The notes beneath the pieces are model-generated. The model had not been told where the DNA came from. It saw only the letters and a program-made list of their open reading frames with translations, and did no database searches. From Plasmodiophora brassicae (taxonomy: Eukaryota): DNA of 64,000 nucleotides. Position 1 is the stretch's first letter. Every line of letters starts with the position of its first letter. The position numbers and the translations under genes were made by a program. The stretch covers positions 806,001-870,000 of the forward strand of contig CP145422.1 in NCBI GenBank assembly GCA_036867785.1. Reading direction: 5' to 3'. This document shows positions 1-64,000 of this stretch, piece by piece.

Positions 1-555
1 ACGGAAGATGAACTTGACAGCTATATGGCCAGCATTGGGAAGGCTGGAGCCGCTCAGCAGGTTGTATCGATGCAGGAGAAGTTGAATCACCTTGCGGATG
101 AACGAGATCGCCTGGAGAAGTTAATCCGCATAGCGACGCCGGCTGGGTCTCACCTTGTGCCTTCTGCTGATTGGGCGCATACCACTGTCGCGAAGGCTAT
201 TTCTAAGGAGCCTGTACGCGCACAGGACCCCACTCATGAAGAGCGACAAGACAAGTCTGGCCCTGCCGTCGCACCTGAACCGAAGCAGAACCTATTACCA
301 ATGTCAACGCCGGCGGCGTTACCAACGGAGACGGTATCATCGGCAGACACCTATATTCTACCTGGAATAGACGATCTGCAACGTAAAGGCGGCTTACTGA
401 TTCCCAAGAGGCACTCCACGAGAAGGCGCGCCGAAGAAAGCGTCTGCAGCGAAGATGGCATCGTGGCCGAGATTGAACACGTTTCTGACTGGGTGCCTCC
501 AGTGCATCAAACCGGCGACGGGCGAACCTCTCTCAATGAAAAACTTGGTTATTGA
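1..555 (+). CDS. Kanadaptin (SLC4A1AP)-like protein, 3' part (5' truncated by the window edge)
   Basis: Frame is open from base 1 (TEDELDSYMASI...EKLIRIATP). It ends with DWVPPVHQTGDGRTSLNEKLGY*, matching the conserved kanadaptin C-terminus WxPPxxQxGDGxTxLNxKxGY. Confidence 0.8.
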   Translation, partial: TEDELDSYMASIGKAGAAQQVVSMQEKLNHLADERDRLEKLIRIATPAGSHLVPSADWAHTTVAKAISKEPVRAQDPTHEERQDKSGPAVAPEPKQNLLPMSTPAALPTETVSSADTYILPGIDDLQRKGGLLIPKRHSTRRRAEESVCSEDGIVAEIEHVSDWVPPVHQTGDGRTSLNEKLGY

Positions 556-759
556 AGTTGCTGCTGGTCCACTATCAGTTATGGTGTGTGATTCATCAGA
601 GGTCCAAACATGTAGAAGCGCATTGTCACACACGTAGCAGGCAAAGTTGACGATACGAGAGCGGGGGTGCCATTTCCACAGGCCTTCCGTCCAACGATCA
701 GGCTGACTTTCGATCGCCATGTACTGTATTGGTTTTCCAGTCCTTGTGTTGGGATTGTC

Positions 760-960
760 TCAAGCGCAGACTGATTCACGACATAAACTGGCGCACAGTC
801 CACAAACGCAAGCGCCGGAAGCCCAGCACTCAACTACTTACACCTATCAACAGCGAATACCAGCATCGTGGTGCCTGCTTCAGGCCGTACAGGCACTTCA
901 TCAACTTCCATACCCAACCTGGTCTTTGAACGCATGCATCTTGATCCGCTGGGTAGCAGG
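760..960 (-). pseudogene. Ty1/copia reverse-transcriptase relic
   Basis: The minus frame reads VWKLMKCLYGLKQAPRCW, the copia RVT_2 hallmark LYGLKQAPRxW. It is flanked by stops and frameshifts; boundaries are approximate. Confidence 0.7.
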
Positions 961-1148
961 CCGTTGTACATCGTTCACTCACGGTCGGTGACGACAGCAC
1001 AGTACTTGTCATACGGCTGTTGCAGCTGCTTTATGGATGGAGCGTCCACACTCTTCGTCTTCGGACGGGTGGCTCATGATGTTTAATGCTCGTGGCTCTA
1101 ACGCAGACTCGGCATTCGTCGAACTAGCTGATAACAATCAGACACCGG

Positions 1149-1244
1149 TCCTGGATCGGATTCCGATTGAGTGTAAGTGACTACTGAGAAAGGGACTCCT
1201 GGATCGGATTCCGATCGAGTGTAAGTGAGTACTGAGAGAGGGAG
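1149..1244. repeat. 48-bp tandem repeat, 2 copies
   Basis: tcctggatcggattccgatYgagtgtaagtgaStactgagaRagggaS starts at 1149 and again at 1197. Confidence 0.9.
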
Positions 1245-3043
1245 ACCTCTAGAGTTTATGACGTCTCCGACATCATATATAACCAGATATACCACGTGCG
1301 GCACTGATCCCTATGTTGCCAAATGATAACTGCGAGGCGTGACAAGTCTAGCAGTGACGTCACGACGTTTCGTTCGATCGATCTCTGGGAACGATGTGCC
1401 ATGGGGGTGGCGGCACGGCGAAGTGCCGCTGGTAGGTGTGGTTCAGTTGTGAAACAACTTTGTGCCGTCAGACCTAATCCAAACTGGGTTTCACAAGTTG
1501 GCCACAACGGCAATGCCCGCACCGCGTAAGCGTCTCTACGAAGAGACGAAACCGTCAGCAACGTCCCTCGTGGCCTACACGGCATCGGCGCGATCGTCAC
1601 TCAGCCGGACAACCTGTAGTGCCACAGGCCTGCAATTGCTGCAAGCGCGGTCATCCAGCACGCGTCGTGACAGCGGCCATGTACGCCCGGTGGTTCACAT
1701 GCAAGGCGCCGCAATGTGCGGTGGGAACCCCACCGACACTGCTGTATGAGAACGTGTCAGCAACGTCCATCGTTTTAGTAAACACGTGGGCGCAAAAACT
1801 TTAGCGCCTGCGCCTTGGCCGTCCTGTTCGTCTGGTAAATCTGGTACGGCGCCTCGTTCGCCTGGTCGTTGTTGCTGTTCGGGTCTTTCACGCAGCGCCT
1901 GATTGCCGAGCAGAACCTCCGTCAGGCTGTTCGACGATTCCAGCCTTGTCCCCGCTGAGAAGGGCACGTCACCGGGACGTTCATGATCAGCGTGTCAGCG
2001 CGGGTGTTCGGCTCTGATCGTGTAGGGCGCGTTCGACCGGATCGAGCACGGAAGGCAAAGGCAACTGGCCCGTATCGTCCACGCTGTTGGGACCGCGCTT
2101 CACGAACGTGGCCGCCAACGAAGTATAACTGCCTGGAGGTGCACCGCGCGTCTGGGAGACGTCGACCTCACTCTGTAAAGGACGCTCGGCAGGGAATTTC
2201 TTGTTCGCACGCACCCGCAAAGGTGGCCATCACGAGTTCTACCAACAAGAAGCACATCACCGACGACTCAACGTCGACGCCGATCGTGGCATACATCACC
2301 ACCCGGAAGTACAGTTGCTAGCGGTCGCTAGCAAATCAGCCAGCGCATCAGAACACGGCGGCTGCGCCAACCACCGAACACACCCGAGACCGAGGCGCCC
2401 GCGTGAGCGCGAAACCCGAATTACAAGCGAAAGATACGCCACGCCTCGAGCTGCGGCTGCCATCGGTATCGACGGCTCTCGCCACTGTCTCTGCGTCACG
2501 ATCGCTGCAGCAACGGCCCGGTCGTGCAGTGATGACACCAGCACAGCAACGGTAACAGCTAGCTCGAGGTGACCTGCGCTACGATAACGGTTGCACGATG
2601 GCGCGCGTTGCCGTTGGAACCAAGCGGTTTTCGTTGCAAGGTGCTCCTTGGCGAAAAATGAACTCGTGAATGGTCACCATTGCGGGAACGCGCGGATGAG
2701 AATTCTGCCGAGCGTCCATTGCAGAGCGAGATGGACACGTCTTGCTGACGCGCTGGTGAATCTCCAGGCAGTTAGATATCCTTCGTTAGCGTCAAACGTG
2801 GTTCCTTCAGCGTGGACGGTACACTCGATCCGCACGGAACCCGCTGTACACGATCAGAGACGAACTCCCGTGCCGGCTATCGGACACGCTGATGAACGCC
2901 CCGGTGACGTGACCTCCTCAACGGGGACAAGGACCGGAAGCCGTCCAGTAGCCTGAATGAGGCCCTGCTCGGCATTCAGACGCTTTTTGAACGAGCCGAA
3001 CAGCAACAACAAGCGCCCCGTTGTTGCCCGGCTCACAGACACG

Positions 3044-3790
3044 ATGTCGATGCCTGCGGACGGACTGGCCCCAGCGATCGTGTACGTCGCGCGCGAGTCG
3101 ACTGTGTGGCAGTGGCCGCTCGTCGAGATGCTCCGGTACTGGGTCAGCCCATGGTCATCGCCGTCCTCGCCGTTCCGCCGTCGTCTGTCGGGCAAGACGG
3201 TCGTGTGCGTGTCGGATACGCATGGTCACCACCGGTCGTTGGATGTCCCGGACGGCGATATCCTGATTCACGCTGGCGATTACACGTTGTTCGGGGACCG
3301 CGACGGCGCCGTCGACTTCAATGCGTGGCTGGGCGACATCCGCAACCGGTTCAAGGCGATCGTCGTTGTGCAGGGCAACCACGAGTACAACGCCGAATGG
3401 AAACGCGAAGCCGCATCGATCCTTTCGAACGCGACCCTTCTCCGTGACGAATGCGTCACGGTCGACGGCATCGTCATGTACGGCTGCGAGTTCAGCTGGG
3501 CGTGCCGGGGTCGTAATCCGTACCACGACCAGATTCCCGCTGACGTGGACATCATTGTGACGCATTGCCCGGCGCGTGGGTACGGCGACGGTAACCATGG
3601 GTGCCCGTCGATGCTCGCTCGGGTCGAGCAGCTGCGCCCAGGACTGGTCGTAAGCGGCCACGTGCACGGTGGGCGATCCGTCCAGCAGGGGCGCTCGCAA
3701 TCCCTGCGCGGGACGACATTCGTCAATGCGGCTACTGTCGAATCACATCACCGCCTTACGAAGCAACCCGTTGTCGTACGGTTCCCGTGA
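3044..3790 (+). CDS. Calcineurin-like metallophosphoesterase (MPPED/239FB-like)
   Basis: All five motifs are present: VSDTH, HAGD, GNHE, VTH and GHVH. The start is either ATG 3044 or the upstream in-frame ATG 2957, which lies inside a repeat. Confidence 0.88.
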   Translation: MSMPADGLAPAIVYVARESTVWQWPLVEMLRYWVSPWSSPSSPFRRRLSGKTVVCVSDTHGHHRSLDVPDGDILIHAGDYTLFGDRDGAVDFNAWLGDIRNRFKAIVVVQGNHEYNAEWKREAASILSNATLLRDECVTVDGIVMYGCEFSWACRGRNPYHDQIPADVDIIVTHCPARGYGDGNHGCPSMLARVEQLRPGLVVSGHVHGGRSVQQGRSQSLRGTTFVNAATVESHHRLTKQPVVVRFP

Positions 3791-4644
3791 CATGCGCGTA
3801 GACGCAGATCGTTACATCTACACGATTTGCAACTGAGTGTGGAAACATTCGTCTCCGATCGTCGTGCGATTCGCTTCGCCGCAAGTGAAATCACCTGTCG
3901 TGCATAGTGATGTTAGCGCCAGTAGGCGCATCGCAGCAACCGAATCGCGACGGAAAGATGCGGGCCATCTCGCCAGGAATGCCTCAGGAGTCCCTAATCC
4001 GCCGAAAGCAGGCGACGACGTGCTTCACCGCTGTGCTCCGAATCTGCGGGCACTTTTCGTCAGTTCTTTCGGTTGCCGTTGCTTGAACTCATTAGCGGCA
4101 CGAAGGACGATGGTCAACCGTCCCCTAGCACAGCCGCAACCCCTCAACAAATCACGCGATGGCGTATCGAAGGTACCCGCGACGATTGGCGACAGGATTC
4201 AACGGCGCGCGGCGCTTCCGGCGGAATACTCGAATACTCGTTTGCGGCACAGAGCCAATGTTTCGTCGCGCGCGCTGGCTTGTCCGTTCACACTATCCTG
4301 ACCCCCGATTGCCCACCCTGTGCAGCATCAGGACCAACATTGCCATCGACAGCGGGGAACGTCCACTCGGTGCTGACGATCGTGCCGAAGAACATCGACA
4401 GACCTCTCTAATATGCTTCCTATACGCCTTCTTTGTGTCCTCCACACCGGTGCCCGTGCTCTCGAACAGGTCGACTGGCTCGTCAAGGACGTCCAAGCCA
4501 TACCGATTTACTGGCGGCGAGGTCACCAGCTTTAGCGAACGCGTTGATGGCCTCAACCTGGGTAATTGCCGGGAGCTGATATCGTTTCGAGCGGGAACGG
4601 CGTCAATCGTGTTGTCGTACCATGGCCCATCAGCAGGTGAGGGG

Positions 4645-4745
4645 GCAACAGGTCTTCTTGGACGACAGCGTGTAAACGACCCGCCGTTGCCCTCACTGTC
4701 GTACGACGTCGACCCGTTCGTGTTAACGTTGCTGAAATCGAAGTC
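4645..4745 (-). pseudogene. Degenerate copy of exon 2 and flanks of the 5057-5343 microprotein gene
   Basis: The minus strand reads ttcgatttcagcaac...gggtcgacgtcgtacgacagtgagggcaacggcgggtcgtttacacg...tccaagaagacctgtt. It aligns to 5050-5150 with indels. Confidence 0.7.
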
Positions 4746-5056
4746 GAGCGGACTGCCGACGTTGCCGAGTCTAATTAATGGCACTGATGGACTCAAACAT
4801 GTTGCTGTTTTCGACTAAGGCAATGCAGAAAAGCCAAGGGTCTGCCTGCATATCGTGAGGGATGGCAGGCACATGACTCCCACCGACTCGTGATCAGGGA
4901 TCGTTGAGGAACGCTAGTTCGCGAAAGTACGGAGCGTCCTGGCATACAGGCGTCAGACGGTTCCAGACCCTTTGGAAGGTAGCATTGCGCGCAAACAACA
5001 CCAGTAAACAAATGTATTGACAAACGACAATGCTTCAAACGCGACGCCGAACAGGT

Positions 5057-5343
5057 CTACTTCTTGGACGACGACGACGTCGACGTGTAAACCGACCCGC
5101 CCTTGCCGTCATTGTAGTACGTCGAGCCGCTCGGGTTGCTGCAATCGAAGACGGTTAGAGTACGGTGGGGACGCCGCGGCCTCAACCAATGTGCAGTACA
5201 GACCTGTAGTAGTAAGAGCCATTGCTGTTCGAGTAATGATAACTGTTGCTGTTGGCCGCCGACGTGCCGTAGTTACGCGAGCAGTAGTGGTTGCCCTGCG
5301 AGTTCGTCCCGCTGCTCTTGTACGTGTACCCGCCCTTTGGCAT
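5057..5343 (-). CDS. 73-aa Tyr/Ser/Asn/Gly-rich small protein, 2 exons (5343-5204, 5138-5057)
   Basis: Spliced product: MPKGGYTYKSSGTNSQGNHYCSRNYGTSAANSNSYHYSNSNGSYYYSNPSGSTYYNDGKGGSVYTSTSSSSKK*. The 65-nt GT..CAG intron (5139-5203) has a CTAAC branch point and splicing preserves the frame. It is absent from the ORF track. Confidence 0.85.
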
Positions 5344-7479
5344 CTTGGTCGTTCACGTTCCTGACTCGATTGCAGAATGACTCGTTTTCGCCTCCGAGCG
5401 TCCGCACTCCGCACCCGGCACCCCGTCCCCCCGACGACCATCGGCAACTGGAATTCAGGGCCCGATTCAGGGCCCTGAACCGAATTTGGCAACTCGCCCT
5501 TGGCCCCATGAGACCGTGGCCGCGGGACTTACGCGCGACGTTGCCGTTGCCAGCAACGGAACTGTTAATTGGCTTTTCCTTCTACACGGAGATGGGCTGC
5601 CGGTCCTTCCGCGTGAATTCAGCTTGCTGGTTGACGTCGGGGGACTCAGTAGCCGTTTGACGATGTTGGCTCCGGACAACCCGATGCAGCGACGTCCGCT
5701 GGTGTTTAGCGCGGTTCCGGTGACGTTCAGTAGGGACGCAACAATACCAACTTGGAGCCTGGCCTTCGAACGCTTGTGCGCAAGTTATGGCATCGTCACA
5801 TCATTGCCGGTGCACTTCGAAGTGGGCAGAGCCTAAATGCCACAAGAACCATCCAGACCTCGCCAGGATATGATCCAAGCATGATCGCCGTCCCACGTTC
5901 CGATAAATGTTATGTATTTTACAGTAAACAGCAGATTCCCGACGAAGGTTTGGTGCTGCTAGCAGGATGGCCCAACAATGGCATCGCCCGTCACAAAGTA
6001 GTGACGTCCGCCGATGACTATTCAGCATTAACACCCCTATGCAACAACAGACGTTAGTAACGGCCAGGGCTACGACAATAATTGTTGGGAATTGGATGGA
6101 ATTCAGAACATTGTCTGTCATCAAATTGATTTACAGATGGCACTTCCTATTTTGACAATGGATGCATCATTTGAAAAAGTGGAGACGAAACGTTTGCTTA
6201 CTTTGCACAACCAATGGTTGCCAGGCGCGTGCGAAATACGACCATCGATACTTGTCACTAAAGAAATCCAATCATGAGCATACGATACGATTCTCATAGC
6301 ATCAAAATGAAACTGTAGGCGACCTCCGACACCGCCACGGTTACGGATGAAACGACGTGACAGTTTTAAATGATTGCCAAGATTAATGTCGGACTCTTAA
6401 ATAAGAATGCCAAAGTAAGGCGCTACTGCATGGGCAGTAGCCAAAGGCATCCTACTCTCAGCGTCCAGAAAATTACAAATTCTGAAAATATAGAACGCAC
6501 CGTTATGTTATGAACTGCCTGGACGGATGAGGGGCGGGCAGTTGCGCAGGCACATGACCTATGAAAACGTGTCAGCACATGTTCGATTGGCTCAAAGCAA
6601 TATTCCGCCAATAAACAACTCAGACAGTACTGGAATCTTCAACTGCATTCAGATATATGCTTGTTTCTTTGTTGTAAAACATCATCGAAATAGCAACCAC
6701 ACTCAACAAGACGATTACCATGACGCAACGGACTCGCTATTGCAACTGACAACTGGCGAGTGAACCCATGCGACTGCGGTGCCGCAGGGCGCACGAGTCC
6801 GCACGGTGTCCGCCACGGACTACCGTTCGCCCCTTATATGGTGGTGCCCTAAAACACAATGTGGACACGGGCGGACTCACGCCTGTATTTCACGCCAGCA
6901 TCGGTGTGAATAGCGACCATGCCGACGAAGGCCCAGCCGGTGGCACTCTGCCGTGTCCGGGGCATCCTGGTAAAGGGCAAGACGAAGGCGCTCGTGGAGC
7001 AGGGCTTTGCCGCGTATGTGCACGGTCGCCTCGCGGGGAACCTGGCTGTCGCGTTGCCGTCCTGGCGGCCCCGGACGTATTGACGATCGTCGCCACCGGC
7101 ACGCTGGCAAGCATGTCCTCGGACCCGCCTGCGTTGGCGCCTGTCCAGGTTGCCTCCAGCGTCGACGCCCGGTTCGTTGACGACGACGACGCTGGCGCTG
7201 GGGGAAGCGACGACGGGCCCCGGGACCGCGACCTGGCCCGATACCGGGTCGTCGAAATTACCAGCGGCGGCGGCCCAGACGGCGCCGACGCCGATCCCAT
7301 ACCGCCAGAAGCTTCGTCGTTGAGCAGCGCCTTTGCATTACGAGATGGCCGTCGCGTCGTCGTCGTTCATGTGTTGCGGCTTCGCGCAGCGGATCTGCAC
7401 GGTGATCGTCAAGCGCCGGCAGCGTCGGAACCACTGGCGCCAACTGAAAGGATCCTTACCGACCGTCCCCATGGCGCCA

Positions 7480-8460
7480 GCAAGCACCGCTCTCAGCATC
7501 CCGCGCTGAAGCACTTCGGGCGGTTCCTGTAGCAGGGGCAGGCGGTGACGTGCGTGCGCGCCACGTCATGAGCTGTCTTGACGCTTGATGACGTCAGCCA
7601 GGACCTGCTGGAGCGCTTCGCCTCGTTCCTGCAACGTCACACGCCGACGGTGCAAAAGCACTCCACGACGAATTTCCTGTTCCAGCTCAATGACGCGCTG
7701 GTGGATAGGTTCAAGGAGGGCGACCCGTCGTTGGACCTGCTGGACGCGTCTTGCTACCGCAAGGTGTGCGAACCGCAGGTCCTGCTTTTCCAGGAAGGTT
7801 GCCTCGCTGGCCCGTCCGAGGATGTTCCACAGGATCGTGAACAGGACGCTGCCGGTGAGACGCCGACGAGTCAGATACGACCTCGGCGATGACGGAAGCG
7901 ACGTCGCATCGATCGTGGGCCAATCGCGCGACATTGGACCTGCTGGGCGCATCTTGGTACCTCAAGGTGTGCCAGCAAATGCAAGACCATTACCGCCAGC
8001 ACAGCAAGACGGACGGCACCACCATGGTGGACCGCGCGCCAGCGTTCCACAAGGAGGGCGTTCCGGACGGTCGAGTGCCGTCCGTCTTGCAGCGCTGGCG
8101 GTAATGCTTTTGCATTTGCTGGCGCACCTTGCGGTACCAAGATGCGTCCAGCAGGTCCAATGTCACGCGATTGGCCTACGATCGTTGCGACGTCGCTTCC
8201 GTCATCGCATCGCCTAGGTCGTATCTGACTCGTCGGCGTTTCACCGGCAGCGTCCTGTTCACGATCCTGTGGAACATCCTCGGGCCGGCCAACGAGGCAA
8301 CCTTCCTGGAAAAGCAGGACCTGCGGTTCGAACCGGACCACGTCAGCCGCAGCAAGGTCCAAAGCGAAGCCCAGCTGCGGGTCTTCTGCGGACGACATTC
8401 GTTCTGCCTGACGTCTTCCATTGCGCTCGGATGGCAGGCGGCGCTGGTGCCCGATCACGG
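7480..8460 (+). mobile_element. Scrambled relic of a Crypton-like tyrosine-recombinase element
   Basis: Fragments ALKHFGRFL, LTLDDVSQDLLERFASFL..STTNFLFQLNDAL, WYLKVCQQMQDHY..GTTMVDRAPAFHKE and SRSKVQSEAQLRVFCGRHSFCLTSSIAL resemble, by memory, protist/oomycete Crypton-type recombinases. They are interrupted by stops and an inversion. Confidence 0.45.
7769..8330. repeat. Long inverted repeat: arms 7769-8019 and 8075-8330, 55-nt spacer
   Basis: cgaaccgcaggtcctgcttttccagg...gacggacggcac is mirrored by gtgccgtccgtc...cctggaaaagcaggacctgcggttcg. The ORF track shows near-identical peptides on opposite strands (7578+ versus 7871-). Confidence 0.95.
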
Positions 8461-9668
8461 CGCGGTACGTGCGTGCCCCGCGTGCACACGTCGTCCGAAG
8501 GCTCAACTGGCGGCACTGAGCTGCTAGCTGTTCTAGACCCTGTTCCCGCTGATCACGGGACAATCGGCGAGCCAGGGCGACCTGGGCCGTCACATCTCAT
8601 CGAGTGTGCCGACGCACTCGTTCGATTGTCGGTCTTATCGGGAGCGTGACATGGGGAAAACAAGGTCGGTGGTATCAGCGTTTGCCGTCGAGTCCTTCGG
8701 CGCAATTTAACGTGTTGTCGGTTATCGGCTATACATCCTACTCATTCAGTGTCCTGGGTCCGCAACGACCCGGTTACGACGGTAGTAGCATCACCTGGAG
8801 TTGATCGAGCCGGAGATGTATGCCAGTATTGATCGCGATGAAGGACCTGGCATGCGCTCTCATCGGATCCAGGCCATAGCATCATTGTCGCGGAGCCCAA
8901 CTGCAACACTCGACAATCAGGTCGTCGTCGGCAGGCTGGTTGAGGATCCCCTACAGCCTGCTGCGCTTCATAAGGCCGCCTCCCGCCAACACCGCCTATC
9001 GAAACGTGCAACGCCTTCGACCGGCGTTCGCGTTCGATCACGAGGCCGATTTCGACCGCCCGTACAGAGGCGGCCACCGGCGAGCTCGAGGCGCGACTAA
9101 CGCAGCCCTGTCCTGCAGGAACAGATGGTCAAATTACGAAACGACGCGATGATGGACACCTGGCGTCCGCGATGTAGTCATTGCATGCTTCGATTAGAGC
9201 GGCAAACTGCACGTGATGGCACGACGACTATACACGGTGTTCGCCCGCGACGACCTATTCCACACGCGCGAGCAGAATTCTGGAATGTCAAAGACCCAAC
9301 GGCGATGCCTGGGTTACACAGACCATCCACCGCGATCCGTTTCGACCAATCTTGTCCAAACGTGGCAAATGGTAACGACGAGATCGAGGTGGACACGTCG
9401 GGCAAGCGTAATTCGCTTCCGATCGCCTAGGCAGCAATATGCCCGATGTCTGCCTTTCGGGTTGGGTTAGCCTTGGTCACAGCGATATACAGTCGTACCA
9501 ACGTCCCGTCATCCGTCTGCTGCAATCGACATAGTCTGCTGGTCAATCGAAGCTTCGATCGACGACGCCAGACAACAGAAGAGAAAGGATGAGGTATATG
9601 AAATCCATTCTTTGCTGTTGTAGACGTTGTGTTGATGGAATGACTTCCGGCCGGCAATGCGAAGGCCA

Positions 9669-11069
9669 TCAGCTGGAAAGGGACTGCACTGCTTCGCCGG
9701 CAATACGGCGGGTTTTCGGATGGAGGTTAGGGTCAGTCGACAGGACCGACATGAAATCGCGGAATTTAACGCGGTCCTGCTGACCTTGCAGAAGACGAAG
9801 GCGATGCTGGACAATGAGACGGAAACACGTCAGGACGGGATCCCCGTCCTGAATGACGTCGTCGTAGCGGACAATCGGACGCCACTTCTTGCCCACTGGG
9901 CCTTCATCAGGGTCTGTAAGTGAGTACAGTTCCCAGCCATGAGCGGCAAATGTAATCAGGTCGTCCGATGGGGCGACATCCGCCCAGTATCGATGCCCAA
10001 GCATGAACTCCACAAGGCGCGCGCGCCCTTCACGACACGCCATGTCAAGCCAGAACAGTCTCCACTCGTGCGAAGCGTTACGAAAGCACTCGTCATATTC
10101 GGTTTCCAGCACTTGGTTTTGCAACAAGAAGGGCAGGGAAATGCTACTGGGAGGGGCACTTTCAACAACCAGTTCACGCAATTGGGGAGCCAGAACAGCC
10201 GAATAAGCGTCAGCGCCTGGCGCTTTCCGGAAGGCAGTCTTGGCAGTTCGTTTCTGTTGGCGCTGTGGGCGGTTCAGAAGGTCGAGCACTGGGCGCGAGC
10301 ACTGCGGCGGCAGCCCTGCATCGGACCACGCTTTTACCAGGACCAGTGTTCCAGAACGACGGTTGATACCAAAGACGTCAACGAGGAAGCGGCGCACCGT
10401 GTCCTCTTTCAATGCATACATGAATGGAAGACGAAGGAAAAGCCTGGGATCGACGTGTAGCGCATGCAATACCCCGTTCAAACTGTCGACGGAATCTGTC
10501 TCAACCGCTAAGCACAGATTGTCGAGGTGAGATAAATCGTCCTGGGTTAACTGGCCGCGGTAAACGGAGACCTTCGTGGGCCAGTCCTCAATGGCACCAA
10601 TTGACGGGAATGTGCCTGGTTCAACACTTGCATCGATATAGCGTTGAATAGCACGAAGCGCCGGCTGGTGCCCAATCACGCACGACATGTACTTGGCCGT
10701 GATCACGTTCTCAGCCGGGAACGTTCCGTTGCCGAATACGGGATAATTGAGCAGTGCGTCGACGGCTTGTGAGGCGCGTTCACTAGGCAAGTCGACAATG
10801 AGGAGAAGTGCACGGAGGCTGTCATAGCGAAAGCGATGCCAAAGTTGGGCGGACAACATCCATAGGTCGTTATCGATTTGGCGATCATGACGGAGGGAGT
10901 GTAACCACTTACTGGTATCCGTCACCCTCAGCCAATCGCAATCGGTCAGACAGGGTCCAATACCGCCTGTAACGACGTCTCCGGACAGCATTTGCAGTGG
11001 AGGCTGTCCCCCGCAGGTCGACAAAACAGTTACTGCGAGCATGGTGAGGCCCGACGCCCATATGCCCAT
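9669..11069 (-). CDS. Secreted F-box-like / ankyrin-like protein, tandem copy 1 (466 aa)
   Basis: Intronless ORF. Signal-peptide-like MGIWASGLTMLAVTVLSTCGG is followed by an F-box-like LQMLSGDVVTGGIGPCLTDCDWLRVTDTSKWLHSL, with ankyrin-like LDMACREGRARLVEFML near the C-terminus. It is paralogous to copies 2 and 3. Confidence 0.8.
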   Translation of the reverse strand: MGIWASGLTMLAVTVLSTCGGQPPLQMLSGDVVTGGIGPCLTDCDWLRVTDTSKWLHSLRHDRQIDNDLWMLSAQLWHRFRYDSLRALLLIVDLPSERASQAVDALLNYPVFGNGTFPAENVITAKYMSCVIGHQPALRAIQRYIDASVEPGTFPSIGAIEDWPTKVSVYRGQLTQDDLSHLDNLCLAVETDSVDSLNGVLHALHVDPRLFLRLPFMYALKEDTVRRFLVDVFGINRRSGTLVLVKAWSDAGLPPQCSRPVLDLLNRPQRQQKRTAKTAFRKAPGADAYSAVLAPQLRELVVESAPPSSISLPFLLQNQVLETEYDECFRNASHEWRLFWLDMACREGRARLVEFMLGHRYWADVAPSDDLITFAAHGWELYSLTDPDEGPVGKKWRPIVRYDDVIQDGDPVLTCFRLIVQHRLRLLQGQQDRVKFRDFMSVLSTDPNLHPKTRRIAGEAVQSLSS

Positions 11070-11387
11070 CGTAGCCGGTCGTTGCCTCACGACTGAAGGT
11101 GCTGACGAGGTGTGGCCAGTGCTTGAATGCGGGCTCCGGTCGGCGCGCAGTCCCTCCTGACTGCACAGCGCCGAAAATAGCACAGAAGCCATCAAAAATG
11201 GGCCCAAAACTGCTCACTGCCCGGTCAGGCCCAAACGCACCTCAGCCGCAAGTTGTGCGCCTGTCCCCCACTAGTGGTCCAAACAGAAAGAAAATCACGT
11301 GCTGATCACATGGAATCATGTGGAACATTGCGGCACAAGAGTATTCAAAATGTTTACCACTTACGATAAACCACTGGGAGCCGTCAC

Positions 11388-12851
11388 CCGGGTTAGAAAA
11401 AATGCCGGTTTCGGCGACCCTGGTCGCCAGGCGAAGGCCTCGTTGACCCGAAGGAAGCCGCGACGGAGGAATGAAGCTTGATGTTCTTAATGAATTTGCA
11501 GAGTGAGTAAATGACGCCATATCAATGACTTAATGATCGATAACACTGGCTTCAACACGACACGAAGAGTGCGGAAGTGGCGGACCACTCGGACTCCGTG
11601 ACACTATAACCGGTACCCTTGGACAACCGTGGACACGGGCGGACCCACTGCCTTCGGGGGATCTGGCATCTGGGGACGGGGGCGGGGGCGCGCATCTGTG
11701 GACGGGTCCAGCCCGTCCGATTACGTTCAGCAGGCGGGAACGGCAGCTCGTGCTTCGAAATCGACTGTACCTGCACGGACGCCGGCTGAGCGTCGTCGGC
11801 GTTATCAGTTTTGACGTGGTTGGCTTGAAAGGTAGCGCCTTTGCTGGGATGCGCCGCTCGATCGTGCCGCCATCATGGCCGTTGCTGTAATCAACCCACC
11901 CGCCTGGGCAGTGGTCAAAATGGGGCGCACTAACGACATCGACTTCAAGGCGCAGACCATTCGTGGCTGCGACCTGATTCAGTACTGTTACGATCAGGAC
12001 AGGTTTCGCCCAACATCATCGCGACTCTCGGCGACCCGAGAAGCTCATCCTGGTCGATCGTCAGGCGGATCTGGACGCTGTAGTGGAAGCTTTCATCCGG
12101 TATGAGAAAGGTCGGCTGGAGGGCGAACGCGCTCTGTACATGGAGATGTGGGCAATCGCCGGCATCGGATTGAGGAAAGGCGCAACGGAACTAACTCGTG
12201 CTTTGGAGAAGCACTTTCGGGCAGACGTCGATGCCGACACCAATTGCGTAACACTGCAACTGCTGCTGAATGTTGCAGGCTGGCCAAAGTATAAGACGCC
12301 GTTGTCGGACAACCCTATCGTCGTTATTGGTGCGCCGCTCGCAGAACTACTCCGGCCGCCGAGGGCCCAACCTATTAAGAATTAGGCGATATTTCGTGTA
12401 CACCGTCTGGAGCGGCGACTGCGGCGGGCGTAGCCGGTCGCCCTCGGTTTCGTCGCTGACGAACGTCGTCCTTATCGTCGTTATTGGTGCGCCGCTCGAA
12501 CCTATTAAGAAATAGGCGATATTTCGTGTACACCGTCTGGAGCGGCGCCTGCGGCGGGCCGCTTTTGACGGGCTGCCTAGCCGATCGCCCTCGTTGTGTG
12601 GTGTCTGTGAAGACACCCCATGGATCGCACCTGACTGAGTCAGGTACCTTCATCGTAGGATCGCGAAGGTTCCGACTCTGGAGTCTAATAAATGACCCGT
12701 CGCTGTTTCGACTGGACCGTGCGGTGGCCCGACAATAGCGAGCTATATGTTACGACCTATCCGAAGGTCGGTTTGGGACCGATCCGAAGGCGAAATTGTT
12801 GGCGGCAGCCTTCGGCTGTCGCCGACCCGTATGGCACTTTTTCTAACCCGG
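11388..12851. mobile_element. Non-autonomous TIR DNA transposon (hAT-like), 1464 bp, 8-bp TSD
   Basis: TIRs ccgggttagaaaaaatgcc (11388) and ggcactttttctaacccgg (ends 12851) match at 18/19. The TSD GCCGTCAC occurs at 11380-11387 and 12852-12859. Subterminal CGAAGG motifs are present and no transposase ORF was recognised. Confidence 0.88.
12314..12561. repeat. Internal direct repeat inside the TIR element
   Basis: tatcgtcgttattggtgcgccgctcg...aacctattaagaaWtaggcgatatttcgtgtacaccgtctggagcggcg occurs at about 12314-12430 and again at about 12471-12561. Confidence 0.9.
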
Positions 12852-12924
12852 GCCGTCACATGCACCAATCCATTATAACTTACGGCCAAGATGCATTACC
12901 GAGACTGGGCTGTTATGATGTCAT

Positions 12925-13230
12925 CCGTCCAGGTAGTCGTCTACCTGCAATCGTTCATTCGGATACGACACTTCAGCCTCAGAATGCTTCCCGATTCGTC
13001 GTCCTCGCATGCATCAATAACAATCCGAACGACCCGCTGCCCGGTCTGGTTGGCCCGTCCAGCTGGTGACACTGGTACACCCGGTCCTGCGACATCACCG
13101 CGTGCGAAGCAATGAACATCAACTGATTCGTCCCATACTGGTCTTTGCGATGTGCGTCGATCGATATTGGGTCCAGGGCGTCTTCAAGCAGGGCACCGAT
13201 CGGATCGCGTCTGTCCGTCACTGGTTGCGA
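12925..13230 (-). pseudogene. Heavily degraded duplicate of the midasin 3' (VWA) end
   Basis: GALLEDALD..DAHRKDQYGTNQLMFI matches midasin GALLEGALDRLDAHREDQFGTNQLLFI. It carries multiple indels. Confidence 0.85.
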
Positions 13231-14109
13231 AACAGGCGATGGCATCATTGACGTCTTCCTCATGACGGGAACGCCCATCGACAACAACGTCCCCAGAAAG
13301 CTGGTTTGGCACATCCCCGTACGTGCCCTACAACGTGCAGCACTTCATGAGGCGGCCTGCGCCAAGATCGCCTATCGAATAAACGTTGGTGATTCGTTAA
13401 CGAGATCGCTCGTGCAGAGTCGGCCGACCACCGGCGAGGCCGAGGCACCGGCCTGTCCTGCAGGAGTATATTGCCAAATTACGGGACGACGCGATGATGG
13501 GCACCAGCTGGCGTCCGCGATGTGGCCGCTGCATGCTCCGGATCGATAGAGCGGCAACCATGCTGCACTCCCCTTATGATGACGATGTTGGTATCGGGAC
13601 CCGCGTAAGTCGCCGTCTTACAGTAGCTGACAGCTGCATGCACGTGATGGCACGCCGACAATACACGACGTTCGCCCGTGTCGACCTGTCTCGCACGTGC
13701 AGGTCCGTTAAATGCCATGGATCCAACGGAGGTGCCGTGCCTGCGTGACACACATTACCGCCCACCGCGATTAGAGGAGCCGATTCGAACGATTTGTCAA
13801 TACGTTATAGATGATAGCGACGCGGTGCACACGTCGGGCAAGCGTTCACTTCCGATCACCTGGGCGGCAATATGACCGATCTATGTCTTTGGATGGGTTA
13901 GCCTTGCAACAGCGATACACAATCGTACCAACCCCCCGTCACCATATTTCTAGATCTGTTGCAAACGAATTCTCTGCTGGTCAACCAAAGCAACGATCGA
14001 TGATGCCAGGCAACAGACGAGAAAGGATCATCAGCCGTCAACACACTTTGTATGAAATTCAATATTGTCGTAGACGTCACATTGATGCAAAGATGTCGGC
14101 CCGGGAATG

Positions 14110-15474
14110 TTAGAGCCATCTGCGGGAGAGGGACCGCGCTGCTTCGTCGGCAATACGACGAGCTTCCGGATGGAGGTCACGATCAGTCGACAGGACCGAC
14201 ATGAAATCCCGGAAATTACGGCGGTCCTGCTGACCTTGCAGAAGATGAAGGCGGTGCTGGACAATGAGACGGAAACAGGTCAGGACGGGATCCCCGTCAT
14301 GAATGACGTCGTCGTATCGCACAGTCGGACGAATCTTCTTGTCCACAGGGCCTTGAGGGTTTGTCAATGAGTACAGTTCCCAGCCACGAGCGACACGCGT
14401 AGTGAGGTCGTCCGATGGAGCGACGTCCGCCCAGTATCGATGCCCAAGCATGAACTCCACAAGGCGCACTCGTCCTTCACGACACGCCATGTCAAGCCAG
14501 AGCTCTCTCCACTCGTGCGAAGCGTTACGAAAGCACTCGTCATACGCGGTTTCCAGCACTTGATTTTGCATCCTGAAGAGTCTGACCATCGCTCTGGAAG
14601 GGGCATTTTCAGCAATCAGCTCACGTAATTGGATGGCAAACTCCGCGCGTTGCTTCTCTGGGTCAGGTTGAAGGCGGAGCAGTTGGTCCATTTTCTGCGG
14701 CGGCAGGCCTGCATCGGATCCCGCCCCTACCAACGTCCGTGCTCCAACACGACAGTCCAAACCGACCTGATCGACGATGAAGCCACGTGTCATGTTCTCT
14801 TTCAGCGCGTACATGAATGGAATACGAGCGAACCAGAAGCCGATCCTCAAATCACCGGACAACTTTCGCACTGCTCTGTTTAAACTGTCCACGGAATCTG
14901 CCGCAACGGCTGAGCATAGATTGTCGATATGTTGTGAATCATCCTGGATGAACTGACGGCGGTACACGGAGATCTTGGTGGCCCACTCGTCAATGGCACC
15001 AATTGATGGGGCGGTGCCAGGTTCAACACTTGTGTTGATGTAGCGTTGAATAGCACGAAGCGCCGGCTGGTGCCCAATCACGCACGACATGTACTTGGCC
15101 AAGACTACGTTTTCAGCAGGGAACGTCCCGTTACCAAACATGGGACAATTGAGCAGTGCGTCGATGGCTTGAGGGGCGCGTCCACTGGGCAAGTCGACAA
15201 TAAGGAGAAGTGCACGAAGGCTGTCATAGCGAAAGCGATGCCAAAGTTTGGCGGACAGCTTCAACAGGTCGTAATCAGTTTGACGACCGTGTCGGAGGGA
15301 GTGTAACCATGCACTGGTTTCCGTCAACCTCAGCCACTCGCTGTCGGTCAGGCTGGATCCAATACCGCCTGTAACGATGTCGCCGGACAGAATTCCCAGT
15401 ACTGGAGGCTGACTCGTACATGCCGACAAAACGATCGCTGCGATTATAGTGAGGCCCGGCGCCCAAATGCCCAT
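14110..15474 (-). CDS. Secreted F-box-like / ankyrin-like protein, tandem copy 2 (454 aa)
   Basis: Signal-like start MGIWAPGLTIIAAIVLSACTS, then LGILSGDIVTGGIGSSLTDSEWLRLTETSAWLHSL. It shares the C-terminal block of copy 1. Confidence 0.8.
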   Translation of the reverse strand: MGIWAPGLTIIAAIVLSACTSQPPVLGILSGDIVTGGIGSSLTDSEWLRLTETSAWLHSLRHGRQTDYDLLKLSAKLWHRFRYDSLRALLLIVDLPSGRAPQAIDALLNCPMFGNGTFPAENVVLAKYMSCVIGHQPALRAIQRYINTSVEPGTAPSIGAIDEWATKISVYRRQFIQDDSQHIDNLCSAVAADSVDSLNRAVRKLSGDLRIGFWFARIPFMYALKENMTRGFIVDQVGLDCRVGARTLVGAGSDAGLPPQKMDQLLRLQPDPEKQRAEFAIQLRELIAENAPSRAMVRLFRMQNQVLETAYDECFRNASHEWRELWLDMACREGRVRLVEFMLGHRYWADVAPSDDLTTRVARGWELYSLTNPQGPVDKKIRPTVRYDDVIHDGDPVLTCFRLIVQHRLHLLQGQQDRRNFRDFMSVLSTDRDLHPEARRIADEAARSLSRRWL

Positions 15475-15847
15475 CGTAGCCGGTCGTTGCTTGACGGTGC
15501 GGACGGGTGCTGCCGATTTGTGGCCAGTGCTGGAATGCGGGCTTCGTGCAGTGCGCACTGCACCGCGCCGAAAATAGGTAGGTAGCCGGTAGGTCAGTGG
15601 CCATATATATAGAAACGGGGCCCAAACGAACCTCAGGAATCTGTCCACCAGTCGTCGTCCGCTCAGAAGGAATGCTCGCGTTTAAAACATGGAGTCAGGT
15701 GCAAGTTGCGGCATACCATGGTACCTAACAGATTATTCCAAATAGTTACGATTTACAATACATCACTGGAGCCGACGAGACTGGCGATGCCCGTGTGTTA
15801 TGACGTATTCAAATACACCAGTTCATTTTAACGAACGGATGAGTTGA

Positions 15848-16240
15848 GTTATTGAGACCGGGCGGCTGAACCATTGCCGAAGCGCGTCGGCAACGACTAG
15901 GGGAAGGCGGCGGTTCGTTTCAGGATGATGTAAAACGGGAACGGGATCGGAACCCGTCTAGGTAGTCGTTCACCTGCAATCGCCCATTCGGATACGATAC
16001 TGACTTGAGCCGCAGAATGCTTTTTCGACTCGTCGTCCTCGCATGTATCAATGACGATCAGGACGACCAGCTGCCCGTTCTGAAGCGCCCGCCTCAACTG
16101 GCGACGCAGGTGCTCTCGGGCCTGCTGAATCAACGCGTCCGAAATAATGAACAGCAACTGATTCGGTCCATACTGGTCTTCACGATGCGCATCGAGACGG
16201 TCCAGGGCACCCTCAAGCAAGGCCCCGAACCGCGTCTGTT
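15848..16240 (-). pseudogene. Duplicate of the last ~400 bp of midasin
   Basis: LEGALDRLDAHREDQYGPNQLLFIISDALIQQAREHLRRQLRRALQNGQLVVLIVID and PFPFYIILKRTA are near-identical to 19056-19450, but frameshifted. Confidence 0.92.
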
Positions 16241-17320
16241 GGTAATTGAACGCGAACAGGCAATAACATCATGCAAGTCTATGTGCCCAACCCTCACGGG
16301 AACGCCCATCGTCAATCAGGCCGTCGGTCAGCTGGTTGAGCAGACCCCCGTACGTGCCCTACAACGTGCGGCATTTCATGAGGAAGCCTCCCGGCAAGAC
16401 CGCCTATCGAAACATGCAACGCCTTCGACCGGCGTTCGCCTTGGATCGCGAGGTCAACTTCGACCTCCCGTACAGGGTCTGCCCGGCCACCGGCGAGCTC
16501 GAGGCGCACCCAACGCAGATTGTCAAACAACGAAACGACGCGATGATGGACGCACCTGGCGTCCGCGAAGTGGTCTCTGCAGCCATGCTGCACTCCCCTG
16601 ATGATGAATCACGACCCGCGCAAGTAGCCAGTTTTACAGTAGCTGACTGCACGTGATGGCACGCCGACAATACACGGCATTCGCACCCGTCGATCTGTTC
16701 CACACGCGCAGATTCATCAAATGCCATGGCAACCACGAAGCAACGTGAGCAGTATGGATCGGGTTGCAGTCCAGGCAGTAGGCGTCGTTGCGATCGTGGC
16801 GATTGCTGGCGCAGTTGACGCTCTGCAGGTAACGCAGTCCAGCTTGGCGTCCTCGATGGGGCCATTCATGGAGGCGGCGACCTCCAACTTGATGCTTCGG
16901 AGCCAACGGCGGCGCCTGGGTTACACGAATTGCCGTCTATCGCGATTAAAAGAGGTGCCGTTGCGATCAATTTTGTTCAAACGTTGCAAATGGCAACGAC
17001 GAGACCGAGGCGGACACGTACCTCGGGCAAGCGGGATTATCGCTTCCAACCGCTTCGCTAGCAAATCTGTCTTATCACTTATCTTTCGGACTGGGTTAGC
17101 CTTACCACAGCCATATACAGTCGTACCAACGTCCCGACATCGGTCCGCTGCAAGCGAAAGGTCTGCTGGTCAAACAAATTAAAGCAACGATCGATGACGG
17201 CAGACGGCAGACGAGAAAAGGTCATACGTCATCAGCCGCCAACACAATGTGTATGAAATTTCATTACCGTTGTAGGCGTTTCGTTGATGCAATGACGACT
17301 GGCCGTGAATATGAGGGCCA

Positions 17321-18733
17321 TCAGCTGGAAAGGGAGTGCACTGCTTCGCCGGCAATACGGCGAGCATTCGGATGGAGGTCAGGGTCAGTCGACAGGACCG
17401 ACATGAAATCGAGGAATTTAACGCAGTCCTGCTGACCTTGCAGGAGACGAAGGCGACGCTGGACAATGAGACGGAAACACGTCAGGACGGGATCCCCGTC
17501 CTGAATGACGTCGTCGTAGCGGACAATCGGACGCCTCTTCTTGCCCACTGGGCCTTCATCAGGGTCTGTAAGTGAGTACAGTTCCCAGCCACGAGCGGCA
17601 AACGTAATCAAGTCGTCCGATGGGACGACATCCGCCCAGTATCGATGCCCAAGCATGAACTCCACAAGGCGCGCGCGTCCTTCACGACACGCCATGTCAA
17701 GCCAGAACAGTTTCCACTCGTGCGAAGCGTTACGAAAGCACTCGTCATATGCGGTTTCCAGCACTTGATTTTGGAACAAGAAGGGCACGGAAGCGTTACT
17801 GGGAGGGGCACTTTCAACAACTCGCTCACGCAATTGGAGAGCCAGAACAGCCGAATATTGATTCGAAAGCGAAGCGCCGGCGCCTGACGCCTTCCGGAAG
17901 GCAGTCTTCGCAATTCGTTGCCTTTTCCGTGTGCGGTCTAGAAGAACAAGTAGTGGGTGCAAGTACTGAGGCGTCAGTCCTGCATCGGACCCCGCTTCTA
18001 GGGCCAGGAGCAGTGTTCCGATACCGAGGGTTTCATCCAGGAAGCCACGCACCGTGTCCTCTTTCAGCGCATACATGAATGGAAGACGAGCGAACCGGAA
18101 AACAAGCCTGGGATCAACGTGCAACGCTTCCAGTGCCCCCTTCAAACCGTCGACGGAATCTGTCTCAACCGCTAAGCACAGATTGTCGAGGTGAGGTAAA
18201 TCGCCCTGGGTTAACTGGCCGCGGTAAACGGAGACCTTCGTGGGCCAGTCCTCAATGGCACCAATTGACGGGAATGTGCCTGGTTCAACACTTGCATCGA
18301 TATAGCGTTGAATAGCACGAAGCGCCGGCTGGTGCCCAATCACGCACGACATGTACTTGGCCAAGACAACGTTTTCAGTCGGGAACGTTCAGTTACCAAA
18401 CATGTGACAATTGAGCAGTGCCTCGATGGCTGGAGAGACGCGTCCACTCGGCAAGTCGACGATAAGAAGAAGTGCACGAAGGCTGTCATAGCGAAAGCGA
18501 TGCCAAAGTTTGGCGGACAGCATCAACGTGTCGTTATCGATTCGGCGACGATGACGGAGGGAGTGAAACCATCCATTGATCTCCGTCAAACTCAGCCAAT
18601 CCCAATCGGTCAGACAGGGTCCAATACCGCCTGTAACGATGTCGTCGGACAGCATTTGCAGTGGAGGCTGACCCGCGCATGTCGACAAAACGGTCCCTGC
18701 TCGTATTGTGAGGCCCGGCGCCCAAACGCCCAT
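17321..18733 (-). pseudogene. Tandem copy 3 of the secreted F-box-like family, with one in-frame nonsense codon
   Basis: ORFs 18389-18913 and 17321-18364 share a frame. The TGA at 18389-18391 replaces the Gly codon of FGNGTFP. An Arg also interrupts the signal h-region (GLTIRAGTVL). Confidence 0.85.
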
Positions 18734-19055
18734 CTTATCCGGTCGTTGCCTGACGACTGACGGTGCTGACGAGGTGTGGCCAGTGCTTGAATGCGGCTCC
18801 GGTCGGCGCGCAGTCGCTCCTGAATGCACTGCGCCGAAAATAGGCCAGTGGCAATACAACACGGGTCGAAACGAACCCCAGAAGCATAGGTCTGTCCCCC
18901 TGTCGTTGTCCAATCAGAAAACATGAAGTCATGTGGAAATTGCGATGCCTACCACTTCATTCCAATTGGTTACAACCTACAATACATCACTGGAGCCGAC
19001 CAGATTGGCGATTTCCGGGTGTTATGACTTACACATCAGTTCATTATAAGTTGGG

Positions 19056-22000
19056 TTATCGGGACCGGGCTGCTGTGAGTTCGAACCACTGTCGAAGCGC
19101 ATCAGCAACGACTAGGGGAAGGTCGGCGGTTCGTTTCAGGATGATGTAGAACGGGAACGGGAACCCGTCCAGGTAGTCGTCCACCTGCAATCGACCATTC
19201 GGATACGATACTGACTTGAGCCGCAGAATGCTTTTCGATTCGTCGTCCTCGCAGGCGTCAATGACGATCAGGACGACCAGCTGCCCGTTCTGGCTCGCCC
19301 GTCTCAGCTGGCGACGGAGGTGCTCTCGGTCCTGCTGAATCAACGCGTCCGAAATAATGAACAGCAACTGATTCGTCCCAAACTGGTCTTCACGATGCGC
19401 ATCGAGACGGTCCAGGGCACCCTCAAGCAAGGCCCCGAACCGCGTCTGTCGGTCGCTGAACGCGAACTGTCGAACGATCTCGGGCCCCGACCCGGCGCCG
19501 AACCGATCCGCTACCAAGGTCACATCGTCGCCGAACTTGAAGACGGTCAGATCGCCACCGCATTCCAATCGGGACAGCGACGTGCAGAGGACAGTCAGCG
19601 CCTCGAGAGCAACACGATTCGCATTGTGCTCCTTCATGGACAGCGAATTGTCGATGGCGACGGCAATGTCGTACCGGCGGCGGGACAGGCGCGACCGTCG
19701 CATCCAGATCCGGTCCTTGCGGAACGAGCTGGCGATGTAGGCGATTACACGTCGCATGTTCAGGCGCTTGCCAGTGCGGAACGCTCCACCGAGCTTGGCC
19801 GCGATCTGCGGCGTCAGGATCAGCCGTAACTGCTCCGTTAACGACGATGACACCTCGTTCGTTGCCACCTGCAACGATTGCCACAACGCATCATCGACGA
19901 CGTCAGCGGCCCCGTTACCGACCTCAACCTCCATCACAGCAGTATCACAGTCATCGCTCTTGTCCGGCGAGCGCTCGAGACCCGTAACGAACGATGAGAC
20001 CGCTGACGACGATGTGGCAAACACGTCGTCCATGTCGAGGTCATCGTCTGGGCGCTTGCCATCATCGTCTTGGGCGACTTGTTCATGCTTTTCAGTTCGG
20101 CGCCGACGGGTGCCCGCTATCGACGTCTTCAACGACTCGGTCTTGTCGTCGGCTCCGTCTCGCTTCGGGTTGGCATCATCGTCAAGATCCATTGCATCTT
20201 CGTCTTTCGGCTCGTTGGCGACTTCCTCGGAGACGTCGACAGGAGCACTGGCCTCGTCGTGGCCAGAGGCAGGTGCCATAGCGTCACCGTCGGCCTGCTG
20301 ATCAGCGCCCTGTTCACAAAAGTTAGGGACAGGGGACAGAAACGCACATGCAAATCGACACGACGTACGACATGCTCGACTGGACCGTTGTCAGCGAGTT
20401 CCCGCGGCGACCTGTTGGTGTTGTCGTCCCATGCCTCATGCTGCGCCTCCTGCTCAAGCACCTGACGCATTCGCTTGTCCCAGTGATCGCAAGCCGCGCT
20501 GGCGCTTCGCAGAGGGTTCTCGGTTGCTGGACGCTGACGCTCGCGGCGCGCCGCGCTATCGTCATGCGATTCCGGCGACGATTCCAACGGGCATACGCGT
20601 CCATCGCCATCCATTCCAACCGCATTGGCCTGCGGATCCGCTTGCCCGGCGGCGTCCTCGTTATCCGCTCCGTTGTCCGGACGACCCTGACGCAACGTCA
20701 ACCATCGCAAATCCGCACGAGCAAACGAAACACCCACCTGATCGCAAGCGTTGGCGTTGTGCTCACGTTCGGGGAGATCGACTGCAATGGCATCCGGATT
20801 GGAAGATGCTTGCTCAGCATCGGCACCTTGCGCATCCGGCTGCTGGTCTTCGTACTGCATGTCCTCGACCTGCTCGACGTCAGGCGCGCCAGCGCCAGCG
20901 TCACCGTCGTCATCAACATCGCCGTCCGCATCGTGATCGCCTTCGACATGCTCTGCGTCGACGGATTCACAATCGCTGAGGTCGTCGACTTCATGTTCCT
21001 GCGACCCGGCGTCGTCGTCATTTCGGTCGTCCGGGTCCACGTTGTCCAGGTTGAGATCCTCGGGTATCGTCATGTCGATGTCGTGGTTATCCTCAACCAT
21101 GTTGTCTGCACCATTGCCGACGTCCTCCTCGTCTTCGCCGTCATCATCATGCTCCGGGAACTCGCCTTCCTCCTCGACAACAGGGTCGGCAGCGTCAGGT
21201 CGGTCCTGCTTGTTCGCAGCGGGGTCGCTCTTCTCCTGCTCCTTGCCGCCGTCCTGATCGTCACGACCGGCACCAATGTCCACCTGGTCGGGACGCTGAC
21301 CCTCCACCTTCGAGTCGTCTTCCAGCTTCTCCTCGCGTCGATCAGTACCTTCATCTTCCTTGTCAACGTTATCATCCCACCTGGACGCATCGTTAGTAAA
21401 GCATTCCATGGACGAGGCGCCCGTGTACGAACAGTCGCTCGTCGACGACATTATCCTTCGGGTCGGGTTCGCCCATCTCTTTGTCCAACTCCTCGTCGTC
21501 TTCACCATCGTCGTCGTCGTCGGACTCTCGGCGGTCGTCGTCGCGTTCGTCCGGGTTGACGTCGTGGAGATCGCCGTCGAACTCGTTCTCCATCTCCATG
21601 CCCGCCTCGTCGCGGTCCACAGGATCACGATGATTCTACCGACACGGTTCAGTGCACGACGATGGGGACAGCAACTACCACAGCGCGTACCTGATCGCCC
21701 TCCTGATCGTCATCGTCGTCGAACTTATCCTGTTTGAGGCCCAAGAGTTGCTCTTCGTCCTCGATCTGATCACTGACGTCGCGGTCACCACGACCTTCGC
21801 CCATACCGGTCCCGTCCGCTGCCTCTTCCTTCGTCTGCTGGTCCTGTTCTTCGCCATCGGTTCTAACGCAATCACAGCCGTCAGGTACGACAACCAAGTT
21901 AGACAGTTCGCAACGTACTCGCTGGGCGGTGGCTTGCAGAATCCATTGGTGACCAGCGATATCAAGATGGCACCGCACGATCGACCAAGGGATGTGCACG

Positions 22001-25000
22001 CCAGGTTGTACTGGTGCAGGTGGTCGCGAACGCCTGCCAGGATTCGCAGCACCGCCTGCACCTGCGACGCGATCACGTCCGCCTGCGCGTACAGGCGCTG
22101 GCCATGGGATCCCAGCGATCGCACGAGATCGGTCACGTCCAGCGCGGACGACAACGCCAGCAGGTGATGATGATGCTGGCTCCAGTTGAAGAACGCGGCG
22201 TCGTGATCGCCCTTGTGGCACAGTTTGACCACGCGCTGAACGACCAGCTTGATCTGATCGGTCACGCTCAGGTCAACGTCTGTCGCGGTCGTGTCGATCG
22301 TGTTCGTGGCAAACGACGCCGCCACGCGTCCCATGACGCCGGCGAACGCATCAGGGAACGGAAGGGCCGGCAGGAGCTTCAGGGCGCCTTCGACGGCGGC
22401 ACGAGCGGACGCAGCGACCTGCAGGCCAGGCATCGTCGCAATCGGCGCGATCTGGTACCGAGCCGCGACCGGGGCCAGCTCCTCCCTCACAGACGTCAGC
22501 GTCGCGATCATCGACAAGCAGGCGGCGTGCCCTTCTGCCGCTAACCACACACAGACAGCATCAGCCATTGTCGGTCTCATGGCAGTCACGCGGGCGTCCG
22601 CCTACCAAACTGGACGTCGTCCGCGTCCTTCAGCGACGAACGGGATTCGAAGCAGGGCGCAGCAGCCGAAAGCGCTTCCAGCAACGCGTCCACGTTCTCC
22701 AGCAGCGTGCACGGCGACTGATCGTCTGCGAACGCGATCAGCAATGATGTCGCAGTCCACGCTGGCGGCGACCCTACCGAAGCGGGCGTCCGACATGGTC
22801 ACCAGGGATTCCAGCCAGGCCGTCATCGTGCGAAGTTGGTCGTCCATGCGAGCCAAAGCGGCGCGCTGGGCGACGACCATGGCGAAGACGTGCTCCTGCA
22901 TGGCCATCGTGCGTTTCGCTTCGGACGGCGTCAACTCGGGGCTGTGCGTCTGGACGCGCCCGCGAAGGTCCCAGACGGCGGCGACGAACTTGAAGAAGTC
23001 GCGTTCGCGTTCACGCTGGCAGGACTCCAGCACGCGCGCCAGCGCCATCGTATCTGTTCGCAACGGTCACAACGCGTCCGGCGCCAACGACGACGACCGG
23101 CGTACCGATGAGGGGGGAGGCGGCCCGGGCGGCAGACGCATGATGACGAACGCCCCGGGAGCGCAGCAGGTGGATCGTGTCCGACAGCGCCTTCTTCTTC
23201 ATCGGAACCGGCGCGCCGCCCGCCCGAAGCGACTCGGCGCGTTCGATGATGTCGCTGCCCGTCTCCCGAACGTCGTCGACGATGTCGCTGGACAGCGCCT
23301 CCATGACGGGGGCAACCAGCAGCGCGATTCGCTCGGCAACGGCATCGGCACCAGCGTCCACCTCGATGACTGGAACGCTCGCGGCCGGCGGGTCTGCGAC
23401 GACGACGATCGGCGTATCAGGGCGGGCGCGACGCGTACGCAACGTGACGATAAGGTCCCGAACGGGTCGGTCCAGGACCTGGTCCCAGGCGTGAACGGAC
23501 TGCATCAGCTTCCGGTGCGAACGTTCGCTGGACGCCTTCAGCGCGTGCCAGTTCGACACGTCCCAGCGCGCCAGCCTATCCAACGCGTCTCACGTTAGGC
23601 GCAACGACAACGAACAGCAGGCGGTCGCGGACGCACCGGGTCAGGTCCTTCAACGTCGTTTCGACGCGTTTGCGCTCGCGCTGGACGAGCTCGCGAACGG
23701 CGTCGTGCAGTGGGTCGTAGTACCCGGCCAGGTTGGCCAGCAGCACGCCGCACCTGGTGCCGGGGCTGACCGCCAGCGTCCTCAGCATGTGCAGGCGGAG
23801 CGTGAACTCGCCCAGGGTCGACGTCTGGATGAACTCGTCCAGGGCGTCGTACAGGTCGTCGCCGGTCGACGACGCGTGCACCACCAGCTGGAGCAGGTGC
23901 GGCCAGAGGCGCAGCGCGCGCCCGTACGCGGCACGTTCCCGCCCGTCCAGGGCGAACGGCCACGCCTCCAGCTCCATCTGGCGCCACCGGGCGACCAGGC
24001 TCTGCAGCGCGGCGACCTGCGCCTGCAACGACACGTACTTGGCGGCGTACGCCTCCCATTTCTCGACGGCCGCCAGGACCTGCTCGACGCCGGCCACAAG
24101 GCGCATCAACGGCGCCGACACCGGCAACGACGCCACGCGGGCACAGACGCGTGCAATGTGGAGCAACGACGGGTGACCGCGACACTCGTCCAGCGCCAGC
24201 ACGTCACGAACGCGGTACAGCAGCGCCCTCAACGCAACCTGCCCCACGCCGTCGTTAGTTCAAACGCGTCCTGCGCCGACAACTCGCAACGTACCTCGAG
24301 TTCGGGCAGCTGAGAGGAGACGGCGTACCGGAACAGGTCGACCTTCTTGCTCTGGTCGCGCCCGCGAAGCTCGTCCAGGCAGTACCGCAGGACGGCGTTG
24401 GTACCGACGCAGGCGCCACCAGCGTCCGTATCGTCGGTGAACGTCGCGACGGCCGAGTACACCTGCAGAGCGTTGTGATGGGCGATGCGTGCGACGTCGT
24501 TGTCGTCGAGCGGCGCCGCCGGGAGCGCCGGGGCACCCAACGCCTTCGTGTACAGCTGGTACAGTTCGAGGAGGTCGGCGTCGGCGAACGCGCCGTCGCG
24601 TGCCAGGCTGGCCTCGCCGACGCGATCGTCGTCGTCGGCGTCGACGTCAACGGGGCGGTCGACCAGGTCGGCAAAGTCGCTGTCGAACGTCGGGAACATG
24701 GCGCGGAGGCGACGCTCGTCGTCGTCGTCGCCGTTCGCCGCCAGGCCGCCCGTTTCCGGTCGGTGCCGGTACAGGTCCGCCTGGCGTTCAGCACGTACCC
24801 GCTCGGCACGTTCATGGGCGGACCACAGACGAACCAGCGCCAGCGTCACCGGCGACAGCAGCGCCCGTCGCGACAGACGACACAGGGCCAACCTGTGGCG
24901 AGACGGGCAAGACGTTAGCGAGGCGAGAGGCGGCGCAAGCGATGCGACTGACTTCATGGCGGGGATGGCAACGTGGCAGCGCGCGAGGTGCTCGAGCAGC

Positions 25001-28000
25001 GACGGCTGCGATAGGTGCCGGACGTCGTCGTCGACACACGTCAGCGCGAGCGACGCGCGCAGAGCGACTTGGCAGGGGTCGGCAACGGGCGACGCACGAA
25101 TGTGGTCGTGCAGGGCGCTCATCATGCGCAGGACTTCGACGACGACCTGTGCGACACGGCCACGTTTGACAACGTTCGCGAGAGAGCGTCGCTCCCCGAC
25201 GGGTGGCCTTACCGGCGATGCGATATCTTCGAAGGCGAGCATGAACGACGCGTCAAGGGATTGGACGAAGGCGCGCGCGTTCTCGATCCACAGCTGCATG
25301 GCGTCGCGATCATCGTCCTGGATCAGCGACAGGATCCGCCTGTGGCAACGCAACCATGTCAGCAGGTGGGAACGAACGCGACGCCATCGGATGGCCCATA
25401 CCGGAACGATGCGTGCGAGTCGATGAACGCTTGCACCGCGTCGTACAGGAGGCGGAACGAGGCATCCGCTGGTCGACAGGCGACCTGACCCGACTCTCTG
25501 CAGCAACGTCGTCAGCAACGTTCAACGCGCGGGTCGCTGTGGACGCACCGTTCCAGGGTGTCAAGCAGAGCGCGCTCGGTCAGGACGAGGCGCTGGACGA
25601 TCGGGTCGTCCAGTTCCGACCCGATCAGCAGGCGGGTCTGCGCCCGGCGCACGTCGATCTCGTGGCGCAGGTCGACGAGCTGGCGCTCGGCGTCGCTGGC
25701 GCGAACGCTGTGCTTCAGCATCGGGTCCACCGTCCGGCTCGGCGCCATCAGGTGCAGGCGAATCGCGCCGACCAGGAACAAACCGGCAGCGCTGTCGATC
25801 GCAGACAGGAGCGGCGGCAGCAGCGCCTGCATAACCGACAAGACGCGCTCGTCGACCGCGTTCTGGACGTCGGCAACAGATTTGATGCCGAACGCGCGAA
25901 GCGTCGACGTTAGCAGGCGCTGGGTCGCTGGCGTCGAACGGGCATCGGCGACACGTCGTGACCCGCATTGCCACTGCGCCTGGATGACGCGCTCCATCAG
26001 CGCGATCTGGGCCTGGCGATGGTGCAGAGGCGCCTGGGACGCCGCCTTGACCAGGTCGAAGATGGCGGCGGTCGGCGCCGGGCCACAACTGACGATCGCG
26101 GCCAGCCCCGTTCGCGTCAGGCGATGGGCGAGCGCGGGCGTGATCGCGTTCGACCAGACAAGCGACTGGAGGGGTTCCATCGACGCGCACGACGTTATCG
26201 ACCCGTACTGCAGGCCGACTCGTAACGCGCGTTCAGCGATCGCCGCGTCCGCCAGCGCCCCCGATTCGGCGCTGGACAGCAGAGCCACCATGCACCGCTT
26301 GAAGCACGCCGCGCCTGAAACGCCACCATCCGTCAGTCGTGCCACCTCGCGGGAAACGGTTCGTGACGGGCGACGCCCTACCCAGAGGACCGCATGCGGC
26401 GACCATGGCCGATTCCGGCAGCGCGAACGACGTCTCGATGACTTCGTCGACGAACTCGCCGTCGTCGTGGTCGGCGCCGCTGATCCGGATCGTGAACGAC
26501 TCGCGAACGGGCGCAGGCGGTGCCCAGTCTGAACCACACACAGCGGTCAGTCGACGAGCGAACAGGCAACGCGCGAATCGCGTCTACCCAGTGTCGACAG
26601 GTGGGCGACGGCCGCCTCCACCCGCTCCACGACGTCGGCGTCGTTGCCGAAAGACACGATGGTGGCCATAGCCTCGACCAGCGCGCGCCGGGATGAAACA
26701 TCTGTGAGTGCCAACGTTAATGGCGCACGCCCCAAGGCAGCGCGTCAGTCGCGTTCCCTACCCATGAGCGGTCCCGATCGGCGATCCAGCGCATGGGCAG
26801 CGGCACGTACCGCTGCCGTTCGGGCGGACGACGGCAGCATGGGGTGGGGCGAACGTTTCCAGAGCGCCATGGATGCCGGTTTTGTCGGGCTGACGGCGTA
26901 CAGGAACCGGTCGATGAGACGGTGCACCTCGTCGAACGACGCCGGCAGGTCCCGTTGGAAGTCCTTGACGCGTACGTGGGCGCAGGCCCAGACCAGTTCG
27001 TCGTCGACGCGGCCGCTCGCTAGCCGCAGACGAAGGTCGAACGCGCGCGCGCTAATTGACGACATCGCACGCCAGTTGGCACTGTCCGACGACGTCAACG
27101 ACTTCATGACGACCTCATCTGCGGTCGCGTTCAGCACATTTGTACGTTACGAACGCAGCCGACGCAGGCAGAATACCGATCGCATGGAGCACTGGTTGCA
27201 GGATGGGGAGCGCGGCATGTCGGGACGACGACGACGATCGTTGCTGGAGAGGCGACAGAGCACTGATCTCCACCTTGGCGCCGATCCTGCGAAGATGCCC
27301 CACGAGACACGCGAGGCGCTCGCCGAGCGTGACGAACGAGGCCGGCACCAGCTGCGTCACGTCGTGCTCGGGACGAAGCGGTGTGAACACATCTACGATG
27401 CCCAGTGTCAGCGGCGCGGATGTCCCCTCGATGAGCAACGCGTTACCGAGCGTGGCCCATTCGTTCCAGATCGCGGCCCAGAGTGGCGTTCGCGAGACGA
27501 CCGCAACGAGGTTCGCCAGCGAAGGGCACGATTCGCACAGGGGTTGGACCTCGTCACGAGTGGCGAATTCCAACGCGACCTGAAGGGCGACGGGGACGTC
27601 GTCGGAGGGCGCCGTCGGCGACCTGGGCGTCCAGACGGCCGCCGCGTTGGGTTCGCGACAGGACGTCAGGAACGTGTGCAGAGCGGTCAGACGCTGGCGA
27701 TGGTGGCGCAGGTGCAGGCCGGGCCACGCCGGGCCCTGTCGATGCAGCGCCGATCGAACACGCTCGGGGATGTCGAGCGTCGTGAGGTCGACCAGGTGGC
27801 CGTACGTCTGTTCCAGCGCGAGCGCCAGCGCGATCGACGATGACACGCCTCGGACGACCTGCTGGACGGCGAGCTCGCACCTGGGGAGCAACGCGTGACG
27901 TTAGGACGACGACGACGATGGGGCGCAGAAGGGCGCTGCGACCGACCAGTGCAGAAGGTGGCGGATGGTGACGGCCGGGTTGCGATCGGCGAGCGTCTGG

Positions 28001-31000
28001 TGCGTGCCGAGGACGAGAACGGCAACGTGATCGTGGGTGACGCCAGCGTCATAGATCATGTGCAGGAGATCGTCGTCGGTGAACCGGTGGCGCCAGGCGC
28101 GCTCCGGGCGAACGTCGACGTCGGGCGAGCACAGGGCGATTTCGACACAGCGGTTCCGAACGGCACGAGACAGCGATCCTGTCGAAGGTCAGCGGGGCGA
28201 CGACGCGGGACCGGGTCGAACGTGGACCCACCGTGCTGTTCGTCGACCGTGAAGAACATTCGGAAGTCGGGATGCGGCAGGATGGTTCGCGCCCGCCCGC
28301 TCTCGTTGATCAGCAGCGTGCCGCCGGGTTCCAGGAGCGCGTTCAGACGGTCGAGCACCGATGGGGCGCACAGGTTGGCATTGTCGAGCAGGACCCAGGC
28401 ACCGTTCTGTGGCACACACACAGACAGACGACGCCCCCCGTCAGCATCGGTCCGATTGATTGGCCCGAACGTTGCACAGCCGTACCTCAACAGCGACCGT
28501 CAGGGGACCGTCGACCCATTCGAATCGGCCCTGGGCGCCGCCCTCCTCGCATTGACCGATACGGGACACGTCCACGCCGAGGCGACCCGCCAACGACCGA
28601 ACCACGTCGGCCTGACCCTTATTCCACCTGCCGAGGGACGGTCAGAACACACCGGTCCAACCTCGTGCACGCCACGAACCCTTGAGCGATGGGGAGCCGT
28701 TCGACGACGTTCCACAGGTCGAGAAGGTCGCTGGTGACGGACCCGCTCGCTGAGGCATGGATCATGGCTTGTCGAAGGGTCACGATCAGGTTTTGTCGAT
28801 GCCGGGCGGCATCGACCTGCTCGAAGGCGCCGAGGAGTTCGGTGGCGTCGAGCGCGGCGCTGACAGCAATCTCGACGAGCGGTCGGGACGCGATCCGCGA
28901 CGCTAGGCGCACGATGCTCGTCTTGCCGCTCCCGCCGGGACCGACGACGATCACCGGCAGGCGCTCGCGAACGCATCGCAGCATGTGCAGGAGCGGGGCC
29001 CGGTACGCGTGCGGGACATCGAGGACGTCCGACCCCTTCGTGATCGCCAGCGCGTTCACATGCTCGTGGACGACGGCAACGGGGCCGTCGGCGAACACGT
29101 CGTCAAAGATACGACGCAGGGCGGAACGGTCGCGAGCGTTCCGTAGGCGCTGGAGGTAGACGAGGTCGACGACCTGCGAAGGGCACGTCGGCGACAGCGA
29201 GACGGATCGAAGCAGGTCGCGTAGGTTGAACTCCCATGGGGCGCCGCTCGTCGCGAAGCGCCGCTCCAGGCAGATGGCCACGTGCGCCCGCTCGTTGAAC
29301 TCGATCAGGCGTGGGTCGCATCCGTTCAGGATGCGCGTGTAATCGCCCTGGGACATCTCCTCCAGGTAGACCTGTCGGGCCACTGATCAGCAACGCGTTC
29401 GGGCGGGACGGCGACAAGCGCGTCCGTTCCCACCTTTGTGAAACGGTTGAGGAACGACGCGGGAAGCGCTTTACGACCGCCACCTTCCTGGACGGGGTTC
29501 TGGCAGGCGAACACGCGGAACGACGGGTGGCAGGTGAACGTGCGGTCCAGTTCAGGGATGAATCTGAACAGGGGACGCGTTCAGCGGACAGCACGTATCA
29601 TCACGCCCAGGGAACGCGTTTACATTTCGGCGCGGTGATCGAGCACCGAGTTGAGGCCCTCGAGGACGGACTGGGAGGCCAGGTTCAGCTCGTCGAGGAG
29701 GACCCAGTGGCCGTGGACCAGCGCGTCCAGGAAGGGGCCGTTGACCCAGGTGAAGGTGCCCGCGGGCGCGTCCGCCATTGGCAGGTCGCTGCCCAGCAGG
29801 TCCATCATGTCCGTCTGCTCGGACAGGTTCAGGCGCGTCACCCGGTGCCCAGAACGCTGGCCGAGCGCCACGACCAGCGACGTCTTGCCGACACCCGGCG
29901 ACCCTTCCAGGAGAACGGCCTTGCGAAGTTGCAGGGCACGAAGGACGCGCGTGACGTTCCGGCGGGCGCTGGTCGCCTCAAAGTCGTACCGCCTGCAGCA
30001 ACCACGTTAGGCGATGAGTCATGACGACGACGACGAACGGCGACACGAACGTCGGTGCTGCAGGATCCGGGCCGACGTCGACGAAGAACGGGGACAGGCC
30101 GAAACGCGCGCCGTCGCTGACGAGCGGCGCATGGCTGTGCACAGAGCAGTCGTGGAAGTCGACGTCGCGTTCGACCAGGCGGCGCTCGTCGTCGGGCAGG
30201 ACGTCCAGGGCGACCCGCAGCGCGTGCTGGCGCCGCTGCCGAGCGCGATCGGGTGCATCGCCGGACGCGATCCCGATGCCATCAATCACCTGTCGTTGTC
30301 GTTAGGCAGGGACAGCGAGCCGGGAAGCGCGAGTGGTGTACCGTCAGCAGGGCGGCGTTGACGAAGGCGAGCGGCAGCGGGACACGATCGGCGACCGACT
30401 CCATGAAGTGGACAAAGGCGCGCAGGTCGCGCAGCGAGGCGCGCTCGCGGGCGTGCACGTCGAACCCGTTGACGAACGCGACCAGCGGCGCCGCGTACGC
30501 CCGCAGGTCGTCCCGGCGGACGCCACTGGACACGATCGCCAGCAGGTCCTGATCCGACAGCCGGTTCGGGATCCAGACCTGTTCATGGTGGTTGCTCAAC
30601 CGGTGAACGAACGCGGGCACGTGCATGTGCAGACGCACCTCAGTGAACCGGTTGCGAAGCGCGGGCGACAGCTCCTTCTTGCCAAAGTCGCCGCCCGGGT
30701 TCATCGTCGCCACGACGCGGAACGCGGGATGGGCGACGACGCGCTCCTCGTCGCCCGACTTCTCCGCCAGCAGGATCGACCGGCCCCGCTCCAGGACCGA
30801 GTTCAGGCGCTCGACGACGGCGTCCTCGGCTGTGTGGGCGCACATCAGAATCGCACACGGCGAACGGATCACGCCCACGACGACGACGTACCCAGCGAGA
30901 TCTCGTCGATCAGGATCATGTCGCCGCGGCGCATGGCGACGACGAGCGGCCCGTCGACCCATTCGAACATGGCGCTGGCGTCGCGTATCGCGTCGGCGGC

Positions 31001-34000
31001 GGCGCTCAGCAGCAGCGCCGCCGCCTCGTCGCCCGTCGACCCCGCCAGACGCTCGCGGGCGCCCGTCAGCCCTGTTGCCCGCACACACAACGTCAGCGAG
31101 GGTCACGAACGCGCATCGCCCGACGTACCGCAGGCGTCCAGGTCGATGCCAACGGCGGCCAGCGCCGTCCGGGCGCGTTGCCATCGCGCGGCCCGATCGC
31201 GAACCGGGCGCAGGGCGCCGATCAGGTCGGCGGCGTCGCTGTGCTCGTGCAGGTTGACGACGTGGAGCGTCTGGCGGCGCAGGGCGGCCAGCGCCTGGCA
31301 GACGGTCGTCTTGCCCAGGCCGGTGTCGCCGACCAGGAGCACCGGCTCGCTGGCGTCGAGCGCCGACGCGCACAGCGCCATCATCCTCGTCATCTGCTGC
31401 GTCAGCGCCAGCGCCGGCACCGACCCGCCGCGACGAACGAGGTCGCCGACGACCCGGTCGTACCAGGCGTCCATCTGCAGGGCGGCGTCGTCCACGTTCA
31501 GGTGCCGTTGCAGGCAGGCGCGCACCGCCTCCCGATCGTCGTCGTTGCGCAGGCGCTCGCCGAGCAGCATGAAGCCATGGGCGGCGATCTCGCCCGTCGT
31601 CGCCGGGCGCCGCCCCGCCCATCGGAACAGGTCGCGCGACGTGATCGCCCCGCTCTTGCCGGCGAAGACGCGCGAACGCTGCCGCTGCCGTTGCAGGTCG
31701 ACCATGACGTTCACCTGCGGCGCGTTCACGACATGAGCCCAAACGGAGATACGCGCGTTGACGCCCGACGTACCATTCGGCGACAATGCGATGGCGCCAG
31801 GCGACCGCGACGTACCAGGAGGACGACGAGCTCATCGACGGGCATGTCGTCGACGTGGACCTCGACGAACCGGTTCCGGAACGCCCGGGACAGGACCTTG
31901 CGACCGCCGTACGACCCACCGGCCGGCTGTGGCAGGGATCGTCAGATCAGGGCACACGTCGTCGACGCATGCAGGCGCTTACGTTCTGGGTGGCGAACAG
32001 CGCGAAACGCGGGTGGGCGCGGATGCGTTCGTGCGTCTCGGGGACGACGAGCTCGCGGTTGTCGTCGAGCAGGCGGTTCAGCGCCTCGAGGACGTCGCTC
32101 GGCGCCAGGTTCAGCTCGTCCAGGACGATCCAGTGGCCGTGACGGACGGCCTTCACGAGGGCACCTGCACACGGGTGTCAGGGACGAACGCCCCTGACGG
32201 TGACGACGACAACCAACCTTCGATGAACGTCAGGCGGCCGGTGGCAGGGTCGGTGCCATACGACCCCAGGTACTCGTCGATGTCGGTGTGCTCGTGGTTG
32301 TTGATCCGGACGAGGCGATGGCCGGTGCGCCTGGCCAGGTAGTCGACCAGGCTGGTCTTGCCGGCCGAAGTGGGCCCTTGCAGGAGAACGGGCAGGGGGA
32401 CGCCGCTGCCCAGCGCCCGGCACACGTCCGTCAGGCGCTCCTCGACGGTCGCCGTCAGGATGAACTCGTCGTCGTCCCCACCGGCCACCGGCGGCAGCGG
32501 CCCGCGACGAAGACGGAACCCAGCGATCTCGATGCAATCGTCGGGCGGCGGGCGACGAAACGAAGGGCCGCCGCCGCTGCTTCGGGCGAACGCGCTCAGG
32601 TGCGGTGCACACAGCGACCTGGACGGCGCGTCGCACGGCGTCAGGAACGCCATGGTCATGCCCTCGTGCAGCGCCCGGGCGACGCCCATGCTGTTGCAGG
32701 CGTCCCTGGCGTAGCGCAGCGCCCGGCACAACGTTCGCAGCGAGTACACGGGGACGTCCATGCCGGACGAGGTCAGCGCGCGCTCCCCCGACAGGCGTCG
32801 CAGCGTCCGGTACGCGTCGACGACGTCGACGTGGTTCGCCACAGGCGCCGGCAGGACGTGCTGGACGAGGACGCGCAGGTCGGCAGCGTCGTCGACGTCG
32901 TCGACGAAGATCTCGGTGAACCGGGAGCGGACCGGGTGCGGCAGCGGGCGCTTGCCGGCGTCGGTGTTCGGGTTCATGGCGGCGAACAGGCGGAACGACG
33001 GGTGCCGCTCGACCTGGCGCCCTTCGAAGTGGAACGCCGACGACGACGACGGGTCGAGCAGCGATTGCAGGGCGAAGAGCGTGGACGACGCCGCCAGGTT
33101 GATCTCGTCGAGCAGGATCCAGTCGCCCTGGCGCAGCGCGCGCACCAGGGCGCCTTCGACGAACCAGAACGCGAACGCGCCTCGCTCGTCGTTCTGCACC
33201 TGACGGCGGAACACGTCGAGGTCGCGCGCGAACGCCTGCCATTGCCGGCGACGCTCGGGCGAGACGGGCTTGTCCAGCGCCATGCTCGTCGACCGGGATA
33301 GCAGCTTGGCGAGGTTCGCCCAGTGGCCGTTGTCGAACGCCTGACGGATGGACGCCAGGAACGTGGCGTTCGACGCCCGCGAGAACGTCAGCGGGAACAG
33401 GGACCCGAACGCGTTCAGGATCGGGATCGACGCGGTGCGAAGGTCGACGGGGCGGTACCCGCCCAGGAGCTCGCTGGTGTCCGACTGCTGCGACATGTTG
33501 CAGACGACGAGCACGCGGCCGCGCTGCCGAGCGCATTCGTCCAGCATCGCCGTCTTTCCGTTGCCCGTCTCGCCGACCAGCAGGACGGGTTCGTTGGCGT
33601 CGACGGCGTCGTGGATCCGGGACATGAGGACGGAGGCGGCGCGCGTCGGCGCCAGACGGGTCGCAGACGCCAACGGGTGCGGGTCGCGTTCGCGAACGAC
33701 GTGAGCGTTCCTGGCGGCATCGATCCGCCAGAGAGCGGCGATGTCGTTCGACAGCTGGTCGCGCGCGGGCCCCGCAGGCATCCAGGCGACCAGGCAGACG
33801 TGAACGTGTTCGAGGACCTTCTCCCGGATCGCCGACGACGGTGCGGAAGGCAACGACAGGTGGTGCAAGCGCTGGCAGAGGCGCACGAAGGCGCGAATCG
33901 GTGCACTGTTCGTCAGCGTCAGCGTGCGAAGCAGCGTGTCGCGATGTGGGACCAAGGACGGGAAGCGGTCGCTGATGATGGACAGGACGTCGCCGGGCGT

Positions 34001-35008
34001 TAACGCTGGGATGACGATGTGCGAGAACAGGGCGTCGTACGGCGCCGTGAGCGGCACGCTTCGCGTTGCAAACAGGCGGAACTCGTCGTGGGCGACCTGG
34101 TCGCCGATACGGCCGCGTTCGAGCAACTCGCGGATGATGGAGATGATGTCGGGCGGGCACCGGTCGATGCCGTCGATCACGATCCACTGGCCGTCGACGA
34201 CGGCGCGCGTCAGGACGCCGGGAACGTACCGGAATTCGCCCGGGGTCTCTGTGCAGACGTAGGTGCCCAACAGCGACTTCACGTCGGTGTCGTCGTCGAG
34301 TACAAGCCGGATCGGGTCGACGGGTCGCCCGACACGACGGGAGAAGGCGCGCAGCAGGGTGGATTTCCCGCTGGATGGCGGGCCTTGGAGAAGAACCGGG
34401 CGGCCCGTCGCCAGGGCCATCGCCAGAGATTCCATGGCGGATGCAAAGTGAGGCAGTGCGACAAACGTGCCGTCGCCAGGTGCGGAACCTGAATCGTACC
34501 GGCATTGAGGAGCGAGAACGACAAACGCGGTGTGCAATCGTTTCGTACCTGGCACCTGCAACCGGATTGGAATTCGGCCAATCATTTGACGGGAGGAGCA
34601 GACCGAAGCAGAGCGGCTCCAAGCATCGGCAGGGCATGCAATAGCAGCGGTTGCTGGCGGGAGTTGACCAAGCGACAGGAGGAGAGCGCGGTGCGCACCC
34701 AGCGCCAGCAGGGAGGTCCTGCTAACCAGCTGTGTCGCTCGACTGTGAGAAACCAGCCCCGTCTCCAGAAGCTTTTCAACAGCGTCTACGTATTCGACGC
34801 TGGCAGCGCGAGGCGGCGACGTCGGCAGGATCCCAAGAACGGCTTCCTTCATATGGGGCGCGATCCTAAGCAGCCTAACGGCCACTCGAAGCAACTGGCA
34901 TTGATTGTCACGATAGCACGTTGAAAGGGCGTTCAAGCTCTCGTCGGCGTCATGGCTGGCGAGATAATCGAGTACGTCCTTATCGTCGTGACACCTGTCC
35001 AGCCACAT
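19056..35008 (-). CDS. MDN1: Midasin (dynein-like AAA-ATPase, 60S biogenesis), multi-exon
   Basis: Six Walker A motifs (GPPSSGKS, GETGNGKT, GPTSAGKT, GDTGLGKT, GSPGVGKT, GPGGSGKT) and repeated WILLDEINL / FAAMNP motifs. A long linker and D/E-rich tract precede a C-terminal MIDAS/VWA domain (GAFRTGKRLNMRRVIAYIASSFRKDRIW, AIDNSLSM). The start (MWLDRC) is inferred. Confidence 0.95.
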
Positions 35009-35172
35009 GACTGGGCTCCTGGTCAGGAGCGGTGTTGCACTTTGAGGGGGACTCCGTACGGACTCCGTGGCGGAGTCCGCGGTGACTGGTGGACGCCCGA
35101 CATCACGACGCAACACGTTGTGGCAATACAGGCCGCAAGTGCACTTTAGTGCCTGCATGGGTTTCGTGGCGC

Positions 35173-36698
35173 TCACGCCATCGATCTTACACTGATGGAC
35201 ATTCCCGCCGTCGTTCCCGATACAGTGTCCAGCATGACGTTGACGCGAGCGGCGTTGACTTCGGCGAGGAACGCGTTCCACATGTCGGCTTGGTGGATCT
35301 TGAAACGCGGCAGAGAGTTCGCTTCCATCAGGTGGATCATCTGCGTTGCCGCCGACCGGAACAGGGTTGCTGTGATTTCAGCCCTGTTCACGGTTCGGTC
35401 CGATGGCGAGATCGAGCGAAGGTTCTCGTGGAGCTTGTACGGGAACACGACCTCGCGAAACTTCATGATCGACACGCTGTCGATGTTGATCTCCATCGGG
35501 GCGCCCGGCATCAGGTACGACCGGTAGATCGCGATCGCCTTCATCACCGAAGCATCGTCCTGCGCAAACGTTCTTTCGTACTCGCAGGCGTCCTTCCAGA
35601 ACATAATCGATTCGACGGCCATGTCCTTCTCCAAGAGCGCCCTGTCGTACGCTAACTAAGACACCAGGCAGCTTGAGATTCGCTTCAGGGAAACCGACTT
35701 GTAGGCCTCGAAGCGTTCGGGTGATGAGTGCAGGAAACCCTGAAGAAGGCCACCGGCTGGCTCTGACGTAACGGAATCGACGTGGGATTCCGTTGTGAGG
35801 CGCTGATACTCGACAGTGTACGTTTTCATCAACGGGGCCACCATTGTTCTATATACCGTATTGCGATGTGCACTGTCAAATACCTGCGATCCTCCACAAG
35901 CGTCGTGCTGACCTACATGATCATGATGACGTCGCACGCAAGGAGCAGGACGAAGCAACCGGCCTCGAAGCTTTTCCATGGCTTCATGGCTGTTACCGCC
36001 CAGCCAATAACCGACACGAATGTCACGAGTGCGACACGTTTCAGAAGGCGCTTCATGCCGTGCACATCCGCAATGTGGCGCAGACGCGTCGACACGACGA
36101 ACAAGAAGGTGCCTTCGAGTAGGGCCTTCACGGTGAACAGAACTTGGAACGTTACAAACGCCGAATCTTGAGAGATGTATCCTGCCAGTAGCGTCTGATT
36201 CGGATCGTACATGTAGGGGAAGGCGACGGCGGCAAGGATGAGCGATGTGCCCACCATGACGGCAAGGTTGGCTAGGATGATGGCGTAGACGGTTCGCGTT
36301 GACATCAGCGCCGTCGTCAGGCGAATGATGTGCAGGATCGCCCTGTTCTTGATCGGGCAGCGCGTCATGTCCTGTGCGAACCTCATCTGGCACATCATGC
36401 GCCTATACGCCAGTGCCAGCGATAACGTCAGCAACGCGAACGAGATCAGTGTGAGGTCGATGAGGATCTGGCTCGGCAGCCAGATGAGCAGGATGTTTAG
36501 ATCGCCGGCGAATAGCGCCGTCAACGACAGGACGCAGGCCAGAGCGCACAGGAACGCGTTAATGAGGACCAGCAACTGGGGGCGCAGAAATCGGATGGGC
36601 GCCATCTGGCGCCTCTGGTGGAACCACACGATGCCGACAGGCGGAACGGCCGCATGCAGTGACAGCATGGCAACCCAGAACGCTTGGTATACATCCAT
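35173..36698 (-). CDS. Multi-pass (7TM-like) membrane protein fused to an RGS domain, about 3 exons
   Basis: The N-terminus has several hydrophobic helices. The C-terminal RGS signature is AVESIMFWKDACEY..AIAIYRSYLMPGAPMEINID..LFRSAATQMIHLMEANSLPRF. Short GT-AG introns lie near 35642-35698 and 35848-35912. Confidence 0.85.
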
Positions 36699-37117
36699 GA
36701 CGTCGAGTATACAAGTGATGCTGCTGTTGACTGATCGCCGATCGCACCGGTGTACCACGAACCGAACCCGTATTCACCTGTCGATGTAGAGGTACACTAA
36801 TCGTCGAACTATGTAGAACGGGGAACCATTTAACAAACGGGTCTGGTCTCCACCTGAGGCAGAGCAACTTGGATGCTGTCCCTGGAGTGCGACGTCTCAT
36901 CGAATTACTTCCATTCGGGAACGGAACCTCCTGTTGTGCACAGCGCTTATGACTGATCGCTGCGCGCGTACCGTTCTCGCCGGTCAGGGTGCCGATCCGC
37001 CCCAGTCGATCGCATGGAGCGGACGTTCTCATTCAAGCGCGCCCACGAGGGCATAAACGCCTATGACATTTATACTGAACCGGGGAATCAAACGATTATG
37101 TAAATCAAATGACGCTT

Positions 37118-38760
37118 TCACATGAGCAAGCAGCCGCCACGCGTCGACGACCGGTCAGATGCGTATCGGACGGCCTCGACCTCGATCTGGTCCTGAACGG
37201 CACCGTCCTCGTTGCAGAGGCACATGGGCTCTTCGGCGAGTTCAGTGCAGTCGACGCCTTCCCAGACGAGGACCTGGTTGGCCTGGCCCTCGTCATCTCC
37301 CTCTTGTTCTTCATCATCCTGGTTCGGCGCCTCGCCAATCCAGACGGACACCCTGGATTTCGCTGGCAGCAGCGTGTCTTCCGGAAACTCGAACACGAAC
37401 CCGCTGCTCTGCAGGGACCAGCCGTCCAGGGAGAAGTCCTCGTCGCTGACGTTCTCGACCACCAGGCAACCGTTCTCCTCGTCGATCGCCAGTTGGACAG
37501 GAAGGGTAGGCGGGTCTTCAACGACCTTGGCGCGCTTGCGCTTGCGCCCAGGTGTTTCCAGTCCGACACGACGTTCTTCCTCGGTCAGTATCTCCCGGTA
37601 CTTGTCAATCGTGAGCGCCATCTGAATTTTGATGTCCATCAGGTTGTCGAAGTCCGTTTCGAGGCGCGCGTAGCGCTGGCGCAGCTTCTCGATCTCCTTC
37701 TCCTTCTCGGCGATCGCCTTCACGTGGATTACGTTGCGCTCCTTGTCAAGTTCGGCGACGAGCTCGTTAATGCGTTTCTCGTGGACGGTCTTCAACTCCT
37801 GCATCGTCTCGAGCTGGCCCTTCAACAGCGTAATCTCCTCAGTCAACACCTTGTTGGATTCGCGCAGCTCCGCTTCACGATTGCACGTTTCCTCAAGCGC
37901 TTGGCGTGCTTCGGTCAACTTTGGCATGTAGTGTGACTTCAGCTCGCGCGTGATCCGGGCCTTGTCCTCGTTGCACTGATGACGATACTGCTCGACGACG
38001 GACTCCAGCTGCTTCATGAACTCAGTGCGGATGGTGTCCTCGCTCTCGGCGCTTGACTTCGTCAGCTTCGCGACCTGCTCCTTCAAGCGCGCCTGCTCCG
38101 CTTCACCCGACTGGACCTGGATCGCAAGGTCCTGCTCCAGGCTCTTGCACTTGGCACGCATCGCCGAAGCCTCGTGCGAGTACTGGTCGGCCAGTTCGCG
38201 CGCCTCGACCAGCTGTTCCTCAGCTGCGCGTCCTGCGTTCTCAGCGACTGTGCAGCAATGGTTGGTCAGCGGGTGGACGACATCGAAACGAACCCACGGT
38301 GGGAACCTTTCAGCGACTGTTCCAGCTTCCGGACGTTCTCCTGGAGTTTGACGACGAGCGCATCGCGAGCTTCAAGCTGGGCGCTCATGTTGGAGACCCG
38401 CGTGCTGAGTTCGTTCTCGTATTTCTTTTCGTTCGCGATCTGCTCTTTGAGGCGCGAAATGGTCTCCTCCATGCGCGACACGCGGACCTTGAGCTCTTCG
38501 CGGGCCGACGCGTGCTCATCGCGCTGCAGGCGCATCTGACGCAGCCAGGTCTCATATTTGGCCGTGGTATCGGCCAGCGCCTGAGCGGCGCTGGTCTGGA
38601 CGGCCTTCAGCTCCGCTTCCCACGCCTCCCTGCTGGCATCCTTGCGGCGCTGCGTCATGATGTACTGCTCGAGGCGGCCATTGAGCTCCTCCAGGTTCTT
38701 GCGCTCGACGTCGCGCTGCATCCGAATCGGCGATTCCTCCACCTCACGAGATATGGTCAT
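37118..38760 (-). CDS. Nuclear lamin (527 aa; exons 38760-38307, 38247-37118)
   Basis: Head SP site, then coil-1A ERKNLEELNGRLEQYI and coil-2 end FDNLMDIKIQMALTIDKYREILTEEERRV. These are followed by NLS RKRKRAK, a lamin-tail domain (VENVSDEDFSLDGWSL..FEFP..VSVW) and terminal CaaX CLLM*. A 59-nt GT-AG intron preserves the frame. Confidence 0.92.
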
Positions 38761-39163
38761 GGCGCCCCGACAACGTCCAGCCGACTAGCGCACAGCCTGC
38801 ACCAGGTCGCCCTCACCGCACCGCACACACCAACACCCAAAAATGCCACACCATGGTTCCGGATCTGCACGTTCTATTTTGCGGCGCGGCGCCTCACGTT
38901 ACATTCGGGTGGGTCGGGGACAGGCGGCTGGCTGCGCAGTCCCACTTAACTATACTGTACTGCGAAGGAAATATAGCCGATACCCCATTTGTGAGCGATG
39001 CCCTGTATCAAGGGGCGTTCACGGCCTGTAGATTTGGGTGGCGGGTTTGTTTGGCACAGACTGTGCCGGGTGCGTGCACGAGTTTTAGAACACCGACAGG
39101 AAATAGCCGGGGGCTACCGTACCGCCTACGCGAAACGAGGCGTTTACCAGTCACAGGGCCTGT

Positions 39164-40272
39164 TTATCGGTCTGGAGTATAGCCACTGTCGTCGTCAGAT
39201 TTACCGTCTTCCGTCGGGGCCGCTGATGACCCTGTGCTGCCAGCGTCGTCATCGCCGGCGTGTCGGTCGGCAACATCTGCAGATGGGTTCCGATCAGTTG
39301 GGCGCCATCCCAGCTTGGCGTATGGGCATTCGACCGGAACCCATTTCGGGATGTCGACCCCCAGCTCGTCCATCAGCATCGTGAACACGTGGTCGCACCT
39401 GGCAAAGATCCTTACGGCGCATCGCCTGTCCAGGTGCGTCTTCTGCAGGTTGATAACGCATATCCGCCCGGGTTCCTTCTTGCCGTTCAACCGAATTGTA
39501 CGAAGCGGCCACAGCCCCGCCGGGCGAATTCGCAGACTCGTCCCGACGCAAATGGCCAAATCGGCCATGCGGTGCTGCTCGATTGCATACTCCACTTCGT
39601 CTTGCGGTAGATTGCTGTCCCAGTCGCAGAGCAAATCCCGCAACGGGCCGCCGCAGCGCTTGCACGCGTTCCCCGTTGGCCTCAGACCAATGGTGGCGAC
39701 CTCGTCGGCACGGCGGAACTCGCACTGGCACTTGGGCAAACGCTCCGTTATTCCAACGCGTCAACAGACGTATACAGGGCTCCGACCTGATCACACCATT
39801 CGGCGAATGCCGTACCATGTACCTCACAGAGATGCTGACGTGGCAATCCCGATCGAACGTGCAACCCGTCCACGTTCTGACTGACGACATGCTTGACGAG
39901 ACCGGCTCGAACCAGGGCCACAATGGCCATATCTGACGACATTGTTACAGGCGATCGTTATTCGAAATGGAACAGCAGACAAGGGGGCGTACGCGTTATC
40001 GTCGGCACAGCATCCCCAAACGCAACGCCATGCAGAGGCGGCAGCTTCCTCTGCTGGCGCGTCCAGACGCCATCGGGCCCGCGGAAGTCATGCACGCCGG
40101 CCGACGTCGAGATGCCCGCCCCGGTATGCACGATGCAGTGCCGACTCGACCGCACGAGCCGTGCCAGCTCGGCGACCTGCGCCCGCACGACGCCGTCGTC
40201 GTCGACGCGCTCCGGGTCGCCGCACAGGCCTTTGTCCCGCTTCTGAATCAGCTTCGCCGCGTAGCTCGTCAT
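39164..40272 (-). CDS. SIRT6: Class IV sirtuin (SIRT6-like NAD-dependent deacylase), multi-exon
   Basis: MTSYAAKL..DKGLCGDPE, HTGAGISTSAGVHDFRGPDGVWT, SQNVDGLH, EVHG, zinc cysteines, GTSLRIRPA and INLQKT. Confidence 0.88.
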
Positions 40273-40448
40273 TGCGCGCACTCACTGCTCCCGCGCGCCT
40301 TCACCATCGCACAGGCGACACGAGTCTCGCCTTTAATCAGGCGGTAGCCGTCGTCTTCGTTAGAATTTCTCACGAATGAACACATCGATGTCGTGACGTT
40401 GGAACCCATTACCTGCACTGAGTGCGTTCAGAAGTGGACAAAGGTCAG

Positions 40449-41022
40449 CTAGTAGCTACATAGGTATGTAGGTATCTGTGAAGACAGTACATACGCGTTC
40501 CTGCTCGATGTCCTTGTAAGGATCCCGCAGGTTCGCCTCGGTGCTTTCGCGTAGGAGGTCAAGGTCGACCTGTGTGATTGCTGACGGACCGGTGTCGAGC
40601 ACGACAGCGAGATCAATCTCCAGGTAACGGGGTCCAACTGCATCGCCAGTGCCGACCTTGATCGGGTGACCGTCTTGCAGAACAAGCTTTCGTCCCACTC
40701 GCTTGAGCACCGATGTATTCATCGTGTCGAGCATCTGGCGTCCGTCCGGTTTAGCTGGTGGGGCGAGCACAGAGACGTTGACGCCAGGAAGATGCTGGAT
40801 GTGGCCTTCTGAGCACAGGTAACGAGAAGCAGCGCCCATGGCGACACGCCAAGGAGGCGCGACGTAAGTGACAGCATCTGTGTCGTTAAACCTACACAGT
40901 GTGCCCCACGCCACAGTCGATCGTACAAGTTGCCGATGCATATTTCGCCCGCATTGGGTGGTGTCCACGTCGCTTGACAGGACGTCGGCCATGAATTCTC
41001 GTCGGTGAAGTGGCCGTGCCAT
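40449..41022 (-). CDS. Hypothetical protein (probably spliced; ends uncertain)
   Basis: A 188-aa ORF with protein-like composition fills the gap between two genes. No family was recognised. Confidence 0.4.
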
Positions 41023-41161
41023 GGCCGGCGCACGTCAATCTGCCCGACGAGGAACGATCGTGACTGTGAGGCGTGCCCAGACGTCGACTCACGGTCGGGT
41101 GAAACGGAAGTCGGCTTCGAGACAAGTCGACGGGTTCGACCTGGTGTATTGGCGGGATGGG

Positions 41162-42761
41162 CTATGCGTGTTGCCTGGCGTGTAAGAACCCACTCGACCG
41201 GATCGGCCCGGCCGTCGAGCAACGCACGCGCCCGGCGTTCTGTTTCTCCCTGTCGCATCGCACACGACGTTGGTGTCCGTTGCCCGATTTCGAACACAGC
41301 GTCCCGCTCACCTTGCAATGAGGACCTCCATCATGTTCTGGTTCGATGGCGGCATCTGCCGTATGTGCACAGAGGGTGCCGCCGTGCTTGGCCTCTGCTG
41401 CGCCCGCTCCGCCATCGCCTGCCTGAACAGGCTGACAGGAGCCACCGCCCTCGACGATTTCGGTCGCTTGCGCGTCTCGAGGATACGAGGCTCCCGGAAG
41501 ATCCCGTCCGGCGAGAAGCTGCTGTAGACCGGGAGCAGGTCGGCACGCGCGATCGCGCTTAACGTCGCCGAATCCAGGTGCCCGTCGTCCCTGTCGGCAT
41601 CGTCGGCCGGCATCGACATCTCCGCCGTGTCGACGCCGTGCAGGACGGCGAGCTGGTGGACAGACGGCCCCCGAACGCTGTACGCGCCGGCTAGATCCGG
41701 CGCTGGCATGCGCCCGATCGTCCCGGCCAGCTCCCGACGCTTCCGAAGCGGCGCCCGCTGCGGTGCCGGCGGTGTCTCGTCGACCCAGGCCGCCTTCGGC
41801 TGAATGGTCCTGCCGCTAATCACGTCGGTGAACAGGTCGGTGCGATCCCCAAAGTACACGCGTTGGCGTGCCGCCGCGTCTTTCCTGGCGCCCGCCTCCA
41901 GCCACACGTTGCCGGTCGTCTTCGCCGCCTGCCGGCGATGCTGCAGCAGAGTCGATCGTGTCGGTGCTGTTGCCGACGATGCGCTAACGGGGCCCGTCGT
42001 CGGCAGGACCGAGTCCGCGTTCGCGCCAGCGTGCTGCCTCCACCCTGACTTTGTCTTCGCCTCGATGTCACGCAGCGTCTCCCGCCTCATCGCCTCTCGC
42101 TTGGCCAGACGGGATCTCAGGTCCAACGGCAACCGCGTCTCTGAGTACCTCGGTCTGGGTTCATGCATGGGCGTGTTTCCGCTCTGCATGGCCGCCAGCA
42201 CGGCCGCACCCTCGGCGCGTCGAACGCGACGCCGTTCGGCCAGCATCTGCGCCCGCGTCCTGGAACCCGTTTCGTACGTGCCGGTTCGAATCCAGCCCTG
42301 GTTGCGGTTCGCTTTGTCCACCTCGTTCATGCGATGCAACCCACCGGGCGGCAGCAACGTGATCTCGTCAGGTAGGCCGGCGCGAAGCGCGTCTTGACAG
42401 CGACGCGCTTCGTCGGCGTTAAGGCGGCCGTCCCGATCGGCATCGAACATGGTCGCGAACAGCAGGTCGGTGGTACCCACGACCCCGTCGCCGTCCACGT
42501 CGAACGATGGATCGGGAGCATCCGCCCGTGCCCGATCGTGGCGAAGGTTCCGGCACGATGTGTGAAGCGGCTTGGATTCCCAGGCCGGGTTCCCCGGTGC
42601 TGAACCATTGGCTTAGCGCACCACACACGAATGCAACGCGTTGGCGTACCGTGCAGGGTGGCGACGACGCTGTCGATCGGACGGTCCTTTAATAGGGAGC
42701 CGTGAATGTCGTAACGAGGCGGGCGGTGGCCAATCTCCCGAACGACGCGCTCAGCGTCCAT
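41162..42761 (-). CDS. EF-hand-pair protein of unknown function, multi-exon
   Basis: DVDGDGVVGTTD and DADRDGRLNADE loops. An inferred last intron (about 41250-41311, GTGAGC..CAG) gives a C-terminus IRSSGFLHARQHA*. Confidence 0.6.
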
Positions 42762-43003
42762 TACGGCCGGACGCTGTCAGATCACGACAGGATATCCCCC
42801 GCCACGCGAAGATATTCTTCCGGGTAGCAGAGGATCGATGAGATACGTTCAGGCCCTGGAGGGACCGGTAATCTCCGGCGGTGCACACAGCAGACGTAGT
42901 CGTGCCATGTGGAAGTCGCCTGAGCACGTTCCTATGCACGCGAAGACGGTTGTTAAGATTGGGACCTTCCAATGTATTCGACACTGAAGAAGGCAGACTA
43001 ATA

Positions 43004-44068
43004 TTACACGATCGTGTAAGACGGCATGAAGTGACCGCTACGCGGCGATGCCATCACCGGCATCAGCTGCAGACGCTGGAATGGATTCGAATGTGGATCC
43101 GCGTAGAACCCTGCGACGATGCCAGTCAATACATCGGGCGCGTCATCGGAAACCAGAATCCGACCATCAATGATTCCCGATGCGCGATCGAATACGATGT
43201 AATAGAACCCATCACTGCCACAGCAGCTGAGCGCCATCCACTCCACATCACGCAACATGGGACGTACATTGTCAAGCCGCAGTCGGAGGTCAGGTTGATG
43301 AAGTTTGTTTCTAGTAGCCGCGTGTGGGTGGATCGATTGCCGACCATGCACAGTATGATCGTGCTACCTTTCCATCGCATATACAGGACACGAGAACGCG
43401 CCAGATAGTCGCTGAGTTGACGTCGTGCCTCGTGGCACTCCTCCATAGCTGCCTTGCTGCCTTTGACCATGGGCGTATTCGGGAAAGCTGCCAACCGAGC
43501 TAGCTCCTCGGTGAACGACGGGAACTTGCCCCAGTGGTCAACTGCCTCCACGCGGGTGATTAGGCGACGCCTAACGCCAACGTGCAGGCGGGCGTCTTAC
43601 GGTCCGATTGGTACGTTGACCCCCATTTCCGCGTTGCGAACGTGGACGTGATCCCATTGACGATCTCGCCCTCCCAGTGGGTAAGGACGTGCTGTTGAGT
43701 AGTCGCTGGGACGTCCATTGCCTAATTGTAAACATCAGGCACTGATGTATACTAGCGTTGCCTCCGGAAGCGAACCTCCATGGTACCGGAAATCTTCCCT
43801 GCACATATGTCGACATACTCGATCTCCTAGCGCAGGGCGTTAGCAGGAAGGCGGGCCTCAGAGATCGGTCGGAGCGCACACCGACCACTCGCACAGCCCA
43901 GGTCTGAGGCACCGTGTTCGACACGACCGTCTGCGTGCCGCGGAACGCCTGGCCGGGGTGCAGGTACGACAGCAGGACGCCCTGGACGCACCGCCCGCAG
44001 GCGCAGAGCGACTCACCCGCCTCTGTCGCCGCGGCGGCTCGCGATTTCCTCGGCGACGGCCCTGGCAT
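43004..44068 (-). CDS. GID4: GID4/VID24-like Pro/N-degron receptor of the GID/CTLH E3 ligase, multi-exon
   Basis: YLHPGQAFRGTQ, WAVRV, HWEGEIV, HWGKFPSF, LYMRWK, GFYYIVFDRASGIIDG and FYADPHSNPFQRLQL. Confidence 0.8.
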
Positions 44069-44365
44069 CGTGGACGTCCGTCGCCGCTACACCCCCACCC
44101 CCTGAAATAAATAATGACGTCGCCCCGTCGTGGGAGCGCGCCACACCACCGCCTCGCTGCGACTTACCTAAACGGTAACGCTCCACCGTCCACCGACATA
44201 AAGCTATTTCTAGGACGAGGCCATGCTGCCGCCTTTTGGACATGATCGCAGCCGGTGCTGTTCGACGGTACAGCACCCACAGGGGCCCAAACGCGGATGA
44301 ACGCTGACAAATAGAATACGGCTATGCATTTACGACAGTATAAGTTAGTGGGAGGGGCGGACGGG

Positions 44366-46225
44366 TCATACAGGCTGGCTGCGGTTCCTGGGGATGCCCG
44401 CGAACTGCTCGGGTGTGGCGAACAGGGTGCCCGCGTTGCCGAACGTGTCGGCGTGGACGAGGTACGCGCGCCTGGCCTTCTCGTACGCGTTGATGGCTTC
44501 AAGCGCGGCGGATTCGTCCCAGGAGGCGGAGTTCTTCGCCTGGTACATGTCCTCGAGGACGCGTTCCGCTTCGCGGAGATCCTCGTAGACAGGCAGGGCA
44601 GCAGCCATGTCGGCGGCGCGCTGTTGAATCCTTTCACAGCGCTTCACGTTGGACGCGTTGACGGCTTTGAGCTGCGCCTGAAGGCGTCGAAGATGGGTGG
44701 CGACTTCGTCATCGACCCGGTTCTCCGCCTTCGCCACATCGACGGATTTGGCCTTGCTGGGTGGCAGGAGTCCCATGAACTTCAACTCGAGGCGAACCCG
44801 TTCCTCGAAGAACGACTTGACGGGCGGGACTGTCTTCGGGGGAGGCGGGGGCGGCGGGTCCTTCGCCGAGTAAGCAGTGGGGGCAGATGCGAATTGGGGC
44901 GCTGTTGCTGCGCCGCCATTCAGGACGATCGCATCATTCGGTAGGGAGAACTGGAAGGTGCCGTTCGCGGTGGCACCGGCAGCGCTGGCAAACGCCGCCG
45001 CCGTGGCCGCCGTCGTCCCTGCCGTCTTCCTCAGTGGGAACACAGCTGCAATGCATCGTTGCGCCAGCGCATGCTGCTGGAACCCCTTCGGTGGCTTTAG
45101 GCGCTTGTCTACCTCAATGATCTGCTTCCGCACGTTCGTGTCAGCAATTGCCATCGCGTCTGATTTAGGCCTGAACCGCCTGGTGATCGCCTGATAGCTC
45201 TTCTTCTTTTTCTTGTTCGCTAGACGAACCTCGTCCAATTCCTTCCACTCCTCGGGATAATGCCTCCCAAGGGGCGGGACTTCGAACAGTTCCGGGTCAA
45301 CCTGTGCGAACGTTAGCGGGTTACGGGGCCACGTTGCGGCTTGGGCAACCGACCTTCGGTCGTATCAGCTGCAGGTCGTCATCGGTAGGGAAGCGGAAGT
45401 AGTCAGCGGTAGAGGTCCACAGGGAGTCAGGCGGTTTGACAGTCGATTCCTTGCTATCTTCCCCGGCACCAGAGCGTTTCTTTTTCTTCCTGAACACGTA
45501 TAGAGCCGTTCATACATGATAAAGGAGGTCGTGCAGACTCCGACAGTTTACCGCTTGCGGTCTCGTTCGCGCTCGCGATCCCGTCGTCTCTTCTCATCGC
45601 GTTTCCGTTTCTGATCTGCAGCCCCCATGAATCAGGAATGGTACCGAGCACAGCAACGCCCGAAGCGAACGTACTCTCTTCAAAGGATCGTCTGCTGCTC
45701 TGATCGGCCGCTGCTGAACCAACGTCGTCAGCAGCGCAGTGGATGGGGGCGGAACCGATTACCCACCTGCGAGGGCCTCCTCGTTTGACACAATCTCCGT
45801 GTTCCTTAGGACATCCATCCATTCCGCGTATCCTTTCTCTGCAGCATTCTGTTAGTCCACTGGCAAATCAGCACTGTTTGGAAATGCGAACCGAGTTGCA
45901 AAGGAGAGTTGGTCGCGTTCGCGACGTCGACCAGGTGCTTGTGCAGTTTGACGGCTCTGGCGCGTGCATACCGCTGCAGACCAGTCAGCTCCTTCATGGC
46001 CAGCTTGAGCTGGTCGATGGAGAACGACGGCGCCGCTGCATCCCACATGCGTTCCAGGTCGGGAACGGGGAACGCCTGGCACAGGCTCGCCAGCGTCGTC
46101 GCCGCCGACGGCATCGGCACGGGCGCCGCCGACGATGCCGCCCCGATCGACACGACGTCCATGTCGGCGTCGTCCATCGACACGTCCTGGTCGTCGGCGA
46201 CGACGACATCGTCCGACTCGGCCAT
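44366..46225 (-). CDS. ADA3: ADA3/NGG1-like SAGA HAT-module subunit, multi-exon
   Basis: LWTSTADYFRFPTDDDL, VPPLGRHYPEEW, LAQRCIAA, FEERVRLELKFMGLL and DDEVATHLRRLQAQLKAVNASN. The start (MAESDDVV) is inferred. Confidence 0.72.
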
Positions 46226-46489
46226 CTCGACGCCGCCAAGCTGCAGCCCCACGGAGTCCCGACGCCGCCGCCCTTCACAAACGATCCCCCCGCCGGACGA
46301 CACAAACCCGGCGGCGGTACCTCGCTGGCCCATCACCTGCAGCCACCTGCGAAGCAGCTGTGCCAGGAATAGTCCAGCGGGTTGCCAGATGAACGGGATT
46401 AGACAGGGGCCGGCCAGCTCGGCCACGGCGCCAAGGGGACTTGATTGGCCGCACACGGCAGTTGCGCGTTCATGCGGTGACCCGTTGCC

Positions 46490-49400
46490 ATGTTGCCTGG
46501 TGCTGTCCATCACGTCATACGCCGGCAACGGGTGCCGCCCAGGTTGCTCGGTGGCGTTGCTGCCCTTGCGCCATCTGTTGCGCCATCTGTTGCGCCGGGC
46601 GATGAGCGCGCGTCTCTGTCGAGCGCCGTCCGCATCATCAGACGGGGCGAGGACGCCGATCGCGTGTGGGCCGCGTTCCACGGCGTGCTCGACGCGAAAC
46701 CCGATCGTCGGTTCGTCCAGGCGATGCTGGCGTACTGTGCGGAGCGCATGCCGGCCAAGGCTCGCGATGTTCTGGACGAGGCCATTCATCGTGGTGTCTG
46801 CATCGCTGACGACGCTCTGTTCTGCACGTTTCTGAAAGCGTGCAGTCGCACGAAGCCAATCGCGTTTCGAGACGCGCTTGAGTTCTACAAGAAGTACGGG
46901 CCGCGATCGCACAACGTCATCTTCGGCGTCGGCAACGTTTGCAGGCTGGCAGGCCATCCCCAGCTAGCTCTTGAACTGATCCAGGACGGCATCGACCAGA
47001 ACGTGGAGTTCAGCGAAGCGCTCGTATCGTTGTTCGCTGTGATCTGCGCCGAATCGCATTGCCAGCTGGCGGCCGACATGGCCGAACTCCTGCTGGAACG
47101 CGTTCGGGCGCATCGCATCGCATCGCATCGCAACCCTCAGCTGTACGCGAACTTCGCCAAAGCGTTGCTGTCGCAGAATCGTTTCGACGCTGCCGTTCGC
47201 ATCCTGTCGCTGCTGGACTGTATCGGGATGCAGCCGTCCGAACAACTCGGCACGCTTCTGCTGTCGTCGCTCGCCAAGGCGGATCGCGCTGACCTGGCCC
47301 TGGATGTCTTCGACGTGATGGCTCGTCGGGCGATTCGCGTGCCAGCACCCGCGTTCGGCCTGCTTGTATCGGCGTGTGCCCGACAATCCGATCTGGCATC
47401 TGTGCAGATGCTATTACGATATGCTCAGGAACGCTCTGCCGATCTTCTGAACGACACTGTTCTATGCCGGTTCGTGTCCGCCTTCGGTTCCCGTTCGGAT
47501 GTGCATCGGGTGCGCCTCATGGAATTCTACGCGAACCTCAAGGGCCTCATGAGCAAGTCGTTTGTGCTCACGTCGTTCGTTTCCGCCTATGGCCAATGTT
47601 CCCTCTCGACGTCTGTCGCTGCGTTGGAACGTGTCGCGCGCGACAATGACCTTCTGCAGCAAGATGTCGTGGTCGCCGCGTTCATTGAAGCGTACGGCGG
47701 CTGTTGCGATATCGAGGCCGCGCAGCGAATCTTTCAGGAGCGATGCTCCACCAAGCCAACGCCTGACATGGCGACGTTTGCGGCTGCCATTACATTGTAC
47801 GCCCGCCATGGTATGCCGCTGGACGCTCTGACATTGTTCGATCGACTGGAGTCCGGCAATCGGAAGCCGCCCAGCGAAGTGTACCCGGCCGTCCTTAGTG
47901 CCTGTGTGACGCTGAACGATCCCGCCCGTGCTACGCGCGTGTTCCAGTTGATCGTCGATGGTGATCACATCCAAATACCGAGGGATGTGCTGCAAAGTTT
48001 CGTGTCCTTATGTGGTCGCTGCTCCGATTTAAGGGCCCTGTCCGCTGCCCACCGTTACGTCGCAGGATGTTCGTCACTCAAGGATGATGACGATCTTACA
48101 AATGCGTTTGTCCTGGCGTTTGACCAATGCGGGCGACTGGACATTGCGAAGGACATCTTGCTGACGTCTTCGTCGTTTCGGACGTTGACCCTTCCGACCA
48201 TGGTGCGGATATTCGCTCGACATCAGCACGTGGATGAAATGGTGTCATCGTTCGAGTCGATGGTGGCAAGCGGGGCGGATGCCAGTGACGACCTGCGTGC
48301 GCTTGTGTGCAGAGGCCTGGCAAACGCGGACCGTATTCCAATGGCTTTGGAACTCGTTCGCGGCATGGCACACGTCGGCAACGCTGTTGTCGTCGATCTG
48401 GTGTCGGCTTGCGGTCGCTGCGTACATCTGTCGGATCTCTCGCTTCTGTATCGGTATGCGAACGAAAAGGACTGGATTCTAAACAATGCTGTGGGTGGCG
48501 CGTTCATTCAGGCGTATTCGCTCTGCGGCCGTGTTGATATTGCCGAACAAGTCTTTCGCGATCTGGTGACCTACTCGCTTGACGCGTACACTGCAATGAT
48601 TGCTGCCTATGGCCACCATGGCCTCGTACCAGAAGCATTGGCGATGCTGGACCAGCTGGTGTACGCCGGCCTAGAGCCCTCAGCGGAGATCCTGGCAGGT
48701 CTTCTGGCCGCTTGCGAGCACGCCGGCGATCTGTTTCGCGCCAACGACATTGTTTTCGAGTTCAACAATTCCTGGGGCATTCCTGTCGGCGTCACTCACA
48801 CGAACCATCTACTGTCCCTTCATGGGCGTCTGAGTGGCCCTCTGGAAGCCATGACAATGGCGACGTCGCTGCCCGGTGCTACTGCCGACATGTGGATGGC
48901 CGTCCTGACTGCTGCCCGTACACATAATGACATCGACCATGCCGAATCTGCCTTTAACCGCCTTGTTTCGATGCCCGACGCCGCCACCTGTCACCTTTGT
49001 CGCGCCTTCGAAGTGATGTCGGATGTCTACGCGCGAAACGGTCGGCCTGACGATGTGAGCCGTCTCCGGGACGGGATGAAGAGCAGAGGCATTCCGGATT
49101 CGCCTGGACGAACGAAAGTCAGTCTGCCGGACGGTACTGTGGAATTCCTGGCGGACGACGCGAGGTACTACACGGATCCGGGTCTGCGCCATGACATGAC
49201 TCGCCTGATCAACGACCTCACTGACAACGGGTACTCGCCGGACACATCGGTCATCAGACGTGCGACTGTGTCACAAGAGGAAGCGCGGCAGGCGGTGTGC
49301 TTGCACAGTGAAAAGCTTGCAATTGCATACGCTCTCAAGCATTCGTCGCGATCCGGCGTACCCGTTTGCGCGGCCAGCGACCTGCTCGTCTGTACGGATT

Positions 49401-49516
49401 GCCACGACGCCGCCAAGTTTGCCTCGAGCATCACCGGCCGCAGTATCTACATTCGTGACACCAGCCGTCATCATCATTTCCACAACGGTAAATGCTCGTG
49501 CGGTGACCATTGGTAA
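46490..49516 (+). CDS. Pentatricopeptide-repeat protein with a C-terminal DYW cytidine-deaminase domain (1008 aa, intronless)
   Basis: Many PPR units (e.g. AYTAMIAAYGHHGLVPEALAMLDQL). An E-like region and PG box (SPGRTKV) precede GYSPDT, HSEKLAIAYAL, LLVCTDCH and RSIYIRDTSRHHHFHNGKCSCGDHW*. Confidence 0.95.
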   Translation: MLPGAVHHVIRRQRVPPRLLGGVAALAPSVAPSVAPGDERASLSSAVRIIRRGEDADRVWAAFHGVLDAKPDRRFVQAMLAYCAERMPAKARDVLDEAIHRGVCIADDALFCTFLKACSRTKPIAFRDALEFYKKYGPRSHNVIFGVGNVCRLAGHPQLALELIQDGIDQNVEFSEALVSLFAVICAESHCQLAADMAELLLERVRAHRIASHRNPQLYANFAKALLSQNRFDAAVRILSLLDCIGMQPSEQLGTLLLSSLAKADRADLALDVFDVMARRAIRVPAPAFGLLVSACARQSDLASVQMLLRYAQERSADLLNDTVLCRFVSAFGSRSDVHRVRLMEFYANLKGLMSKSFVLTSFVSAYGQCSLSTSVAALERVARDNDLLQQDVVVAAFIEAYGGCCDIEAAQRIFQERCSTKPTPDMATFAAAITLYARHGMPLDALTLFDRLESGNRKPPSEVYPAVLSACVTLNDPARATRVFQLIVDGDHIQIPRDVLQSFVSLCGRCSDLRALSAAHRYVAGCSSLKDDDDLTNAFVLAFDQCGRLDIAKDILLTSSSFRTLTLPTMVRIFARHQHVDEMVSSFESMVASGADASDDLRALVCRGLANADRIPMALELVRGMAHVGNAVVVDLVSACGRCVHLSDLSLLYRYANEKDWILNNAVGGAFIQAYSLCGRVDIAEQVFRDLVTYSLDAYTAMIAAYGHHGLVPEALAMLDQLVYAGLEPSAEILAGLLAACEHAGDLFRANDIVFEFNNSWGIPVGVTHTNHLLSLHGRLSGPLEAMTMATSLPGATADMWMAVLTAARTHNDIDHAESAFNRLVSMPDAATCHLCRAFEVMSDVYARNGRPDDVSRLRDGMKSRGIPDSPGRTKVSLPDGTVEFLADDARYYTDPGLRHDMTRLINDLTDNGYSPDTSVIRRATVSQEEARQAVCLHSEKLAIAYALKHSSRSGVPVCAASDLLVCTDCHDAAKFASSITGRSIYIRDTSRHHHFHNGKCSCGDHW

Positions 49517-50025
49517 CGACGCGGGCGGAAGTACCAACGTTAGAGATGATTAAAGTTAACGTAACGTCACATATTTGGGAATCAGAAGCCAGGTCGGTTT
49601 CGGATTGGACGAGCCCCTGGACTCGTAACCTGTCAACCATCACCGGATTATCAATCATTCCTGGACGGAGGGACTTGTAGGGTTCAGCGGTTGAAACAAC
49701 TCGCGTTCGTCCTGTACGTACTGGAGCCCTTACGTTCACCTGGCCACGACTGCAGCAACGGCACGAGCTCACCGAACCACCTGACGTGTTCGACATGGGC
49801 TGACGGGAGGCGACTGCTGGCCCCGGGATGGCCGAAAATAGGTAATCAATCCGCCCGGAAGAAATCAAACGGCGAGCGAAGCGACCAGGCCCAGCCAGAG
49901 GTCTCGAACGGTTGCTATGAATAGAAAGTCCGTCAGTGGCTGCACGGAACGTCGCAGAACGTCGCAGCCGCCGCTATTTCTAGCGTCGCCGCGGCCCAAC
50001 GCAGTCATTTCGCGATTGCGCGGCG

Positions 50026-52176
50026 ATGTCGAGACTGACGACGTCGTATTTGCTGGCGGTGCTGGCGTGTTCGTTCGTGTGCTCATGCTGTGATCTGGAG
50101 GATGCGTTGACGGGGGCGCTGATCCGGGCAGCCTTTGATGGCGACATGAAGGAGATGACCCGCATTCTCAATAATGGGGCACGTGCAGACGGCAAGAATA
50201 ACGAGGCTCTGATCATTGCTTGCACGCGAGGGAACGTTGATGCGGTCAAGTTGCTTCATCAGCGTGGCGCTGACATACAAGCTCGCGGATTTGAGTGTCT
50301 GGTCCGAGCGGCAAGCACACCATCCCTCGACCTTGTCAAGTACCTCGTCGATGATTTACGGGCGCCTGTCAGAACCCAGAAGGACGGGCCGCTCGTTGCC
50401 GCCGTTGCCAACGATCGCCGTCAAATCGTCGAGTACCTTCTTAAGAATGGTGGAGACCCGAACGCACGTGATGGGTTACCCTTGGCGACCGCGTGCGCGC
50501 TCCATTTGAACTCTGTAGCGAAGGCGCTGGTGCAGCGTGGTGGTGTCCCGACCGAATCGGTCGTGATTCTGGGTGTCAAGGAAAACGACGCAGACTTGGT
50601 TGGACAGGCGCTTCAGGGCGGCGTGTCTGGGGCCGCCCTACGTGGAACAGGCATAGTTGCCGCGGTCCAGATGGGGTTTCATACCATCGGGGATATGCTC
50701 ATCGACAATGTAGTAACGACCGACGCCTGGGGAGACCCGGAATTCCTGGACAACATCCGAAACCTGCACAGCGTGGACATCCTGACCCGATTCCTGAAAC
50801 ACGACAAAGTTTCCCGGGAGAGTGTAATCCGGTCCCTGGAATGGGCTGTGTCCAAGGAAGACCCCGAGTTGGTTCGTGCGATCTTGGCGAATGTCAACGA
50901 CAAGATTCGGTACGATGTCGCACGCCAGGTCGTATTCTCCAAAAACGACAACGTGTTGCGCGGGGTCACCGTCAATGGCGTGCGCGAGGTTCTATACCAG
51001 TACCTCATGATGTCGATTGCCACTAGAGCCTTCGCAAGCGACAATATGACTGACGTCATCGCCGCAGCGGCCGTATTCGGATCACGGCAAACGTCACCTG
51101 AGCAGGTGCTGACAACGGTGAAGAACGCTATCGGTCCTACGTTGAGCAATCGCGACAATATCCGTGAGATGCTGACCAAGCTGAGGGATCGCAAAGTAGC
51201 TGAGGCGGCGGCCGGACACCCAGCTCCCAGCCCTGCTCAACCACCGTCACATGCCGTGAACATGCAGGCGCCCAGTCCTATTGTATCGCCGACACCTGTT
51301 CCGAATGATCTCACGCCGACAGTGACCCCAGAATCCAGTGGTGGACCACCGTCACCAATGTCCTGGGAGCCCTCCTCACCTGCGGATGTGAACCGACCCC
51401 AACGCGCTGGACCATTGCCATCTGCGGCGATGATCCGGGAGATGGTAGCGTCGACGTCGGGCAGTGGACCTGACTGGCAAGCCCCGACAAGCCGTGATCG
51501 CGCGCCGACCCCAGAACCGCTGGGCGCCGACCATCCGCACAGACGGGCCTGGCGGTTCCATCCATATGATCAGTCCGGCGCGGGTCGACCAGGCAGATCC
51601 CGTCCTGGTGGGTACAGCTCCTTCTACAAGACCAGGCCCTGCCGTTATGGGTTTGGAAAGCCCGAATTGTGTCCGTTTAATGACAAATGCATTTTCGCTC
51701 ACAGCGAACGCGAACTGAGGCAGCTGTCAGCCTGGCCATCCCGTTCTGAAGATCATCGAGGCGGAGAGCAAGGAGGAGATCATGGATCTTGGAGTTCATC
51801 CTCGCAGGACCGCAGTCGTGGCAGATGGCGCGAGAGGTCACCCAGCAGGACGACGTCGTATGATCAGTCGAGCGAGTCGCGGACGTCGTCGTATGATCGG
51901 CCGAGCGAGTCGCGGGCGTCTTCTTATGATTGGTCGAGCGAGTCGCGGACGTCATCGTATGACCGGTCGAGCGAATCGCGGACGTCTTCGTATGATTGGT
52001 CGAGCGAGCCGCGGATGTCGTCGCCTGGCCGCCGAGATGAACGCGAGTACGTATCGCACCGATACAGTCGACATGGAGACAGCAGTGACGAATCTGGTTA
52101 CGCTGGCGGCCATCGCCATACCTGGCGCGATAGTCCATCTCGGTACTCAACACCGCGCGGACACAACCGTCGGTGA
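50026..52176 (+). CDS. Secreted ankyrin-repeat protein with a CCCH zinc finger and Ser/Arg-rich tail (716 aa)
   Basis: Signal-like MSRLTTSYLLAVLACSFVCSCC, then ankyrin repeats (ALIIACTRGNVDAVKLLHQRGADI) and a Pro-rich linker. The zinc finger is YKTRPCRYGFGKPELCPFNDKCIFAHSERELR. Confidence 0.88.
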   Translation: MSRLTTSYLLAVLACSFVCSCCDLEDALTGALIRAAFDGDMKEMTRILNNGARADGKNNEALIIACTRGNVDAVKLLHQRGADIQARGFECLVRAASTPSLDLVKYLVDDLRAPVRTQKDGPLVAAVANDRRQIVEYLLKNGGDPNARDGLPLATACALHLNSVAKALVQRGGVPTESVVILGVKENDADLVGQALQGGVSGAALRGTGIVAAVQMGFHTIGDMLIDNVVTTDAWGDPEFLDNIRNLHSVDILTRFLKHDKVSRESVIRSLEWAVSKEDPELVRAILANVNDKIRYDVARQVVFSKNDNVLRGVTVNGVREVLYQYLMMSIATRAFASDNMTDVIAAAAVFGSRQTSPEQVLTTVKNAIGPTLSNRDNIREMLTKLRDRKVAEAAAGHPAPSPAQPPSHAVNMQAPSPIVSPTPVPNDLTPTVTPESSGGPPSPMSWEPSSPADVNRPQRAGPLPSAAMIREMVASTSGSGPDWQAPTSRDRAPTPEPLGADHPHRRAWRFHPYDQSGAGRPGRSRPGGYSSFYKTRPCRYGFGKPELCPFNDKCIFAHSERELRQLSAWPSRSEDHRGGEQGGDHGSWSSSSQDRSRGRWRERSPSRTTSYDQSSESRTSSYDRPSESRASSYDWSSESRTSSYDRSSESRTSSYDWSSEPRMSSPGRRDEREYVSHRYSRHGDSSDESGYAGGHRHTWRDSPSRYSTPRGHNRR
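51849..52013 (+). repeat. Coding 33-bp tandem repeat x5 (RTSSYD[RWQ]SSES)
   Basis: Five consecutive units of gacgtcNtcgtatgaYYggtcgagcgagtcgcg. Confidence 0.95.
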
Positions 52177-52798
52177 ACCACGTGATCCCTTGTGTCCTCA
52201 GGGGCCTCAGGCGTATCTCAATGGACGACAATACAAATTTCGTACGGGATTGATATGAACCAGCTGGGCAGGTTGTACAAGCGACGCCAACGATAAGGTC
52301 ATCCCGGATCTGGATGCCGGCGGTGCGCAGGGCCACCGACGACGTCTGGTACACGTCAGGAACAGGTGCTTCCACAGATAATGCGCCGTCTTGCAGGAGC
52401 GCGAACGACACCGATTCCCATAACCCAGAAGGAATAGGGAGCGAGCATACCATCGCGTTCTCGGAATGGATGTGCTTGCGGATGGATCAACTGCTGCTGG
52501 CAGAACTCGTCGGCCTGATGAACTTCGTGAAGGCACACAGAGGGTTGATCGGAAGGATGTCGTATGACCCATGTACTCCGAATGCTTCTTCTCGAGCACG
52601 TGTGCAGCCGTTGCGATGGACAGAACTTTCGCGTTCGAACAACTCAATCCAATGCGACATCGTCGATGGGCACTACCCTAAACGCATTGTTCATGCCGCG
52701 CTTCGGGAAGTACGTTTCGTCGTCGAAGCTATGTCCTGATGCTGCACTGTGATGTGTTTGTACACACCATCCACAAGGGTGTCCACCAACGCGACGCG

Positions 52799-52871
52799 TT
52801 CGGTATCGCATAGGTGGTCAGTGTACCCGGCTCTCACCCGGGAGACCTGGGTTCAAGTCCCAGTACCGAAG
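52799..52871 (+). tRNA. tRNA-Glu (CTC)
   Basis: Acceptor stem TTCGGTA/TACCGAA, anticodon arm cccgg-ctCTCac-ccggg and T arm ctggg-ttcaagt-cccag. A T-run (Pol III terminator-like) follows within ~10 nt. Confidence 0.9.
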
Positions 52872-53268
52872 CAGCATCTTTTTGCGCCGACTGAAACTGC
52901 GTCTTGTTTCGAGCCCGACGACCTGTGCTGCCTCGTACAACACCCATCGTCGTTGTCGGTGACGTGCACGTTCAGGTGCGCCGTCGCTAAACGTCGACGA
53001 CAGTGGTTTTCTACCATCTTCGGTGGCCACCACGGCTGTCGACGAGTACCCTCATCTTCGGGTTTCCGTATCGACTTACACGGGCATGAACCGCGCCCGC
53101 AGGATCGTATCGCCTGAACGCCATTGGGCGACAACACAGGTCAACACTGCGGTGTTAGCAGCTATATATTACGAATAGAGACCGCGACAGTTCAGTGTGG
53201 CGAACCGATAGCCTGGTCCTCTTGCTTCGACACACTTGGTTCTGGAAATAATACATCAAAACCATGGA

Positions 53269-54564
53269 TCATGCCTTTCTCGGCCTCTTTCTGCTGCGCC
53301 AGGTCAGCAGCTTGGCATTGAACAGGTTGTTCCCCCACGACGGCGATATCGGGGCCAGCTGCGAAGCGATACGCTTCGGGGTAACTTTCTGACGATTCAG
53401 CACGTGATCCCCGTGGCTCTTGTCGAACCGGACCATATCGAGGACCGTCAGCGTGCTGATAATGTCCTCCCGCCGGAAAGCCGTTCTTTTCGAAATCTCG
53501 TCAATCGACAGTGACGGGTTGGCTTCCAGTTCTTTCAAGATATTCCACGTCCTGTTCAGGGCTTAGTGCCATGGATGCAGTCGGAAGCGACCCATACCAG
53601 TAGCTGTTATACGTCAGCTTGCCGAGGTCGGATATTGGCCCTTCGGGGCCGCCAACGAGCCCTTCCCGCTTCGAAAGCTCGTATGATAGAGCAACCAGGA
53701 ATTTGCCATACCCTTTGCGCTGGTGCTGCGGTAGGATCATAATGCATGCCAAGTTGTGTTCCTGCAACGTCCGCTTCTCCTTGCTGAAATACCCGGCGAG
53801 ATGCGTGCCATCTGCGTCAACTTCAACAAGGACGTAGAAGAGAAATGGTGACACGTCGAAGAACACCGTCTTGTGGTCCAGAAACAGCTTCGACAGCAGG
53901 CACAAATTCTGGCAGTACAGCTTCTGATGCCAGCCATCGACCTCGTAGACGGCGAGCCCAGCCGTACCGTCTCTGTAGATCTCGGTGCCAGGCGGATGCC
54001 GCAAGCGACACTGTCGAGCCAACCGGTTAGGGCATGTCGAACGAGGGGCCACCGCCATCGTACCGTATGCGACAGTAGGCTTGACGCCAACTTCATGTAC
54101 TTCAGGCAATATTCGCAGATGTACAGGTGGCTGGCGGTGCCATATTCCTCAGGGAACGGGGAATAATACCACTACGAACGAAGTCAGCGCTCCAACAGGT
54201 CCTCGGAGTAGGTAGACGGTACCGTTTGGACGTCGTACTGGCCGAACTGGATGGATTGCACATTGCGAATCCGCGTCCGCTGCTGATGCTGTTGCTCGAG
54301 CGCGTCGCCGTCGACGACATCGGCAGCACTCGTTGCGCGCTGCCGCGACGGCACACCTTCCGCACCGTTGTGCTTCGCGGCGGGGCGCACCTCGCCCGCG
54401 TCCACCCACTGGTCCAACCGCTTGTCCGTCCCGTCAAAGTGCACGTACAGCTGCCGTCGCCCACCCGGCACGCGGCGCTCCCCGACGATCCGCGCCCGGC
54501 GGAAATCCTCCGTCGCCCGCCATCGCGCCGCGCACACGCCGCCAACCTTCAGCAGCGGCGGCAT
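53269..54564 (-). CDS. MYST-family histone acetyltransferase (Esa1/Tip60/MOF-like) with a Tudor-knot domain, multi-exon
   Basis: [70 protein letters not shown] and [11 protein letters not shown]. Confidence 0.93.
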
Positions 54565-54728
54565 CACCGATCGACGACTGCGCTGCAACGCGCCGCGGCA
54601 TTCTTCGCCTCGTAATATTTACGCCCCGGAACTACTTAAATTCGCCCTGCGACGACGCCGTTTCCGCTGGAACATTCCGGAGCTGCAGGGAGCGACGTCG
54701 CGAGGGCGACCTGGTGTCATTTGTGTTT

Positions 54729-56359
54729 TTATGATGTTGGGTCGGCGTCGGCGTCGTTCCAGACCTGGCGGACGCGGACGAGCATGCCGTTGCCGGCGAC
54801 GACGTCGACGAAGCCGGTGTCGGCCAGGATCTCCCAGGTTACGCGGTTGACGCTGTCGGCGACGTCAGCCGGCAGGTTCACCGCGTCGTCGGCCCGCTGC
54901 CGGCGGCCGGTGGCCGACTCCTCGAACGTGGCGCGCACGAGGTTGGCCTTCGGCGCGGTCGTACCGCTGTCGGCGAACGTGATGTCCAGGACGGACATGG
55001 ACGTGGCGGTCCTGGCCTGCTGCATGACCTGTGCGAATCGTTCGCTAGCGGCGCCCGCACTGGCAATGATGTCGTCGGTCTCAGTGAACTCGCCCATCGC
55101 GTACTCCATGTCGTCGGCCAGGAACGCTTCGAGTCGTGTCAGCGCCCTGGACTGCGTCTTGTTCCGACCCTGGTCGCCTCCGGTCTGCAACGACGAGACA
55201 CCCACCTCCATCTTTGCAAAGTTCTCGAACGTCTCCAGGTCAGCATTGCTGTTTCGTTTCGGTGCAACCGTTGTCGTCAGCGTGCGTGTCCCGTTCGCGT
55301 TGATGCGCATCGTTCGCCCGTTACTGCCCATCTCTGCGCGTGGAACATTCGACAGCGCCCTGTACCTGAAGTCGACGTGGTCAATGGCCCACCGGATCAG
55401 CTGGGCGTCGTTCGCCAGATCGGCGGGCTTCGGGTGCCGCGTGGATATCGCCTTGCGGATGGCGCTCTGGGAAGCGGGTTCTGCTACACGCGTGAACAGA
55501 ATCTCCAGGAACGCGGTGTACGCCCCCGCGTCATCGCCGATCTCCCAGAGGTCCGCGAGCTCGAACATGCTGTGCCTCCACGCGTCCTGAAGCATGCCAT
55601 GGTTCGAGCTACAATCCCTCATCCAGTCCCGAGCTGCTATCCCTCTGACGGCCGTATTCAGAATCAGGCACAGGATGGGGCGTGCGGGTCGTCACCTACT
55701 GGGCCTCCACCTCCGAGACGTCCGTCCGGAGCGTCCTGCTGACGAGGAGATGGAAATCGACATACTGCAGGCACGACGACGTTTGAGCAGGCCTGCATGC
55801 CAATTACGGCCCGTCGTGTGCCTCCCACCTGTTCGCGGTTGACACCGTACTGCACATCTTTGTACTTGAACGTGTCCCAGAACCTGTCCAGGGCGCGCTT
55901 GACGCCTCGGTCGTTGATCATCTTGTACCGTTTGTCTTTCTCGCCGGGCTTGACGGTCAGCTTGTCACCCTGCCTGAAGAACGGGATCGCGCTCAGGCGG
56001 CCGCCGTCGGATCCGCCGGCAGCGGTCCCAGGCGGGCACAGGTCCGGGTCCAACTCGAACGAGAACCGTAGCGTCATGGCAGGGTCCCGGAACAGGTTCC
56101 ATACTCTTTCGGCAAGGACCTGGTCCGCTTGAGAGAGCGCGGCTGGCCCACCAGATGCAGCAGGAGCAAGGGCGTTTGAGGAAGGAGCAGTCGGCGTCAC
56201 ATTGGGCATCGGAGCAGCACTCGTCTTTGGAGCGTCAAGCTCGCGGCCAGCCCCATCGACAGATGCCTTGTGCCCAACAATGAGATCAGTCAGCGCATCC
56301 CCAGCGGGGGCGGCGAGCCCGAGTGAGCGCAATGACTGCGTTCGAGGCACATGCATCAC
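54729..56359 (-). CDS. Hypothetical protein, probably 2-3 exons
   Basis: Two long consecutive same-strand ORFs (231 and 297 aa) with coding-like codon usage. No family was recognised. Confidence 0.55.
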
Positions 56360-56601
56360 CTCGATCGACTATCGGTACCTTAACGATTGTCACCCAACAT
56401 GACAACTCCTCTCACGCGGCGACGTCGCATGCCCTACAACAAACTTTTGAGTTCCCTTGCAACACGAAGCCCTGATATGTGATCGCTCTGGTTGCGTTTG
56501 AAACACATAATCTCACATATACGCGCCCTCGTCGTTGCCGCGGCAGGGTGGCCTGCATCAACGATATCCGGTAGATCGTCGTCAACGTTTGTATGTACTG
56601 A

Positions 56602-57885
56602 TTACCAATCGCAGGGGTTCAGCAAGCTGTCAACCATAACCGACATCGTTCCATCTGCGGCAAACGTGGCTCTGAAGTATCCTTTGGCGCCACAAACACC
56701 ATCCTTCTTGATCAAGTCGGCGATGACCGGAAACGCTGGATCATCGGCAAGGATGCACTTCTGGAACGAGCGCGCTTTGTCGTACACGAGCATGGGCGCC
56801 TGTTCGCCCCCGTACTGGATCTTGACAGTGCGCTCCGGTTTCGTGGACGCGTTTGCCGGTGGCCCCGAATCCCTCAACGATATCAGCTGTGGCTGCAGGC
56901 CGGCCGTGTTCACCCCGGAAGCCCTCGCCATGTTCGACATGACCGTCGCGAAGTCCACCAGACGTGGCGTGACGGTCGTCGCCGACCGGCACTCCTTCTT
57001 GTGCTTCTTCCAGTCGGCTTTCTGGCAATCGCGCGAGCAGTACTTGACGCTCATACACCTCTGGCACATGCGCAATGGCTTGTCCTTGCTGGCGCCGCAT
57101 GTCGCACAGGCCGACGTATCCATGGCGCGGAGCATAATCTGATGGATCGCTGGGCGATGTCTAGCGCTGCCCAGCGGCGTCGCCCCTTCGTAGTCGGGGA
57201 TGTTGGGGTCGGCACCCGCCTCGATCAGGAACCGCACAGAGTCTTGGTCGCCGCTCATAGCAGGGGCTTGCAGCGCCGTGCACCCGAACCGGTTTCGAGT
57301 GTTGACGTTCATTCCCTTTTCGACCAAGTACTTGCCGATGGCCAGCGTTCCCGGGTTCGCCCAGAGGCCGGTCGCCATGTGCAGAGCGGTGTTGCCAGCG
57401 CAATCGCGGGCGTAGATGTTGGCACCGCGTTCAACCAGGATTCTGACGACGTCCAGCGTCTCAACTCGCGCGCCCGTCCCGACCTTTCTGGCCATGCGAG
57501 CGCCCTGGACGGCGCAGCAGAGCGGCGACAGATTCAGCTGACTGACGCGAACCTCCAGCTGGGACCAGTCGCAGTCGTCGCTCTTGAAGTAGTGGACCGC
57601 GCCGGTGAACGCGGCCTTGTGGAACGGCGGCAGGCGCGGCGGCTGGAAATCCATGCCTCCCGACCATTCGTTACGAAGCGACTGGGCAGCACGGCCTTTC
57701 AGCGGCGTCTGATCGCCGTCCTCGGGCACAACGACCTCCGGCGTCACCAGCGACGGGTCGACCGCGGAATCGGCGGGATCCTCGGGATACAGTCCCGTCA
57801 GATTCTCGAACTGCAAGGCGGCGTTCAACTGGTCCGCTATACGATCCTGCAGCGTCGACGACACGCGATTGCGACCACGACCCAT
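56602..57885 (-). CDS. Ankyrin-repeat + MYND zinc-finger protein
   Basis: Ankyrin repeats GNTALHMA and RNRFGCTAL, plus MYND finger CATC..CQRCMSVKYCSRDCQKADWKKHKKEC. Confidence 0.9.
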   Translation of the reverse strand: MGRGRNRVSSTLQDRIADQLNAALQFENLTGLYPEDPADSAVDPSLVTPEVVVPEDGDQTPLKGRAAQSLRNEWSGGMDFQPPRLPPFHKAAFTGAVHYFKSDDCDWSQLEVRVSQLNLSPLCCAVQGARMARKVGTGARVETLDVVRILVERGANIYARDCAGNTALHMATGLWANPGTLAIGKYLVEKGMNVNTRNRFGCTALQAPAMSGDQDSVRFLIEAGADPNIPDYEGATPLGSARHRPAIHQIMLRAMDTSACATCGASKDKPLRMCQRCMSVKYCSRDCQKADWKKHKKECRSATTVTPRLVDFATVMSNMARASGVNTAGLQPQLISLRDSGPPANASTKPERTVKIQYGGEQAPMLVYDKARSFQKCILADDPAFPVIADLIKKDGVCGAKGYFRATFAADGTMSVMVDSLLNPCDW

Positions 57886-58049
57886 GTTGCGCCAGCGCCT
57901 CTCGCTGTACAGCGAAGTGCGCGACGGATCTGTGACGTTGGCAGTTCCGCTCGGCGCCAGTATACTGTGCTGTAGCAATCATGAAGTTGCTTGCGTTACA
58001 GGACGCCATTGCATGACTCGATGCGTGACTCGAAAACACAGTTAACGGA

Positions 58050-61000
58050 CTAGTTGTAGATCTTTATGGGACGGTCAAGCGGGTTGGCCCTCGATTGTCG
58101 CTTGGGGCCATCGCCGCCTTGGTCGATCAAGAGGAAGCGACCGACCGGATAGTGGATATCGTCGGAGTCCTGCACAGCCGTCGGTACGAAACATCCGAAG
58201 CACAATGCGGCGACGTACCGGCAGTGCTGGCGGGTTCTGCTCGTCGCCGCCCCAGATGACGTCTTCGCGTTTCAGCAACTGAGCGGTGCCGTTCCTTAAA
58301 CAAGCAAACGCCCAGTCCTGTCTATGTTTGCAGGGTGTGGGCCGCGTGTCCTCGATGCGGTCACAAAGCATGTCGAAGCATTGGCCGAGGGTTGCATTCT
58401 GTTTCCATTAAATAAGAACGCGATCGATACAAGCTCCGCTCGAAGCGTACCTTTGGAATCACAACGCCGACAGGCTCGCCGTAGTACTTGGGCACGTAGC
58501 CACCGGTGATAACGAAACTGATCCAAACGACAGCGGAGTCGTCCGTGTCCATGGGCGTGATTTCCGCCCGTACATGGAGATTGGAACCATTCGCAAACCC
58601 GTGCGACACCTCAATAATTGGTTCCAGCAGCGTGGGCGGCCGAATTTCCGACAATGCTCTGGACCCACCAACCGCTAAAAGTCGAATGCATTCAACGGAA
58701 CCGCCTGTTGCAGACATGACGTCTGGCCGCGATTTGAGAGCGTCGAACAGAACGGCGCCGGTCGCATGCTTCTTGGGAACTAGGACCGGGAAGACGACAC
58801 TGTCCGAATTGTGTCTCCATACGACAGTGATAACGTCACGGTCGCAAAGGTCGTGAACGGAAAAGTCGAGAACCTCGTAAAACACCGGGTTCGTATCGTC
58901 GTTACAATGCCTGACCGACCATGTCAATAACGGCGTCGCAGAAGAACGCGACACACCACTGACCTCAACAGAGAATCCAAAATGCTTTCGTGGTCCAGGA
59001 CCGTGTAGCACTCTGTGCGGTTCTCCCGCCGCTCGCTGTACGATCGTGGGTATATACGAATGCGATCGGGGCTTGCGACATGGACGTAGTGAGCAATCGC
59101 AGATATAACTCGTGGTATTGACCAGTCGTTGCGCATGTTCAAGCGGAATTCGGGAAACATCGGTGCGTCCTCTGAAGAGAAGCGCGACGTAACGGGCACA
59201 CACGACACCGTGCATGAATAGTGCAACGCCAAAAGGTACTCCGGAACAGTTGACAGCAACTCGTCGACGGTCTGCGTTTCGTTCATTGCGTCAACGCGCT
59301 GCCTCTGCTGGAAGCAAATGATGTCCCCGTGAATGAGTTTGCATGCAGCGACTGTCATATCCTCTTGAAGAAGATTGATCCTCCTTGCCTTAACATCCTC
59401 TTCTTCGTATAAATCAAGGTCGACATCAGGAGGCAGGGAAACGAGATCCGCGCACAACGAAGCAAGCGACCGTATGGTTGTCGACGGCGGCACAGTTCGG
59501 CATCCTACAAAGGATAGCGTCTGCGCCGACACGTCGAAGTACTTGAAAAATAGAAGCGTGTCTGGTGACACAGGCGTCATCAAAGAAAAACGGGACGACT
59601 CACCAATAGTGCATACCAAAGGCTGAGCTGTCTCTGGGGAGAGTGACATCGAGCATGTCGTTCGTGGACAACCTGACCGAATGCCTTTGATCATGTACAA
59701 AGATGTCCGCTTTACAAGGCCCTTGATGATGAATGAGGCTTAGGGATTCAAACATTTCCGAGATACTCTGGAAGAACGGCGCTTAGCAGATCGACACAGA
59801 TGGACCAAGGAGACCGGACACCTTATGTCTCATCGACTGCCAGTCGAACGGCTTGTTCGCACGCACAGTCTTGTTTTCCCGCTTCGAATAGACGAACCAC
59901 CTCTGCTCGGCAGCGGGAACACCAACTGCCTTTTCCACTTCCTAACAGGGCTGTGAGCGTAGTGGACACCAGCAAACAATCCCTTGCCCATACCTCGACA
60001 AGCGTCTCGCAGGTCACATCGTTGAATATTTTTACAGGTACTGCTTGAAAGCTTGACAATTCTATACCATTGCATTCCTGAAGTTGTTGCGCGGAGAAGA
60101 ACGTTATCGTCAGCTTTCTCGACTCTTCTAAGGCAGCTGCTTCTTCTTCCCTCTTGACCTGTTCGTCTCTTTCAATTCGTTCGCGTATGCAGGCAGGTAT
60201 ATCCGATTCCTAGGAGCACGGCTAACTTTGAGGCCGCAACGACGTTGCCCAGAACCTTACGCTAACCTTCATTTCTGCCATGAGATTCGGGATGTCACGT
60301 TTGCGAATATACACCAACATATAAGCATTCGCCCTAAGAAACAGGTTGTCAGATCGAGTCTCTGGAGGGAGAACTTCGTTACGAACGTTTTCAGACGAAC
60401 GTCTCTGCCCCGACGGCCGTGCGTCCTGATGTCAATCTATTGAAACAACTGAGACTCTGCCTGGGACTGTTGACCCGTCAGTATCTTACGGGACTGTCGC
60501 CCCCATAATGGTCAACGGTCGCTGCCTCGGTCGGCACAGCACTGACAAAGTCATCATCGAATTTGATCCATTTGCTGTCGGGTGCGCCAGCATTAGGACA
60601 AACGTAAGCGTAGTAATGGCCGCCAAAGACAGAACCGGAATGTACAAGAACGCTGAGCAGTGAATCAGTTCAGGTATTTGGTTTCTGCGGGATGCGTACC
60701 TGTACAAAACGAAATGCTCCTCTTGTGCAGGGTCGTGCATAAACTCTGTCAGGTCCAAGTCGATGGGAAATTCGAATCGGTCGTTGAGCTTCACCATCGT
60801 GTTGTGAATGGGGTCGTACTCAAACCGCTTCAGATGAATGAACAGCACGGGAGGCAACGATAAGAATCGTACGCCTTTCTTTGCATCTTGGAGACCGTAT
60901 CCTTCAGCTCTGTACTGGTTTGCGCCTATTCAACTTGTTGGTAAACAACGACGATACGCTAGGGGTGCCAAACGATACCTTCCAGGGTCTCCGTTTCAAT

Positions 61001-62483
61001 GTACTGCATAAACGATTCTCTCAGTCCACGTAACCCTTTTACGTTCAGAGACAGGTCGTAGAAACTTTCGACCCGAGTCGACTTGTAATCGACGTTGATA
61101 CACTGAATATATGCCTCCGATTTTCCTTCGAGGAGTTTGGCGATAGCCCCTTCCACCGGAGTCTTCTTCATCTTGGTTTCCAAATTGTCACAAAGGACTC
61201 GGCTGAACTCTTGAACATCGTGTTGCATGAACGAATCAACCGACTGCCATCCGAAAGACGCAGTGAGATCCTGGCAACGACACCCGAAAATGTCAGCAAA
61301 GGCTGATGGCCAACTGGAACAACAGACACCTTCGTGCAAACGGATTCAGTTGAAGTCTGAAGGCTTGCGAAAACCTTTTGAAGAGCCAGCGGCACTGAAA
61401 CAGCAGCGTCGTCCAGCGGCATTTGGTAAACCGCTCGCCTGTGCGTTATGTCATTGCTTCATCGTTAGAAAATCGACCAATCGTCTAACCTAAACGCGCC
61501 CAAATGAAAGAGCGTTTGCAGAAGAGAATTCATGTAGCACGTAGCGCCTTGATTCTTCAGGCCAACGAAGCCACACGTTGCACGACAGTTGATGTTGCCA
61601 CCATGCAATTCAACACCACCCGGTCCAGCAGATTGCGTTCTCAGCAACTTGAGAACGGTCCGGATTTCAATCTGGTCATTAGCAATCCATTCGCGGTCCA
61701 ATGATCGAAGTTTCGACAGCGGAAAGAAGGCGTCAAACCCACGGTCCGCCCCTGGAGACGGTTAAAGAGAGCCAGGAATCCAAACGTCTACTACACACCT
61801 GGTTTGGTGAATACGAACGTCGACTCTTCGGATAAAAACGGCTGATCAGGATATTGCTGGTTGATCATCTGGAACTGGAACTGAACGTTCAACGTCCGCC
61901 ATGCGCGGTCTGGAGGCACATGATACAGTTCCACGTAAATGGACAAGTGCGTCCCGACTACCCATTCTGGTGTTAAAACAAGTCATATCTGTGTGGCATA
62001 GTTTCATACGCGAATTGTGGTTCCCTCGAGGAAAGAGAAGTGTACGCCACAGTACCTCGGGCGGACCACCTGTCAGCAGCGTTAAGCTCGCCAAACTGTA
62101 AACGACGATGGGAGCCGCTGACCTGCAAACGGCTTCGAGTAGATGCGATCGGTGCTGATGCGGGAGAACGCCGGTATTGCCCAGACGTTCTCAACGAGTT
62201 CGTCGTTCTCCGAAAGCGTTGAATCGGTTGGAGACGGAACAGGTCCGACGAGCTCGCCGTTCTCCAACCGTGGCCTCTTGTGAGGCCCCCCTGACGACCC
62301 ATCAGGCAATACTATACAGCGAACGAGGACCAGCAGACCTTGTAGACCATTATCACAAAACGGTCCATCGGTCATAACACCTTCGGATTCGTTGTCCATC
62401 CCGACGTCCAGATCGTCGGAATCGGCGTCATCGACAGGCACGGGCGGATACACCGACGCATCGTTCGGGTCGACAAGCCCCAT
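58050..62483 (-). CDS. USP7: Ubiquitin-specific protease 7-like (MATH + USP + UBL repeats), multi-exon
   Basis: MATH-like WRTLLFPRGN, Cys box GFVGLKNQGATCYMNSLLQ, QHDVQEF, LPPVLFIHLKRFEYD, His box HSGSVFGGHYYAY, LLFFKYFD and C-terminal DRPIKIYN*. Confidence 0.92.
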
Positions 62484-63167
62484 GCGCACCCCCTCTGCCC
62501 ATCGCATCGCAATCAGTGCCCGGCGTCGATAACCCGCCCGATGACCTAGGCCTGGTACCGGATGGCGTGCCGAGACGCCGACGACGACGCGTACGTAGCC
62601 CGACGAATACGATCCGCGAAAAATCGTGCACCTACGCACTTGTGCTGGCCGACCGGGATCGCAATCTCACGCAATCCGAACCCCCAAAGCAACAGCGTTG
62701 GCAACGAACAACATGAACGCCGATACCAGCACCGCCTCCGGGAGACGCTGGTTCCGTAGGCGGCGCAAGCGCGCGCGCTGGATGTAAGGATTGTACTATG
62801 GGCGAATTGCTGATGTGTCGGGTCCACTACCGCAGAATGGGGACGTGATCAGCGTCACACGGGGAGAACTGCAGCCGCGACCGCCCACGACACGCACGTT
62901 CCTTCGTGCTGCTGCACTGCAACCCGAGGCACGGGATTTGGCCTGTTTTGCCGGGCAGACCGAGGCCGCCGCGTCTTCGGCAGGACCACCACCAGGTCGG
63001 TTTACCGATACGTTTCGATATGGATTGGGCGGGGGCTCTGGTCAGACGGGATGCGAGGGGGTGGGGGTGCGCGCGTGTGCATGACGCTGCCACACGTTCA
63101 GGTTTGCTTGGTCGCAGGGGGCAAATCGCATGTGGGGCGCGCCATGCATCACGCCCGACGGGGCGGC

Positions 63168-64000
63168 TTACGCCACCGACTTGGCGAGGTTGTCCAGGAG
63201 CGGCTCGACGTCCTCGGCGTTGATGTAGTGTGTCGCGGCGCCGGATTTCGGGCCGACGTTGACAGTGTAGATCTTGCAATCGACGGCGGGCTGGAACGAC
63301 AGGGAGCGCGGGCGGCGACGCAACGATTGCTTCGCGTCGTTGTCGTCTGGAGGCGCCAACGTATCCGGGGCCTTGCTCGTTGACTAAACACACTCTTTTA
63401 AGGCTCGGCGTGTCGTCCATCTGCTCGCGACACGTGTACCTCGGCCTCCTTGGGCGTAGCGCATGCGTTTCGCACGCGAGCCTCAGCGAACCCGTGGAAG
63501 ACGTCGTTGTCCCGGGTGAGGAAATCGCCCATGCAGAAGATCATGCCAACGTCGTTGTGCTCGGCCTGGATCTTGGACAGGATCTTGAACGCCATTGACC
63601 CTTTCGTGACCAGCGACGACCGCACTTGGATGATGTTCTGCAAGTTGATGATCTCGGTGGTCGTGTTCACCAATGGCCCCGCCGCCAGGTAATTCAGGCA
63701 TTCGCGGGCCTGCTTCTTGGCGTGCCTGGCAGGGGGTTTCAGCGACTTCGACGACGACCGAAACGTGCCACATCGTCGTACGCGTGATCCGAGACCGTAA
63801 AGTTCCACGACAGGTACGTCTCGGCCTTGTCCACGAAAGACAGTGGCGTTCGCTCAGCGAAATAGTCAAAGATCCGCTCGACCTCAGGGAACCACGAGAA
63901 ATCCGGCGTGTCCTAGGCAAGCGTTAGCCGTCGACAAGATCACGGCTGTCGTTGTCGACGCCTGTTACCTCAAGGGTCGACTCCCATTTGGCATCAGCGC
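63168..64000 (-). CDS. C-terminal trehalose-6-phosphate phosphatase (HAD) domain of a TPS/TPP protein (5' truncated)
   Basis: FTISLSE/ERTPLSFVDKAETYLSWNF region, QARECLNYL, IIQVRSSLVTKG, IFCMGDFLTRDNDVF and IYTVNVGPKSGAATHYI. Confidence 0.75.

What the first reader, a model, noticed from the sequence alone, without database searches (positions are those of the whole stretch)
46490..49516. Plant-style PPR-DYW RNA-editing factor in an apparently non-plant protist genome
Seen: a 1008-aa intronless ORF among intron-rich neighbours. It has a long PPR array, a PG box, intact zinc ligands HxE (HSEKLA) and CxxC (CTDCH), a terminal DHW, and an Arg-rich, acid-free N-terminus (MLPGAVHHVIRRQRVPPRLL). Established: PPR-DYW proteins catalyse C-to-U editing in land-plant organelles and are only patchily present elsewhere. 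Inference: this organism may have an unrecognised mitochondrial C-to-U editing system, gained by horizontal transfer (possibly from a plant host) or retained from an ancestor.
Basis: partly seen in the sequence, partly recalled or inferred. Interest (0 to 1): 0.88.

Follow-up and report, generated by a model that had tools for sequence, protein, structure and literature searches.

The report
Clubroot parasite's plant-like RNA editing factor
An intact, transcribed gene of the clubroot parasite Plasmodiophora brassicae encodes a plant-type PPR-DYW protein, one of at least sixteen in that species, which predicts still-undescribed C-to-U RNA editing in the parasite's mitochondria.

Summary
Window 46490-49516 (+) is a 1008-aa ORF with PPR repeats, an E motif and a full-length DYW deaminase domain with all zinc and catalytic residues. 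The host genome is Plasmodiophora brassicae (Rhizaria, Phytomyxea): the neighbouring midasin ORF is 98% identical to the named P. brassicae midasin, next hit 40%. The gene is transcribed and unspliced. In 4 of 4 laid runs from 4 studies, contigs that splice five 52-62 nt introns out of the upstream gene cover the ORF with no sense-strand joint. It is not a host chimera or a recent host transfer. Its composition matches its neighbours. It is one of at least 16 deeply diverged P. brassicae PPR-DYW paralogs (28-38% identity) that form their own clan apart from plants and Heterolobosea. It differs from plant factors: no P-L-S triplet period, few canonical code residues, and a clade-specific conserved N-terminal block. 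Mitochondrial C-to-U editing is the likeliest function but was not testable here. DYW domains in Rhizaria are already in print (2025, 2026), so this is a new member of a known kind, of moderate interest.

The parts
46224..49537 (+). Minimal transcribed span covering the gene (one 3314-nt RNA contig), with a 266-nt leader before the ATG
   Evidence: run X18 record 10. Contigs of X15 (46344-52445) and X17 (45892-49814) also span the whole ORF. X19 covers it with overlapping contigs. Contigs cannot fix true transcript ends.
46490..49516 (+). Coding sequence of the PPR-E-DYW protein, 1008 aa plus a TAA stop, with no intron
   Evidence: No sense-strand joint in 4 of 4 RNA runs.
46490..46603 (+). 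Residues 1-38: Arg-rich, acid-free, disordered N-terminus, a putative mitochondrial presequence (inferred)
   Evidence: First acidic residue at position 38. pLDDT below 50 for residues 1-38. Only 19% identity to paralogs here. No targeting predictor was available.
46622..47359 (+). Residues 45-290: clade-specific conserved N-terminal helical-repeat block (degenerate PPR-like)
   Evidence: 38-43% identity with full cover in 24 of 24 clade rows, against 13-14% in plants and Willaertia. Only weak PPR/TPR Pfam hits. Generic PPR by Atlas features.
47360..48577 (+). Residues 291-696: variable central PPR array, the presumed specificity-determining part. The last units read as P-P'-L-S.
   Evidence: Identity 27-33% and cover 0.37-0.55 among paralogs. 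Motif starts 35-36 aa apart, with 31-aa S-type motifs. Helix pairs in the model.
48578..48883 (+). Residues 697-798: terminal P2-L2-S2-like triplet (35, 36 and 31 aa)
   Evidence: Motif lengths, helix pairs, best Pfam PPR hit at 699-727. The P2/L2/S2 naming is my reading.
48884..49102 (+). Residues 799-871: E1 and E2 motifs
   Evidence: PF20431 at 812-877. Aligned to the E1-E2 region of 9kfx_A.
49103..49513 (+). Residues 872-1008: DYW cytidine-deaminase domain including the PG box
   Evidence: PF14432, full profile. PDB matches 9kfx, 7w86 and 7o4e. Beta-hairpin 874-887 and an alpha/beta core in the model.
49304..49321 (+). HSEKLA: zinc ligand His939 and catalytic Glu941
   Evidence: H939 is invariant in the 34-row alignment A1.
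49391..49405 (+). CTDCH: zinc ligands Cys968 and Cys971
   Evidence: C968 and C971 are at least 90% conserved and H972 is invariant.
49472..49513 (+). HHFHNGKCSCGDHW: C-terminal second zinc-site motif (H995, C1002, C1004) and the terminal DHW tripeptide
   Evidence: H995, C1002 and C1004 are invariant in A1. DHW was seen in 2 of 170 C-termini tallied (the window's own plus one other), against DYW in 113.

Best explanation
This is a genuine, transcribed, intronless nuclear gene of Plasmodiophora brassicae. It encodes one of at least 16 paralogous PPR-E-DYW proteins. The likeliest mechanism is as follows. The disordered Arg-rich N-terminus directs import into the parasite's mitochondrion, its only DNA-bearing organelle (recalled; not tested here). 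About 22 PPR-like hairpins bind one or a few specific mitochondrial transcripts, with the variable central array setting the specificity. The P2-L2-S2-E1-E2 end positions a target cytidine. The zinc-dependent DYW deaminase (His939, Glu941, Cys968, Cys971) converts it to uridine. Shown here: architecture, catalytic residues, fold, expression, species, family size and clan. Inferred: localisation, RNA binding, deaminase activity, and the existence of C-to-U sites. The family arose before its paralogs diverged deeply. Whether that was an ancient transfer to or from the plant lineage, or old protist ancestry, is unresolved.
For: Domains: PPR E 7.4e-28, E motif E 5.7e-08, DYW E 1.7e-27 over the full profile. 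Residues 812-1008 align over all 197 residues with the solved synthetic PPR-DYW 9kfx_A (E 1.4e-41), and partly with DWY1 (7w86) and the At3g63370 DYW domain (7o4e). HxE, CxxC and the H...CxC motif are intact. The AlphaFold2 model has mean pLDDT 88.3, about 24 helical hairpins over residues 43-865, then a beta-hairpin and an alpha/beta domain. The best fold match is 9kfx_A, E 1.1e-26. Expression: 4 of 4 laid runs (4 studies) carry contigs that remove five GT..AG introns from the upstream gene and cover the ORF with 0 differing letters. Species: midasin neighbour 98% identical to the P. brassicae protein, next hit 40%. Family: of 29 distinct top hits looked up, 14 are named P. brassicae clusters, and PBRA_001489 makes 15. 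They form a 99/89 clan with the window. Presequence-like N-termini recur in the paralogs: 11 of 12 N-termini printed have 5-9 R/K in the first 40 residues. Precedent: PPR-DYW genes together with mitochondrial C-to-U editing are reported in paradinid Rhizaria (PMC11946409, passages read), and that paper cites the same for other protists.
Against: No editing site, mitochondrial sequence or localisation was examined, because no genome or mtDNA is held and the single read-laying run went on the gene itself. The two P. brassicae mitochondrial-genome papers I could search do not mention editing ('editing' 0 times in 10.1101/335406; once, in a reference title, in PMC6823432). Positions 5 and last of 17 delineated motifs give a canonical plant code pair in none, and only a doubtful reading in 2. 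RNA recognition may therefore differ, or my register may be off. The array lacks the roughly 102-aa P-L-S period seen in 5 of 6 plant proteins. After 'PG' the PG box diverges from the plant consensus, and the tripeptide is DHW rather than DYW. Seven of the 16 P. brassicae paralogs have lost the catalytic Glu or the CxxC, so the family is not uniformly under selection for catalysis. A hydrophobic stretch at residues 19-28 (Kyte-Doolittle 1.86) leaves some ambiguity between a presequence and a signal peptide.
Confidence: 0.6

Rival explanations
1. It is a mitochondrial RNA-binding factor that no longer edits, or never did. The PPR tract would stabilise, cleave or help splice a transcript of the intron-rich mitochondrial genome, and the DYW domain would serve as a structural or nuclease-like appendage.
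For: Seven of 16 P. brassicae paralogs have a degenerate catalytic site, which shows the fold can be kept without catalysis. DYW-less relatives share the same N-terminal block (P0004-P0006). The mitochondrial genome is described as intron rich (PMC6823432 abstract). No editing is reported in the papers searched. Canonical code residues are mostly absent.
Against: This particular paralog keeps every zinc ligand, the catalytic Glu and the C-terminal zinc motif. Its DYW domain is the most conserved part of the protein, together with the N block (43%). Nine of the 16 paralogs keep the full site.
Confidence: 0.22
2. It is a recent horizontal transfer from the brassica host, or a host-plant contig wrongly joined into the parasite assembly.
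For: The parasite lives inside plant cells. The C-terminal 197 residues align over their full length with a plant-consensus protein.
Against: GC 0.59 and GC3 0.67 match ten neighbouring ORFs. Parasite transcripts with parasite-type 52-62 nt introns run contiguously into the gene in 2 of the 4 laid runs (X17, X19). Twenty runs from 8 studies hold the locus, 14 of which may be the source. The named plant domains looked up are 33-39% identical. There are 15 further P. brassicae paralogs in one clan that excludes all six named plants. A clade-specific N-terminal block is absent from plants.
Confidence: 0.01
3. It is a secreted effector that enters host mitochondria or plastids and binds or edits host organellar RNA.
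For: There is a moderately hydrophobic stretch at residues 19-28 after a basic N-terminus. Clubroot infection changes expression of host PLS-class PPR genes at night (PMC13247141, passages read; this concerns host genes only).
Against: The paralogs' N-termini look like classical basic presequences. No signal-peptide predictor could be run. A large paralogous family with a variable recognition array fits housekeeping organellar RNA work. Nothing here places the protein outside the parasite.
Confidence: 0.03

Closest known systems
Land-plant PLS-class PPR-DYW editing factors (solved examples: synthetic consensus PPR-DYW 9kfx; DYW domains of DWY1, 7w86, and At3g63370, 7o4e)
   Same: Same C-terminal organisation: a 35-36-31 aa triplet, then E1-E2, then DYW. 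Full-length DYW Pfam match. The same HxE...CxxC and H...CxC zinc motifs. End-to-end alignment of 197 residues at E 1.4e-41, and the best fold match.
   Different: No roughly 102-aa P-L-S periodicity. The last units read as P-P'-L-S. Few canonical code residues. A conserved 245-aa N-terminal block that plants lack. A divergent PG box and a DHW terminus. A separate clan in the domain tree. 33-39% identity to the named plants in the E+DYW part.
Other Plasmodiophora brassicae PPR-DYW proteins (for example PBRA_001489, PBRA_004378, PBRA_001847, PBRA_007282; named 'DYW domain-containing protein' by their sources)
   Same: Same species, the same N-terminal block, the same E-DYW end and the same clan.
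   Different: Only 28-38% identical over their aligned stretches. Central arrays differ in length. Seven of the 16 have lost the catalytic Glu or CxxC, whereas this one is intact.
Heterolobosean DYW-type PPR proteins (Willaertia magna here; Naegleria and Acrasis in the literature, where mitochondrial C-to-U editing is documented)
   Same: Non-plant protists with PPR-DYW proteins that have a complete DYW domain and no plant-type 102-aa period.
   Different: They fall in a different clan, nearer the plant rows than the phytomyxean clan is. They have no match to the N-terminal block. Their PG box is more plant-like. Editing in Naegleria and Acrasis is known to me from paper titles, one abstract and citations only.
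Paradinid (Ascetosporea, Endomyxa, Rhizaria) PPR-DYW proteins with mitochondrial C-to-U and A-to-I editing (PMC11946409)
   Same: Rhizarian (Endomyxa) lineage. PPR-DYW with conserved H, E and C residues. Mitochondrial targeting was predicted for one of them.
   Different: That paper groups paradinid DYW domains with fungal ones, through a shared two-residue deletion. I had no paradinid sequences, so I could not test their relation to the P. brassicae clan. One to three genes were reported there, against at least 16 here.

Membership tests
PPR-DYW (PLS-class, DYW subgroup) organellar C-to-U RNA editing factors | Tandem array of PPR helical-hairpin motifs | tested here: met
   Pfam PPR E 7.4e-28 and PPR_2 E 4e-20. 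18 motif starts found by an iterated motif HMM. About 24 helix pairs over residues 43-865 at high pLDDT.
PPR-DYW (PLS-class, DYW subgroup) organellar C-to-U RNA editing factors | Regular P-L-S triplet organisation (period about 102 aa) | tested here: not met
   BLOSUM autocorrelation: 5 of 6 plant proteins have a dominant 101-103 aa peak. In the window protein and in 15 of 15 P. brassicae relatives the ~102 peak is never stronger than the ~35 peak. L-like (36 aa) and S-like (31 aa) motifs do occur, but in P-P'-L-S units.
PPR-DYW (PLS-class, DYW subgroup) organellar C-to-U RNA editing factors | Terminal P2-L2-S2 followed by E1 and E2 motifs | tested here: met
   Motifs of 35, 36 and 31 aa at residues 697-798. 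PF20431 E motif at 812-877. Full-length alignment to the E1-E2-DYW region of 9kfx_A.
PPR-DYW (PLS-class, DYW subgroup) organellar C-to-U RNA editing factors | Complete DYW deaminase domain with the HxE(x)nCxxC zinc/catalytic signature | tested here: met
   PF14432, profile 1-93 of 93, E 1.7e-27. HSE at 939-941 and CTDC at 968-971, 29 residues apart.
PPR-DYW (PLS-class, DYW subgroup) organellar C-to-U RNA editing factors | C-terminal second zinc site (H...CxC) | tested here: met
   H995, C1002 and C1004 are invariant in the 34-row alignment. That this motif binds a second zinc is recalled from the plant structures, not tested here.
PPR-DYW (PLS-class, DYW subgroup) organellar C-to-U RNA editing factors | PG box at the start of the DYW domain | tested here: inconclusive
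   PG is present at residues 872-873, and a beta-hairpin is predicted at 874-887. The following residues differ from the plant and Willaertia rows.
PPR-DYW (PLS-class, DYW subgroup) organellar C-to-U RNA editing factors | Terminal DYW tripeptide | tested here: inconclusive
   It ends in DHW. Among the 170 C-termini tallied: DYW 113, DFW 21, DHW 2. That variants are tolerated in plants is recalled, not tested.
PPR-DYW (PLS-class, DYW subgroup) organellar C-to-U RNA editing factors | Specificity residues (positions 5 and last) that follow the plant PPR code | tested here: not met
   Of 17 delineated motifs, none has a canonical pair, 2 have a doubtful one, and position 5 is T or N in 5. The register is my own and the code table is recalled.
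PPR-DYW (PLS-class, DYW subgroup) organellar C-to-U RNA editing factors | Import into a DNA-containing organelle | not testable with these tools
   Only indirect evidence: an acid-free basic N-terminus, disordered residues 1-38, and similar N-termini in paralogs. No TargetP, MitoFates or SignalP was available.
PPR-DYW (PLS-class, DYW subgroup) organellar C-to-U RNA editing factors | A cognate C-to-U editing site in organellar RNA | not testable with these tools

The most novel reading that the evidence does not exclude
The P. brassicae PPR-DYW genes are an old, independent protist branch of the DYW editing machinery, not an offshoot from within crown land plants. They would have their own architecture: a shared N-terminal docking block, a non-triplet array and a non-plant recognition code. 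They would also divide the labour, with the paralogs that lost the catalytic Glu or CxxC (7 of 16) acting as site-recognition factors that borrow the deaminase of intact members such as this one. That would parallel the plant arrangement (recalled) in which factors lacking a DYW domain borrow one in trans. It would also make protist-to-protist spread as plausible as plant-to-protist transfer, or even a non-plant origin.
Probability: 0.2. Interest if true: 0.75.

Novelty: new member of a known kind. Interest (0 to 1): 0.48.

Why it matters
P. brassicae is a major crop pathogen whose mitochondrial genome has been annotated twice, and the texts I could search make no mention of RNA editing. A family of at least 16 expressed or annotated PPR-DYW genes predicts that some mitochondrial codons are corrected at the RNA level. 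That would change the gene models and add Phytomyxea to the short list of non-plant lineages with plant-type editing. The prediction can be tested with public data alone. Because the family forms its own clan with its own architecture, it is also a useful data point in the debate on whether protist DYW proteins came from plants by horizontal transfer. The gene's existence is not news: related entries already carry automatic 'DYW domain-containing protein' names, and a 2026 survey counts 31 DYW domains in Rhizaria.

Tried and rejected
No whole genome is held for the window, so I could make no genome-wide paralog count and had no mitochondrial DNA. A direct test for C-to-U sites was therefore impossible, and the single read-laying run had gone to the nuclear gene. 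The look-up of sequencing runs listed no holder on record as RNA ('no RNA holder listed'). Four runs guessed to be RNA were laid and proved to be spliced. The word-index search restricted to residues 812-1008 found only 6 proteins and added little beyond three named plants. My first regex for HxE was too strict and gave false blanks, so I replaced it with an alignment. Reading a target from the plant PPR code gave nothing usable. The Atlas search on the N-terminal block returned only generic PPR clusters, and Pfam on it gave only weak PPR/TPR hits, so it is not a new fold. Host chimera and recent host transfer were considered and rejected. At first I read the organism as a phytomyxean other than P. 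brassicae, because the best named hit was 33% identical. The midasin test overturned that. The bootstrap of the careful tree had not fully settled (correlation 0.945). Supplementary tables of PMC13386178, which would name the rhizarian species and perhaps this very gene, are closed.
Full report
OBSERVATION. An in-frame TGA lies 12 nt upstream of the ATG. The next in-frame Met is residue 79, which is inside a conserved block, so Met1 is the only start that keeps that block. Pfam gives PPR (E 7.4e-28), PPR_2 (E 4e-20), E_motif (E 5.7e-08, residues 812-877) and DYW_deaminase (E 1.7e-27, residues 914-1008, profile positions 1-93 of 93). The PG box starts at residue 872. HSEKLA is at 939-944, CTDCH at 968-972, and the C-terminus reads HHFHNGKCSCGDHW. 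The first acidic residue is at position 38.

WHAT ORGANISM. No genome is held for the window. The best named full-length relative was a P. brassicae protein at 33% identity, which at first suggested a different phytomyxean. The tools hide names for the window's own proteins, so I tested a single-copy neighbour. The 1000-aa midasin ORF (32153-35155, minus strand) is 98% identical over 88% of its length to 'Midasin [Plasmodiophora brassicae]', and the next hit is 40%. The window is therefore P. brassicae, the clubroot parasite (Rhizaria, Endomyxa, Phytomyxea). Other neighbours are ordinary eukaryotic genes: Ada3, ankyrin, and ankyrin plus zf-MYND.

IS THE GENE REAL, EXPRESSED AND NATIVE. Twenty public runs from 8 studies hold window 44000-52500, although 14 of them may be the source of the assembly. 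I laid four runs guessed to be RNA, one from each of four studies. In all four, one contig skips five stretches of 52-62 nt, each bounded by CT..AC on the + strand (GT..AG on the minus strand), at 45299/45352, 45488/45551, 45615/45675, 45713/45767 and 45838/45892. These runs are therefore spliced transcripts, and the upstream minus-strand Ada3-like gene has at least five short introns. The same runs cover the PPR-DYW ORF with no sense-strand joint and no differing letter: X15 46344-52445, X17 45892-49814, X18 46224-49537, and X19 45892-49447 plus overlapping contigs. The gene is thus transcribed and intronless. The downstream gene (50026-52176) is also unspliced, so 'intron-rich neighbours' holds for one side only. 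GC (0.592) and GC3 (0.672) fall within the range of ten neighbouring ORFs (GC3 0.593-0.824), and there is no second copy in the window. A host-plant chimera or a recent host transfer is not tenable.

A FAMILY, NOT A SINGLETON. An exhaustive HMMER search with residues 812-1008 against 1.84 billion representatives found 1983 proteins at E<=0.001, 1223 at E<=1e-10 and 34 at E<=1e-30. I looked up 29 distinct hits by name. Fourteen are named P. brassicae clusters, and with PBRA_001489 that makes 15 distinct paralogs besides the window's gene. Two are Willaertia magna (Heterolobosea). Four are plants (Amborella, Selaginella, Asparagus, Carica). One is an unidentified EukProt transcript. Eight are unnamed environmental or Logan proteins. 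Over their aligned stretches the paralogs are only 28-38% identical to the window's protein, and the best-scoring one, P0040 (unnamed), is 34% identical over the full length.

For the first tree I dropped 6 rows with partial cover and 19 redundant cluster members. The quick tree of 151 E+DYW domains then split a 31-row side, holding the window and the ten P. brassicae rows named at that point, from 120 other rows (SH-aLRT 95). A careful IQ-TREE run on 84 rows (LG+C20, 197 columns) gave three results. A 28-row clan holds the window, all 15 named P. brassicae paralogs and 12 unnamed rows (ultrafast bootstrap/SH-aLRT 99/89). A separate 34-row clan holds all six named plants (99/86). Environmental rows and a Willaertia group lie between them. 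There are three caveats: the bootstrap had not fully settled (correlation 0.945), the tree is unrooted, and the sampling is limited to the best 150 hits to this one query.

HOW IT COMPARES WITH PLANT FACTORS. The C-terminal 197 residues align end to end with a solved synthetic PPR-DYW (9kfx_A, E 1.4e-41), and partly with DWY1 (7w86) and the At3g63370 DYW domain (7o4e). In a 34-row alignment H939, H972, H995, C1002 and C1004 are invariant, and C968 and C971 are at least 90% conserved. An AlphaFold2 model built with that alignment has mean pLDDT 88.3. Residues 1-38 are disordered, about 24 helix pairs run from 43 to 865, a beta-hairpin sits at 874-887 and an alpha/beta core follows. Its best PDB match is 9kfx_A (E 1.1e-26, target TM 0.59).

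Four things differ from plant factors:
- Periodicity. Five of 6 plant proteins show a dominant 101-103 aa self-similarity period (the P-L-S triplet). In the window's protein and in 15 of 15 P. brassicae relatives that peak is never stronger than the ~35 aa one.
- Motif order. An iterated motif HMM gives 18 repeat starts, mostly 35-36 aa apart, with 31-aa S-like motifs. I read the last units as P-P'-L-S, P-P'-L-S, then P2-L2-S2-E1-E2-DYW.
- Code residues. Positions 5 and last show no canonical plant code pair in 17 motifs, and a doubtful one in 2. The register is mine and the code table is recalled.
- N-terminal block. Residues 45-290 are 38-43% identical in 24 of 24 clade rows, as conserved as the DYW domain (43%). 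The central array is variable (27-33% identity, cover 0.37-0.55), and plants and Willaertia show only noise there (13-14%). Pfam and Atlas features read this block as weak, generic PPR. It also occurs in DYW-less P. brassicae PPR proteins (by eye).

Within the family, 9 of 16 P. brassicae members, including this one, keep HxE and CxxC. Seven have HSD, HSV, HGP, HVD or a broken CxxC.

MECHANISM. The best-supported reading is a mitochondrial site-specific C-to-U editing factor. It would be imported through the basic, disordered N-terminus. The helical array would bind RNA, and the DYW deaminase would act on a cytidine positioned by the E1-E2 motifs. Architecture, catalytic residues, fold, expression and family are shown here. 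Localisation, binding, catalysis and the very existence of edited sites are inferred. I put this at 0.6. The main rival, at 0.22, is an organellar RNA-binding or processing role without editing. The degenerate paralogs and the absence of any report of editing favour it. The intact active site of this member counts against it.

WHAT IS KNOWN.
- PMC11946409 (passages read) reports C-to-U and A-to-I editing and PPR-DYW transcripts in paradinids. It states that C-to-U editing had never before been reported in rhizarians. It does not mention Phytomyxea or plasmodiophorids (0 occurrences).
- PMC13386178 (section 7 read) counts '31 DYW in Rhizaria' and reads non-plant clusters as transfers from plants. 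The species are named only in supplements that I could not open.
- The two P. brassicae mitochondrial-genome papers do not discuss editing or PPR proteins (PMC6823432, passages; 10.1101/335406, term counts).
- PMC8298192 (passages) lists two P. brassicae 'pentatricopeptide repeat-containing' genes as nitrogen-responsive, without further comment.
- Searches for DYW with Plasmodiophora (2 papers), and for C-to-U with Plasmodiophora (3 papers), returned only papers where the terms occur in unrelated contexts. Searches pairing DYW or C-to-U with other phytomyxid terms listed no paper holding either term among the 15 and 10 shown.

The kind is therefore known, and its presence in Rhizaria is in print. 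What I did not find in print is any treatment of the P. brassicae family, its architecture, or editing in phytomyxean mitochondria. Subscription journals are outside the library.

VERDICT. This is a correct and well-described observation of a real gene. The option of a recent host transfer is not supported. It is a new member of a known kind, with some variant features worth following. Interest is moderate (0.48), mainly because it gives a cheap, decisive test with public data in an important pathogen.

Noticed in passing
window 46622-47359 (residues 45-290 of the protein); also proteins P0003-P0006, P0010-P0016 and others: A block of about 245 aa at the N-terminus is as conserved among the P. 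brassicae PPR-DYW paralogs as the deaminase domain (38-43% identity, 24 of 24 rows). It also occurs in DYW-less PPR proteins of the species and has no counterpart in plants or Willaertia. Its function is unknown; it may be a shared docking or partner-binding module.
   Followed up: partly
paralogs P0015, P0016, P0023, P0027, P0039, P0045, P0068: Seven of 16 P. brassicae DYW domains have lost the catalytic Glu (HSD, HSV, HGP, HVD) or the CxxC (CPASH) while keeping the C-terminal zinc motif. This suggests catalytically dead members that may need a partner.
   Followed up: partly
window 44306-46369 (minus strand) against 46224 onward (plus strand): The Ada3-like upstream gene has five introns of 52-62 nt. 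Its transcript contigs reach 46369, while PPR-DYW contigs start at 46224-46344. The two divergent transcripts therefore overlap head to head, and in two runs (X17, X19) they were assembled into one contig.
   Followed up: partly
window 49446-49508: One contig in one run (X19, depth 9.5, shorter side 29 nt) skips 61 nt bounded by CT..AC, which is an intron in minus-strand sense, inside the last codons of the DYW domain. It may come from an antisense transcript, but the evidence is weak.
   Followed up: no
window 46389 and 46472: There are two ATGs in the 266-nt leader. The second is in frame with the main ORF but is stopped two codons later by the TGA at 46478, making a minimal upstream ORF.
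   Followed up: no
window about 22000-34000: GC rises to 0.66-0.70 across the region that holds the midasin ORFs, against 0.54-0.63 in most of the rest of the window.
   Followed up: no
window 50026-52176: The downstream intronless gene encodes N-terminal ankyrin repeats and a C-terminal tail with a tandemly repeated 'SSYD.SSESR'-like unit. By eye it also has a C-x-C-x-H zinc-finger-like stretch that Pfam did not report.
   Followed up: no
window 49857: There is a G>A difference in one RNA run (X19) in the intergenic stretch after the gene. It is most simply a strain polymorphism.
   Followed up: no
literature, PMC11589745: The Acrasis kona genome paper says its candidate horizontally acquired genes trace especially to 'Plasmodiophora', among a few other groups. 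Since both lineages carry DYW-type PPR genes, protist-to-protist exchange of these genes deserves a look.
   Followed up: no
proteins P0017, P0020, P0021, P0038, P0042, P0135, P0156 (metagenome-derived): Unnamed environmental PPR-DYW proteins branch between the phytomyxean clan and the plant and heterolobosean rows. This hints at further undescribed protist lineages with such genes.
   Followed up: no
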